A stretch of DNA of 64,000 nt from the NCBI GenBank assembly GCA_051294905.1, contig CM119372.1, positions 23,128,001 through 23,192,000 of the forward strand, given 5' to 3'. The translations under genes and the position numbers were made by a program. Source of the DNA: Botryllus schlosseri. Lineage: Eukaryota. Of the stretch, positions 1-64,000 are shown piece after piece (positions within the stretch are counted from its first letter, which is position 1; every line of letters starts with the position of its first letter). The notes beneath the pieces were generated by a model. It did not search any database, had not been told where the DNA came from, and was given only the letters and a program-made list of their open reading frames with translations.

Positions 1-639
1 CCGTCGCCGGTATATCGAGATACGTAGCTGAGCTTACATTGGACTTACAACAAAGGATAGACCTCATCAAGGATATGACTACACGCAAATGACAAATGAT
101 TCGCCGATAGCCATGATCGCGGCGATGTAATTAATTGGAGCCGCGATCAACACCATCGCGTGAATGCGTGATGAAGATCCAGTATCCAGCAGTGTTTGGG
201 ATCAAGTCACTACCTTCGAGTCACGAGTCATTACACATTTTGACTTGAGTCAATCGATTTTCGAAGGTGAATCGAGTCAAGTCAAGTCACTCGATTTTTG
301 GAAGTGCCTCGAGTCAAGTCAAGTTGCCTTTTTGAAGTATGAGGCATGGTTACGTCATTACATTTTGCTAGCTGTCCGAAATACAGATTGAGTGGTCATT
401 CTGATACTGAACCAATAAACGAATATATAGTTATATATACACGCAAGAAGGCGCTGTATCGCTCACACACACGCAGAACTGTTGAACTACGTAAGTAATT
501 GCATAGTCTTAGTTTATAGTTACCACCAGTCAAAATAGAGCATAGAGAAACTAATTGATGAGATGTAATACATTACCTATTCACACATATTGATATGATA
601 CAATTCGAGTCTGCGCCAATGGTTGAGGAGTATATTAAC

Positions 640-1854
640 TAGGAATGGTGTGAACCTCTGAAACGTTCAGGTTCGTGTGAACGCGAACCTTTTCCAAAGG
701 TTCTGTGTGAACGCGAACGTGAACCTCATGACGTCACGTGACGTCATATTGCTAATTCCAACCCTACATTTCAGTGAAGTGATAGCCTATATCAATGCTG
801 AAGTTGGCGTTTCAAACGTTGCCAAATGTCTGAGTATGAGTATTGCTACGTTGATATAGAGCAGAGTATAAAACGGGTTAAAAAGTTATACAGCTGTAGC
901 CAACACCCCAATCGCACGGATTGGTTTTTATGATACAGTAAACATATGAAGTCAAGATTGACCCCGTGCGCCTGCTAGATTTTTTTAACATCAGACAACG
1001 ATATCAATTTCATTGATAGCTTGAGTAAGCATCATTCGCGTACTACCTGTAGTGTATTTCTCTCTTGATGTTGTGTGATTGCGGGTCAAGCTCACAGCAG
1101 AGAATCACTAAATATTCACAAACGGAAAGCTGGATATTTCGAGCAAACTTTTGTAACAAAGCAAGTAAAACTTTTGAGATTGTCAAGGTGCATGCCCGTT
1201 TAGTCTTGAGTTTTTATGGTGCCATCGCCATGCATAGAGTGGCCGCAGTTAGAATGCAAATAATTTCAACCAAAGATGTTATAATGAAGTGAAAATTGTA
1301 ATATATGAAAAAGGTTCACGGTGCAGAACCTACCAGAGATGAGCGGATTGGAAATTTTCATGTCCTAATCCAATCCAAATCCGAACCTTCAAATCCAAAT
1401 CCTAATCCTAATCCATAACTTTTTCATATTCAAGTCCATGTCCAATCCTAATCCGATTCCAACTGGAAATTAAAAGAAAATACTAATTTATGCAATGGAG
1501 GGATTCGAAAAGTTTCTTTCACAACCAACGATTCACTTGATTCAAGATAACTTAGTAACCATAAGTACAATAATAACTGATCTGAATAAAGTTTGTCGCC
1601 ATTCGCCACACGACATTTCAATCTCCCAGAAAATAGGTAAATCCAATCCAAATCCTAATCCGTTCAGAAAAAAATATCTAATCCAAATCCAATCCAAATC
1701 CGACAAAATTTCACAAATCCTGTTTTTTCAAAACCTAATCCTAATCCATGCTCATCTCTGGAACCTACCAAGGTTCTTTGTGAACGTGAACCTCTAAATT
1801 TCTGAGGTTCACACACAGAACGTGAACGTGAACCTCATGTTCACACCATCCCTA
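640..1854 (+). mobile_element. hAT-type MITE family A (TIR TAGGGATGGTGTGAAC), carrying a nested MITE
   Basis: Starts TAGGAATGGTGTGAAC and ends GTTCACACCATCCCTA, with subterminal GTGAAC repeats. Same family as 6723-7703, 33598-38220 and 57258-58206. The flanks of this copy do not form a TSD. Confidence 0.85.
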
Positions 1855-2870
1855 CTAAAGTTATGATATAATAATATCGTTGGGTTATATTTTTCAACTG
1901 AACAAGTCACACACAATGCGATGTCATGAACAGATAGGAGGATGTCGAACGACACGCATCAGTAACGATCCTTTGGATAGTGTAGTGGTTACGATAAGCG
2001 CCCAGCACGCAGGCGAACCGCGTTCGATTCCCCTTCGGAGGTTTATCTGGGCTCCTATTCCCCTGCCGTTGCCGTTCTTACGGCGACAAAAAAGCCCAGA
2101 AAAAGACCCGACGAAAGAAAGCACTCACAATGAATGGAAAAGAACTAGTAGAAAGGGCCGCGGCTTCAAAGAGATCAACATCGAAAAAGAACTGTAACAT
2201 CGGGCACTCTAGGCCGAGGTGGATGTTAGAGTAAAGGATCGCTACTGATGCGTTCTACATCCTCCTATCTGTTCATGACATCGCATTGTGTGTGACTTGT
2301 TCAGTTGAAAAATATAACCCAACGATATTATTATATCGTAACTTTAGTAGGGATGGTGTGAACATGAGGTTCACGTTCACGTTCTGTGTGTGAACCTCAG
2401 AAATTTAGAGGTTCACGTTCACAAAGAACCTTGCTAGGTTCTGCACCGTGAACCTTTCTCATATATTACAATTTTCACTTCATTATAACATCTTTGGTTG
2501 AAATTATTTGCATTCTAACTGCGGCCACTCTATGCATGGCGATGGCACCATAAAAACTCAACACTAAACGAGCATGCACCTTGACAATCTCAAAAGTTTT
2601 ACTTGCTTTGTTACAAAAGTTTGCTCGAAATATCCAGCTTTCCGTTTGTGAATATTTAGTGATTCTCTGCTGTGAGCTTGACCCGCAATCACACAACATC
2701 AAGAGAGAAATACACTACAGGTAGTACGCGAATGATGCTTACTCAAGCTATCAATGAAATTGATATCGTTGTCTGATGTTAAAAAAATCTAGCAGGCGCA
2801 CGGGGTCAATCTTGACTTCATATGTTTACTGTATCATAAAAACCAATCCGTGCGATTGGGGTGTTGGCTA
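897..2870. repeat. Large inverted duplication (arms ~897-1974 and ~2233-2870, ~258-bp spacer)
   Basis: Identical 75-aa ORFs at 1065-1292(+) and 2475-2702(-). The reverse-complement match includes non-MITE flank (1855-1974 vs 2233-2347). Confidence 0.9.
1334..1760. mobile_element. hAT-type MITE family B nested in MITE A
   Basis: TIR CAGAGATGAGC...GCTCATCTCTG. Perfect 8-bp TSD GAACCTAC at 1326-1333 and 1761-1768. The empty site is visible in the inverted copy near 2430. Confidence 0.93.
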
Positions 2871-3590
2871 TATCAAAAAGTTGGGAAATTGCGTACTTTT
2901 TGAGGATCAAAACGCATGATTTTGCGTCAAATACCACTATTCGTCCAATTCGATTTTCGTTCAGATTCAATCGACAATTAGATTACCCAAAATGTATCGG
3001 CGTGCCCTCTGCTTCGGATATGTTATATATGCGGATAAGTATTACATCATGATATTAATGACAATATCAGAACGTTGAGAAATTGCGTACTTTTTGAGGA
3101 TCAAAATGCACGATTTTGCGTCAAATACGACTTGTCGTCCAATTCGATTTTCGGTCTATTTCAATCAACGATTAGGACACCCTAAATGTAACGGCGTGCT
3201 ATATGCTTCGGATATATTATATATTCGGATAAGTATTACATTATGATATTAACGGTAATATCAAAAAGTTGAGAAATTGCGTACTTTTTTAAGATCAAAA
3301 TGCATGATTTTGCGTCAAATACGAATTTTCTTCCAATTCGATTTTCGGTCAGTTTCAATCGACAATTAGAACACCTAAAATATAACGGCGTGCCCTCTGC
3401 TCCGGATATGTTATATATTTGGATAAGTAGTAAATCATGATATTATTGACAATAGCAAAAAGTTGAGAAATTGCGTACTTTTTTAAGATCAAAATGCACG
3501 ATTTTGCGTCAAATACCACTTTTCGTCCAATTCGATTTTCGGTCAGTTTCGATCGACAATTAGGACGCTCGAAATGAAACGCAAAGCTTC
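2871..3590 (+). repeat. Left terminal array, ~3.7 copies of a 194-bp unit
   Basis: TATCAAAAAGTT-like unit starts at 2871, 3065, 3259 and 3453. Confidence 0.93.
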
Positions 3591-4057
3591 GAGATATTAG
3601 GCATTTTTGGCGTTGGTGATAGGTTGATCTTCAATATGGTTTGTCTTTGTTTACTTGGGGTGTTCATGGTGTTTGTCAACTACTATGGTCATTTACACAA
3701 GGCCATTTGTTCATTTTAATCCGTAGCTGCCGACTTGTAGCACGGCCCGACGAGGACCGATTACACTGATGAGACAGCCTTGATAAACATCCAACACTAA
3801 GGTAGGAATTCTTGAGTCAACCTCGGTAGCTAACGACTATAATGGCTGTCAATTGAATTCACGATCAATAATTGGTATTTTGCGGCGTAGACACGAAGAT
3901 TATTAAGGGCCCCCGCGCCCCAATTACGTTAGTTGATGAACCAGCTCGTCATGTCATTTGAACTTGTGAACTATATGAAGAAGTGTTGTCACTTGGCAAA
4001 ACCAATACGGTGCAGTTTTAAGAATTGTATGTTGCAAGCGTTGTTCTATCAAGGGTC

Positions 4058-6292
4058 ATGGGTCGGGCTTCTACCCGTACCAAGCATTCAAGTACCCATC
4101 AGTCAAGTACCCACCAGCCAAGTACCAAGCAGTCAACTACCAAGCAGTCAATTACCAAGCAGTCAACTACCAAGCAGTCAACTACCAAGCAGTCAACTAC
4201 CAAGCAGTCAAGTACCCATCAGCCAAGTACCAAGCAGTCAACTACCAAGCAGTCAACTACCAAGCAGTCAACTACCAAGCAGTCAACTACCAAGCAGTCA
4301 ACTACCAAGCAGCTAAGTACCAAAAAGAAATATCTAGTGAGGACTATAGCTAATTTTCTGCATCGTAATGGAGTAGAATCACTAAGAACTGATAAACTCC
4401 AAAATGATTTTCTGGATAGCTGCAGTTATTGTAAAGGGAAAAGCACGACGCAGCGGAAAACACTTCTGCGTAGTTTCTGTAAACTTCAAGATGTGGAGAT
4501 AAAGAATGCTCTCAAAGGAATGTCTCGTTTCGAAACAGATGATGTGGCAACCAGTGATGACGTCGATGTCCGCTGTATTGTTGAAAAACACAACTCCAAA
4601 CAAGTTAATGAGTTGACAAATTTTGCTGGTCAGAGGTACTGTGTGTGTCGCAAAGAGTGGCGCGGGGAGGAGCTAGTTCAATGTGACACGGGTGAGTCGT
4701 GGTTTCATGATATCTGTATTTTCAAAGGCACTGCTCTGCGTAAATTTGTAAAGGGAAAGTGGGAAAAAGTACCATTACTGTGCCAACACGCCACTGTAGC
4801 CGTACATACCAAATCAGGATCAGGAATATTCCACCGTGTTGATGGAAATATACAATCAAAGATTCTCCAAGATGCCGGTACCTGTACCTCGTCGGTGGAG
4901 CTATTGACAAAAGGGACTCAAACCGATAGCATTCATGATGTACAAGAGATTCCATCGTGTAATGATGGCATTGCGCAGATCCACAAATCATTCTCTGATG
5001 AACTGTCGGATAACGAAGGGGAAACCGGACTTGGCTCATTAATGACCAGCAGTAAACTCGACCTTATTACATCTAAAACAATTGAAATCGAAGGTCACTT
5101 TAATATTGAGGGAAGTAAATGGAAATACATCGTCGGTGTCGATAATAACAGATTCGATAAGGACGAGTACAGGAATGTTATTCTGGACCCTATAAAATCT
5201 TTGTACGACGAATGCGTTCCGGCCTTTCTCAATCATTATTTGCGACATGTCGTCAACGAAAGAGGGAGTGACTCTTATGAAGTCGGTAATGCAAATCTGT
5301 ATTGCTCGCACAAAACATGTTACGTTACGTATCGTGTAACCTTTATGCAGCGTCAAAATTGTCCAGATGTTGAAGGGAGAATTATTATCGACGGAACTCG
5401 TTGTCACACAGGAGAATGCGTACGATCACGTCCAGTTCGCGGAAGCGAGCGGAAAATGATCAGAAGTAAACTGGACCACCGAAAGCCGGCATCGCTCCAC
5501 AACGAGTTGTACGATACTCTGACCGCTGAGCAGAGGATCCTCGGCTCCCATACAGACGTGCCAAGTTCCAACGTACTTCGAAAACTCAAGTGCGAACAGA
5601 CTTTAATTGATGTCAAACGCGAATGGTACGTCAACTTGGAGAAAATGAAGGATGAAGAGGCGGATTCCACAAGATTTATTAAATCCATTCAAACATCTCC
5701 CCCGCAAATCATTATATTTACAATTTTCGGGATCAAAGCGTTTAATACCTTATGTAAGATAGACATGATTTATTGCGACGCCAGTGGGAGCCTGAAAAGA
5801 GGCGAAGACTTCCAAATTTATACGTTGTTAGTGCGGAATCCTATCAAAGGAGAAGTTTCTCTTCCTATCGCTTCCTGCATTACAAAAAGTCACGACTCTA
5901 TATCTATTTCACAGTTCCTGAATTTTTTTCTATCTGAACGATTTCGCCTGACCGGAGCTCAATCAGCTCCGCTAAGGATTATTATCGATGGATCGCCTGC
6001 ACTGTGGAATGCAATTTTAAGATCGTTTTGCAACGAAACAAGACTGCAATATTACGTCCGCTGCTATCGCGTAGTATCTGGAATGCCAAATGCGAATGAC
6101 CTTAAACTGCCATTTATTCAGAATTGCTTGGCACATGCCATGAAAGCTGCAAAAGTCATGATCGTCAAACATTATAAAAAGCGCCTCAAAACACATGCCA
6201 TGTGTTGGATTTCCAGACTGTTTCGGGCGAAAACCATTGAAGAATTGGACTCGATTGTAAAAAGTTTCATCATCGTTACAAAGTGCAAGTAA
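4058..6292 (+). CDS. Exon 1 of transposase: low-complexity repeat, PHD finger, NOF/MULE transposase core
   Basis: PHD-like YCVCRK..LVQCD..SWFHDICI; GCM1/WRKY-like CSHKTC...RCH; catalytic YCDASGS and IIDGSPAL; CxxH motif NCLAH. First in-frame ATG at 4058. Confidence 0.85.
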   Translation: MGRASTRTKHSSTHQSSTHQPSTKQSTTKQSITKQSTTKQSTTKQSTTKQSSTHQPSTKQSTTKQSTTKQSTTKQSTTKQSTTKQLSTKKKYLVRTIANFLHRNGVESLRTDKLQNDFLDSCSYCKGKSTTQRKTLLRSFCKLQDVEIKNALKGMSRFETDDVATSDDVDVRCIVEKHNSKQVNELTNFAGQRYCVCRKEWRGEELVQCDTGESWFHDICIFKGTALRKFVKGKWEKVPLLCQHATVAVHTKSGSGIFHRVDGNIQSKILQDAGTCTSSVELLTKGTQTDSIHDVQEIPSCNDGIAQIHKSFSDELSDNEGETGLGSLMTSSKLDLITSKTIEIEGHFNIEGSKWKYIVGVDNNRFDKDEYRNVILDPIKSLYDECVPAFLNHYLRHVVNERGSDSYEVGNANLYCSHKTCYVTYRVTFMQRQNCPDVEGRIIIDGTRCHTGECVRSRPVRGSERKMIRSKLDHRKPASLHNELYDTLTAEQRILGSHTDVPSSNVLRKLKCEQTLIDVKREWYVNLEKMKDEEADSTRFIKSIQTSPPQIIIFTIFGIKAFNTLCKIDMIYCDASGSLKRGEDFQIYTLLVRNPIKGEVSLPIASCITKSHDSISISQFLNFFLSERFRLTGAQSAPLRIIIDGSPALWNAILRSFCNETRLQYYVRCYRVVSGMPNANDLKLPFIQNCLAHAMKAAKVMIVKHYKKRLKTHAMCWISRLFRAKTIEELDSIVKSFIIVTKCK
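4078..4322 (+). repeat. 15-bp coding minisatellite (CAACTACCAAGCAGT)n encoding (TKQST)n
   Basis: About 16 tandem 15-mers in frame with the transposase ORF. Confidence 0.9.
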
Positions 6293-6722
6293 GATTTCAA
6301 TATCAATCAAGTTCAGAGTTTATGACTGATCCACTCTATTTATCAACTGCGTATAACTGCGTATATAAATGGTACTAATAGTCATAACTTTCCTTGTATA
6401 GACGGACTATATAAATATATATAGTAATGATGCGAGCCTCAAGTTCACATCCGTGTTCGGCATATGCGAACGTTGCTAATTTAAAAGTTAGTCCTTGCGA
6501 AAAGAAACAAAATTCAGAAATGTGAAGATTTCTAGAAACTATAGTATTGTCTACTCTTGCATCGTGTTGGATCCCTCACAGGATCAATCACAAACCTAAA
6601 TCCTTCTACCCGTACCCACCTTAGTGATGTGATACCGCGTGGCATCGTAAGTTCACTCTGATCACACAGAACCGTTTCTGCAAAAGTTTAAGTTCACACA
6701 TTCATGCACTCATGGTATACAT

Positions 6723-7703
6723 TAGGGATGGTGTGAACGTGAGGTTCACGTTCGCGTTCTGTGTGTGAACCTCGGAAATTTTGAGGTTCACGTTCACAAA
6801 CGAACCTTGGTAGGTTCTGCACTGTGAACCTTTTCCATATATTACAACTTTCACTTCACTATAACATCTTAGGTTGAAATTTATTGTATTGAAACTGCGG
6901 GCCACTCTATCTATGGCGATGTCAGAATAAAAAATCAACACTAAACGAGCATGCACCTTGACAATCTGAAAAGAAATTACTTGCTTTTTTGTTACAAACG
7001 TTTGCTCGAAATATCCGGCTTTTCGTTTGTGAATATTTAGTGACTCTCTGCTGTGAGCTTGGCCCGCAATCACACAACACAAGAGCGAAATACATGCAGT
7101 CAGCGAATGATGCTTATTCAACCAATCAATGAAATTGATATCTTTGTCTGATGTAAAAAATCTAGCAGGTGTACGGGGTTAATCTTGACTTCATATGTTT
7201 ATCGTATCATAAAAACCAAATCCACGCGATTGGGGTGTTGGCTACAGCTGTGTAACTTGTTAATGGGGTAATGTCGGTAGCAAGTATAGAAACCCGTTTT
7301 ACCCTCTGCTCAATATCAACATAGCAATACCCAGTCGCCAAATACATTGTCCGGTCTGGCCTAAACCGTTAAGGCGTAAGCTTATATTCCCTTGTAAGTC
7401 CTCGTCGAAAATGTTGGCAAAGCCACGGAAGGTATAGATTTTATGGGATTATTATATCATTTGATTGCACCAGTTGATACATTTGGCGACGTTTAAAACG
7501 TTAATATGTACGGCAGCATTGTGGCATGTCGTCGCTAGGTATCGTGCACATTATAGGCTACCACTTCACTGAAATGTAGGGTTGGACTTAGCAATATGAC
7601 GTCACGTGACGTCACGAGGTTCACGTTCGCGTTCACACAGAACCTTTCAAAAAGGTTCGCGTTCACACGAACCCGAACCTTTCAGAGGTTCACACCATCC
7701 CTA
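6723..7703 (-). mobile_element. MITE family A inside the transposase intron
   Basis: TIRs TAGGGATGGTGTGAAC / GTTCACACCATCCCTA. Perfect 8-bp TSD GTATACAT at 6715-6722 and 7704-7711. Confidence 0.95.
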
Positions 7704-7910
7704 GTATACATATGCGCAGATCGTGTGTATGTGTATCATGAGTCGGTGTATATGCCGCAAAAACATCAAGGACAAAAAAATAAACAATATGCGTCCTTTC
7801 CACGAACACAAGCCTTCACATATGTGTGCCCCCATATTCCTACATATATGGTGCGTAAATGATGTGTCATTCAGTGATGGTATCTTCGAATATATATTCA
7901 TATTTTACAG

Positions 7911-8767
7911 GTATACGTCAACTTTTGTTGATGATCATTTCGACCATATAATGAAAGAAGATGGAAGCAATGTAGACGGAATAGATTCGTTCCCGAGAGA
8001 CTTCGCACACTCAGACTCTAGCGAGACTATTTTGATTGAATCTAAAAAGCAAGATGAGTATCATGAGCTCCGATCACCATTTCGTCACAGGTATGGGACT
8101 ATGACGGAAGCATTCCGAGAATCGCAGTACTACATAGCTCATTCATCAGAACTTGCCGGATCGTCACGCCAGTTGAATGTATACAACGATGGCGACAACG
8201 ACTTCTGAATTAATGATTGGAGATCTAAGCCGGCATTGTAACAATTTCTCAACGGCTAAGCAAACCGAAATGTACAACGGATTTTCGAACAATTACCGAC
8301 GGATAGCCAAGTCCAGGTACCGCAATATCACAATTGACAATAGAACTCAGGGATGCGTCGAGCAAAGCTTTGATTGGCTAAAAAATGTTATACTGGGGAA
8401 AGAAAGAGCAAACCGTTTGGATAGTTTCGTTGTCAAATATAAACGTTCAATTTTGATTCAAGAAAAAAAATTCTTCGACGCACTTTATCGAAATGGATAT
8501 TTGGCAACATTATTATACAAATTAAGTGATCAGTCCGTATCAAAGACTTCGAAAACAGTACAGTCAAAGTTTAAACGAAAAAAGTCACGCGGTAAAGGAT
8601 GCTATTCGAGCGATCGGATTAACATCATCAAGACCACAATCAAATACGCCAATCAGCGTACAACAAAAGCTGTTGCCTTGAATTGCCCCGAAACGATAGA
8701 TCTGACGGATCAAGCTCCATCATCCCCTCCGATCTCTTCGGAACGCAATTTGGTACCATTTACATAG
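7911..8767 (+). CDS. Exon 2, first part: transposase C-terminal catalytic Glu region (frameshifted)
   Basis: RTQGCVEQSFDWLKNVIL matches the T/NxxVExxF..K third catalytic residue motif of MULE transposases. It lies in ORF 8177-8767, a different frame from 7912-8208. Confidence 0.75.
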
Positions 8768-8770
8768 GAT

Positions 8771-11101
8771 TTGCCACAAATAACAAAAGTGCCGTACCCT
8801 TGGTCTACTTTGGACTTCCAAAAATGTGATGGTTTGGTAACGGCAATCTGGAAAAAGATGTATAACTTTGATCGAATCGAGCAAATGTTTGACACTGCTG
8901 TGCAATATTTACGTGATTCATTTCTTCTGTGGCTCGATTTGAAATCTCTCATACCGCTTTCAATGTGTGAATCGATCGTAAGTTTTCACGAAATTGAGAA
9001 ATCCCACCCTCTTGGCTGGCTGACGTCGGATGTTGTATACTGCTACATTAAAAGGTCGGCGTCCTTGGCCACGCAGCAAAATGAGTCGAAGGCTTTTGAA
9101 TGCATTGACCCAGACAACACCAGAGAGATACTTCAGGGAAAAGGATTCAGATCTCCAAATCGTAGCTGCAGCTTATCTACAGTGAATGCTGCTTCAGGTG
9201 TTAAGTCCCGTGCTTTCATGACGCGACTTTATCCATTAGTTTGGGAAAGGCATTTCTATCTAATTGTATTTGATTCACATGACAATTCTATCACATTATA
9301 CGACTCCATTGACCACATGAACGAAGGTCTTAACAGGGCTATTAATGAACATTTAATGCCCGAGCTGCAAAAATTAACCAAGTGCGAGGTCGTTTCTTTT
9401 TCACGACAATCTCCGATTAAGCAGCCAGATCTTGAGAGCTGCGGCGTTTGCGTTTGCGTTGTCGCGGATCGGGTTTGTTTCGGACTCGATCAACCTTCTG
9501 AAGGTACCGATGTAATCAAATTTTTGATCATGTACCGAAAATGGATATGTTTTCAAGTCGTTAGTCAGTCACATTCTGTTCACCGCGATATTAGACACAT
9601 CGCTGTCAATACGTTTTGCGCTAACACCTGCACCAAAGGTATGCCTAATATTGGAAATTCTTGTTGGTTCAATGCTACCACCCAATGCTTGGCATTATGT
9701 CTGAAAGGCCATATCGGTACAGCAATGAACTATGCCGAGTACGCATCCATAACCTCTGATTTCATGCAATTAATTATGCAATTGACTTTAGATAGCCGCA
9801 GACATTGCATCGTATCTGACATTGAAAAATTGGTATCAGATATATGTTCAAAGTTTGGATGGGATTGTGGCACGCGGCAAGATGACGGAGAGTTCATCAC
9901 CAGAATTCTCGATACAGACTTGAGCGATGCGATGGAGCAGATGGGGGTTACTTCCAAATTTCGATTGATTCGCAAAGTCAATTGCAAGCGTTGCAATTTT
10001 CCCTCGAAGTTCATAGAACATCGGCTATCCGTTGTTTTACATACATTTGAAGAGGACAGTGATATTTCTGACCTGATCACAAATTTTCCTCGTCAATGTG
10101 TTAATACTAACAGCAAATGCCTACAATGCCACGCTGATGTAGACGAACATGTCGTATTCGGAACCCTTCCCAACATGCTGGTGATAAATGTCAGTCGCGG
10201 AACTCCAGAGGGTAAAAACATCATCTCAGTCCAGATACCCGATTCAATGGATCTCGAAGTAGATGGATTGAAATCCCATTATATACTAAAAGGGAAAGTA
10301 ATCCATCATGGTACGTCGTGTGCATCGGGCCACTATCTCGCATATACCGGAAATCATGATGGATTCTGCACAGTATTCGACGACGACGCATTACGTGTGG
10401 TAAATACTGATCGGCTAATAATTGACACGCAACAAAATGCTACAATCCTGATGTACGTAAAAACTGGTGAGACGATCAAGGACGCAAGATCGAAGCAAAT
10501 TCCTCGTCGCCGCATACCGCCTAATTTTGGCACATGCACAATTGTGGAGAAAAAGAAAGATGTGCCGTATGTTCCACGGTATGGAAACAATCTCAACAAT
10601 ATGACATGGACAGGAACGTCTGTCATGCAGTTGAATTCTATGTTAAACAATTTAAAAAAACTTACCACCTCGTCAATGAGAAATGGAAATGCGAAAGCAG
10701 AATGGTATCGACATTCTCTGTTCGTGAAAGGACAACAAAAATCCCTGAAAAAATTCAATTCGACTCTGAAATATGCCGAGAGCGAAACTTCGGAAACGCA
10801 TCTGGAAAATTTGTTGGAATTCATTAAATCGAAATTTCGCCTTAGAACTAGAACCGTTAAATATTTCAAGCACATGAGCGGGGATTCGTCCCTATACAGC
10901 TCAAAAGACAGTTTAGTCGTTTATCCGAATCCTGAGGTGTTTGGGAACGCTTTGTTTCATAGTTTTAAAGACAAAAAACGAAATTTCCGAGAATATGTAA
11001 ACGAAGTGCTGCATTTTGAAGGAATGATATTTTTCGCAATGGCACTAAAAAATCAGGACTACAATTCAATATCAAAAGACTTTGGGTTTTCATTGGATTA
11101 A
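8771..11101 (+). CDS. Tandem Ulp1/SENP-like C48 protease and USP-like C19 deubiquitinase domains
   Basis: Ulp1: WLTSDVV, HFYLIVFD, YDSI, QPDLESCG (H-D-Q-C intact). USP: Cys box GMPNIGNSCWFNAT, RQDDGEF, CKRC/CLQC, His box VIHHG-SGHYLAY, FDDD. Confidence 0.9.
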   Translation: MPQITKVPYPWSTLDFQKCDGLVTAIWKKMYNFDRIEQMFDTAVQYLRDSFLLWLDLKSLIPLSMCESIVSFHEIEKSHPLGWLTSDVVYCYIKRSASLATQQNESKAFECIDPDNTREILQGKGFRSPNRSCSLSTVNAASGVKSRAFMTRLYPLVWERHFYLIVFDSHDNSITLYDSIDHMNEGLNRAINEHLMPELQKLTKCEVVSFSRQSPIKQPDLESCGVCVCVVADRVCFGLDQPSEGTDVIKFLIMYRKWICFQVVSQSHSVHRDIRHIAVNTFCANTCTKGMPNIGNSCWFNATTQCLALCLKGHIGTAMNYAEYASITSDFMQLIMQLTLDSRRHCIVSDIEKLVSDICSKFGWDCGTRQDDGEFITRILDTDLSDAMEQMGVTSKFRLIRKVNCKRCNFPSKFIEHRLSVVLHTFEEDSDISDLITNFPRQCVNTNSKCLQCHADVDEHVVFGTLPNMLVINVSRGTPEGKNIISVQIPDSMDLEVDGLKSHYILKGKVIHHGTSCASGHYLAYTGNHDGFCTVFDDDALRVVNTDRLIIDTQQNATILMYVKTGETIKDARSKQIPRRRIPPNFGTCTIVEKKKDVPYVPRYGNNLNNMTWTGTSVMQLNSMLNNLKKLTTSSMRNGNAKAEWYRHSLFVKGQQKSLKKFNSTLKYAESETSETHLENLLEFIKSKFRLRTRTVKYFKHMSGDSSLYSSKDSLVVYPNPEVFGNALFHSFKDKKRNFREYVNEVLHFEGMIFFAMALKNQDYNSISKDFGFSLD

Positions 11102-11355
11102 TTGGAATGATATGCCGCATGAATTCGAATATTTCGTTTTTCCTCTAAATACGTCCATTTCTACAATCCTATATCTACATCGAGTATTCTTTACAAAATA
11201 CACGTTTCGAAATTACATTTTCAATTTGCATATTAATCCGTTTGAAACTCATTGATTCGAGGGGAGTTGCTGACAAAAATCAGGGACGAAGATGACAAAG
11301 CAGGACAGGACATAGCATTGTAAAACAGAAATTGTTATATCATGATGTTATAACA

Positions 11356-13095
11356 GATATTATCGTTAATACCATGATGTAATACTTATCCAAATGTATA
11401 ACATATCCGAAGCAGAGGGCACGCCGTTACATTTTTGGTGTCCTAATTGTCGATTGAAACTGACCGAGAATCGAATTGGACGAAAAGTCGTATTTAACGC
11501 AAAATCATGCGTTTTGATCCTCAAAAAGTACGCAATTTCTCAATTTTTCGATATTATCGTTAATATCATGATGTAATACCTATCCAGATATATGACATAT
11601 CCGAAGCAGAGGGCACGCCGCTATATTTTAGGTGTCCTAATTGTCGATTGAAAATGACCAAAAGTCGAATTGAACGAAAAGTCGTATTTGGCGCAAAATC
11701 GTGCATTTTGATCCTCAAAAAGTACGCAATTTCTCAACTTTTTGATATCATCATTAATATCATGATGTAATTCTTATCCAAATATATAACATATCCAAAG
11801 CAGAGGGCACGCCGTTATATTTTTGGTGTCCTAATTATCGATTGAGACTGAACGAAAATCGAATTTGACGAAAAGTCGTATTTGACACAAAATCATGCAT
11901 TTTGATCCTCAAAAAGTACACAATTTCTCAACTTTTTGATATTATCGTTAATACTATGATGTAATACTTATCCCAATAAATAACATATCCGAAACAGAGG
12001 GCACGCCGTTACATTTTAGGTGTCCTAATTGTCGATTGAAACTGACCGAAAATCGAATTGGACGAGAAGTCGTATTTGACGCAAAATCGTACATTTTGAT
12101 CCTCAAAAAGTACGCAATTTCTCAACTTTTTTATATTATCGTTAATGCCATGATGTAATACTTATCCAGATATATAACATATCCGAAGCAGAGGGCACGC
12201 CGTTATATTTTAGGTGTCCTAATTGTCGATTGAAAATGACCAAAAATCGAATTGAACGAAAAGTCGTATTTGGCGCAAAATCGTGCATTTTGATCCTCAA
12301 AAAGTACGCAATTTCTCAACTTTTTGATATTATCATTAATATCATGATGTAATACTTATCCAAATATATAACATATCCAAAGCAGAGGGCACGCCGTTGT
12401 ATTTTTGGTGTCCTAATTATCGATTGAGACTGACCGAAAATCGAATTTGACGAAAAGTCGTATTTGACACAAAATCATGCATTTTGATCCTCAAAAAGTA
12501 CGCAATTTCTCAACTTTTTGATATTATCGTTAATGCCATGATGTAATACTTATCCAGATATATAACATATCCGAAGCAGAGGGCACGCCGTTATATTTTA
12601 GGTGTCCTAATTGTCGATTGAAAATGACCGAAAATCGAATTTGACGAAAAGTCGTATTTGACGCAAAGTCATGCATTTTGATCCTCAAAAAGTACACAAT
12701 TTCTCAACTTTTTGATATTATCGATAATACTATGATGTAATACTTATCTAGATATATAACATATCCAAAGCAGAAAGCACGCCGTTATATTTTTGGTGTC
12801 CTAATTATCGATTGAGACTGACCGAAAATCGAATTTGACGAAAAGTCGTATTTGACGCAAAATCATGCATTTTGATCCTCAAAAAGTACACAATTTCTCA
12901 ACTTTTTGATATTATCGATAATACTATGATGTAATACTTATCTAGATATATAACATAATCAAAGCAGAGGGCACGCCGTTATATTTTAGGTGTCCTAATT
13001 GTCGATTGAAACTGACCGAAAATCGAATTGGACGAAAAGTCGTATTTGACGAAAAACCATGCGTTTTGATCTTTTAAAAGTAAGCTATTTCATTT
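11356..13095 (-). repeat. Right terminal array, ~9 copies of the 194-bp unit, inverted relative to the left array
   Basis: GCAGAGGGCACGCC recurs every ~194-195 bp and is the reverse complement of GGCGTGCCCTCTGC in the left array. Confidence 0.93.
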
Positions 13096-13559
13096 TTTTG
13101 TTTTTATTGTTTATTGAATAACTTATAAATTGCGGCATTACAGTCGACCTATACCAAACACGAACGTGACGTTGATCGCAATAATCGTAATTATTTATAT
13201 TCTGATGTGCTCAAGACACATAGTTTGCAATGCGATGTAGTTAACAGGCAAGAAGATGTTGCATTTACCTATTATGGTATTTTAATCAAACAACGACTAA
13301 AGCCAATTGGCCGATGTAACAGTGTGGGATAGGCTGTCTTCGTTAAACGTTATTATTTGTTTTTGTTTTTCTGCTCGATATCACATATAATCTTTTGTGG
13401 AGTGTTTCTTCGGGCGTCTTGACGCCGTAAGAAATAGTCAAACTTGGTGGAAGGAACACAAATTAACCTCTGATGCTTCGGCTACAGGCGAGAATCGAAA
13501 TAGGTCCGCCTGCGTAGATTACGTAACGGCTGAAAATTTAGATGCCATAAGGGTCCGTG

Positions 13560-14530
13560 GACATATTAGCATGCGACACAATAGCATGCGACACTTGAGC
13601 ATGCGACACTTGAGCATGGCGACTTTTGGTCATGGCGACTCGTGGGCATGTAGACATATCAGCACAGGGACATATTAACATGAGGACATATTAGCATGGG
13701 GACACATAAGTATAGGGACACACGAGCATGGATACACGTGAGCATCGGGACACATCAACATGGTGACAATTTAATAAGTGCCACTTGAGCATGGTGACAC
13801 ATGAGCATGCGATACATGAGCCTTGACGACACATGAGCATGGGTACACAAGAGCATGGGCACACATGCGCATATGGACACATGGGCATGGGGGCATAAGA
13901 GCAAAGGTGCACATGAGCATGGGGTCATGTACGCATGCGACACTTCAGCATGCGACACGTCTACATGCAGACACTTGAGCATGCGACACGTGGATATGCA
14001 GACACTTGAGCCTGCGACACTTGAGCATGCGACCCTTGAGCATGGGACAGTTGAGCATGCGACACTTGAGCATGCGACAGTTGAGCATGCGACACTTGGG
14101 CATGCGACATTTGGGCATGGGACATTTGAGCATGCGACACAATAGCAAGCGACTCTTGAGCATTCGACACTTGAGCATGCGACATTTGGGCATGGGACAT
14201 TTGAGCATGCGACACAATAGCAAGCGACTCTTGAGCATGCGACACTTGAGCATGCGAAACTTGGCGACACTTGGGCATGCGACACTTGGGCATGCAACAC
14301 TTGGGCATGCGACACTTGGGCATGCGACACTTGGGCATGCGACACTTGGGCATGCGACACTTGGGCATGTGGTCATGCTACACTTGGGCATGCGACACTT
14401 GGGCATGCGACACTGGAGCATGCGACACTTGGGCATGTGGTCTTGCTACACTTGGGCATGCGACACTTGAGCATGCGACAGTTGGGCATGCGACATTTGG
14501 GCATGCGACAGTTGGGCATGTGACCATATA
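13560..14530 (+). repeat. Left subterminal 15-bp array (CTTGGGCATGCGACA)n
   Basis: Direct tandem repeats visible; they produce spurious HATLG/MRHLG ORFs. Confidence 0.92.
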
Positions 14531-16000
14531 TTAGCGCGTAACCAATTTGATTGCCGCGCGAGGAAAGTGGCAAATTGATTGAGTGGGTGGGTGCATGGTC
14601 TGTGACTATATGGATTTGTCTGAAAAGCTCCAAAGATCGGGGTAAAGCGATAAAGGTTGTCATTGCTCCACATATATTAGAATCGTTTACACCAGATGAA
14701 CTAAAAGGATATATCCTTTCGTGAGACGAAAGCAATTCCAAATTCGCAATTCGACACGGGACTTATTATTTTATTTTGTGGGTCTCAATTTATACGTGAG
14801 GTTCAAGCTGCGAGCGCTGGTCTTTTCGGCGCCTGGACAGTGGTCATATCAATGTTGAACATTTTGGTCAACATGTGGCGGTTATTTTATTTCAAGGTTT
14901 TATCGCCGTCAGTACCTACAAGGAGTCGCGTGTTGCCCGAAACGTGGGTCTCGTGGTGTGAAAATGCCAAACGCCGAAATGCCAGTCGATCTCGAAATAC
15001 GGCGTTTGAGCAAGCGTTTTCCGAGTCAAGCCGTGGGCAGACTCAAGGCCTTACTCATTCCCTTTTTTACGGTTTGGCCCTGAATATATTGCGGAAATTG
15101 CGCTGTGAGCATGTTTGGTGCCTGCATTCAGAATTTCAACTGTAATATATAGCACCGTTATAAGATGGAAATCATGTTCTAGCGCCGTATGGCTTCATCG
15201 TTGGCTGCGTAGGCTATTCCCAAATCGGCGGACATTTTTCACCAGAAAGGTATCCGATGGATTCGCAAAATCGGTTAATTCCTCTCAACGCTCTGTTTGA
15301 TCACTTAATATAAAACGCAGCGATTATGTACAAACGAATGGACGATGACTGTTACTGAAAAACCACACACAAGCTGTTGTCTACAATAGCGATCCTCCAA
15401 TCCTAACAAGAACCGAATCTTCGGCGATGCGGACAAATGCAATACACGATGGTAGATGACCTGGCGCTTTATGAATGTACGCAATGTTAGATCATCGCAA
15501 TACAGTTGATAAAACCGTCCGTCCCTTTGTATGGCGGAAATATCAACAACGCGGTACCAATACCCATCATCAGTAATCCAATAAATAGCTTGTGCTTATG
15601 CCTTAAAACTTCAGGATGAAGTCTGGTGTCTCATTATTGAAAATATTTGCTTTGGCTACTACAGTATGTCAAATAGTCATGTTATTGAGCGGTGTTATTT
15701 CGTCTATACATCCAGCGTATAATTCTAATATAATGTGTTGACGTAATTGAAGGCAATATTAGGCAACCAACATCATACCCAGACCCGCGGATTGCAAGAT
15801 CGCGAGCAATTAACAAAACCGCAGACGTCTGCAAGCAATCATCAAGCTGTCTAATCTATCGAGTAAAGACTCGAAACCGAACAACGCTCGAAATCCTACC
15901 CGAATACCAAATGATCTCTCGTATCTTGGAGTTGTATAGTTGTAGTAAAATTTGCTTTGATTAGCGTTCGGTTGGCGCTATTCATAGTTGGAGCAGCAAC

Positions 16001-17458
16001 ATGTCGGAATACCGGGTTTTTACTTCTACAAAAGGAAAACCAAAACTTGCGTACCATGGATATTCTTACCGCCGAAGCAATCAAAATATCAATTCTACCA
16101 ACTGGCGATGTGATTTTAGAGGCTGTAAAGGCAGCATAGCGACTTCAAGAGACTACATAACTTGTCGTCAGGCGGTAAACGTATTACAACAGCATTGTCA
16201 CGTTCCAGATCCTGCTAGAATAGAGGCACTATTGCTGAAAGATGAAATAAAGGTGGCTGCATCTGTTGCTAATGATGCTCCAAGGCGCATACTTGGTCAA
16301 ATGCTAGCGGGAGTTTCCGAGGAAGCCGCCTCCAAGACACCACAGAGGAAGAGTCTCTCAAGGATGATTCAGAGACACAGGCATCGAAAAGGTGGATTTG
16401 AACCGGCGCCCTCGTCGAATGATTTTGTTATCCCGGAGAGATATAAAACGGTGTCACATGGCTCGGATGAAGTGGCATTTCTTCTGCATGACGACTTCGA
16501 CTTGACTGCAGAGGAGCAATGCAGTCCTCATAGAGCTATCGTATTTGCATCACGGTACATGCTTAACACACTGCAACAATCCTCCACATGGATGCTTGAT
16601 GGTACATTCAAAGTTGCGCCTTCCCAGTTCTATCAGTTCTTCACGATTCATGCTGTACTTGATGACTATGTTGTTCCTTGTGTTTACGCTCTTCTTCCCA
16701 ACAAGAGGTCAGAGACATATAGAAGATTGTTCAAAATATTGAAAGCCAATCAGAACGGTCTTCAACCGCAGCACGCCGTGATCGATTTTGAAATAGCTTC
16801 CAAGAATGCACTGGAAGGCGAGTTCCCTGGGATCAAAGTTAGTGATTGCTACTTTCATTTATGCCAGTCCATCTGGCGGAGTGTTCAGAGGTTCGGCATC
16901 AGTGAACAGTATACCTGCAACAACGACGTCCGCAAATACGTTAAAATGCTTTGTGCTCTAGCATTTTTACCTCTTGACGAAGTGGTCGCTGGATACGACG
17001 AACTGAATTTAAAGATACAAGAAGCAGAACTACCAGAAGGGTTGAGTCATCTTTATCAATACTTTGAAGATTGCTATATTGGCCGACAAAACGTCGGAAC
17101 TGCTGATAGAAGTAAATCCAAATTTGAGATATCAATGTGGAATGTAAAGGATAGAACTGAATCCGGCATTCCAAGAACCAACAACAGGTTGGAGGGATGG
17201 CACAGCGGCATCCAAAGACATTTCGACTGTGACCATCCCTCGATTTGGAGATTTTTGCAAGCTTTGAAGCAGGAGGAGATGATGCAATACCTTCTGCTTC
17301 AACAACGGATCGCTGGCATGCCTGCACCACCTACCGAAAAGCGATATCGTGAGCTTAATCTCAGACTTGAACGACTTATTCAGTCATACAAAAATCAAAG
17401 TATGACGCGAATGGAATTTGTTCAGGGAGTAGCCTTCAACATCAGCCTATGTGTTTGA
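16001..17458 (+). CDS. FLYWCH-MULE transposase, 485 aa, uninterrupted
   Basis: FLYWCH-like KGKPKLAYHGYSY..WRC...C...H.H; DDE core WMLDGTFK, VIDFE, CYFH, RTNNRLEGWH. Confidence 0.95.
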   Translation: MSEYRVFTSTKGKPKLAYHGYSYRRSNQNINSTNWRCDFRGCKGSIATSRDYITCRQAVNVLQQHCHVPDPARIEALLLKDEIKVAASVANDAPRRILGQMLAGVSEEAASKTPQRKSLSRMIQRHRHRKGGFEPAPSSNDFVIPERYKTVSHGSDEVAFLLHDDFDLTAEEQCSPHRAIVFASRYMLNTLQQSSTWMLDGTFKVAPSQFYQFFTIHAVLDDYVVPCVYALLPNKRSETYRRLFKILKANQNGLQPQHAVIDFEIASKNALEGEFPGIKVSDCYFHLCQSIWRSVQRFGISEQYTCNNDVRKYVKMLCALAFLPLDEVVAGYDELNLKIQEAELPEGLSHLYQYFEDCYIGRQNVGTADRSKSKFEISMWNVKDRTESGIPRTNNRLEGWHSGIQRHFDCDHPSIWRFLQALKQEEMMQYLLLQQRIAGMPAPPTEKRYRELNLRLERLIQSYKNQSMTRMEFVQGVAFNISLCV

Positions 17459-19109
17459 ATTGAAATATGAACCGCTGGATAAGATATTGTGATTAGAGAT
17501 TAGCAGATGTTTCGTTGTCAGTGATGATATTTTGGTCTTTTCAGCAAAAATTGAGAGAAACGGCTTTACTGTGATGCATTTTCATTTGCACAAATTGATA
17601 GAAACGGCTTTACTGTGATGCATTTTCATTTGCACATTTCTTTTGTGTTAGACTGTGTCAAATATATGTTGGTATGACATAGTACTATCGTAGGTATTGA
17701 AGCAGAAATTGTCAGGAAAGGTCACAGTACACTTGTAGAGGGTCATACTTCCCATGTAATGGCTTAGGGCTACTGGAGAACAGTGTGACGAAGTAGGTCT
17801 GTATTTCTATGACATGCGGTGAGGTTGAGGTAGACTCTTTTAGTTCGATTCAAAACATTTAAACCTTGATCGAATTAAACCATGTTATACTAGCTCTACT
17901 TAGCCAGGGTTAGGCGCGAAAGTCCTCTAAAACATTTCCACACAACCTGCTGAACGGTATAGCCGCGAGTAGCCTGGGCTATGTATGGGAAGTTTCGTTC
18001 AGCCGAAACTTGATCACAGGTCACGCGGCGGTTTACCCATAGTAGTAGTTAGTTGAGATATACCAAATAATGTAACAGTTATTGAGGATTGGAGACTTTA
18101 AGCCATCAGGCCTACTTACTAAAGCTTTCGCAGATGTGAAATGCGTTTAGAACAGTGGTTCCCAGCAACCTATTTGGATGTCGGAGCAGTGTTGCAAACT
18201 TCGGAGTACCTATATGGAGCCGCATGAAAACACTCGCGAAGCCTATACTTATAAAGAAAATTTAATGGTATAGCTATAGCCTACCTCTGGATCTCACCGT
18301 CCAGCTAATTCAAAGGCATGTACGATGCACATATAGACTTCTATAGATGCTATATCGGTTGTTTTAGCATTGCTAGATAAAGACTGGCGAGTGCTATACA
18401 TTGAAATATACTAAAAATGCATATCATCACTACAGTATACTATATATAACGTTATGTAATACCTCTTCATACATTCCAGCAGTTAATGCACAAGTTTGAT
18501 TGGGATTGTACGCTGAGTAATATTGGTAATATTGCAATTTATACTTGACTATCAGCCGATACTTTGATGCCAGTAAAATTGTGTCGAAAGTTACTCTTCA
18601 CAGAGACAATCTGTAAAGGTCTATGACCATCAGAACTCAGAATATATCATTTTCTGACGGGTATAAATCCATGGTTTCGACGCTATTCTGCAAAAATTCT
18701 CTTTCTCCGTTTTCAGAAGAGGCCTTTGGCAAACATCAGCAACTGTTTATAATATTTTAGTGGCATATTCAGGGGTCTATCAGAGCCGCAAGAAGGTTAG
18801 CCGGGTTAGAAATCACTGGTTTAGAATCTACTTTCAGAACAAACGCTATATCCAGTATCGTGGCGTCCCCGCATCGACAACAAACTTCATTCTGCATGGG
18901 TATGCACATGCACACTGCACAGTCTTGTGATGTGCAGGATTGAAATATACAGACTGCAATTTCCACTGATGTCATGTTTCACTAACCGCAGACGAAGCTA
19001 GCCGTGAAATCGAGTTATTTTATTTATTAATAAAAGCATGTTGTGGTGCTTATAACAGCGTGGTTTTTTGCACCACGTGACAACAAATTCCATCACTAAC
19101 ACAAGCTAA

Positions 19110-19820
19110 CTTGCTCAAGTGTCACATGCTCAAGTGACGCATGCTAAAATGTGGCACATGCTAAAATGCGGCACGCTCAAGTGTCGCATATGCTCAAGTG
19201 TCGCATGCTCAATTGTCGCATGCCCAAGTGTCGCATGCCCAAGTGTCGCATGCACAAGTGTCGCATGCCCAAGTGTCGCATGCCCAAGTGTCGCATGCCC
19301 AAGTGTCGCATGCCCAAGTGTCGCATGCCCAAGTGTCGCATGCCCAAGTGTCGCATGCCCAAGTGTCGCATGCCCAAGTGTCGCATGCCCAAGTGTCGCA
19401 TGCCCAAGTGTCGCATGCTCAAGTGTCTGATGCCCAAGTGTCGCATGCGCAAGTATCCGCATGCTCATTTGTCACCATGCTAATATGTCACCATGCTAAT
19501 ATGTCACCATGCGCAAGTGTTAACATGCTGAAGTGTCCTAATCGTTATGTGCCCCCATGCTCACGTGTTACCATGCCCATATGTAACCATGTTCATTAGT
19601 CCCCATGCGAATGTGTAACCATGCTCAAGTGTCGCACGCTAAACTGTCCCCATGCCCATGTGTCCCCTTGCTCATATTTCACCATGCTCATATGTCCCCA
19701 TGCGCATGTGTCCCCATGCTCATGTGTCCCTATGCTCATGTGTTACCATGCTTATGTGTCCCCATGCTGTAGTGTCGCATGCTCAACTGTCGTTTTGCAT
19801 TGTGTCGCATGCTCATATGT
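19110..19820 (-). repeat. Right subterminal 15-bp array (TGTCGCATGCCCAAG)n
   Basis: Reverse complement of the left array unit. Confidence 0.92.
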
Positions 19821-20469
19821 CGGGCAACCGCCATAAGTACTACCTGGTGGTTGTAAAATGAAGCACTTCTTCAAGTTTCGATTATATATTGTATTGATCA
19901 TACCGTTTGCGCCATTTATTGATAAAACTCGTGTGTTTCAGTTCGTTTGCACCCAAATCTGTCGCGAAATTGTTTTTCCGGTTATAACATTTGATTTTAG
20001 CACAAGTGAATCATTTCGACAATAATGACTCCGCGATTTCCGAAATATGACGTAAGCATTTTCTGGCAGAATCACAGTGGTCTCACCTCCGTAGGTATAG
20101 GTTAGTTATCTAAAATAATAATAGTGAGTGTTGATGATGATAAATAAAAGCTGGTTAACTTTATTTATTTAAAATGGATACAGTGGATTTGTGAAACATG
20201 GAGTTCTCTTATTGATGAATGCATTACTATATGTAGCTTACAGTTGGCTTGTAATCTATGACTTACTTATATTATATGGCGGTAGACGGTCAATATTGTA
20301 CGTTGTCAAGTTGTTTATTTTGAAGCACGAGCAAGATCAAGATTGACATACCGAACAAAAACGGGTATCCATCATGAGTATCGCCGACTTAACTGAATTT
20401 TATACATTTTCATTTCACAGTTACAAAGCATTTGCAACGAATGTTTTGGCACCTCAATGTTAATGACTA

Positions 20470-21040
20470 TAGGGCAAGTTTTTGTTGCAGTCACATCCGT
20501 GGAAAGTTGCATTTATTTTTCACAAAAGTTGCAGTAAAAAGTTGCATTTATTTTTTCACAAAGTTGCACTAAAAGGTTGCATTTATGGACAAGTTCCTTG
20601 AAATTATTAGGGTATGAGAATGAGATACTCGAATCGATCTGTATCCAAGGCATTGTAGGAAAACTCAGTGTTGACGACTTCAACAAAATCAATAGCACGA
20701 AAAAATTGATCCAGTGAAAATCTATTTTTCGGCGGTCTAGCATGAATGTACGTCAAATCAGAAAGGACCTCAAATTTTAACGACAGTGAAATAATGAAGC
20801 CATCTATTTACATATAGTACCAAATATTTCCAGTATAAAGTTATAGTTGCATGGAAAATCAAAAAAGTTGCAAAAAGTTTCACGAAAAATCGAAAAAGTT
20901 ACCGGTATACTAAAAGTTGAATGAAAAACATGGAGAAAAGTTGCAAAAAGAATCCTCCAAACAGCTTAAAACACCATACTACATAACTTATGAGTAGCCT
21001 ATTTAGGAAGCTGTAAAAACAGTTGCAAAAACTTGCCCTA
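20470..21040. mobile_element. hAT-type MITE (TIR TAGGGCAAGTTTTTG)
   Basis: TAGGGCAAGTTTTTG...CAAAAACTTGCCCTA, AAAGTTGCA repeats, near-TSD TAATGAC on both sides. Confidence 0.8.
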
Positions 21041-21851
21041 GTAATGACTCTATCCTTCTTGATCAGATTTGATAACTTCTTAATAAACAAATACCGGTAT
21101 ATAGATAGTAATGAACTAATGAGACATCACTGGGTATCAAATTCTGTCGTCATTTACACACCAATGCGACCAGGCCTATATGAGTTTGGTTAGGATTTCT
21201 GATCACTGAACCGCTTACACTACAGTGGATAGAAAACTGCATGTGCATCACATTAAATGTTATGGAATTCAATAAGGCTGTTAAACGGCTCATTTGTCAG
21301 ATTTTGTGAGTTATGTCAATGCGGAGTAATTCGAAATGACGACAATAGCTCATTACAATAAACCAATTGGTGATGAAAAGATGAAAAATTTTTGTCTATG
21401 CTATCAGAGCACAAGCTGTTGAAGGCATCCCCTCAAAAAAGCTTTTATAACAAAGCATAGCCTTTTTTTCCATACTACTGAATATGGTTGCGGGCTAGCT
21501 GCCAGACCCCAGATTAACGACGAGATAGTGTAGTCCTTCTTTCGGCACTCTGAAATTGTGTGGAGACGAAAAATATAATAGTGCTTTCAACTCGAAAATC
21601 TCATTGTCGAAGCAGTTGGACTGTGTACATGGGAATGCAATGCCTACTTTGCCAATCACACTTGCAGGTTGCAACTATAGTCTTGATGATATTGATATGC
21701 AGAGTCATGGAATGCATTCATAATAATATTATAGGCTATCATAAATTACTGCGCTAACATGAATCACCCCACTTGATTCTATCAATCAGATATATTTAAA
21801 TCCATACTTATTGCTGGATATTATAATCTGCGATGTAGCTCCCTCATAGGC

Positions 21852-23675
21852 ATGCATAAAGACACAAAATCCAGCAATCCACTATTCTGCAATAAGCCGG
21901 ATTTCAACAGTAGCAAGTTCGTCTTGCTGGGCCGACTTAGATATACTGTACAGCGTCTTGTCAGCTACACTGACTGCATTAAACATCACAACTGGAATCA
22001 CACAGGAGTAATTGAAGTTATCGATATACTGGACAGCATTTTTACTCACGGCCTGCTCTCGGGATATGGAAGAAAGCGAGATATCAGATATCCTGGATTT
22101 TTGACCGTTTTACAGTGGTGTCTTGAATCCAGCGGAGACGCCGGTAATCAAAGGTCAGCCATACAAGATATTCAACAAAGCCTGTGTTTGTGCAGCGGAG
22201 ACGCGATAATCGAGGGGGTTACTATTCTCATCAACGAGATCCCCTTGAATGCAATCATCAACCTTCTTGAAGGTTCTGATCCGATAAGTCAGAACTACAC
22301 GACAGATGCTTTCATGACAAGCGAAATTTGTGGCAGTGGTTTGTTAACGTGCCTGAAAGCGGTACATCTAAAGTCATCAAGGACTTTGGCGGAAGTACCG
22401 TTCTTCACACTGAAATACAGCTTTTCGACGTCATTACAGGTTACTGACGAACGTATTCACGTCTCTACGCAATATCATTCGACGAGCGCGGCGGATGAAG
22501 ACTGCAAAGTAGCTGATTCGTCGTTACCGGATGTTGTGGCTTGTACCAAGCTGCTGGATACACATGAATCAGATGGCAATTGCAGCGTAGAGTTGGAAAA
22601 ACATGAAAATTTGGCTGAACCTAACATTAGCGGCGACGGCGAAGAAATCTACGATACCTGTGATATTCAAGATCGAGAATCGAGCGAAGAGGATGATACT
22701 CACGAAAACGCCCAGCTTCATCTGAGCGAGCTGCTTATCACTGTCATACAAGGCAGAAACTGCGGTATGTCAAATCCGGATTTACTGGAATGCGTTGACA
22801 AAGTAGTGCCCGGGATGACAGACGGCACTGGTGAAGCTTTGATGCAACAAGCCCCGTTTTCCATCAAAAACTACTGTGACGGAAATGTTCGGAGCGAATC
22901 AAATGCGTCCCGGTTTTCGGATTTCAGCGATGCACAGTCGGCCGCTTTGGATAACGGTAAACTAGAGTGGTTTATTCCTTCTGACGACGTTCCGCAGAGT
23001 CTGCTTCCTGTTCCTGACATGGGAAAGTTGATTTCTAATCCTACATTACATCCACACGAGAGAATTGACACGGAATTGGACTTGACACCTATCGTTAATT
23101 TGCCGGATCATACGTTACCGAGAAAACAGGCTCTCGCTTCTCAGAAATATAAATGCTTCGGGTGCGGACTTTGTCTTCAAGATTGCCGTCGTGGTTTCAA
23201 CCGCTGCGAGCTCTTCAATTCTTATTTTTGCCATACGTGCCACGATAATCGTACGAAAAGAATTCTACCGGCCCGCGTTTTTCATATGTTCGATTTTAAG
23301 CGCTACAAGGTGTGTAAAGTTGCAAGTGTTTTACTCGATGAATTACACTGTGAACCGTTATTTGATATCGAAAAAATCAACCCGAGCATCTATGGCAAAA
23401 GCAGAAGTCTCCTACGGTGCCTGGAGTTGAGGAAAACTGGTTCCAGACTGCTGAAGAAGATCGAATCTTGTCCATTGCCATGGCAGTCTCAAGACACTGT
23501 CTTGATGGAAAGTTTGAACTGCTTGCCATTACACATGCTCAGAAGCGCGCCGTCAGTGTATTCTGTGTCGGATTTGATTCATGTCAAAGGCGGTGTAATC
23601 TTGAAGCAGTTGAATTCGTTTGTGAAGGAGTGTACGAGCCATGTTGAAACTTGCAATCTTTGTTCTAAATCTTGA
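21852..23675 (+). CDS. RUBCN: Rubicon-family protein (RUN domain + Rubicon-homology/DUF4206 domain), 607 aa, single coding exon
   Basis: N-terminal LGRLRYTVQRLVS..SIFTHGL; Rubicon-like LEWFIPSDDVPQSLLPVPD; RH domain QKYKCFGCG, YFCHTCH, ILPARVFHMFDFKRYKV, HVETCNLC. Confidence 0.82.
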   Translation: MHKDTKSSNPLFCNKPDFNSSKFVLLGRLRYTVQRLVSYTDCIKHHNWNHTGVIEVIDILDSIFTHGLLSGYGRKRDIRYPGFLTVLQWCLESSGDAGNQRSAIQDIQQSLCLCSGDAIIEGVTILINEIPLNAIINLLEGSDPISQNYTTDAFMTSEICGSGLLTCLKAVHLKSSRTLAEVPFFTLKYSFSTSLQVTDERIHVSTQYHSTSAADEDCKVADSSLPDVVACTKLLDTHESDGNCSVELEKHENLAEPNISGDGEEIYDTCDIQDRESSEEDDTHENAQLHLSELLITVIQGRNCGMSNPDLLECVDKVVPGMTDGTGEALMQQAPFSIKNYCDGNVRSESNASRFSDFSDAQSAALDNGKLEWFIPSDDVPQSLLPVPDMGKLISNPTLHPHERIDTELDLTPIVNLPDHTLPRKQALASQKYKCFGCGLCLQDCRRGFNRCELFNSYFCHTCHDNRTKRILPARVFHMFDFKRYKVCKVASVLLDELHCEPLFDIEKINPSIYGKSRSLLRCLELRKTGSRLLKKIESCPLPWQSQDTVLMESLNCLPLHMLRSAPSVYSVSDLIHVKGGVILKQLNSFVKECTSHVETCNLCSKS

Positions 23676-24040
23676 GTCGTAGGTATTTGTCATTTATCAG
23701 TGCAATATTATGTTACGTGGTGAGATTACCTCTAATTTTTTATCAAATAGATATGATATTGAATTACGTTCTTTTCATAATCAATTCGTCGGTGCTGGGT
23801 TCCTGCACAGAGATCTAGGTACTTTGATTGAAGTCACAAGATCATGGTAAAAGTTTTTTTGGGGAAGATGGGGATCGTCGGTTGTCTATCTATGAGTACA
23901 GTGAAGTATGGTACAAAGCAAATTTATAGTTTTATACATTCGCTCGCAGAAGAGAAGGCATTGTAAACGTTCAGTCATTTACAGTAGGCACTGTGGGGCT
24001 GCGGAAATGCTTATATTCATGCATTGCCACATGTATAAAT

Positions 24041-27000
24041 CTATCTATAAAATATCATGACGACGGAGTCGATCAGCAGACTGTTCAGATTCCATCCGTC
24101 TTGATGGTCTCTCGAAGCGAAATCTCCACAGTAAATGAGGTGTCCAGCAAAGCTCGTGCTCCCGATGCACGGATGTTCGGCATTCGCTTTGGCAGACTTC
24201 ATCTTCACTCCAGGGCATAAGGCGAATGCTCCTGATTCGTGGTTTATAACGCGAAACTAAAAGATAATTTATTTACAGTAGACAGACAAAAACTTTCGAA
24301 AGCTTTAGAATGTTCATTGACATCTATGCAGTGCACTGTGTAGGGCGTGACTTACGATCGCGAGATCTAAACGGGGGACATCTGTGATTTTAGGACAGGT
24401 CGTCAATATAGATGGAAGAATCAATAAGATCAACTACGGTCACGTGTAATTTACCACAGTAGTCGTAATAAAAGATCACGTTTATTACACACAATGTGAG
24501 ACTTAATTTTTTTAAGTGCCTCATCAGCATTGGCGTAACATCTCACGTGTCCAGAATTCACACGATGATATATTTCCGTAACTCACTCACCAATTGCCTC
24601 AACAGTATTGGTATATGGTTTTGACTTGTCGAATTTACGAGAACACGAGAATGGGACGCGATAAAGAAAAACCAAATTAGTACGTGGAACTTTACCTGTA
24701 CGTAACCAGCGTCTACCTCATTCTTGACTTTAGTTGGGTAGAGTCTCAATAATTCCTCGTTACTTCCGCGGTCCCATGCTATGGGAATGGCGGGACCGTT
24801 GTCCAAGTATTTGCGATATTGCTTTGCCTTCAGGTTGTAATGGCGAGAGAACAGAGACGCCAGATTTCCTCCATACGTGCTCATAAATCCGTTGCGTGTG
24901 TGGTATTTCAGAAATGCACTGAACAGAGTAAAAAGCTCATATTCCAGTGGTTCTCAACCTTTTTGCCTTCGCAGACCCCTTTTAGACCATCACGGACCCC
25001 CTCAAGTACAGTTGAAATTTAGCTCGATTATCATGTAATCGTCATAGCTGTCTTGTGGAAATATTATTCATACGCGAGTGATAAACAGTAACAAGATTAC
25101 TTTTTCGTGGAAATAACATCATAATATGTGTGAAAATTCGTTATCAGTAGGCAGTCGTGTCTTGGAAATCCGCGCCTTCAATTTGATGGCGAATGTAGTA
25201 TTAACGCGTATCGCTTCCGACGACACCTTTGGGTATAATAGCAACATATATATCACCAAAATTGAGTAACAGATTTTTAATGAACGTTAAGCCCCGGCCA
25301 TTTCCATGTTTGTTTGTTTGTGGTATTCATGGTGTTTTTCAACTACAATGGTAATTTACACCAGGCCCATATTCTTCAATTTGGTTTCGTATCTGCCGAC
25401 ATGCAGCACGACCCACCCACTTCTAGTCTTTTTGTGGACACCGCTTATGCGGATCGCACGGCGAGGATGAACCTAAATTCTGGAGTCGACCTCGGTCGGA
25501 CTCCAACCCGTAACCCATCGGTGTTGCAGCAGTGGATGTTACCACTACGCTATCTCGCCAAGTCCTTTCCATTTAGCAGCTCAGATCTCACCTTGAATTT
25601 CTTCTGTATATTAGCCTACAAATGAAATTCGATCCGGTGGCGAGGTTTCAGTCCCGTAACTGGGCCAGATTAGGAAAATAAACGTCAGGAATTTCTATTT
25701 CAAACGACTGTTCACTAATTCGCTGACACTGACGATTTCAAATCCAAATGATAACCTTTCGAAGTTACCCTGTTTAACCTTACCACTGCAACTTGATATT
25801 TTCCACAAACTCCATCAACAACAATATGTTTGTATCAGTAGGCTACTGAGACTTTGACAATTAATATGCGTCAGCATAGTAGGATGTTTCATCTCAGATG
25901 GCCAATTGGCCATGCTGTTAATGTGAATCCTGAAGTTTTAGAGGGTATGAAACGAAACTGCTTCGTGATTTCCCTATAATTAAAATTTAAAAATCAGGTA
26001 ATAAATCATTTTCCAAATTTAGAGGCTTCGCGAACCCCCTGAAAATGCTTCGCGGACCCCCGGTTGAGAACCACTGTCATATATACATTGAGGCAGATAA
26101 GAACGAAGTAGGCTAATACTTTTATGGAGTGCTCACTGCTCATCTGCTCAATTACCAATTGCCTAGTTCAGGGGTGTTCACTGTTCAACCTTTTTACTAT
26201 TCACCCCTGCATTTCGATTACATATTACAGAAGGCGTAGCCTATATGTCGTCTGATCAGCTAGAGTTGTAACCTGAGTTCCACTTAATGTGTGGCTATAG
26301 GTAGGTAGATAATACTTAACTCGCAGTGGTAGACGCACTTTCCTTGCGTTAGTCCTTGATCTGTCTACTTCAACGTGAATACAACGACAGTATTGCCTCA
26401 GATAGATATATTGGTCGAATATGTATGGAATATACAGTAGCAGCCTTTGTGGTGTGTTCTGTGCCAGCACTGTTTTTTTTCGATAAATACGTTGAGCATA
26501 TAAGTTTCTAATTCTAGAAGCAGGCCGTCCTTGCACTCGCAGGCTTACAATACGCATCGAAATTGCCAGTAGCCTATGTTAATGTTAGGAGAAGTTATTG
26601 GGTTTCGTTCTCTATAAGTCGCTCGGAACGCGAAAATTTCTTCAACTTCGCGAATAAATTTCGTCGATGATATTGGTAGAATTTGACATCGAAAATCTAC
26701 GAAAGTACACAGCTAATTGTTCCCGACAGAATCGCGTCAGTAGCACGCTTAAATATTACGTTATATAAGCTATTGTCAGGCTGCACTTTACTTCAGGTTA
26801 CCATGTCCTCCTTTAAGAGGATTTTTCCTCCTTTTTCAGGAAATCAATTTATTTTAGTCAACAGGACAACATTTCCAGTGAAACATTGGAATCACCAGCA
26901 GTTTTTAGTCCGGTAATCTGACTTTTATGATATGTAAAAAGTGTCCTCCTTTCCGCGGATTCTAAAACATGGTAACCCTACTCTACTGCAAGGCCATATT

Positions 27001-30000
27001 GCTTTGCGTGCGTGCCTCTTGGTGCTTTACAGCTTGGTCTCTGAAATCACACACTTTGCTCATTTTCACAAAATTTCGACGACTTCCACACTAACAGTAT
27101 CGACCTCTCGTCCCATACCACGTTTTAAACTACTCAGTTCAGTATTGCTCAGATCATTCATTTCGTGGAAATCGCTATAGTTCTACTAAAATCCACATCG
27201 GGGATCCAATTAGAATTGATTTAGTGATTATTTTTTGAATATCGATATATAATTTATGTTGATAAAACAACTAAAGTACAAAGTACATGCCTGCTTTCAA
27301 ACTCCGTCATCGGAGTGTCATCTGGCACTTGCCATACCATGATGTCAGTGGCATTCATTGCGAAGTAGCCGGAATTTTTGTAATCGTCACTACTCGCGGA
27401 CGAAGCGGATCCATGTGTCGCTCTGTTCTCCCAGAATCCGTCACCGTGCAGACGTGTCGTACTAAAACCTTGTTCAGATGACCATCTATCGCCGGCTGTG
27501 CATCTTCCTTTCAAGTTATTTTCGTGAACAGAAGCAACTAGACTCCAACCTCCACCTGCTGTGATCATGTCACAATATGTCCTGAATACGTTGCCCTAAA
27601 TTATTGAAATCGTTATTTAGTATGTAGGTAATTATCGTAACGAATCCAGCCTATACTGCCATCTCGCTATTTTTACTTTTCATTCAGTGAGCATGCCTCT
27701 CTTTACATCGCCTGGGCCAAGGAGGGTGTCTGATTTCAAAGACTAGTCCAAGTTGTTTCGACACCTCCCTATCTTTTCATTGTATCGCAATTTTGTGGTG
27801 TATTGAACTGATAAAAATTCTAATAAACCAAACCGAAGCAGTCGACTAACACAGTCAAAACCTATCCCCATGAGCTCGCCCGCAAACATTACCGAGGTCG
27901 AAGATTTCGACCAATATGCGATGGTAATTTTGGGCAAGGGGGTTCTATATAGAACAATGCATGCATGTCGGCAATTCGAGGTCATCATGTTCCGTCTGCT
28001 CTCCGGCCATTGTAGGCTTAACGCCCATTCGTTCAAAATAGGATGTTCAGACACTCCGCTATGTCTTCATTGCAAATTTGCCGAAACCGTCGACCATTTT
28101 CTACTGAATTGTGCAAGATAGGATTTTCAACGGTCCTTTCCCATTGAGTCATGCCATAATCATGACATACCATTCACGACTTATAACCTCTTGGTCCAGC
28201 CCGAACTATTAACCCCTGTGGCTGAATTCGTGCTATTATGTCGTAGAATCCTTTAAGTTTTGATTCGTATAGCCGAGGTTGAATTACATTGCAAGGGTAC
28301 TTATACAGGGAGGTAATTTCAGACCGTATTGCACCAGACCCTTGGTAAATAAGCGCCACTACAACTTTTAACCATATTAATAATAACAATAAACTGTAGC
28401 ACATCTCATGTCCGGCTGTGGTGCACTTGCAGCTACCGAATACACATGGAGACACAATAGGATTGGTCACTACATTCATCTTGAATTATGCAAACATTTT
28501 AACATCACCACTTCGACAAAAAATTGGTACGATTACAGCGCAGCACCAGTGAAAGAAAACGAACAAGTAAAAATTCTGTGGGATGTACCAGTTATAACTG
28601 ACCGCGAAATCAGAAGCAACCGCCCGGATATAATCGTCAAACTAAAAAATAAAAGAGAATGCTTATTCATTGAACTGGCTGTCCCAGCTGATCACAACCT
28701 ACTGCAAAAAGAATCAGAAAAACACTCCAAATACGCAGACCTCAAAATGGAATGTGAGAAAATGTGGCGATGCAAAATAAACATTGTACCGATAGTCATT
28801 GGCTCTACAGGGGTCGTGAGCAAAAAAATCATGAGACATATCCAACAAATTCCGGGTAACGTTCGATTCGACATGATCCAAAAGATCACATTATTGGGCA
28901 CTGTGCACATTCTTCGGAAGGCCTTGAATGCACCACTGGACTAAAATTACACTTGTGAATCACAGCATAATTTCTGTAATTTCGATTCTTAATCTTCAAT
29001 CATCTCTACCTCATCATTGGTTTATTAGCAATTTTATCAGTTCAATACACCACAAAAAATGCGATACAATGAAAGAAAGGAAGATGTCGAAGCGACTAGG
29101 TTGTCTATGGAATCTGACACCCACCTTGGCCTAGGCGATGTAAAGAGGAGGCATGCACACTGAATGAAAGTAAAGAAGATAGTATAGAAAAAGAAAGCGA
29201 CAAGAAATAGGGCGGCATGTCATGGGAAGCGAGATCGATAGGTCAGTCGTGGTCCGGTAATCTTGAGGATGGACTGTACCTCTGCTCTGTAACCCATGCC
29301 AATTCTTCATCTGCTGCAATTCTGTAATCTGACTTCTCCGTGTATTGCATAGGAATAACAATTTGAATGTATTACTGAAATTTTAAAAATTTACTCCAAT
29401 CTCGCCATTTTCCTTTGGGGGCAGGTTGCTCCCCGGATTATGTGTGTATCTACCAGTTTTACTGTGAATAAAGAATATAATAATAATAATAATTGGCGCT
29501 ACAGGGGTCGTAAGCAAAAAACTCATGAGACATATCCAACAGATTCCGGGTAACGTTCGATTCGACATGATCCAAAAGATCACGTTATTGGGCACTGTGC
29601 ATATTCTTCGGAAGGCCTTGAATGCACCACTGGACTAAAATTATACTAGTGAATCACAGCATCATTTCTGTAATTTCGATTCTTCATTTTCAATCATCTC
29701 TACCTCTGCTCTGTAACCCTTGGCAATTCTTCATCTACTGCAATTCTGTAATTGACTTCTCCATGTATTGCATAGGAATAACAATTTGACTGCATTACTG
29801 AAATTTTAAAAATTTACTCCAATCTCGCCATTTTCCTTTGGGTGCAGGTTGCTCCCCGGATTATGTGTGTATTGACCAGTTTCTTACTGTGAATAAAGAA
29901 TATAATAATAATATAGAGCATGTTTATTAAGCCCATACATCCTTTTGGCAGCCCATTTCGCGGCGTCGCATGTTTGGTCTAGACTTTTTGTACTTAGGTA

Positions 30001-31456
30001 TATGTCCCGTCGCCTAAACGACCGGTGCTTTATATTACCGTACCCCGATAAAATCTCATGTCCTGGTCTTGTATGTGGCAGTTCAGATCACTGAAGCTTG
30101 CGAGTATAGTCTGACTATAACAGGAAGAGGATCATACACTCGGAAAACAACAATACGTATGCATAGTGGCGATATAGCGTGACGTCATTAGGGTTGAGGG
30201 TTCGAGTCGACCGAGGTCGACTGCCGTATTCTTATCTGAGTGTTGGAGGTTTTTCTAGGCTCTTTCCCGCTATGTGATCCGCCTACGCCTGATGAGGTGG
30301 CCAATTATTTTTACCGACGGGTCAAATGAAAATCAGATGATACCTCATCGTACGTCGGTTTCAGATTACGTAATCACGGTATACAAATAAACTAGATTTC
30401 AAAGTAATAAGCGCATTTCCGGACTCGTTTATACAGCAGTAGCTTTTGTCAACACATCAGCATTAATAAATATATTTTATTGTATAAATTCCAAGGAACT
30501 TTTCGCGAGCCGCTCAGAATCGCGTCACGGGCCGCGACCCTGGCTTTTGTCCCACGGGCCGCACAATGCCCATAGGTCCATAGGTCCCATAGGCGTAAGC
30601 GATGTCTTAAAAATCCAAGAAGTGGGCCGCTCTACAAGTCGGCAGATACGAAATCATAATAAATAACACCGCTCTTGTGTACATTGTGCATGACCATTGT
30701 ACTCGAAAAACGCCATTAATATCACAAACAACAACAACAACATATATCGAGGCTCACCTCAAGATCCTGCAGGAAGTAGAGACCGTTCTGTGAAGTATCA
30801 TCAAGATGCTTGATTTCTTTGCAACTAGTAGCGGGATGCATAATTGTTCCCAGATCCGTGTTTTCTTAAATATGGAGACGATCGATTATAAACACAGTGC
30901 AGTTGTGGCAAACTCCAGACGGAACGCGCGATGAAGATGCAATATATGTTACACTATAGATAACTAACCTAACCGTAGGTTACTTATCTATAGTTACACT
31001 TGGAGACACATGGGCGGCTACGAAGCTCTGAGTCAGTTATCGCCAATTCGCCATGCGTTCGAAATGAATGAATTCCAAGTAAAATATCAACGAGCTTCGT
31101 ACCTTCATCCATGCGCCTTATAATTTGTCGCACTTGTTCATAATCGATTTCAGCTGATGACCCAGTCCTGCCGGGCTCTCCTGGCTCCCCCTTTTGGCCG
31201 GGAGCTCCGCGTTTACCCTGCAGGCCATGTGAAATTACCGAAGGGAGTGCTGCGCCATCTTCAGAAGAGCATATGGACTCGTAGGAAGTCAGCAATGTTT
31301 CACAAACGGAATTACTTTGCGCTTGGGACGCTGCGAAGGCGCACAGTGATAACAAAGTCACAGAAACCAATGTCAGAAAACCTGAATATAAGACAATCGG
31401 GACGTTTTCGTGGAATCAGAGGTGCTATTTCTATGAAATTTACACTCACCGTTCAT
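24041..31456 (-). CDS. ITLN: Secreted collagen-containing intelectin (X-type lectin), 6 coding exons, 378 aa
   Basis: Exons 31456-31450, 31381-31103, 30864-30758, 27595-27291, 24918-24696 and 24256-24041 join in frame (1137 nt). Signal peptide, Gly-X-Y stretch, SCKEIK, YCDMITAGGGWSLVASVHEN, GDRWSSEQG, SDDYKN, DNGPAIP, QFRVIN, CGDFA, IFYR-stop. Confidence 0.92.
24945..26076. mobile_element. hAT/Charlie-type MITE in the intelectin intron
   Basis: TIR CAGTGGTTCTCAACC / GGTTGAGAACCACTG; degenerate TSD TCATATTC / TCATATAT. Confidence 0.85.
25307..25559 (-). mobile_element. tRNA-derived SINE
   Basis: Minus-strand head with A box TAGCGTAGTGG and B box GGTTGGAGTCC, and a (CAAA)n tail. Related fragments at ~3640-3830, ~30170-30230 and ~62488-62640. 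Confidence 0.7.
27950..28300 (+). mobile_element. Degenerate LINE 3' fragment (I/Nimb-like CCHC end)
   Basis: RLLSGHCRLNAH...CLHC..ETVDHFLLNC motif. Confidence 0.7.
28391..29478 (+). mobile_element. 5'-truncated R4/Dong-clade LINE with restriction-like endonuclease
   Basis: ORF 28408-28944: SGC..YTWRHN, ILWD, NRPDI, IELAVP, EKHSKY, IVIGSTG. Flanked by (TAA)n. Confidence 0.88.
29013..29276 (-). mobile_element. Short retroposon (LINE 3'-end-like) inserted in the Dong 3' UTR
   Basis: Flanked by TACCTC direct repeats and absent from the second Dong copy. Homologous to ~27660-27835 and 33917-37910 (CGCCTAGGCCAAGGTGGGTGTC core). Confidence 0.75.
29492..29902 (+). mobile_element. Second, shorter R4/Dong LINE copy in tandem
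   Basis: Near-identical to 28798-29478 minus a 270-bp segment; bounded by (TAA)n. Confidence 0.85.
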
Positions 31457-31551
31457 CTTGTCCAACAAGTCGACTGAAGGTAGCACGATCGACTCACGAT
31501 TGAAATTGGTTCAACAAATGCGAAATGAAGCTATAGGGCTTCAGCTGTAGC

Positions 31552-31560
31552 CATTTATAT
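31552..31560 (-). promoter_or_regulatory. Candidate TATA box of the intelectin gene
   Basis: ATATAAATG on the minus strand ~100 bp upstream of the predicted ATG. Confidence 0.4.
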
Positions 31561-31789
31561 CTCTGACGAAAAGCTGTTTGTTTCACCTCCATTTGCGAAA
31601 CTGCGTTGTTGTTTAATCACGTACACTACCGTGATCACGAAAATTTCCTCTTGTATGTTTTTGTTATAGATAATATCATGGTGTTTTGAGCATCGCTAAT
31701 CATGGGCTCCAATTATGACTTAGCGATTAAATCTTAGAAAAACATTGCCGCCCATCGCAACGAAACACAATCAATCTCTTTGTTTAAAC

Positions 31790-32211
31790 TTTACAGCATC
31801 TGAACAGGAACATTCGGTGCCAGTCATTTAGGCGCCCATGGACAATTAAACCTATATGTATCAGCATAAGCGCAGTCCTTTTCGACCAAGGTTTTCTCGC
31901 TGCCGATCGTTTTGGAACACCTCTCGGAGTCGCATGTTACATGGCCTAACATTTTATATCTTGGTGCGTCGTGGCGCGGTAATGGCCAACGCCGATATGC
32001 CCATCTCTATAATTCTTGCCCATGTTTTCTTGGGTGAAGAGTACCCAATAATCAAGATATTTGGCAACTTGAAATCGCGTGGAGCGCGAAAAAATTTTCA
32101 TAAATTTTCAAAAAATAATTGATAATTTATGCTAATTCACGAAATAATTTTGGGCCCCCTTCAAGCTCGCCCCCCAATTGGGGGGTTTGGGGTGCGGCGG
32201 TTGCGGCCCTG
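31790..32211 (-). mobile_element. Partial copy of MITE family C
   Basis: Ends GTTGCGGCCCTG; reverse-complement similarity to 49579-49940. Confidence 0.75.
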
Positions 32212-33256
32212 GTCAGATGCATCAATGTGTTGAGCTCCAACGTATGAAACATTCGTAGCGGTGCATTACACTTGTCTACAAATTTCAAAAAGAAAGTGCG
32301 CCAAAGACTTTGAATATTGATTAAGGCTGATTTTCGGTTGCTGAATCCGATTCCAAGCTCAGAATTTCTCTAAGACGTCGGATGATTTTTTCGCTATGAA
32401 TTTGCCCAATTTCGTAAATTTACCAAATTTCTAGTGCTTGACATGCCCAATTCTGAAAACGTCAGACTGAGACTATCCCTGAAGAGGATATACGAAGGAG
32501 CTTTCATAGTTTCTATCGATATGTTTGGCTTTGATCAGTGGTTTACAAACTATTTTGACTCATCATCCCCTTTTCAAGCCCAACATACCTTTATCGACTC
32601 CTTAAAGCCGCTGGTCCTCATAACGATGAACTTTTACTTTTTGACTACTTAAGTAGGTCTTATTTTCTTGTAATCAGGGCTTTGGAGCTGGCACAAATAA
32701 TAAACTGCTCCAGCTCCGGCTCCGGAGCTCTCTTCTATGATGAATAGCTCCGGCTCCAAGCCCCGGAGCTCATTGATACCGCCGCTCCGGCTCCAGCTCT
32801 TGCTCCGCAAACTATCGAATGGTTCAGTCATGTAGTCAATAAATACCGTTCCGCCGGAGCCCGTCGAGCCGAACCGTTATTTTGTGTGGGTGTGCACAGT
32901 CCGGTGACGTCATGATTACTCTATGTCGACTGTCGAGAACGTCATAGTCGCACGAGAACTAACTCCACGACATTGCTGCGTACCGCATCAAAACACGAAT
33001 GCGACGTTTTAATACCGGCGATGCACTTGATCATATCAAGTCATACAGTTGACTGTAATCTTGAAATCGTGGGATTGTTCAAGTATAGCGCATGTCGCGA
33101 CCAGAAATTCGCTTTCTACCAAATACCCAATGAGTTCAAATTCGATATTGATGCGCTCGTGACCAGTCGGTCCGGGGTCGATCAAGTTTACTGGACAGTG
33201 GACATATAGTTTCCTTCAACAGAACCGAATGAATGCAGAACTAGTGCCACTAAGAA

Positions 33257-33434
33257 TCTGGTGTGCATTGCACCGTGTTAGCCACGAATTAAATCATACG
33301 CCCATATTGCGTGACAATTCAGGAATACGACTGTCTGTAAAGCAGTCTGGTGTGCATTGCACCGTGTTAGTCACAAATTAAATTATACACCCATATTGCG
33401 TGACAATTCAGGAATACGACTGTCTGTAAAGCAG
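33257..33434 (+). repeat. 89-bp tandem duplication
   Basis: TCTGGTGTGCATTGCACCGTGTTAG at 33257 and 33346. Confidence 0.85.
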
Positions 33435-35095
33435 ACAACAATAAATGCACAGAACAGATAATTACATACGGGAAGAGCGCATTCAATCACTAATTCCTCT
33501 CTTTTATTCGGGCATCGAATTGACTAGCTCGTATCGCGAAAATTGTTCGCGGACTATAACGGCGTTCTGGGGTGCGTTTCTCTATTTATGTTCGCGGTAG
33601 GGATGGTGTGAACCCCTGAAAGGTTCAGGGTTCGTGTGAACGCGAACCTTTTTGAAAGGTTCTGTGTGAACGCAAACGTGAACCTATGACGTCATGTGAC
33701 GTCATATCGTTAATTCCAATCCAACATTTCAGTGAAGTGATATTTAAATGTACAATGTACAGCGTACACGATACTTAGCGATGACTCAGGTCACATTATA
33801 CCACAATAATGCTGCAGTACATGCTGACTTTTTAAACATCACCAAATGTATGCACTGGAACAATCAATGCTATAATAATCCCATAAAATCAGTATCTTTC
33901 GTCGCTTTGCCAACATCGACCTCGCCTTCCACCACATGCCAACCTCATTTTGTCGCTTGCGTCTTATATTCTCTGCATTACTTTACATTCAGTGTGCAAT
34001 GTACAATTGCGCATGCCTCGTTTTTGCTTCGCCTAGGCCAGTGGTTCCCAACCTTTCTCGACTCATCGCCCCCTTTTGAAGCTCCACTCCGATCATCGCC
34101 CCCCAAATATTGGGAACCGAAAAATGGTCATACTAACTGGGATCACCGGCGAGTTGACTAATCAAAAAAAGGTCAACTTTTCGGCTCGACCTCGAAATTA
34201 CACTTTTACAGCTAAATTTTCGTGAGTTGACTAAAAAAGGGTCATTTCTCCGACTTGACTCTCATCAGGACCGCAACAGCACTTCGTCAGCCCCCCCCCC
34301 CAAAAAAACAACGTTGGTCTTGGGCCTCCATAGGGTGATAAACCAAACCCCAGACCCCCCTCAGCCATTGGACTTTACGTCGTTACATATCAGCTATACC
34401 CTATTTCATGTAGGCCTACTGTTTGGTGAGTCACCATATTTCGCCTAAACGCGCGAAGCCCGACAAATTTCTATAATTCATGTTTGAATCGGTCAATATG
34501 GTCGGGAATTGCATATATATTGCTATCAATTTTTTATCCTCTCGCAGCTCACGTAATCAGATTTACCGTCACAGCTGAGTGTGGTGTGTTGGAAAAGGTA
34601 GGACCCCTAAATAATGACTAAACATCTTCGGGCGGACCCTTTGCTATATTGATTTCGTTACATGATGCTATTTCGTGACCTATATCTGCTATGTCAAAAG
34701 ATATGGAAATCACCAAAACGTACCAAACTGAAAGACACACGGTTTCAAATTGGTATTTCTTTACTGGCAAATAATTTTTTCCTGCGGAGATGGCATTAGT
34801 CCTTTAGGGTTCAGATCGCCAGGACAGGAACATTCGACGCCAGTCATTGAGGCGCCTATGGACAATTAAACATTTATGTATTTGTATATATATAGGAGTT
34901 TTCGGTCAGCACAAGGGCATCGCTTTTCGGCCAAGGTCTCCTCGCTGTTGTTCGTCCTGGCACACGTTTCGGAGTCGCATGTTACATGGCCTATAACTTC
35001 ATATGTCTTGGAGCGTCGTGGCGCAGTAATGGCCGACGCCGAAGTTTCCATTTCCATAAATCATGCGATTAAATAGTATATTCATATTGAAATGA

Positions 35096-35139
35096 ACCCG
35101 AATATTTTCGGCTGACACTCGTCAGGGGTAATCGTCAGC
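35096..35139 (-). ncRNA. Minimal type I hammerhead ribozyme with palindromic stem III
   Basis: Same core, with GAA-AAUAUU-C giving the palindrome AAUAUU. Confidence 0.8.
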
Positions 35140-35230
35140 AACTAGTAGAGAATTGGAAAGAACATTGTATATCAACAATCGTATCACAAAATATGACGTC
35201 ACCAGCATGAAATTTCGAATGAGAGAGCGT

Positions 35231-36158
35231 TCAATGTACTATTTTTAGGTGATACACGAACTCCTTTTGTTGACAGAGTTTTGGTTGGTGTATTTTGATA
35301 AAAGTTGATTCCAAGGCACACAAATGGAATTGTGAACGGCCTCGACCTACGATTCGAAATCGGTCGTCTCGATAATTATTCGCACAAATCGGATTATCCA
35401 ACAGATGTTTGCCGATGGCAGAATTAATTGCCTTTGATCGATCAGCATCAATCTTAAGTGGATGAGTTAAGGGTGAGCTTTTCACATCGCGTGACGCACG
35501 TGTTCTGATAAATCTGGGGACATGTTGGTTTATGCGGTCCTGCAGACGTCTTGAAGTTCTTCCCACGTAGCCACAATCACAGTGGCACCTATATTCGTAC
35601 ACTACATTACTTTGTTGAAGTGCAGGAAGCACGTCTTTGCGTGTTGAAGGGAGCAGTTGTGTTGTTGTCAAAATCACATTGGTTTTGACTGTATCGTAAC
35701 ATTTACCGACAGCAGAAATCAATTGTTTTTCAAAGCGGGTGGAAATGGGCCCAATCCAAGGTAGATGGATATAAACATCTTTTATTGTTCGTGCGGTGGG
35801 CTCTGTTCGTTTTTCTGCGTTGAATTGCGTTAATTTCCTCTCCATGCCGCGGCTGATGACGTGTTCAGGGTAACCGTTATCAAGTAAGATTTTTCGGATG
35901 TATAGTCAAGTTCTAAACTCAGTTTGTTACCCGAACATATCATCAACGCTCTATGCACGAGTGTGCCTATGAGGTTAATTTTTCTGCGCCGAGGACTAAA
36001 TGAATTCCAGCGAAGGTATTGGCCTGTGAATGTCGGTTTCCTGAAAACAGACGTTTCAAATTTGTTGGTATTGCGCTTTTCAACTAATACGTCCAGAAAT
36101 GATAATGAGTTATTGCGTTCTTTTTCTATTGTGAATTGCAAGGCCGGGTGAAGCGAGT
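35231..36158 (-). pseudogene. Penelope RT thumb + GIY-YIG endonuclease, frameshifted
   Basis: ORF 35231-35845 plus an upstream frame; 2-bp insertion near 35900 relative to the plus arm. Confidence 0.88.
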
Positions 36159-37201
36159 ACGAGGGCGAGCTTCTGTCCCAGCGTGAGTCCGCCAAACGAC
36201 TATTGTACCGCCGATACGTAGATGATACATTTGTCATTTTCAGGAATGAATCGGAGTGCGACCAATTTTTCATTCGCTTAAACTCGCTTCACCCGGCCTT
36301 GCAATTCACAATAGAAAAAGAACGCAATAACTCATTATCATTTCTGGACGTATTAGTTGAAAAGCGCAATACCAACAAATTTGAAACGTCTGTTTTCAGG
36401 AAACCGAAATTCACAGGCCAATACCTTCGCTGGAATTCATTTAGTCCTCGGCGCAGAAAAATTAACCTCATAGGCACACTCGGGCATAGAGCGTTGATGA
36501 TATGTTCGGGTAACAAACTGAGTTTAGAACTTGACTACATCCGAAAAATCTTACTTGATAACGGTTACCCTGAACACGTCATCAGCCGCGGCATGGAGAG
36601 GAAATTAACGCAATTCAACGCAGAAAAACGAACAGAGCCCACCGCACGATCAATAAAAGATGTTTATATCCATCTACCTAATTGGATTGGCCCCATTTCC
36701 ACCCGCTTTGAAAAATAATTGATTTCTGCTGTCGGTAAATGTTACGATACAGTCAAAACCAATGTGATTTTTACAACAACACAACTGCTCCCTTCAACAC
36801 GCAAAGACGTGCTTCCTGCACTTCAACAAAGTAATGTAGTGTACGAATATAGGTGCCACTGTGATTGTGGCTACGTGGGAAGAACTTCAAGACGTCTGCA
36901 AGACCGCATAAACCAACATGTCCCCAGATTTATCAGAACACGTGCGTCACGCGATGTGAAAAGCTCACCCTTAACTCATCCACTTAAGATTGATGCTGAT
37001 CGATCAAAGGCAATTAATTCTGCCATCGGCAAACATCTGTTGGATAATCCGATTTGTGCGAATAATTATCGAGACGACCGATTTCGAATCGTAGGTCGAG
37101 GCCGTTCACAATTCCATTTGTGTGCCTTGGAATCAACTTTTATCAAAATACACCAACCAAAACTCTGTCAACAAAAGGAGTTCGTGTATCACCTAAAATA
37201 G
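36158..37201 (+). pseudogene. Penelope RT C-terminus + GIY-YIG endonuclease with a premature stop
   Basis: ORFs 36203-36718 and 36719-37201 are in the same frame, separated by TAA (CAA in the other arm). Confidence 0.88.
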
Positions 37202-37300
37202 TACATTGAACGCTCTCTCATTCGAAATTTCATGCTGGTGACGTCATATTTTGTGATACGATTGTTGATATACAATGTTCTTTCCAATTCTCTACTAGTT

Positions 37301-37344
37301 GCTGACGATTACCCCTGACGAGTGTCAGCCGAAAACATTCGGGT
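37301..37344 (+). ncRNA. Minimal type I hammerhead ribozyme in the Penelope pLTR
   Basis: ACCC-CUGACGA-G-UGUCAGC-C-GAAA-ACA-UUC-GGGU; upstream GCUGAC is complementary to loop GUCAGC. Confidence 0.75.
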
Positions 37345-40300
37345 TCATTTCAATATGAATATACTATTTAATTGTATATTGAAGTTCTGTACCTCCAAGA
37401 AGCTCTTCAAATAAATCATGCGTATTTTTGTTTGGGGACGGGTACCCCAAAATCAAGATATATGATAGTCTGAAATCGCGCACAGCGCGAAAAATTTTTG
37501 AAAAAGTTGGATGAATTTCTAAAAAATTACTCTATAATTTATGTTAATTCACGAAATATTTTTAGGCCCCCTTCAAGTTCGGACCCCGATTGGGGGTTTG
37601 GGGTACAGCAGTTATGGTCCTGACTCCAATATAGCCGTTTTAACGCGCCACCGCCCCCCTATCGCCCCTTCGTTGTTTTCGCCCCCCATCGCCCCCTTCG
37701 GTATTTTCGCCCCGCTAGACCGCTAAATCGCCCCCTGGGGGGGGGGGTATCGCCCACGTTGGGAACCACTGGCCTAGGCCAAGGTGGGTGTCTGATCATA
37801 AAGACTACTCCAAGTTGTTTCGACACCTTCCTCTCTTTTCATTGTATAGCAGTTTTGTGGTGTTTTGAAACGATGAAAATATTAATAAAACTGATTGATT
37901 GATTGATTGATTTCGACGAGGACTTGCAAGGGAATATAAGCTTACGCCTCAACGGTCAAGGCCAGACCGTAAAATGTATTCGGCGTCTGACTATTGATAC
38001 ATAGATATTGAGCAGAGTGTAAAAGGGTTTCTATACTTGCCACCGTTATTATCCCATAAACAAGTTATACAGTAATCAACACTACAAACGTCAAATTGTA
38101 ATTTATGAAAAAGGTTCACAGTGCAGAACCTACCAAGGCTCGTTTGTGAACGTGAACCTCTAAATTCCTGAGGTTCACACACAGAACGCGAACGTGAACC
38201 TCTCGTTCACACCATCCCTAGTTCGCAGATCTTTACAGCAATACACGATCATGCGCAGGATTGAATTACAATTCGCAGGCACACACAAAAACACAACGTT
38301 GAATTTCGCCGTATAATTAAAAAGCTATCACCAAAGTACGGGCATTTGCTCGTCTAATTCAGAGATTTAGTTAATTTCATTTTTTGTTTATTAGTTATCA
38401 ACTGTGAAAATTGCTGCTGTCCTGGGTGGCTCGGCTCTGAAGACTTTTCATATCGAGCTTCCCGTCTACCTTGCATGTCGCATTTCACTATAACATTTTT
38501 GTAGTGTAATGGTGATATGTAATGTATACGAATAAAGATTCTCTCTCTCTCTCTCTCTCTCGCAACGAAAGATACTTTCCTCCATTATCGGATAGAAAGT
38601 GTCTGTTCTTACTGAGTAGCTTGCCAAGAATAGAAAGAACTTCAACAGCAGCATGGCTGGCAACACTGAAGTTGAGCGTACACTGCTGGTTACACACCGT
38701 GTTGCTTCATTCTTGTGCATCCAGCACAATTTTTCAAAATGCGCTTCTTGATATTAGAACCAATGCCCCCGCAGTCTTACTTCAGTTAGGATATTACGAT
38801 ACGTTGAGCTTGAGCATAACACCATGTCAACTTATTTGTTTCATTTGATTCACAATGAGCATACAACGGGCCGTCTACAAAGACAGGCCTATAAAGTAGG
38901 CTACAAGCTGTAAAATTTCAAATGATAAGTTCACCGACAGTGCAAACATCTACGTTACAAACGAAATGCAGGTTTCAAATATTTATTGACTTTGTAAACA
39001 ATTTCTGACCTAACGTTACAAAGTATAAAAAACCAGTTCGGCATCAAAAAGGGTGGGAGTAGAAGTAGTAGGCCTATACATATACATGACTATACTATAC
39101 CTGAGTAGATAAGCACAATTGCAAGCAGGGCTTTGGAGCCGGAGCCGGAGCAAGGAGCCGGAGCAAGGAGCCGTGTATTTCTAACGGAGCTTAAGCTGGA
39201 GCAGAAGCTCTGAATAAAATTCAGATGGAGCCGGAACCGGAACTGGAGCCGGTTGTCTGAAAAGTAGCTCCGGATCCGAGATGCTATGATAATACTTTTG
39301 GCTCAATTCACGAAATTTTACCGTAATCGTTCAAAAATTAAGAGTTGTTGCCTCGTTTGCGCTACCTTTTTTTAAAGTAAGCAAGTTCAAATAGTTTAAG
39401 TTCATATATAATGCGCTAAACCTGGGTATGCGAGACATGCCGTGTATTACTATATTCTGGGACTTGTTCATTCGTCATACCCGCAATTTCGTCACCAGAA
39501 CAATACTGATGGCCAATAGAGGGGTTCGAAAAATATTGATCACTATTGGGGCTGGGAAAAATCGAGTACCTGAGTGATTCGATTCTGAATCACGTATTAC
39601 GCTTCGAGTCGAGTATTCGAGTATCACTCATTATGGCGTCATGACAGAATTTATTATGTCAAAGTTCAAATATGTACTTTTTAGATCACCACAAAGAAAA
39701 TAATGCCTCTTATACGTTGCATTAAATGTACTTTTATATTTTTCGACTATACCGATTTCATTGCACTTCTTGATAATGTTGTGGGATGATCATGACTTCG
39801 GGAATGTGTCGTTGTACTGCAACAAATTTTAATTATTTATTCCATGATGCGTGATGTAACTACTGAAATTCTTCATAGCTCCAGATTTCGTCAAAATAAA
39901 GTTTTTTTGTGTAATCATTTGTCAGATTCAAGTCAAAAAAGTTTTTTCAGGCCAAACTACTTCGTAAGGACAGACAGCTCCAACCATGAAATGAAGATAA
40001 GCAGTACAATTCTAACATTATTTAACACCTATTTAACATACATGAGGGCAAATTTTGTCAAAATTAAGTTTCTCAAGGTCATAAATGTCAAAAGTTTGAT
40101 TTTTAGGTCAAAATCTTCCGTTTGTTAGGTAAAAATATCGCCCCTGTTATGACCTATGAGCTGTTTTGGTTTACTGTCGCACTGCAACCTTGAGCACTTA
40201 CGCAATGGATTATGAAATTGCAATGCAAATTTATCAACCATCTGGCTTGACAGGCAAAGGAGTAGAGCAGAATTTATGATTCATTTGACGAATTACATAG

Positions 40301-41188
40301 ACCTCTGAGTACAATATGTCAAACATAAATGAGCACAGTGTTTGTACAAACTGTTTGGCTGAATTCATTGTGTAGCGTCTTCGCCAAGGTATGTTCTATT
40401 ATTCATCATTGGTTAGACGTAAAATAGACGTAAAATACATATTTGTTGAAATAGTCATGTCAGCTGGTACATCACCCAATAAGCATATGTTCTCATTTGT
40501 TAGTGGCTTTTAAGAATAGGTGAATTTGAATCATTTACACCGAATGGTATAGTGCTGGAACTTAATTATTGTACCAAAATCACCCCAAACCTGATTTAAA
40601 TCCGCGGCTATGCAAAAATCCTGAAAATACACGCTCTCTATTTACAGTGCAATCCAAAACTTCTTGAAAGTAGAAGAAAAATGATAATTTGAAATGCATT
40701 GCAGGAAAACTAGAGATACTTCGCAGTTTCTGATAATCGGTAAGTCAATCATTCATTTTAATTTTAACAACTCAAAAGAACCACAAGATTGCGATATAAT
40801 GAACATGGTACGAATTGTCTCTCCCTAAGAATTGGCTTGGCAAGAACGATTAACAGTCACAGTTGTTTACTGACAACAATGGGGTTAAGCGTATATTGCT
40901 GGCGACACACTCTGTTGCTTCATACTATCGCAGTTGTTCATGTTGCGGTTTTTGATATAGGACGCGAACTTGTTTCAGATTCAGATTTGAGATATCGGCG
41001 GGAAGCTTCTTTAATCGTATAATCGAAGCTATCCATCTTTTTGAGAGGCTTGTTGGTATTCGCACTTTCGCTCGGTTTAGCAACACATCCTCGCCATAAA
41101 ATTTATTAGGATCTTCCTTTCGAGATGTGTTGATCATCGCACCATATCAACTCAACGGGATATGACTCACAGTAAGTTAGTTGGCCAT

Positions 41189-41629
41189 GGGTGTCCGGAC
41201 AATACCGAGAAAACCATTACCGAGAATGCCATTACCGAGAATGGACACCACCGAGAATGGACATTACCGAGAATGGACACTACAGAGAATGGACATTTCC
41301 GAGAATGGACACCACCGAGAATGGACATTACCGAGAATGCAATATATGCAATGCAGGCATTTTATGCATATGCACAGGTCGCGTGAGTGCATCACGGCGT
41401 TGCCACATTCGGTATCGATGCTCAGGTATTAATTTCTCGACAACGTCATTCCCAGTCAGCTATATTCTTGACATTGGCCATTCTCGGTAATGTCCATTCT
41501 CGGTGGTGTCCATTCTCGGTAATGACCATTCTCGGTAATGTCCGTTCTCGGTAATGTCCATTCTCGGTAATGGCATTCTCGGTAATGTCCATTCTCGGTA
41601 CTGGTTTTCTCGGTATTGGTATAGAACCC
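41189..41629. mobile_element. Non-autonomous Phantom/MULE-like foldback element with (ATTACCGAGAATGGAC)n arms
   Basis: GGG...CCC termini and inverted ~16-bp tandem arrays at 41200-41340 and 41478-41620. No TSD recognisable. Confidence 0.78.
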
Positions 41630-43775
41630 AGATTACTCGCTAGCCGGACCAAAATGTTACCTCAAAATTCATACTCTAATTTTCCATTGATTACTTTATA
41701 ATTAAACCTATATTATAATATAATATTGCATTATATTACTGACCATAGAGGCTCAATTTTAGCAACACTTTTATTCGCAAACAGCCGAATTGCCATAAGA
41801 AATACGGTGATTGGACATTTGAATACCGTTATATATCATTAAATCGCGATTCGGGTTTCTCTGGAGGCCGGGGACGGGGACCTTTTGAGTCAGAAGTGAT
41901 GTAGCCAGGGCTGCATTTAAAACAAAGGCCTTTAATTTTTTTAAGTTGTATAATTATGCCATAATTGTGTAAATACTTTCCAAAAAAAACATGTTGTTCC
42001 AGCCTATACGGACGATTACCACCCGATATAGCCGACGTGTACGATATGGAATGGGTGGAACCCTCAAACGAGTCGGTTCAACAGCTCGTCATGGCTAAAG
42101 GGTGTAAAATGAAAAAAAATGATAATTTCGCAGACAGTGCAACATCTCCGATATGAAGACAATTCGGCTTACAAAATATTTTGACTTCGTAAACAATTTT
42201 GACAATTTTTTGACCTAACGGGACCTTGGAAATTCCTCGTTGGTTGCAAGTCAATGCATGGTATGTAAGAAAGCGTCGTCGTTTCTACTCTTGTACACCT
42301 GTACGTACAGCCACTCTTAAGAGAGGGCGAGGGCGATATGCCCTTGTCTAATAGTCCAGCATATTGCACACCCTTATAGAGTAAGCTATCCCCAGTCCCC
42401 ACGGTCTGCGACGGATCTTAGTGATACCAGGAATATACCTTTCTTTCACAATTGTGAATACAGTTGGATGCATTTCCGAGAAATAGAGAGAGAGAGAGAG
42501 AGAGAGATCAGATTCATTCTCGTCTACACCATCGAGTTGCGATACAACTTGTAGGTAAGGTTGTCTAGTCCGCACCACCATGTTGTTTCTCCTCCATACA
42601 TCCCTGAATGCTATAAGCGCCGAGTGGGATGGATACGGATACCAATTTTAGAGACTTCGGTCTGGCGACCTGGCCGGGGTGATGACCTTTTTTTAATCGT
42701 TACGCATTGCTGTCCAGGGGTCTGCGCAGTGAGTTGATGAGTGTGCGCAGACTCGTCAAAAATTAGAGGAAACATTGTTCGTAACCACTTTTCTGCCCGT
42801 CTAGCTCATTGCATGACTTTAAGTAGTGTACACAGTGACCTTGGATACTCACAAACAGTCCACAAGAGATCGCGCGAATAATGCTTTTTGTTGCAAGTAA
42901 TTTAGCAAAACATTTTGAAAAAATCGCTCTGGTGCGGCCGCGACCCTAATTTATACCATTCGCGATCCATATTTGAAGAATGCCTTCCATATAAATTATG
43001 TCACCGATATTCCAAGGGTGTAATGTAAATCACTGCATAATATGACAGCTGCCCGATGGCTAGTTTGTTCGCAAGAGCAGATCTCAGTTCTATTGAAATG
43101 ATAAATATATTTGATTTTATGAAATTAAATATAAAGAAAATAGCAAAGACAAGCGGCATGTGGCGAATAGGTCCAGTTGTTGAATAACAACCTTTAAATG
43201 GATACATATCCCCATATTTTCAGATATGTTGCAAGTAGAGCGTGAGATTATTGCCATAATAGTTTAGTCTACACTCTATTAGGTAAACACGCAACACGCT
43301 ATGGTTCCACAGCATGCTGGGGAAACATCAATAAGAAGCAATTCATCTTACATAAAAGTTTGTAACTGCGCTTCATACTCGCTTCATACTGCATTATGAC
43401 TTACATCACAATCGCTCCATAATTGCGACATATATATTCTTCACAGCAAGCGATCTTTGTCAAAATCTTTAATCCAGTACGTTTCTCCCAGCTTTTTCTT
43501 CTAATTTTCATTTTAATGTTACATAAAAAAGTACGACAACAATGGTCACCATAATTATCGCGCCACCTAACCTTGGTTCGGTAATCATCAGCTGGGAAGC
43601 TTGAAATGGCGCCATTGGACATCTTGAGTCGAAATAACATGGTTGACGCTCAGTGACGACATTGTCATGAGGAGTGAGAACGCGGACATTTTCGATCTGG
43701 CATTAGTACGCATTGCGATGTAGTGACGGGTGTGATAGTTTATAGTCACGGGTCAATATTGTTTTGACCTTGGAT

Positions 43776-44825
43776 TCAACTTTTCTCCGTAGTCACAGAT
43801 TTGTCTCTTACTGAATATTTTGTCGACCTGCATGATGATGGCAAATAATACTGCTTGTAGTTGTCTGTCAATAGAGCGTGGATAAGAGGAGCCATAATGG
43901 TATGGAAGATTTGAAATGGAATGAAAGTAGCGGTAACAAACTTCAGTGAGGAATATGTTGCGGCAGAAATAGTAGTATCTAGGGCATCACTAGCGAGAAA
44001 ATACACGAACGAGAGCATAACCATTATATCGAGTAGAACGTATATGAAAAACGAAATGAAAATGTAAGTGACGCGTCTCATGGAATCGTTGATACGTTGC
44101 CTAAAATTTTCGCTGCGCTCCTTCTGTTTCTTTCGTCCCCGAAGCTTGTAAAGTATGAGCGGATATAAAATTATTATTGACATAGTGGCGGGAAAGTTGG
44201 AAAGACAATCCAGCAAGATCGCATAGCCCAACACTAGGTCGACATTTCTCTCGACAAAATATTCCTGAGACACTTCCCCGTTTTCAATGACATGTCGGGG
44301 ATTTAGTATCACAAGCAGCGGTACAGACAGTGCTATCGCAACGAGCCAAATGAGCACGATAATTGTAAGAGTTTTTTTTCTCGTCACTGCTGCTTTAAAC
44401 TGCAGCGGGGATATTACAGCGAAATACCGGAATACGGCCAACACCGCCAAAGTCCAATTGCTCAGCAGGCCCTGGCATTCGGTGATGACACCAAAAGATC
44501 TAATAAGCATACGAGACGACCCGCGATCCATTCCCGCACCGATAAAGTAGGCTTTCACCACAATCCTGGTAATGACGCTCAGTAGATTTGCCAGTCCCAA
44601 GTTGAGAAGAAGCATGTTTGATGAACATCGCAGCAACTCTTTTCTATTTATCAGGATTACTGTAACTAGCAATAAGTTGCTCAGAAATCCGAGTAGTGTG
44701 AATGCCCAGTATAGTGTGTCTTCAATTGCAATGACTGACGTATCCGACCTCAAGATATACAAAGTGATGTTGAGGAATTTGACGAGCCGTGTATACTCGA
44801 CACTGGCGTTAGCCGGAAAATTCAT
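43776..44825 (-). CDS. Class A (rhodopsin-like) orphan GPCR, 349 aa, single coding exon
   Basis: Seven hydrophobic segments; N-terminal NAS/NIT sequons; GFLSNLL, LLNLGLANLL, LAVFRYFAVISPL, IWLVAIALSVP, APLIH. Confidence 0.9.
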   Translation of the reverse strand: MNFPANASVEYTRLVKFLNITLYILRSDTSVIAIEDTLYWAFTLLGFLSNLLLVTVILINRKELLRCSSNMLLLNLGLANLLSVITRIVVKAYFIGAGMDRGSSRMLIRSFGVITECQGLLSNWTLAVLAVFRYFAVISPLQFKAAVTRKKTLTIIVLIWLVAIALSVPLLVILNPRHVIENGEVSQEYFVERNVDLVLGYAILLDCLSNFPATMSIIILYPLILYKLRGRKKQKERSENFRQRINDSMRRVTYIFISFFIYVLLDIMVMLSFVYFLASDALDTTISAATYSSLKFVTATFIPFQIFHTIMAPLIHALLTDNYKQYYLPSSCRSTKYSVRDKSVTTEKS

Positions 44826-46664
44826 TGAAGACCATATGCTTTTCTAAAACTGTAAAACTGTAAAAAGAACAAATGTGGTCATTAACTCTACCCCATATCA
44901 TATAGGCCTAATAGCTAAACAACATCCTTCAGTGTCCGATTCAATTGCTGGACAGTGGACATGATTCGCAATGCTTCCTGTACCATACAGTACAACACAA
45001 TCATATACGGTTTCTATTTCGCCATTTATCAGGCACCATATCTCATATTCGCTAGCACATCGCAAAGCCACACAGCCGCAATAACAGGCTCGTTTGCTAT
45101 CAAAATATCGGTGATTTCAGAGGCATCTATTATTTAGGCCTGGCGGTATGGTATTTTTCAAAGCTATCTATGCTTTGGCATGCTTCCACGCCTCATCATA
45201 AAAAGCACCACCCTCACCCTAATTATGTTGTCATAGGCCACGATGTAACGCCGTGTCCGCAGCGAATTTTTTGGGGCATCACCGATGTATTGCCTGATAC
45301 TCTCGACGGCTTAACTCCTTCATAAATAGAAACTATATGCGTCAAACAATTGAGGACGTGACAGTAACGTTAGACATGTATTGTTCCTTTAATCATACCA
45401 GATATTGGATTATGTCGTTCTTTTCCTATCCCAATCGTTTCAAAGTAAAGTAAATGTTGTTATGCAAGCCATGACGTCACGAATATTCAGTTGTGACATC
45501 ATAGTGAATTGACATTGACAATTGAAAATATAGGGTAAAAATAGCTCCTTTGACGAAATATATGTACTATTGCTGCTGAACAGACTATTTGGAGGGTTCC
45601 AACCGTCCCATATCGATATACGTCGGCTATATCGGGTGGTAATTGTCCTTAGGCTCATACAACATGTTTTGTGTAAAGTATTTACACAATTGTGGCATAA
45701 TTTTACAACTAAAAAAACACAATTTTTGTTTTTTTATAAGGCCTTTTTAAAACACTGTTTAAAACATGTTTTACGTGTTTTAAAACACCGCTTGTTTTAA
45801 ATGCAACCCTACATAGCGAACTCGATCAATCGCACATTCACAAGTATCTCATGTTACTATTGGGTTAACATATTTTCCTATCCAATGACATAGTTCTCCA
45901 ATGTAAGATTATTTGTCTTCGTTGTGCCGAGCAGCATGTCAATGCATTAAATTACGCTTTATCAAGAAAAGCATTGAGGTCACATTGAAAGAGATGGAGA
46001 TGACTAATGTGCTTCATGAACTTGGTGAGTCACCAACCGGTATCCCTGGGGCTCGCAAATATTTCGAGCATATCAAAGTCAAGTATCATCGCTTTCGTGA
46101 AATAAGGTCGTTCTAATTTAACAATTTCATATATTAGCGTGCGCGGCCACGGCCCATCCCAATCGCAGTCATCAACACATTGTTCAATGTCAAGAAGCAG
46201 AGAGGTGCAATTGATATCTCTGAAAAAGAGTTCCTTGCTATTGGTGCAAGCCATGCGGCAAGTATGACTATTTTTGGAATAAGTAAAATATTTTAAATTA
46301 ATCCAAATCGAACAAGCGTATGTTACATTACCGGGTAAAACCACATCGACTTTAACATATAATGAATTACACTTGAAGCTAGTCTCAGGTACGATCTACT
46401 TTGCACTTTGACCATTACGTAGGCCATTCTAAATCATGTTTTGGTGTACTGAAATGCACTCTGGGCGTAGTTACGGTGCCTGCGGTAGTCACATATAAGA
46501 TTTTAAAGAAAATATGGTGGTCTCTAATACCAAAACAAGAGACCAACGTTTTAGTGAACTCACGATATCGTTTATACGAAAATCTGTAATAAATATCAAC
46601 CAAATGATGACATGAGATTCGTTGAACACCCGATCAAGATGACCTCAGCTCCCTATATATAAAT

Positions 46665-47293
46665 TAGGGTTGGATTATCCGGATAACGGTTAACCGGTTA
46701 ACCGCAGGGATTTTTACTATATGATATCCGGATATAATTCTGCCGGTTAACCAGATAAAAAAGAATCGTTGCTGATGCCTTTTACACTTTTTAGTAAGCT
46801 TCAATAAGTCGTAATCAGTGTTGAGCGGCCGATTAGCGAGATACGTGTTGCCAGTTAGCGAGATGCGTCTGTGCACATTGCACAATGTGACGCGATCTCC
46901 TACTAAGAAGATCGTTAAATTAGGTCATTGATTACCGCACGCTCGGCTATCGTCTCTGGCCTGATTTATCGCGTCTTCAACAAGCCTATAGTTGCGCTGG
47001 AGTGAAGAATCGCATCTGCAATAGGCCCTGTGCACACTATTCCATCGCTGGCCTGCACAATCGCATCTGCATTGGATTGGTGCTCACGATATTATCGCTG
47101 ACCTACACAATCGCATCTGCAGTAGGCCTACGAAAGATATCATCGCTGGCCCAACCATCGCGTCTCGGACCTAGCATGTGTTGGCTCCTATCTGTCGATG
47201 GCTTGGTGACGATATGCCGTTAAGTGTATTCTGATTAGTAATTCTGAGAGTGACACCGGATAGTGAAAATTATTGATATCCGAACTAACCCTA
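46665..47293. mobile_element. hAT-type MITE
   Basis: TAGGGTTGGATT...CTAACCCTA; perfect TSD ATATAAAT. Confidence 0.88.
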
Positions 47294-48229
47294 ATATAAA
47301 TACGTCTACGTAAATACGTGACAACTTTGTAATTTGAGAATGATGACTCATCAATGGTATTTCGTTAGGTAGAGGAACATAGAATCTCTTCCATTGGAGT
47401 ACTGAAAAGCAAGTAGGCCTACCATAAGACCTCGTTCCGATTCATGAAATTTACATTGCATCGACCATTGATTTTTCCGGATATTAACAATCACTTTGGG
47501 AAATACATGTTCATGTATTTTACCTGCTTGTCAGCTGATCTAGTTTTCATGATCGCCGATTTCAGTGAGGAAAGTATTTTATTAGCAAATCATATTAACG
47601 CCGTCTTAACGAGGATTCTCAATGAAGTTGACTAATTGTCAGCTAATCACAGTCATGTTACTTGGTTTAATCAGTTTAATCACTACTTTACATACATCGG
47701 GAAGAGTCTTGCAGACAAACATGTGTTACCCCACACCTACTAGAAATGTGATAAGCGTAAACGCTGTCAGAAATGCTTAAAACGAAAGTGACCGTGCTAC
47801 AAGTCGACAGATCAGGAACGATAATACAGAATATTGTCCTCGTGTATAATACCATATTAGTCGAAACACCATGATTACCAAAACAACAACAACCTACAAG
47901 AAATATATAGGTAGGCCACAACGTAACTATATTTTCATTGAGTCAGTCAGAATAAAATCCTCACAACTGCTTGTTCACCAAAGGGACCCAGCAACAGGAC
48001 CTGATGGTGGCCCGGTAATAATTCTGAAGGAAATCATATTAATAACAGCTTTAGTGATCACCTTGTCAAATATCAAATGTTTGAAACTATCTCAAGCTAT
48101 ATAGGAATCATTCGAAAGTTACGTTTTATATTACTACGATCAGCCTCGACACGTTTCATATTACTACGATCAGCCTCGACTAACGATTTACCACCACCTC
48201 TTTCACTCTCATCTGCCGTTCACGGTATC

Positions 48230-48995
48230 ATCCTTTGAGGATCCACAAAAGCTAAACATTTGGATCAATATAAAGCCATCAAAGCGAATATGCCTTGTGG
48301 ATCGTAGAGATCACCTTAAACACCTATATTATAGTCTGAAAATCCTGAAAATTGAAGATATCTGCAGTTTTGAAAGTCGGCATTCTAATGCCCAAGTACT
48401 ATAGTAATGCCCTAACTGACATTTTCTTAGACTATTTCACCCCGCTTAGTGAGCACCATTCTCATTTCACAAGAGGTTGTCTTGCAAACATAATACCTCG
48501 GGCTTATCGCAAAACCATTGCGTGACAAAGTTGAGAAACCTACTCTACGAAAGTTACAAGTATTCCTAATATGAACTAGTACGAATAGGTGCATTATGTG
48601 TAAATATATTTCAGATTTTCCTTACATAGTTTGACTCGTCCTGTGCACTTACCTATATCTATATTCTATACTATATGACAAGTCTCTCTATTCACGGTTA
48701 CAGCATAATGTACACAATATAGACACAGCTGCATGTAACTCGACGATCACCACAACTCTTCACTGCAGCTTCAGGTCGCAATTACTATGCCTATTATGCG
48801 GCTTCGTATATACATCTACCATTGAACGTTTTATATTACGATTCATTTTTGACTTTCATTTGCCTACCGCGACCGGCCAATCTTTAATGCGTCATTTGTA
48901 TTGTTTGAATTGCGTCTCTGATGCTTATGTTATTATTTTTCTTTCTAGCGCTGATGAATAATTTCTCTCTCTCTCTCTCTCTCTCTCGCTCGCTC
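48230..48995 (+). mobile_element. Degenerate CR1/L2-like LINE 3' end with (CT)n tail
   Basis: Remnant YSLKILKIEDI-like coding; AATAA followed by (CT)n. Confidence 0.45.
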
Positions 48996-49578
48996 TAATA
49001 AGCAATGCCTTCATCCAATTTCTACCACAGGCCCCCGTTAATATGAAAGGCGTGATAAAAGCATCACTCTTCCTTCAGAAATGCCTGGAACCCGAAATTT
49101 GGTCATGGCGAAGTGACGACTGACGAGTTTTACCACCGTAAATACTATAGTTTTATTATATGGTAGAAACTTCATATTGGTTCGAATCGGTAAAATATGG
49201 TGTGCAACATTTTTATGCAACCCTACAATTCAGTTACTATGACTGCGAAATTTAGAAAGGTTGCTTATTTGTATAGCTCCAACCTCCCGGCGCCCATGCA
49301 CGGCGGACAAAGCTAAGCGGCAATTACTTGACTTTCGCGCTCTATCTCCATATAGCTATGCATAAACAAGTCATCTTGTGTCAATCGAATGTGCACAAAC
49401 ATGCATAATGTATATTCAAAATGTGTCATCATAATACTTACTTCGATATCGCAGGCATGTCAGAAACGCGCTGAGGTTAATTCCATGTTCTAGTACTGCA
49501 ATTTTGTGACCTTCGTTGATCTCAGTTACACGGGCGAAAATTTCCATTGTTTGGCTATAGTATAGCACGTGTGATGAG

Positions 49579-50820
49579 CAGGCCCGTAACTGCCGCACCC
49601 CAAACCCCCCAATTGGGGGGCCCGAGCTCTTAGGGGGCCCAAAATTATTTCGTGAATTAGCATAAATTATATAGTATGTTTTGAAACTTTGGGCAATTTT
49701 TTCGCACTGAGCGCGATTTCAAGTTGCCAATTATCTTGATTTTTGGGTACTCTTCCCACAAGAAAAACTACGAAATATTTATAGAAATGGGCATATTGGC
49801 GTTGGCCATTACCGCGCCACGACGCACCAAGACATATAAAGTAGGCCATGTAACATGCGACTCCAAGAAGGGTGCCAGAATGATCGGCAGCGAGAAAACC
49901 TTGGCCGAAAAGGACTGCCCTAATGCTGACCGAAAACTCCGTTATCTATGCAACATACTGTCTTGGCAATCTCACAAGACAAATACCCCCCGCAGGCAAA
50001 AATTATATGCCAGTGAAGAAATACCAATTAGAAATGGTGTGCGTCTTTTAGTTTCGTAGCCTACGTTATGGCGATTCTATATTTTTTATATAGCAGACAG
50101 GAGGTCACGAAATACCATCATGTTAAGGAGTCATACTAACGGGCCCTACAGTTTCCAAGACACCGCACCCAGCTCTGCCGGTAAATCTGATTACGTGCTG
50201 AGCAGAGAGGATAAGAAGTTGATAGCAATATATCTGCAATTCCCGATTTTATTGACCGATTTTATCATTGAATTTTAGAAACTTTTTCGCGCTTCGCGCT
50301 GGCTCACTAAGCAGTAAACAATTCATTTCGTGGCAAAAGCGAACAAGGTGATGGGGGGGGGGGGTAGGTTTATCACCATATGGAAGCCCCAGACCCCAGA
50401 TGTTTTGCGGGGCCTGACGAAGTGCTGTTTCATTCCTGCCAACGGGTATACGACCGAAGATGTTTGATTATAATATTGAGGGGTCCTATCTATTCAAACA
50501 CACCTCACTCAGCTTTTACCTGTAAATCTGATTACGTGAGCAGAGAGAGGATAAAAATTGATAGCAACATATATGCAATTTCCGACCATATTGACCGATT
50601 GAATCATTAATTCTAGAGAATTTTCGCGCTCCGCGCTTAGGCGAGAAAAACTACCCCACTAAACGCCCCTACTGTGGAGGATAAGTAAGTAGCGGTAATA
50701 AGCGAACAGCCAGAGGGGGGTCTGCGGGGCTTCGCCCCCAGATGTTGGGTTCATCAACATATGGGGGGCCCAAGACCAACGTTTTTTTGGGGGGGCTGGC
50801 GAAGTGCTGTTACGGCCCTG
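49579..50820 (+). mobile_element. hAT-type MITE family C, complete copy
   Basis: TIR CAGGCCCGTAAC / GTTACGGCCCTG; perfect TSD GTGATGAG. Confidence 0.92.
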
Positions 50821-51430
50821 GTGATGAGCAACTCAATGTGTCAGGGAATAGAGTCGGTAACATTAATGGTGTGATCTTACATGTCACAAATTTAATCTTC
50901 AATTACAATATTACCTGCGAAAAAGGCTTGCGTTATTCAAAATAAAAGTACCGGTCAGGTATTCTGGGTTCCTAACAGAATCTGACTGACGGAACTGACG
51001 ATGTAGCGATTGCGTCGGGATTCCATACAGCGAACTACAGATATTTCTAGTTCAAGACGTCACGATTACACGGGTTTGTAACCATCACTCGGTGTTTCTA
51101 ATGAAACGGCTTATGTTTTAAAAATAAAATTGTTTATAAATACGATCGGTTTTTTTAATTCAGAGTGCAATCTTAAATCCATTGTGTTACGAAGTTGAAA
51201 CGCACCAAACACGGTTTCATATGATATCAAGCACTTCAAAGTCAGATAATACTTGCAATCAGTCAAGACGGACGAGGTTCAGTAGTTCCGAAACAATCAC
51301 TCAATATATTATATATATATTTACTGTATATAATCCATGTATAACAAAGTGCATGTTCCCTGATATCGTTGCGAAGCTAATTATGATAAGTTGACTATAC
51401 TTGGAAGGGCCTTATTTAACACATGCACAA

Positions 51431-52093
51431 TAGGGCTCTTCAAAAATGACTTTTTTTCTCAAATGGTACTGGCTACTTGATAAAATTGTTAGGTTACCTA
51501 ATTTAAGCCTACACACAAAATTTGGTTCAATTCTAGCCAGTAACCGCTTTGCTACAGGAGAAGAAAGTTTCTATTTATTATATAAAAATAAATAATAAAA
51601 AATTTGAAAACTTTCTGTCCACCCCATGAAAGTGTTAGGCGGTCTATAGAAACAATGCTCGCCAAATTTCGTTCAATTCCGACGAGTGGAAGCGGAGTTA
51701 TTGCCGTCAAAAAATTTGGATTTGAATAAAATAGTATTTACGGTGAGCACAACTATAATAAATAAACAAAGAATCGGTCACCGTAAATACTATTTTATTC
51801 AAATCCAAATTTTTCGACGACAATAACTCCGCTTCCAATGGTTGGAATTGAACGAAATTTGGTGAGCATCGTTTCTATAGACAGCCTAACACTTTCATGG
51901 GGTGAACAGAAAGTTTTCAAATTTTTTATTATTTATTTTCATATAATAAATAGAAACTTTCTTCTCCTGTAGCAAAGCGGTTACTGGCTGGAATTGAACC
52001 AAATTTTGTGTGTAGGCTTAAATTAGGTAACCTAACAATTTTATCAAGTAGCCAGTACGATTTGAGAAAAAAAGTCATTTTTGAAGAGCCCTA
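51431..52093. mobile_element. Palindromic MITE (316-bp arms, 31-bp loop)
   Basis: Arms 51431-51746 and 51778-52093 are near-perfect reverse complements; perfect TSD ATGCACAA. Confidence 0.95.
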
Positions 52094-53933
52094 ATGCACA
52101 ATGCACATTGCACATGCACACGCTGTCGTATAGTGCAAATTGTCAAGGATGCTAATAGATGCACGTGGCAGGTGAGCCAACAGAGATCGATCAGCATCGT
52201 TGTGGTTTATATTGATTTTAATTGACAACGAAGCATTTTCAATGGCAACTTGCAAAATTGTTATTTGTTAGCCGATTTCATTTAGCGTGAAGTTACGCGA
52301 TAATCTCGTTAAAAAGCTATTGCCCATAAATATAATACATACAATATATAGGACATAAAATATATGACACTGCCATTGCGAGCATGTTCTACAACGATAA
52401 TAACTAACATCAATCATAATTATAATGAAATCAATAATAATAATACTCAAACCTCCGCACTATAACTCGTGCCTATTACAGCTAAATCATCGATATCTCA
52501 CAATTTCGGATACCAGAGTAGTAGTAGTCTTTGATGTATAAGGTAGTTCAATCGACTAGCGCGAGAAGGAAAGTTGAAGGTCTCTTCGGTTCCTCGCGAC
52601 GAGTTTTGAAATATTTCCGCATAAAATAGTGTTCATCTTCAAATTATATCGGCAGAATGAGTCTCAATGAACATAACGAACCATAGCTACAAGCCCGCGT
52701 TCATCGCTTTATCGTGAAATGTCGCCTTACTGAACTGAACACATGGTTACTTAGAACACGCAGTCTGTCGAAATGTGGTGATTCCACAAACACATCCATT
52801 CTGGATAGGACCTGCACATTTCACAATCTAAACGTGATGGTGGAGTCTATGTACATTCAGCCCTTAAGATTCGTTCTCGCATAATTCCTGCCGTCAACAA
52901 CTTCAAAGCCGACAAAGTGCTATGCCACAAAGCACGCCGCTTCTTCACAAGCGCCGGTCATTGAGACATTTTCTCATCACTTTCAAAAGCTGTACTGTAT
53001 ACGCGAATGGAATCGTTTTATAATTATTCGTGTTCACCAGGGAATTTTCTGATCAACACTGCGTCAAAATTTCGTGAACACGAATTCGCGTAATAGGTTA
53101 TATGCGCGCTAAGCAAGTGTTTCACACAAAGACGCCGCGTTGACATTAAATACTGGCTACGTCAGTCACCTATCGATTTCGATCACAATTTTCGATTTCT
53201 CTATCGATATAATTAGAATGGGCATATTACAGATATAGAATATCATTGACGCTTGGCCGTATCTGTCAATAGCGAATTCATATTTTATGGATTTTACATC
53301 GCGATTTGTGCACAACGGTTACGGTAGCTTGGTCTACAGTCGAACCGGAACCCTCGTACTTGTGAATGAAATACAAATACAAATACAAATTCATCCATCA
53401 TATGGCCATCATTTGGGAGTCTTGACAAAAGAATAAGTGTGAAATATGAGATATCCAATCAATTACCTAGACCAGCAAATGAAAAATACACCGTGTACTG
53501 TACATTTCATTGTACAAGATGTGTATGTGTAAGCACAAATGTATTATGTGGTACGCACTGTACTTTTTGTAGTTAAACAATATATTAACCTTTGTCTAAT
53601 TTACTATTCCGCAGCATACACGTGTATAATATGGTGTAACTGTAGCTGCAGAACATATTTATATTTACGCGCGATGTCAGGCCTTTTCGATTGCTGGCTC
53701 GATAATGCTGTCCTCGTCCATCAACTTATGATTGCTTTGGCTCGAGTATGAATAAGGTCTTAACAACGTACTAGTGATTGGCATATATATACTATACATC
53801 AATTGAAAGTAGTAATTGAGGGATTACGATGCGGATATCCGCAATGATTAGGCACTATGCGGGAACAATCTGACTTACGTTACTCACACACCATGGATGC
53901 AGCTGACTGCTACCGATTACTGGCTATACTGAT

Positions 53934-54221
53934 TAGGGATACCATACGTTCTCTTTTAAGAGGATTTTTCTTCTTTTTTGACTTTTTTGAAAGTGTCGTC
54001 GGAGGACGCCCAAATGTCCTCTTTGTTGAGAATTTTGGTTAAATATATGGCTAAATCGACTGAGATACAGTAAATAAGCACTGAAGTAATCTCCGTCGGC
54101 TATTTTTTTAGTCAACCAACCACGCAGTCCGAAAAATTTTCAGGATTTTCCTCCGGTTTTGCAAGTCTGAAAATTTTGAAAAAGTGTTCTCTTTTCAGAT
54201 TTCCAAAATATGGTAACCCTA
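53934..54221 (+). mobile_element. hAT-type MITE family D (TAGGGTTACCATA)
   Basis: TIRs plus TSD ATACTGAT / ATGCTGAT. Relatives at 59068-59439, ~26795-26980 and ~60510-60857. Confidence 0.85.
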
Positions 54222-56213
54222 ATGCTGATTGACTTTGAAATATGTCCTAGTATCCTAGATATTCACACGGTGACAAACGACCCGAGAGTACTGTGGCGAT
54301 CCTGAGATATATTAATAATACATGTTGCGGACAAAATGAAATTCTTTCATATACTCGGTTATTCCCTTTTCATTATTTCTACCATAATACGTGATGTAAC
54401 TACTGACATTCTTCATAGGTCCAGATTTCGATAAAATAACGTTTTCTCATGTAAAAATTTGTCAGTTTTCAAGTTAAAAACTTTTTTTCAGGCCAAACTA
54501 CTTCGTAAGGACAGACAGTTTCAACCAGAAATGAAGATAAGAAGTAGTACAATTTTAACATCATGTGCGAAACACCCAGTTTGCATACGCGAGGTCAAAA
54601 TTTGGTCAAAATTAAGTTTTTACATGTCAAAAAACGCAATAAAAATGTTAATTTTTTAGGTCAAAATCTTCCGTTTTCAAGTCAAAATAAATCGCCCTAA
54701 AATGACTGTTCTTGCAAAATCTGCTGTTCTCGTTCAGATACCAGTTCAGAAATGCGAGGCTTCACCTTGGAAATGTAAATTGTCATCGTATTGGTCGGTC
54801 GAAGCGCAAGCGGGATACCAATTGCTTAATTACAAATGAGCTTAAAATATTGGAGATAGAATTGGAACTTCATGAAGAATGAGTTTCGATATCGAATCGC
54901 ACCTGCACCTGCGAGCGCCATCACACACGCCGTACCGCCACAACAATCACAATTCGACTACCGATCGAGTCCAAGGGCGAAGATCATGAAGTTGGATTGA
55001 ATAAAAGTGGGTTATCTCGTTCATCACGATTTAACAAACCAGCATTAAGGAAACCAGTTGATCGCAGCGCATAAAAGTGATCGAGTGAGATGTAGCCAAC
55101 CACTACAAGAGTACTACAATGCGTAAAATTCCTACGCAGAAATATATCCGATAATGACTGGCTTCATTCAACAATCGGAAACAACGAACTATGTTCGCAC
55201 CATTGCAAAGCAATATATTCTATCTATATTCTATAATCGTTGCGTCGCTGTACCGTACTAATTGGACATGATAATTCGACCATATGATGAGTCTAACTGT
55301 TACAATTGCAATGTTTCATCAGCAGCCGGCGGTTTCATTCAACAACCTGACAACTGACAGCCAAAAATGCATTATGATGCTACTGATTACATCGCACAGA
55401 CCACATAGTTGGTTGATAACTCGGGACACCTCGGGTAATCATTGCGCATAACCTGAACCGAACTTACGCTAGCCAATTAACAGTTTTTAATAGGACGGTT
55501 AGCATTCTCCAGGATCAGCTAACTTTATGATCCCAACCAAAAATGCGCCTCGATTAGTAGTTTTCAATCACGCAATTAGCATTCTCCCGGATCAGTTAAA
55601 TTTATGATCTCCGCCCGTTTTAAATGTTTGCAACCAATGATGGTCAAGACGGAAGTATCATCACAAATCATATGTATGACTGCTGCTGTGTGTCGTGATC
55701 TCCCGCGGAACCCCTCGAACTGGCTCGTGGAACCCCTGGTATTCTGTGGATCACCGGTTAGGAACCACTCAGGTAGCAAAAATATACTTCAATTATCTTT
55801 GGTTGCACTGCAGTATACCTTACTTTGACCCTGACATGAAGGCCCAATAGCCCCGGTTTCCAGAGAAACTTGGTTAATTAGTGATATTAAAATAATGAAC
55901 AAATTCCCAATGTCCGCGTTTGCGAATTCCTGTATTTACGCTTTACAAATACGCAGGGCCAACAACGCATCGCTACTAAAACAAGAAGAGCATAGAAATA
56001 TATCAACTTATAACGTCGTTAGTGCCGCCGTTATAGTGGTTTATACCAGTATTCAATTGGAAAATCATCGCATTTTGACAATTCCATTCTTTGCGGATAA
56101 CGGGGTTGCTCAAACAGAGACCACATGATCCGTAATATAATGAATAATATAATAGTACCATATACATGGCGTTGTAAGCATTCCAGTGAAATACAAAGGG
56201 GTATGGATTTAGA

Positions 56214-58722
56214 CAGTGCATGGTATGGTATGGCATGGTATGGAACGAAATTTCGGTTTGGGATATGGAAATGTGCAAGTATGGTATGGTATGGAAGTTT
56301 CTCAAGTATGGTATGGAATTGTTTTTCCATACTTCCATACATTTTCCATACTTTGACAGTTTTGCCAAAACCACGACAATTATCCTACTTTCGATTTGTA
56401 AAATTGATTGCGACAATCGCTCACTGTCTAGGTCTATATTCATTGTTCATATCTCAAATCGCGACTCATGACTCACCCACCCCGGTCTACATCTAATTGA
56501 AGACAAAGTTGGGCAACGCGCATATGAATGAAAGTAATATTAATGATGATCTAAATATCATAAAAACGAATGATATTCGACCGCTGTGGCGACACAACTA
56601 GCATTTCACTTATCGTAACTTCCACTCCGTAAACTACCAAGGGAGTTTTAAAATCGCAGACTCCAAGAATGTAGCTACCATTTACTTTACATGAATATTC
56701 ATATCAATCTGTTGAAACTTGGAAATTATTTACTGCGCTTTGGTCTGATCATCATCACGTAATATCCATTTGACATAACCATCATTGTAATTCAAAAATA
56801 TGTAGCTTGTCTTGGAGCGACGTTAAGATATGACTGCCTCCAACACGCATTGTAACTCATGAAATCTTGCTATCTATGATAAAAGAATGGACAGTGGACA
56901 TACTGCTGTTGGCTAATAAGTGTGAGTGTTTGACCCACAGATTGGCGGGGAAATTGGACAGTTGATCGATCCGCTGTCGCAGAATGAATGTAGCGATGTA
57001 AAATATTATGCTAAGATATATTCTAATGCAGTGGTTTTCATGGAAACGATGGGTAATTTAGCGTTTACTGGTTGGGAATAGACACGCTTGAAAAAATATC
57101 TTTACATTGTTCACCTCCTTAATTATATGTCTTTAATGGCGATCGTATCTCTAATACTTCTTAGCTCATTTCCAATTCAGAAATTCGTATTATCAGTTCC
57201 TCCAATTAGCGAGAATCGACTGTAAAACGGTATGCGATCTTTCGCATATGTTGTTATTAGGGATGGTGTGAACCTCAGAAAGGTTCTGGTTCGTGTGAAC
57301 GCGAACCTTTTTGAAAGGTTCTGTTTGAACGCGAACGTGAACCTTATGACGTCACGTGACGTCACATTGCCAATTCCAACCCTACATTTCCGGCCACATA
57401 AGCCCCAATATTCAATTAAGTACTTGTTAACGTTTTAAACGTCACCAAATGTATTAATCTGAGCAATCAAATGCTATAATGAAATCTATATCTTCCGTCG
57501 CTTTGCCATCAATTTCGAACATAAGCTTCCGCCTTAACGGTGTAGGCCAGGTCGTACGATGTGGTCGGCGTCTGACTATTGCTACATTGGTATTGAGCAG
57601 AGTGTAAAACGTTTTTTTGTTTTACTTGCAACCGATATTACCCCATAAACAATCAAGTTATACCGTATAGCCAACACACCAATCGCAGGGATTTGGTTAT
57701 TATGCTACAACGAACATATTAAATCAAGATAGATCCCGTACGCCTGCTAGATTTTTTTACATTAGACAACGATGATGTCTTCTTTATATCAATTTCACTG
57801 ATTGTTTGAATAAGCATCATTCGCTGACTTCCCAAATGTAGTGTATTTCGTTATTGATGTTGTTTTATTGCGGGTCAAGCTCACAGCAGAGAGTCACTAT
57901 AAATATCCACAAACGGAAAGCTGAATATTTCGAGCGGACTTTTGTAACAAACCAAGCAAAATATTTGAGATTGGCAAGGTGCATGCTCGTTTGGTGTTTA
58001 TTTTTTATGCTGCCAGCGTCATGCATAGAGTGTTCCGAAGTTGAAATGCAAAGAATTTCAACCAAAGACGTTATAATGACATGAAAAATTGTAATATATG
58101 AAAAAGGTTCACAGTCCAGAACGTTTGTGAACGTGAACCTCTCATTTTCCGAGGTTCATTTCACAGACAGAACACGAACGTGAACCTCACGTTCACACCA
58201 TCCCTAGTTGTTATCCATTGTATGCGAAATCGTGCGACTGAAATCTCCTGGTTCGTTATGATAAGACCTCATATGTACATGAACATGTATTCACGGGGGA
58301 TTGCGGACTCGCTAATTGATAGCATAGCCGTACTCGTTACAGATGAAATGACATATTTATTTTATTACGAGTTATACCATAGCGTGCGAAAGTGTAGCTT
58401 ATGGCGGCTTATATCTACCATTCGTAAACACCAGGAAGTTTATCTGACCTAGATGCATTATTCGGTGTCATTGTATCGGGGCTGTTTAAATGGATTATTT
58501 CATCCAAAATAATTAGAATATAAACGCCGAAACTTTCCACACACCAAAAATAGAATATAGCTTGAGAGTTTGGGCAAGTTGCGAAAGTATGGAAAAAGTA
58601 TCAATTATGGAATGGAAGAATGTTGCCATGGTATGGAAAACTGTAGAGTATGGTATGGGACGATTGTGGCGGGTATGGAGTATGGAAATTTCCCATTCCA
58701 TTCCATACCATACCATGCCTTG
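56214..58722. mobile_element. Non-autonomous hAT-type element with (ATGGT)n subterminal repeats
   Basis: CAGTGCATGGTATGGTATGG / CCATACCATACCATGCCTTG; perfect TSD GATTTAGA. Confidence 0.88.
57258..58206 (+). mobile_element. MITE family A, nested
   Basis: Family A TIRs; perfect TSD GTTGTTAT. Confidence 0.95.
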
Positions 58723-59067
58723 GATTTAGAGGTAACATATTGGAATCATTTACTGGTCGGCCCGCAAGCGATTAAGACTTTTAAATCGCGCGTCGACTCC
58801 AGTTGAGTTTGACTTTTGACACCCCGGCCTTGTTCTTGGCTGTTTTGTAAGTCACCGCTTCCGCAAATCACACTGCAGCGAGAAGCCCAGGTAAACCTCC
58901 AATCGTGCTAGTGATGATACACCCCTGCATCAAAGCTTAGTAACCTAGTGTATAAAGGTAATGTTTGGAAATAACAACCAATGACATGACAAATTGTTTC
59001 AACAAAATCACTCAACGCAGATCTCTTGGCATCCCCACATAATTAGATCATTACTGGGATTAGTATG

Positions 59068-59439
59068 TAGGCTTACCATACGTCCTCTTTTAAGAGGATT
59101 TGTCCTCTTTTTTGACTTTTTTGAAAGTGTCCTCGGAGGACGCCCTTTTGTCCTCTTTTTTGAAATTTTGTCCTCTTTTTTGAAAATTTAGGTCAGATTT
59201 AGAGGAAATTGCGAGTGATATGCCGCAAATTAGCCCAGAAGTTAAGCTCCGGCGGATATTTCGGAGTGAAAAACGGTGCTTTTAGCTCTGAGCGAAAAGA
59301 TGACCTTTTTTTTTTTTTTAGTCAACCGATCACAAAGTGGGAAAAATTTACCGGTTTTTGAAATTCTTCTCCGGTTTTGCATGTCTGAAATTTCTGAAAA
59401 AGTGTCCTCTTTTTACCTTTCCAAAATATGGTAAGCCTA
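59068..59439 (+). mobile_element. MITE family D
   Basis: TAGGCTTACCATA / TATGGTAAGCCTA; perfect TSD TTAGTATG. Confidence 0.9.
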
Positions 59440-59449
59440 TTAGTATGTA

Positions 59450-60230
59450 TGTATGTAAAAGGGGTTTTATGATGCTTAACTAGTAACGCCTTGTGCACCA
59501 GACCTGGTTAAATCAGATACGTCTACACAATACAACAAATTCTACGACCAGAATAACCATGCGCGGATCAGTTACCAGACATTCCAAGGTAAAGATCGCA
59601 CTGCTACGTTCAGCTACATTTTGTCAAATATTGTCTCTGGTGATCATATCGAGGATACGTCAGTAGTAAATGTTCGACAGTTTCTGGTACGCTGCACGTT
59701 TCGCAGAGACCACTGTCATGACAACTCATGCGATGGAGGAGCGAGTTCAATTTACAGTGTCCGGTTTGTATAGTCGCAATATAATTGATGATTCCCCCCG
59801 CGACAAATTTCGTGGACGGGGAATGCGCGAGGACGGCGCGTGCATACGAAGGTACGTAAAGTCTCGCTCGATGCCGTTCAATTCCTACAGCCACTTCTCA
59901 ATACATATTCCATTGGTGTGTGACTTCATTTCAGCAAGTGACAGAATCATTTCGTTTTCGTCGTTGGAGCCAGATGTGCTAGCGTCAAGTTTTGCGAGTT
60001 TATCCGCCCTTTCATTGCCACGTATTCCTGTGTGAGCGGGAATCCAAATAAACGTCACTTGTACTCCATTTGTTGCCAGGTCTCTGCAAAGTAAGATAAT
60101 AGTTTCAATTAGACTATTCGAATTACCATTATTTTTTTTGGACATCAACGCGCTTAAACTGTCGGAGAATATCGCCAACTGTTTGGACGGCATGCATGCG
60201 TTGCTCGCCCAATTTAGACTTAACATAATT
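59450..60230 (-). mobile_element. 5'-truncated RNase H-containing LINE (I/Nimb/Ingi-like)
   Basis: IFSDSLSAL, WIPAHTGIRGNERADKLAK, TGHCKLN..CETC..ETVEHLL; frameshifted. Confidence 0.85.
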
Positions 60231-60258
60231 GCATATTACTCCGAGAAACGTTATAAAC

Positions 60259-62323
60259 CAGTGATTCCCAAGTGCGGCCCCCAGATAGCCTTCTTGCGGC
60301 CCCCAAAATCGATTTATGACAAAAAAATAAAATTTATATTTATAAAATACTCTTGCTTGGCTTGGCCTCTGTAGTTTTTAATTATAGAATTACAGGATAG
60401 TTGTGAGTATAGAATGCTAACGTTATGTCATTGCTGATTCAATGCAATGTGCCCTAACTTTCGAGTTGAACGGGCAGTAGCTATAGATATAAATAGGTAT
60501 TGATAGCTTTCAAAACCGGAGGAAAATCCTGAAAAATGGTAAATTTTTCCCACTTCGTAGTCGCTTGACTAAAAAAGAAAAAGAAGCTCAACTCCCGGAA
60601 AATACAGTTTTTCTTTCACATTAACAGGTGGTTGACTGAAAAAATGGTTAAGTTTCCGGTCCAGCTCCCGCAATAGTCGCCGTAGCGTTCCCACAGTGCT
60701 GACTTAATGTATATCAGTTTGCCCCTATATGTAACCAAAATCCTCAAAAAAGAAGATAAAATCTCAAAAAAGAAGACATTTGGGCGTCCTCCGAGGACAC
60801 TTTTAAAAAAATCGAAAAAGAGGACAAATCATCTTAAGAGGACGTATGGTAACCCTATGATAACTACATGTGCAACACGTGACTCGCGGTTGAATACGCC
60901 GAAATGCATACTGCTTAGCCGGCTAAAAGCAGCATAATTAGTAGTCCTGTAGTCAGTGCGGCCGTAGCTGTCGCACCCCAAACCCCCCAATTGAGGGTGG
61001 CCGAGCTCGAAGGGGGCACAAAATTATTTCGTGAGTTAGTATAAATTATAGAGTATACTTTTTGAAAATTTATGCAACTTTTTCAAAAAATTTTCGCGCC
61101 GTGCGCGATTTCAATTCGCCACATATCTTGATTATTGGGTACTCTTCCCCCCCCCCCCCCCAAAAAAAAAATACGCAAGATTTATAGAAATGAGCATATC
61201 AGCGTTGGCCATGACCGCACCACAACGCACCAAGACATATAAAGTTTTAGGCCATGTAACATGTGACTCCAAGAAGTGTGTTAGGACGATCTGCAGCGAG
61301 GAAGCCTTGGCCGTAAAGGACTGCTTTTATGCTGACCAAAAACTTCGAAATACCAAAAAATTCGTTATATATACAAAATACATATAGGTTTAATTGTCCA
61401 TATAGGCGCCTAAATGACTGGTGCTGAATGTTCTTGTCTTGGCAATCTGAACCTCACAAAACAAATACCATCCCGCAGGAAAGAAAATTATATGCCAGTG
61501 AAGAAATACCAATCTGAAATCGTGTGATCTTTCAGTTTAGTAGATTTGGACAATCATACATTTTTTGATATAGCAGACAGGAGGTCACGAAATAACATCA
61601 TGTCAAGAAGTCATACCTAGGGGTCCGCCCGCCCGAAGATGTTTAATTTTACGGAGTCAGCAGTTTCAAAGACACTTCTCACTCAGCTCTACCGGTAAAT
61701 CTGATTACGTGGGCGAAGAGGACAACCGTGCAATTCCCGATCTTATTCACCGATTTTATCATGAATTATCGAAATATTCGCGCTTCGCGCTGTCTCACTA
61801 AACAGTAAAACTTTAATTTCGTGGCAAAAGCGAACAACGTGATGCGGGGTCAGTTTATTTCCCTATGGGAGCCTGGGGTCCTGACGAAGTGCTGTTACGT
61901 TCCTGCCAACGGGTATACCCCGGAGATGTTTAATTACTATTGAGGGAGCCTATACCTTTTCAAACACACCTCACTCAGCTCTACCGGTAAATCAGTTTAC
62001 GTGAACAGAGACAGGATGAAAATTGATAGCAATACATGCAATTCCCGATCATATTTACCGATTCAGTCATGAAACTAAAGAAATTTCTCGCGCTTCGCGC
62101 GTTTAGGCCATGGAAGCTGATTCACTCAACGGACACCCAATGCAGCAGATAAGTAGCGGTAAACAGTGTACAGTTTTGAAATCTCGTCAGGGCAATAAAA
62201 CTACTCCGAAATAGCCACGATGACTGTTTGGGTCCGCTTCGTAGCCGTAGTATTCGTGCGGCCCCGACCGTACTCTGAAATTCTAAATTTGGCCCTCACA
62301 CCGAAAAAGTTTGGGAACCACTG
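60259..62323. mobile_element. hAT/Charlie-type element containing family D and family C insertions
   Basis: CAGTGATTCCCAA / TTGGGAACCACTG; perfect TSD TTATAAAC; family C-like sequence from ~60955. Confidence 0.85.
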
Positions 62324-63204
62324 TTATAAACTGAGGCTGATATAAGCCTACTGGTACGCGACTGTCGACTACGCGTCTTGTCGTTAATTAGGCGAGTCAC
62401 TATACGAGATCACGATGAGACGTCCTATCACGACGGCGCTCAATACACGAACGAGTGGGATTAGTAGTGGCTGCATTGAGCCATAATTTGGTTGGTTGTT
62501 GTTGTGTGTGGTATTCATGGTGTTTGTCGACTATTACGGTAATTTACACCAGGTCAATTTTCTTTGATTTTATCCCGCATCTGCCGACTTGTAACACGGT
62601 CCCCTTCTAGGCTTCAACAAGACACTGATTACGCGAATGAGATGGCGAGAGCTGGGTGCATCTCTTGGTGGCTACATATAACATAAAGCCATCACTTGAT
62701 TTGCTAATCTTTTCAAATACGGGTTGAGAAGATTGAAGGCATACTTGAGTTCGCTTATGGGTTAGACAGGACTTAATGTCATGGCGGTGTCATACTTGGA
62801 AAGAGAAATGACCATGACAAACAATATTGATTTTTGTCATATCATATTGATGTATTTGGTACGGAAACACTTTTTGAATTGACGATACTACCCATATATT
62901 CTGAACAAGTTGGATAAATTTTTGATTTCGTTTCAGTGCGTCGGTATTACATTTGTTGTCTCTATTTTACCCTTTTCAAGTCCTAAATTCATATAAAGTG
63001 CTTCCATGCTGAATCTCTATGTAATGAGTTGACATAATTACGTGGATTATAGCTTAATTGCGGGTGCGTTCGTAATTTACGGTCAATCTTAGAAAAAAAG
63101 TTCTCGCTTCCAAATTAGTTTTAATCCCCCTACATCTAAAAAAGGGGTTTAATCCCGCGAGACGCCAACCCGCGAGACGCCAAACGCCACCATGTGGCTG
63201 AGAA

Positions 63205-63385
63205 ACTACGTGGCGTCTGGCGTGTGAATGGGTCGAAACGCAGACTGGCCGCTGAATTGCTACATGGCGTTTGGCGTGTGAACGAGTTGAAGCGCAGATT
63301 GGAGGGTGAATTGCTACATGGCGTTGGGCGTGTGAATGGGTTGAAACGCAGACTGGTGGATGAATCGCTACATGGCATCTGGAGT
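63205..63385 (+). repeat. 54-bp tandem repeat (~3.3 copies) after a short CCCGCGAGACGCCAA repeat; probable TE end
   Basis: GGCGTGTGAA...GCTACATGGC recurs at 54-bp spacing. Confidence 0.65.
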
Positions 63386-64000
63386 GCAACATTTTACGAA
63401 GAGCAAGCTTAGATCACACATTTCCGACTCCTAATAAGACAATGTTATGTTTGTTGCTTCATCTGACTTGTTACTAGATGTTAAAAACTTTTACAAAGCG
63501 AGCAGCATCAAGTATACATCTATACGAATGATGCATATTCTGACTTTAAACATATATAACCGCACACGATTCGTTTATCAATACGACATATGATTTTTTT
63601 TCAGCGGATGCTTGACCGCATTATCGTGTAGCGCAATTTCTTTAGTTTTATTTCGATCAATTATAATTATCGACGTTTTCTTTTCAATGTGAGCAATAGA
63701 CACATATCCCGAAAGCTTCTTGGTGCTTGGTTCTGGTGACGCATGCGAAGGCAGGGGCATTTTGAGTGAATGAATCAGGGTTATCCTGAAACATCTAGGG
63801 AACCGAAAAGAAATGAATTGATATAGTATTTTCCATCCGAGCCTTGGCGATTCTACAATTAATCGTGATGGTTGCCAGAGACGATTTACCTTTATTGACG
63901 GATACACAAACGTTCCACGGGTCGTGCGAAGTAGGTAAAACCACGGATCGTGAAATAACGGGTGCCAAGAGCAAGGGGCGTAGAATAAGCAACAGCGATG

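Follow-up and report, generated by a model that had tools for sequence, protein, structure and literature searches.

What a transposon might gain from a transposase fused to both a SUMO-type and a ubiquitin-type protease is the question raised by a locus of Botryllus schlosseri (assembly GCA_051294905.1, contig CM119372.1, positions 23,128,001 to 23,192,000). In this stretch of 64,000 nucleotides (the window), a preliminary description made from the sequence alone had reported one spliced reading frame linking a PHD-like finger, a DDE core, an Ulp1 domain and a USP domain (Table 1). The architecture and the domain order stood, and the motif positions given for the PHD finger (4637–4717), YCDASG (5771), IIDGS (5981), CLAH (6125) and VEQSF (8357) were correct, but the frame was not open: a frameshift at about 8195, caused by a 41-bp deletion, and a TAG codon at 8765 (TTG in a sister copy) remained after removal of the intron. 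A PHD cysteine had also been replaced by glycine at 4691. The USP had been described as having intact Cys and His boxes; its catalytic Cys, His and Asp were in place, but the Gln box carried arginine at 9875, where 9 of 10 aligned rows had glutamine. The intron measured 633 bp in two sister copies without the MITE-like insertion and was absent in sister families. We infer its splicing from the gap-free colinearity with these intronless families; among the RNA reads mapped to the window frame, none was spliced over 6289–7910. Because of the frameshift, the stop codon, the lost PHD cysteine, the missing left end and the split right end, the window copy is dead, a decayed pseudogene.

Table 1. 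Features of the transposon copy in the window and of the elements nested in it.
Feature	Position	Strand	Remarks
Left inverted-repeat array	2870..3581	.	3.7 x 194 bp; outer repeat part and left terminus absent
Exon 1 of transposase fusion	4058..6288	+	First ATG 4058; open frame from 4022
Tandem repeat (15-bp unit) coding for a low-complexity Ser/Thr/Lys/Gln tract	4078..4323	+	
PHD-like finger	4637..4790	+	Cys to Gly at 4691 in window copy
Conserved Cys/His motif upstream of catalytic core	5303..5419	+	Likely zinc-binding
DDE core	5771..6136	+	D 5777, D 5987, CxxH 6125-6136; E 8360 in exon 2
Putative GT-AG intron	6289..7910	+	1622 bp in window copy
MITE-like insertion inside intron	6722..7704	.	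Related to repeats at 639-2870
Exon 2: remaining DDE domain (E 8360), Ulp1, USP, C-terminal domain	7911..11101	+	
Ulp1/SENP-type (C48) protease domain	9014..9560	+	H 9251, D 9302, Q 9422, C 9440
USP (C19) domain	9638..10456	+	C 9662, H 10331, D 10379; two CxxC pairs
Conserved C-terminal domain, type not assigned	10676..11098	+	Families A, B, C; absent in D
Right inverted-repeat array	11356..13091	.	8.9 x 194 bp
Right inverted repeat, non-repetitive outer part, inner piece	13092..13551	.	
Nested unrelated FLYWCH-MULE	13552..19829	+	15-bp arrays, 8-bp target duplication, transposase ORF 15965-17458
Right inverted repeat, outer piece and true right terminus	19830..20081	.	

The fusion itself is real, as it was found in single uninterrupted frames of three sister families that differ from the window family (family A) in their array units. 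These frames encoded 1884 (family B), 1678 (C) and 1503 (D) amino acids, each exceeded the Pfam UCH cut-off, and alignment gave the order PHD-DDE-Ulp1-USP for all three and for the window protein. The DDE triad, CxxH and the USP Cys, His and Asp/Asn were kept in all four families, as were the Ulp1 His, Gln and Cys; family D had Asn in place of the Ulp1 Asp. These catalytic residues were retained even though the families were just 21–29% identical. As to whether other copies lack the USP, the intact members of families B, C and D carry it in frame, but some sister families do not. Families E and G (one and three copies examined, respectively) had pieces of another C48-like domain instead of a USP, Ulp1 was the last domain in both copies of family F, and the genome also contained a second clade with DDE-Ulp1-PHD only. 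Since some sister families and the second clade do without it, the USP is an aid to spread rather than a requirement.

Eighteen family-A copies, chosen from the best USP and DDE matches, were examined. None was intact, and all domains were present only in the window copy. Eight others retained the protease side only (two of them partly), eight the DDE side only, and one the DDE region with half of the USP. Nearly all copies were internal-deletion derivatives with intact ends, and in two protease-side derivatives long open frames adjoined the left array. Preferential retention of the proteases among derivatives was considered and rejected on these counts.

The coding region was flanked by inverted 194-bp arrays, as reported earlier, with 87–89% complementarity. 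The element did not end at 13095, where the preliminary description had placed its end; the right inverted repeat continued to 20081 and was split at 13551 by a nested MULE of 6.3 kb. In sister copies, the inverted repeat reached about 0.5–0.85 kb past the arrays to a conserved terminus. A 26-base sequence from this terminus occurred 44 times genome-wide, compared with 0 occurrences of a control. At the window locus it matched the right terminus only; the left terminus was not found in window positions 1–3000 or in the 10 kb upstream. Both termini were present in 16 elements, 13 from family A and 3 from family B. Of these, 13 had exact 8-bp target duplications and two exact 9-bp ones, and the remaining element had a mismatch. 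Target duplications at so many loci identify the family members as transposed elements. For family C, the 20 kb examined contained an array on just one side.

The PHD finger is a variant one. In the family, the first zinc site and the aromatic cage positions were retained and the last ligand pair was not conserved; in the window and the sister ORFs, Pfam PHD scores were 21–27.5 bits, around the cut-off of 24, and covered only the first half of the profile. PDB entries were matched with E values down to 1e-9, and the closest structures were EBS, SPP1, DIDO and PHF2/8, whose PHD fingers we take to be H3K4me3 readers. The family PHD is likely to read histones. The Cys/His motif upstream of the catalytic core is likely a zinc-binding, DNA-binding region.

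In the alignment and the model, CxxH followed the second Asp of the DDE triad, and a long helical insertion preceded the Glu. An RNase H-like order of strands and helices was seen in the model of a sister protein at low confidence, with the DDE-to-USP region poorly modelled across residues 240–554. Compared by eye and without a score with six published Rehavkus rows (in the accessible part of PMC13359780), the DDE motifs occurred in the same order: D-x-[ST]-G, H-[DT], the second D with A-L-x-N, AH, SPFY, N-x-Y and E-x-x-F-x-x-x-K. A relative from pearl oyster had the exact motif DATGSVV. Pfam MULE (PF10551) matched neither the window pieces nor 12 sister ORFs, one relative matched it below the cut-off (E 0.0014), and no match to the nested canonical MULE emerged when profiles were compared.

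Rehavkus is a Repbase group placed within or next to MULE; descriptions of it give a PHD finger, repeats in subterminal position and target duplications of 9 bp (PMC6446971, bioRxiv 2024.12.02.626372, PMC10218199; partial texts). The present elements resembled Rehavkus-1_TC, -3_TC, -1_HR and -1_DY and Drosophila FB-NOF in the order of the DDE motifs, the PHD finger, the single ORF, the long inverted ends with subterminal tandem repeats and the size of 9–12 kb. Atlas leads, which are leads only, named NOF-FB clusters at 0.84 and 0.79. Three features set the elements apart: the mostly 8-bp target duplications, compared with 9 bp in five of the six Rehavkus entries listed in the available portion of PMC6446971; the USP beside Ulp1, of which the accessible parts of the Rehavkus papers make no mention; and the family-A intron. 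Because of the 8-bp rather than 9-bp duplications and the lack of a Pfam MULE match, we call them Rehavkus-related and not Rehavkus. By its motifs the DDE core is Rehavkus-like, and the element appears to be a foldback cut-and-paste transposon related to Rehavkus/NOF. The domain calls and the Rehavkus/NOF affinity proposed earlier were upheld in this form, by DDE motifs matched by eye, a Pfam UCH match and a partial PHD match.

The two protease domains were assigned by profiles and by fold. The window USP scored 71 bits against Pfam UCH (cut-off 23.9), and Pfam C48 gave no match for the Ulp1 domain in families A–D. A profile of ten Ulp1-USP rows matched USP36 (E 1e-20) and SENP1 (E 2e-10), and the Ulp1 profile matched SENP1/2 (E 6e-8) better than the NEDD8 protease (5e-4). 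In a structure model of window positions 8900–10468 (mean pLDDT 66.5), the two domains formed separate halves. The USP half gave a Foldseek E of 2e-14 and aligned with USP12 (Z 22.5, rmsd 3.0, 258 residues aligned). The Ulp1 half matched SENP/Ulp1 folds at Z 14–15.7 (SENP3 at Z 15.7 and Ulp1 at Z 15.6, with an rmsd of about 3.0 over about 180 residues), with the NEDD8 protease close at Z 14.0. The H-D-Q-C set described for Ulp1 was present, in a SENP-type fold in the model. The fold matches also included NEDD8 and ubiquitin proteases for the C48 domain and the SUMO protease USPL1 for the USP. The specificity for SUMO and for ubiquitin is a prediction from fold. The acidic residue of the Gln box, which presumably binds Arg72 of ubiquitin, was kept in 30 of 31 element-type USP rows.

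The divergence of the C48 domain in families A–D from the Pfam profile, and its His-Phe where SENPs carry His-Trp, would also fit a different use, in which it cuts the long protein itself, like proteases of this clan from adenoviruses and Polintons, and leaves the USP as the only de-conjugase. The great length of the protein and its low-complexity linkers are compatible with such self-processing. The best sequence and fold matches, however, were SENP1/2/3/5 and Ulp1, and by eye the linkers contained no evident conserved cleavage motif, so that we regard self-processing as very unlikely.

With the intact protein of family C as query, a word-indexed search retrieved no homolog. Relatives were found with a HMMER profile search of 1.84 billion representatives, of which the best 150 matches were listed; the profile contained the USP and therefore favoured USP carriers. 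In 28 of these best 150 matches (34 at a looser cut), the DDE region was joined to a USP that scored 25 bits or more. Among the matches listed, a USP was present in 16 of 18 DDE proteins of at least 1300 aa, a proportion that the USP-containing profile favours. Both UCH and C48 exceeded their Pfam cut-offs beside the DDE region in 14 of the 27 proteins scanned. The window order DDE-Ulp1-USP was found in one protein of 2074 aa, and most others had DDE-USP-Ulp1. Named carriers came from the shrimp Palaemon carinicauda, the sea cucumber Holothuria leucospilota and the pearl oyster Pinctada imbricata and are presumably mobile as well. An Ulp1-USP tandem also occurred on a Ginger-type integrase of the thrips Frankliniella fusca. 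Element USPs appear in public records under the wrong names 'sentrin-specific protease' and 'ubiquitinyl hydrolase', as if they were host proteins.

All 31 element-type USPs compared had the catalytic Cys, His and Asp/Asn, and a Trp followed the catalytic Cys in 29 of these 31 rows and in 0 of the 19 from hosts. A quickly built tree covered 51 USP domains; 5 of the 31 element-labelled rows had no DDE region in their record, and 3 of the 19 host rows were badly cut. In this tree the host rows formed one side of a branch with a support of 95, with no element row within. The element USPs were not resolved as one clade, and the window USP was on a long unplaced branch. The donor was not found among the 19 host USPs sampled. 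The position of the element USPs outside the sampled host USPs argues against a recent capture. The DDE tree gave 12 changes between presence and absence of the USP, a number that is unreliable since many rows scored as lacking it are incomplete sequences.

The dN/dS of the USP was 0.28–0.61 in seven of seven diverged subfamily pairs, which share lineages and are hence not independent, and all bootstrap intervals were below 1. Values of 0.44 and 0.18 were obtained for Ulp1 and of 0.24 and 0.20 for DDE, the USP evolving faster than the DDE core. One very close pair in a wider scan gave a USP dN/dS of 0.87 on few changes. Within family A, dN/dS was 0.55–0.63 and the intervals included 1, which is to be expected of dead copies of recent origin. 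The ratios below 1 indicate purifying selection on the USP. This bears on whether the USP was captured from a host gene, and recently so, and rides along as a neutral passenger, as the preliminary description had considered. Its loss from some sister families and its dN/dS above that of the DDE core are what such a passenger would show. The reading is nonetheless largely refuted by the ratios below 1 in all seven pairs, and neither the catalytic residues kept across such divergent families nor the host USPs gathered on one side of a well-supported branch, with no close host USP sampled, agree with it; we give it hardly any credence. Together, the comparisons indicate that the fusion is old, selected and widespread.

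Single de-conjugating domains on transposons have been published. Ginger1 has OTU or Ulp1 but not both, in some cases with PHD, and Ulp1 also occurs on MULEs, according to the accessible part of PMC2836005. Ginger1 and the Ulp1-carrying MULEs (KAONASHI/Vandal, and MuDR of hydra and lancelet) are thus DDE transposons with a de-conjugating cysteine protease, like the elements described here, but carry one protease only, whereas here a SUMO-type and a ubiquitin-type protease share one chain with the transposase. A USP/C19 domain on a DNA transposase is known from Trichomonas vaginalis XP_001314237.1, a single protein with transposase_11 and peptidase C19 (PMC2836005); it belongs to another transposase family, and the available text mentions no Ulp1 or PHD for it. 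Helitrons and Helentrons carry de-conjugating cargo (VTD, OTU, UCH, C48), some with two deubiquitinase classes. The VTD domains of Helitrons are active deubiquitinases for which a protective role has been proposed (PMC9741609, in part), and UCH is enriched in the HLE2 subgroups (PMC11417382, in part). These elements differ in being rolling-circle transposons, with UCH in a separate ORF and no DDE fusion. The text of bioRxiv 2021.09.26.461848 contained no protease terms. The preliminary description knew of no USP/Ulp1 tandem on such a transposase, and in the literature searched no USP with Ulp1 on a Mutator or Rehavkus transposase is described, but USP/UCH cargo as such has precedents in T. vaginalis C19 and Helentron UCH. 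The pair on a Mutator-type transposase is new to the literature searched; Repbase/Dfam, with Rehavkus entries of 9–18 kb, may hold one.

We hypothesized, at roughly even chances, that the two proteases form a tethered shield that strips SUMO and ubiquitin, so that the DNA-bound transposase stays in place until transposition is done. The transposase would load in many copies on the 150–240-bp arrays, and its PHD finger would read H3K4me3 and bias it toward open chromatin. Proteins stuck on DNA are cleared by SUMO followed by ubiquitin, the SUMO-targeted ubiquitin route. A crowded DNA-bound transposase could in this way be SUMOylated, then ubiquitylated, and finally extracted or degraded, and the fused proteases would undo both steps in cis. 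As they are fused to the transposase, they would act where the transposase sits. The pair occurs in either order, and also on an integrase of unrelated type, which is what would be expected if both activities on the transposase are selected. BAG domains, additionally present in two relatives, point to control of protein turnover and favour the shield over its rivals. For the active VTD deubiquitinases of transposons, protection of this kind has already been proposed (PMC9741609, in part). Against it, the USP is dispensable for spread and evolves faster than the DDE core, none of the family-A copies examined is intact, RNA reads are scarce, and the substrates may be the transposase, chromatin or repair factors.

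A broader version of the shield reading, possible but doubtful, is that there is a widespread Rehavkus-related animal lineage with a two-step counter-defence, in which a transposon-specific Cys-Trp USP subfamily and a SUMO protease are joined to a chromatin-reading transposase, and that Ginger-type integrases acquired the pair separately. If this broader version is true, SUMO-targeted ubiquitin clearance of DNA-bound transposase would be a host defence that limits DNA transposons in general and that elements have overcome again and again. To our knowledge, Ulp1, OTU and VTD proteases have long been known on transposons with no role in transposition demonstrated; the intact copies and the natural USP-less versions make the question testable by mutating each catalytic Cys. 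The USPs described here add a distinct old lineage resident on transposons, and a stabilising module of this kind could serve engineered transposases.

The internal deletions of nearly all copies are the usual product of interrupted gap repair and would agree with proteases that edit SUMO and ubiquitin at the excision break or the integration gap, favouring gap repair and limiting damage signalling. Elements without proteases often give rise to deletion derivatives as well, which counts against this steering of repair. Weak SprT-like matches, below the cut-off, were found in two relatives, and a similar role has been suggested for the Ulp1 and OTU domains of Ginger transposases (PMC2836005, in part). 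We consider repair steering improbable.

The PHD finger and the DNA-binding regions would put the proteases on chromatin, where the fusion, bound to its own arrays, could instead remove SUMO from silencing factors and ubiquitin from H2A, so that the element stays transcribed. VANC of the Vandal MULEs offers a parallel by another route, and VANC/KIU genes with an Ulp1 domain cause hypomethylation of the elements they belong to (PMC13317346, in part); however, VANC is a separate gene that acts in trans, in contrast to the fusion seen here. The eight protease-side family-A derivatives, and the long open frames in two of them, would fit such anti-silencing, but the eight DDE-side derivatives mean that there was no bias toward the proteases. 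Little expression was seen, which also speaks against anti-silencing, and we consider it rather unlikely. RNA on the window frame was near nil (mean depth at most 1.9 in four runs, 3–13% of each read). In a diverged family-B copy, 82 reads in both directions, from one of three raw-read runs, fell on the USP and the C-terminal part only.

The pairing of a Ulp1/SENP-type protease (C48) with a USP also occurred on other proteins recovered by the wider library profile search. In a protein of Frankliniella fusca (KAK3916962.1, P0134), an H2C2-rve integrase was followed by tandem Ulp1 and USP domains; judged from its sequence, this protein is Ginger-like and shares the protease pair of the main element. 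Transposases with the order DDE-USP-Ulp1 included P0171 (Pinctada imbricata) and P0172, the latter standing for 441 member sequences. Both carried N-terminal BAG domains scoring above the Pfam cut-off.

Within the B. schlosseri genome, a second clade of foldback elements (loci L093, L094, L095, L096 and L097) had arrays of 154–237 bp and the order DDE-Ulp1-PHD, without a USP; the nearest named protein was from the tunicate Styela clava (36% identity). The USP was also absent from sister families E and G (L087, L088, L090 and L091), in which downstream pieces of a further C48-like domain, possibly split by an intron, were observed. At least nine host USP genes of this genome (L101–L111) were found in long uninterrupted frames of 526–1304 aa.

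The truncated left array of the main element was adjoined by inverted MITE-like repeats with 99% complementarity between the arms, and the intron of the main element contained an insertion from the same repeat family. A short repeat piece in this intron was covered by thousands of RNA reads continuing into A-rich tails; the piece resembles the terminal part of an abundant SINE-like element. In the nested FLYWCH-MULE element the frame of 497 aa was intact, and the element had inverted arrays of 15 bp and a target duplication of 8 bp. Judged by eye, the further long frames of the window presumably comprise a host-like cysteine-rich gene, pieces resembling retroelements, and a frame similar to seven-transmembrane receptors.

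Positions of additional features in the window
Feature	Position	Remarks
MITE-like repeats	624–2870	near-perfect inverted arrangement; arms 897–1335 and 2432–2870
Short repeat piece	7704–7778	in intron of main element
FLYWCH-MULE element	13552–19829	inside right inverted repeat of main element; unrelated to it
Long frame	21777–23675	
Long frame	28393–28944	
Long frame	35231–37201	
Long frame	43776–44843

Follow-up and report, generated by a model that had tools for sequence, protein, structure and literature searches.

Ulp1, OTU and USP protease domains borne by transposons have been noted since about 2006-2010; in the literature searched, only VTD has been assayed. Ulp1 domains occur at the C-terminus of Mutator and Ginger1 transposases, some of which also carry a PHD finger, and the same source, in the part available, reports a C19 domain for just one Trichomonas protein, whose transposase belongs to another type (PMC2836005). 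UCH and Peptidase_C48 are among the domains captured by Helitron-like elements (PMC11417382), and 121 VTD Helitrons also carry OTU, deubiquitinase activity having been shown for VTD (PMC9741609). The Repbase group Rehavkus is placed in or beside the Mutator/MULE superfamily, with insects and an annelid as its listed hosts (PMC6446971). The text and three supplements of that paper, as far as available, hold no mention of a Rehavkus protease, which Repbase entries may nevertheless note; the accessible part of PMC13359780 describes Rehavkus features with no protease term, and that of PMC6431247 held nothing relevant.

A tandem of Ulp1 and USP domains

A stop-free frame of 776 codons at positions 8771-11098 (+) of the window, i.e. 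the whole 64,000-nucleotide stretch of Botryllus schlosseri DNA analysed here, encodes an Ulp1/C48 domain followed directly by a compact USP/C19 domain (Table 1; residues are numbered in this frame). An earlier note on this DNA had claimed tandem Ulp1 and USP catalytic domains with all catalytic residues present, and motif positions together with fold matches confirm this. The motif residues of the first domain are W83 (9017), H161 (9251), D178 (9302), Q218 (9422) and C224 (9440). Its His-Asp-Cys triad and oxyanion Gln stand in SENP spacing, with the Asp at His+17 as in SENP1. No Pfam C48 match was obtained for the whole 776-codon frame at E<=0.1. The trimmed protein matched PF02902 with E=0.0013 and 19.0 bits, below the curated cut-off of 20.7; at E<=1, 8 of the 16 aligned members match this profile, the lowest E being 4e-7, and a profile of 15 family members matches SENP1 at E=1.6e-8 with the triad aligned. 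The first domain is of the CE clan in fold and of C48 type in its triad.

A single-sequence structure model reached only a pLDDT of 32, and an AlphaFold model based on a 60-row alignment (pLDDT 88.1, pTM 0.70) was used in its place and compared with 48,161 structure chains. The structure prediction called for earlier yields an Ulp1 fold and a USP fold: modelled residues 1-238 match yeast Ulp1 1EUV with Z 19.3 (rmsd 2.6 over 193 residues) and SENP1 with Z 18.4, and modelled residues 254-536 match USP12 5L8W with Z 24.9 (rmsd 2.9 over 266 residues), the predicted USP fold also being recognised by Foldseek (E 2e-18). Both folds are established by profile and structure matches taken together; the outcome that would have refuted the earlier note here, profile searches failing to support either fold, did not occur.

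The description of the second domain as a compact C19 domain with two CxxC zinc-finger pairs is borne out by a Pfam UCH match (E=1e-19, 71 bits against a cut-off of 23.9), by residue mapping and by the USP fold. Its motif residues are N293 (9647), C298 (9662), H521 (10331) and D537/D538 (10379/10382), and the two CxxC pairs (9983/9992 and 10118/10127) together make up one zinc site. The Cys box, QDxxEF motif, His box with Asp/Asn and finger zinc site that characterise C19 are all present, and the window copy has two private changes inside the USP QQDA motif. The conserved domain behind the USP gave no credible Pfam match and no usable Atlas match. It occurs with or without USP in relatives, including a Clavelina protein.

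The frame does not stand as a gene of its own, for no ATG precedes codon 30 and its upstream bound is a TAG private to this copy at 8765. The earlier note had overlooked the place of the pair as the C-terminal tail of a transposase protein, to which PHD and DDE motifs upstream point. We regard it as almost certain that the Ulp1-USP pair is an accessory tail of one large transposase protein, and no cellular gene.

Table 1. Features of the element and its insertions, by position in the window.
Feature	Positions	Strand	Details
Left arm remnant	2870..3581	.	3.7 copies of 194-bp repeat, inverted relative to right arm; outer terminus lost
Predicted exon 1, transposase	4058..6288	+	15-bp low-complexity repeat, PHD-like finger, Asp and CxxH motifs
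Predicted GT-AG intron	6289..7910	+	Splicing preserves frame and restores co-linearity with intronless relatives
Nested high-copy MITE in intron	6723..7705	.	983 bp, 8-bp target duplication; absent from sister copy L005
Transposase C-terminal half	7911..8764	+	Presumed catalytic Glu 8360; basic NLS-like stretch 8567; 41-bp deletion
Nonsense codon private to window copy	8765..8767	+	TAG; TTG in 7 of 7 covering sister copies (8 checked)
Ulp1/C48 (CE-clan) protease domain	8924..9577	+	Triad H161-D178-C224, oxyanion Q218
Compact USP/C19 domain	9638..10471	+	C298-H521-D537; zinc ribbon of two CxxC pairs
Conserved C-terminal domain, no known family	10493..11101	+	~200 aa; common to families B and C and proteins of other genomes
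Right arm, inner part	11356..13551	.	8.9 copies of 194-bp repeat plus 461 bp of arm sequence
Unrelated FLYWCH-MULE element	13552..19829	+	497-codon frame, 15-bp-repeat arms, 8-bp target duplication; inserted in right arm
Right arm, terminal 253 bp	19830..20082	.	True right end of element, from arm continuity in other copies

Structure of the host transposon

There is very little doubt that the element is a foldback cut-and-paste DNA transposon, Rehavkus-like in its general make-up, with satellite-filled inverted arms and a single protein of ~1,800-2,000 aa (about 1,820 aa as predicted for family A, that of the window copy). With much the same assurance, this protein can be read as consisting of a PHD finger, a Mutator-like DDE core, a basic stretch, Ulp1, USP and the C-terminal domain of no known family, in that order. 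The frame at 4022-6292 codes for a PHD-like finger (~4640-4723), two acidic motifs (Asp at 5777 and 5987) and a CxxH motif (6125), and ends at the GT donor at 6289. The two Asp and the Glu of the C-terminal half are taken by us to be the catalytic residues on the model of MULE motifs. The frame resumes at the AG acceptor at 7910; the intron is a prediction, with no spliced reads over it in the two RNA-seq runs described below.

A disruption of the gene by the nested MITE was considered and dropped, since the MITE sits within the predicted intron. Its family has hAT-like ends and an 8-bp duplication, and related pieces lie at 638-2870, 33598-33916, 37911-38220 and 57258-58206. Several nested, inverted MITE fragments are found at the left end of the element, where the arm remnant adjoins a truncated MITE at 2348-2870 and no match to terminal segments of the element was detected. 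On the right, the arm of other copies runs from 13091-13551 on to 19830-20082, which indicates that the FLYWCH-MULE was inserted into this arm, a 511-bp segment of which has 41 matches in the genome. The FLYWCH-MULE is canonical and apparently intact.

The window copy itself is an inactive relic. It has lost its left end and its right arm is split. A deletion of 41 bp near 8196, seen by comparison with copies L002 and L005, shifts its frame, and a nonsense codon stands at 8765, through the position of which copy L002 reads 1031 codons. Deletion and private stop separate the proteases from the transposase in this copy.

In the transposase alignment the MULE-type motifs D, DG, CxxH and TQGxxEQ are conserved, CxxH being located between the second Asp and the Glu. 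The Mutator/MULE assignment is suggested by these motifs and by a language-model feature match, the ESM Atlas clusters nearest to relative P0166 (0.93-0.94) carrying the MULE label. In profile searches the transposase has no Pfam PF10551 (MULE) match, hhalign against the canonical MULE of the window gave no significant match, and the transposase profile found no relative among solved structures. Target duplications and inverted ends were identified in 8 of the 10 fully fetched elements, and none in the other two; the duplications fall within the 8-11 bp of the Mutator/MULE superfamily. Of the traits of Rehavkus, a PHD finger, one ORF and long arms with subterminal tandem repeats are present; the 9-bp duplication is found in four of the eight cases, the other four duplications being of 8 bp.

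Other features of the window include two likely host genes, one with a long exon encoding a Rubicon homology domain (21777-23675, +) and one for a single-exon rhodopsin-family receptor (43776-44843, -). Two broken reverse-transcriptase-tail/GIY-YIG pieces in inverted arrangement (35231-37201) are presumably Penelope-like, judging by their motifs. A weak Pfam L_protein_N match (28393-28944, E=0.009) lies in a region which we take, also by motif, to resemble the C-terminal restriction-like endonuclease of a non-LTR retrotransposon.

Related families in this genome and elsewhere

Searching the 496-Mb genome yielded 58 scored candidates with 60 matches among them, comprising close copies at 83-97% identity and many matches at 22-36% in long open frames. 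Long open frames of 1884, 1678 and 1503 aa in other families run from transposase through Ulp1 to USP. Ten whole elements were fetched and sorted into families A (that of the window), B, C, D and E, with a size of 7-13 kb for those that were sized. Diverged families with both proteases number at least four in this genome, and other animals have relatives of them. In families B, C and D the arms contain tandem arrays with units of 191-205 bp, and one intronless frame encodes transposase, Ulp1 and USP; the PHD finger was found in B and C. Family E is the sister of family A (99/96 in the Ulp1 tree); its protein stops where the USP would start, and its elements still have target duplications. Several of the family-A copies L002, L003, L006, L007 and L008 are without the front half of the transposase and have kept the protease region. 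Beside a family-B element, an apparently intact Gypsy-like gag-pol frame of 1562 codons was observed (L036:1959-6644, -).

Three database proteins, P0006 (2074 aa), P0166 (1905 aa) and P0168 (2054 aa), combine transposase, Ulp1 and USP in one chain. In 26 of the 31 metagenome loci found by an Ulp1 motif, a USP follows directly, and 9 of the 31 have a transposase upstream. The majority of these loci are broken. Since they form 7 clusters from few assemblies, we count them as one or two additional hosts. One of these loci has no DNA match in this genome. Other arrangements include a Clavelina lepadiformis protein with USP tail and C-terminal domain, Apostichopus japonicus proteins P0057/P0169 with the order PHD-USP-transposase, P0077 with transposase then USP and no Ulp1, and P0170 with Ulp1 then C-terminal domain and no USP. 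Modules have thus been gained, lost and reordered among relatives. Word-index protein searches returned 2 cellular USP43 matches, 1 long relative and none at near length; such searches are insensitive, and their blanks show nothing on absence. None of 6 pattern matches in viral contigs was confirmed as a relative.

Conservation, selection and expression

An alignment of 16 rows, 12 of them with both domains, was used to follow the two triads. The Ulp1 triad is present in all 12 two-domain rows, with Asn in place of Asp in two, and the USP triad in 11; both are intact in 11 of the 12, 10 of the 12 being only 21-24% identical to the window sequence. The distance between the two catalytic Cys is 67-74 residues in all 13 rows that carry both. 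As exceptions, the USP His is missing from one metagenome sequence and the Ulp1 His from one family-E copy.

Selection was estimated by counting changes between copies. Families B and D show pN/pS mostly of 0.03-0.3 in both domains, 7 of their 8 domain comparisons lying below 0.35; in 8 of 8 tests omega is 0.04-0.30 with p<=0.019. The six tests in family B give an omega of 0.04-0.24 (Ulp1) or 0.19-0.30 (USP), all with p<=0.019, and the corresponding values in family D are 0.24 and 0.29 (p=0.004); the pairs behind these tests have a reference copy in common and are thus not independent. The USP of one family-D pair has an omega of 0.81. In family C, USP gives 0.20-0.28 and Ulp1 0.65-0.81, the latter on small counts and unconstrained. 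Across 13 copies of family A, omega is 0.38 for Ulp1 (p=2e-4) and 0.83 for USP (p=0.32, no significant constraint), the difference between the two domains having p=0.055. In the window copy 19 codon changes are private; 14 of them alter the amino acid and 5 are synonymous, which gives an omega of 0.76 (p=0.38).

The earlier reading of the intact sites as a sign of recent selection on both activities holds at the level of families, as the omega of 0.04-0.30 in B and D indicates, but not for the window copy, with its deletion, stop, lost left end and 14:5 changes. The check proposed with it, a dN/dS near 1 or loss of catalytic residues, divides in the same way: the private changes of the window copy look neutral, its triads are kept, and B and D are well below 1. 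The sites of the window copy are intact through youth rather than selection on the copy, since its synonymous divergence from the nearest sister copies is only ~2-4%. The lineage, then, has been under selection for both enzymes, with the window copy drifting.

Expression was assessed in two RNA-seq runs whose label is the organism in which the stretch is best represented; about 6% and 13% of the runs, respectively, were read. Depth over the coding region was 0 to 1.6 in one run and 0 in the other, and the MITE was well covered. In these two samples the family shows little or no expression. Contigs of a further run, X1, cover both the transposase and the protease region, the status of this run as RNA being a guess; among the listed runs that hold the stretch none is recorded as RNA.

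Origin of the USP module

USP trees were computed with FastTree on 135 rows and with IQ-TREE on subsets of 25 and 35 rows, hand-chosen after the first tree. In all three, a branch divides the transposon-linked USPs from the named cellular ones, with support of 81 in FastTree for the Ulp1-linked rows (two rearranged rows apart), 97/94 in IQ-TREE, and an SH-aLRT of 89 under a mixture model. A clade of only the ten Ulp1-USP rows was neither found nor rejected (AU p=0.105). A single ancient capture of USP is plausible at most on these trees, in view of long branches and a thin cellular sample. The tree of the transposase C-terminal half is nearly unresolved, and co-inheritance of the three domains is not demonstrable from it. 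A grouping of the window USP with USP36/USP17-like rows was also tried and rejected (AU p=0.0005).

The nearest relatives of the window USP are P0007, P0010 and P0012 (support 95). Two of them have an unrelated N-terminal region in common, for which this genome gave no match. All three are possible domesticated or source genes.

Proposed function and alternatives

DNA-bound proteins are cleared by SUMOylation, then SUMO-targeted ubiquitylation, then proteasomal degradation, and PHD fingers are readers of histone H3 tails. In Drosophila, transposon repression depends on SUMO (PMC10363806), and the active deubiquitinases on Helitrons have been proposed to prevent degradation (PMC9741609). In active copies, the transposase may carry its two proteases along as erasers: SUMO, or another ubiquitin-like tag, would be removed by the CE-clan domain and ubiquitin by the USP, the targets being the transposase-DNA complex and chromatin proteins close by. 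Such erasure would counter both SUMO-dependent silencing and SUMO-to-ubiquitin-to-proteasome clearance, and would lengthen the time available to the complex for transposition. We consider this double role in active copies rather probable. Given the SUMO/ubiquitin clearance of DNA-bound proteins and the SUMO-based repression of transposons, a transposase-borne Ulp1-USP pair acting as SUMO and ubiquitin erasers fits best, and on balance we favour it, with some reserve, as the explanation of the whole. Several results count against it, namely the poor conservation of SUMO consensus sites from one transposase to another, an omega without significant constraint for the USP of family A (0.83) and the Ulp1 of family C (0.65-0.81), the loss of a catalytic His in one metagenome sequence and in one family-E copy, and the near-zero coding reads in the two RNA-seq runs. 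The USP is dispensable for mobility, since family E, which is without it, has elements with target duplications.

It is tempting to speculate further that a coupled SUMO and ubiquitin eraser, its spacing fixed even between far-diverged families, in a clade of animal foldback transposons, is a dedicated counter to SUMO silencing and SUMO-targeted degradation, with the USP as a transposon-specific, shuffled lineage that may have yielded the stand-alone USP genes P0007 and P0010. We advance this only tentatively. Shuffling of the USP is seen in its position before the transposase in the sea cucumber protein and, in another protein, after the transposase with no Ulp1.

The CE-clan domain may instead be a deubiquitinase or deneddylase, and not a SUMO protease, in which case both enzymes would belong to the ubiquitin system and differ in chain or tag preference. 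CE-clan enzymes do differ in this respect (PMC9741609), the family has His-Phe where SENP has His-Trp and Ser-Cys-Gly where SENP has Asp-Cys-Gly, and NEDP1 (Z 17.3) and bacterial CE enzymes (Z 12.6-14.3) are further matches of the modelled fold. The best sequence and fold matches are nevertheless SUMO proteases (SENP1 at E=1.6e-8, Ulp1 at Z 19.3). A non-SUMO substrate is possible but doubtful, and it would leave untouched what the element is, changing only what the domain cleaves.

A role in host DNA repair in place of defence, as proposed for the Ulp1 and OTU domains of Ginger and other transposons (PMC2836005), would have both domains edit ubiquitin and SUMO signals at excision or insertion breaks, steering repair; fusion to the transposase would put both enzymes at the break. 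It predicts nothing observed beyond what erasure on the transposase complex explains, and family E still makes normal-looking insertions with no USP. We hold it to be unlikely.

That the proteases cut the ~2,000-aa protein into pieces, in the manner of viral papain-like proteases, is suggested by analogy with the viral deubiquitinases, which often do so (PMC9741609), and by the very length of this multi-domain protein. There is no conserved Gly-Gly at any domain boundary in 9 sequences, and none at all in family A, which makes self-processing very improbable.

Still less credit can be given to neutral passengers, i.e. captured host gene fragments in the style of Pack-MULEs. Broken frames in the window copy and in the majority of metagenome copies, and an omega of 0.83 for the USP of family A, are what this would lead one to expect. 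Against it, the catalytic residues persist at 21-24% identity, families B and D have a low pN/pS, and the transposon USPs stand apart from the named cellular ones (97/94; SH-aLRT 89); for the lineage as a whole, conservation and selection already largely refute it. A single-copy host gene or an endogenous virus protease, which the resemblance of the compact USP model to giant-virus USPs might suggest (best viral structural match Pithovirus, TM 0.80 on the target, 25% identity), is refuted at this locus by multiple copies, inverted arms, target duplications and the fused transposase, and no relative was confirmed among the viral contigs; the trees covered cellular and transposon-linked USPs.

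Comparison with known systems

Ulp1, USP and VTD+OTU pairs have each been published on transposons, and the Ulp1+USP pair was not found described. No description of an Ulp1+USP transposase was found in the literature searched; Repbase Reports and subscription journals were outside its scope, and Repbase may mention one. Whether transposons fight SUMO/ubiquitin control can be tested directly on a transposase that combines a SUMO-type with a ubiquitin protease, is under purifying selection and has a sister family with no USP. The locus also adds a compact, divergent USP lineage and, possibly, a one-chain enzyme for mixed SUMO-ubiquitin chains.

The elements resemble Rehavkus (-1_HR, -1_TC, -3_TC) in their one long ORF, PHD finger, long inverted ends, subterminal tandem repeats and, in part of the elements, 9-bp duplication (PMC6446971; bioRxiv 10.1101/2024.12.02.626372), and their 7-13 kb compare with 4.9-18.5 kb in Rehavkus (PMC6446971). 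They differ in that half of the duplications are of 8 bp, and the likeness is drawn from published descriptions. With Helitron/Helentron elements (VTD+OTU, UCH, Peptidase_C48) they have in common that a transposon carries deubiquitinases, two classes at once; those elements, however, are rolling-circle, with UCH in a separate ORF and, in the accessible parts of the sources cited above, no Ulp1-USP tandem described. The catalytic domains share folds, triads and zinc ribbon with cellular SENP1/Ulp1 and USP12/USP36, which are separate proteins, at about 15-21% identity. As in Mutator and Ginger1, Ulp1 is fused to the C-terminus of a DDE transposase; unlike here, the Ginger1 transposase has, in the part of the source available, either OTU or Ulp1 and never both (PMC2836005).
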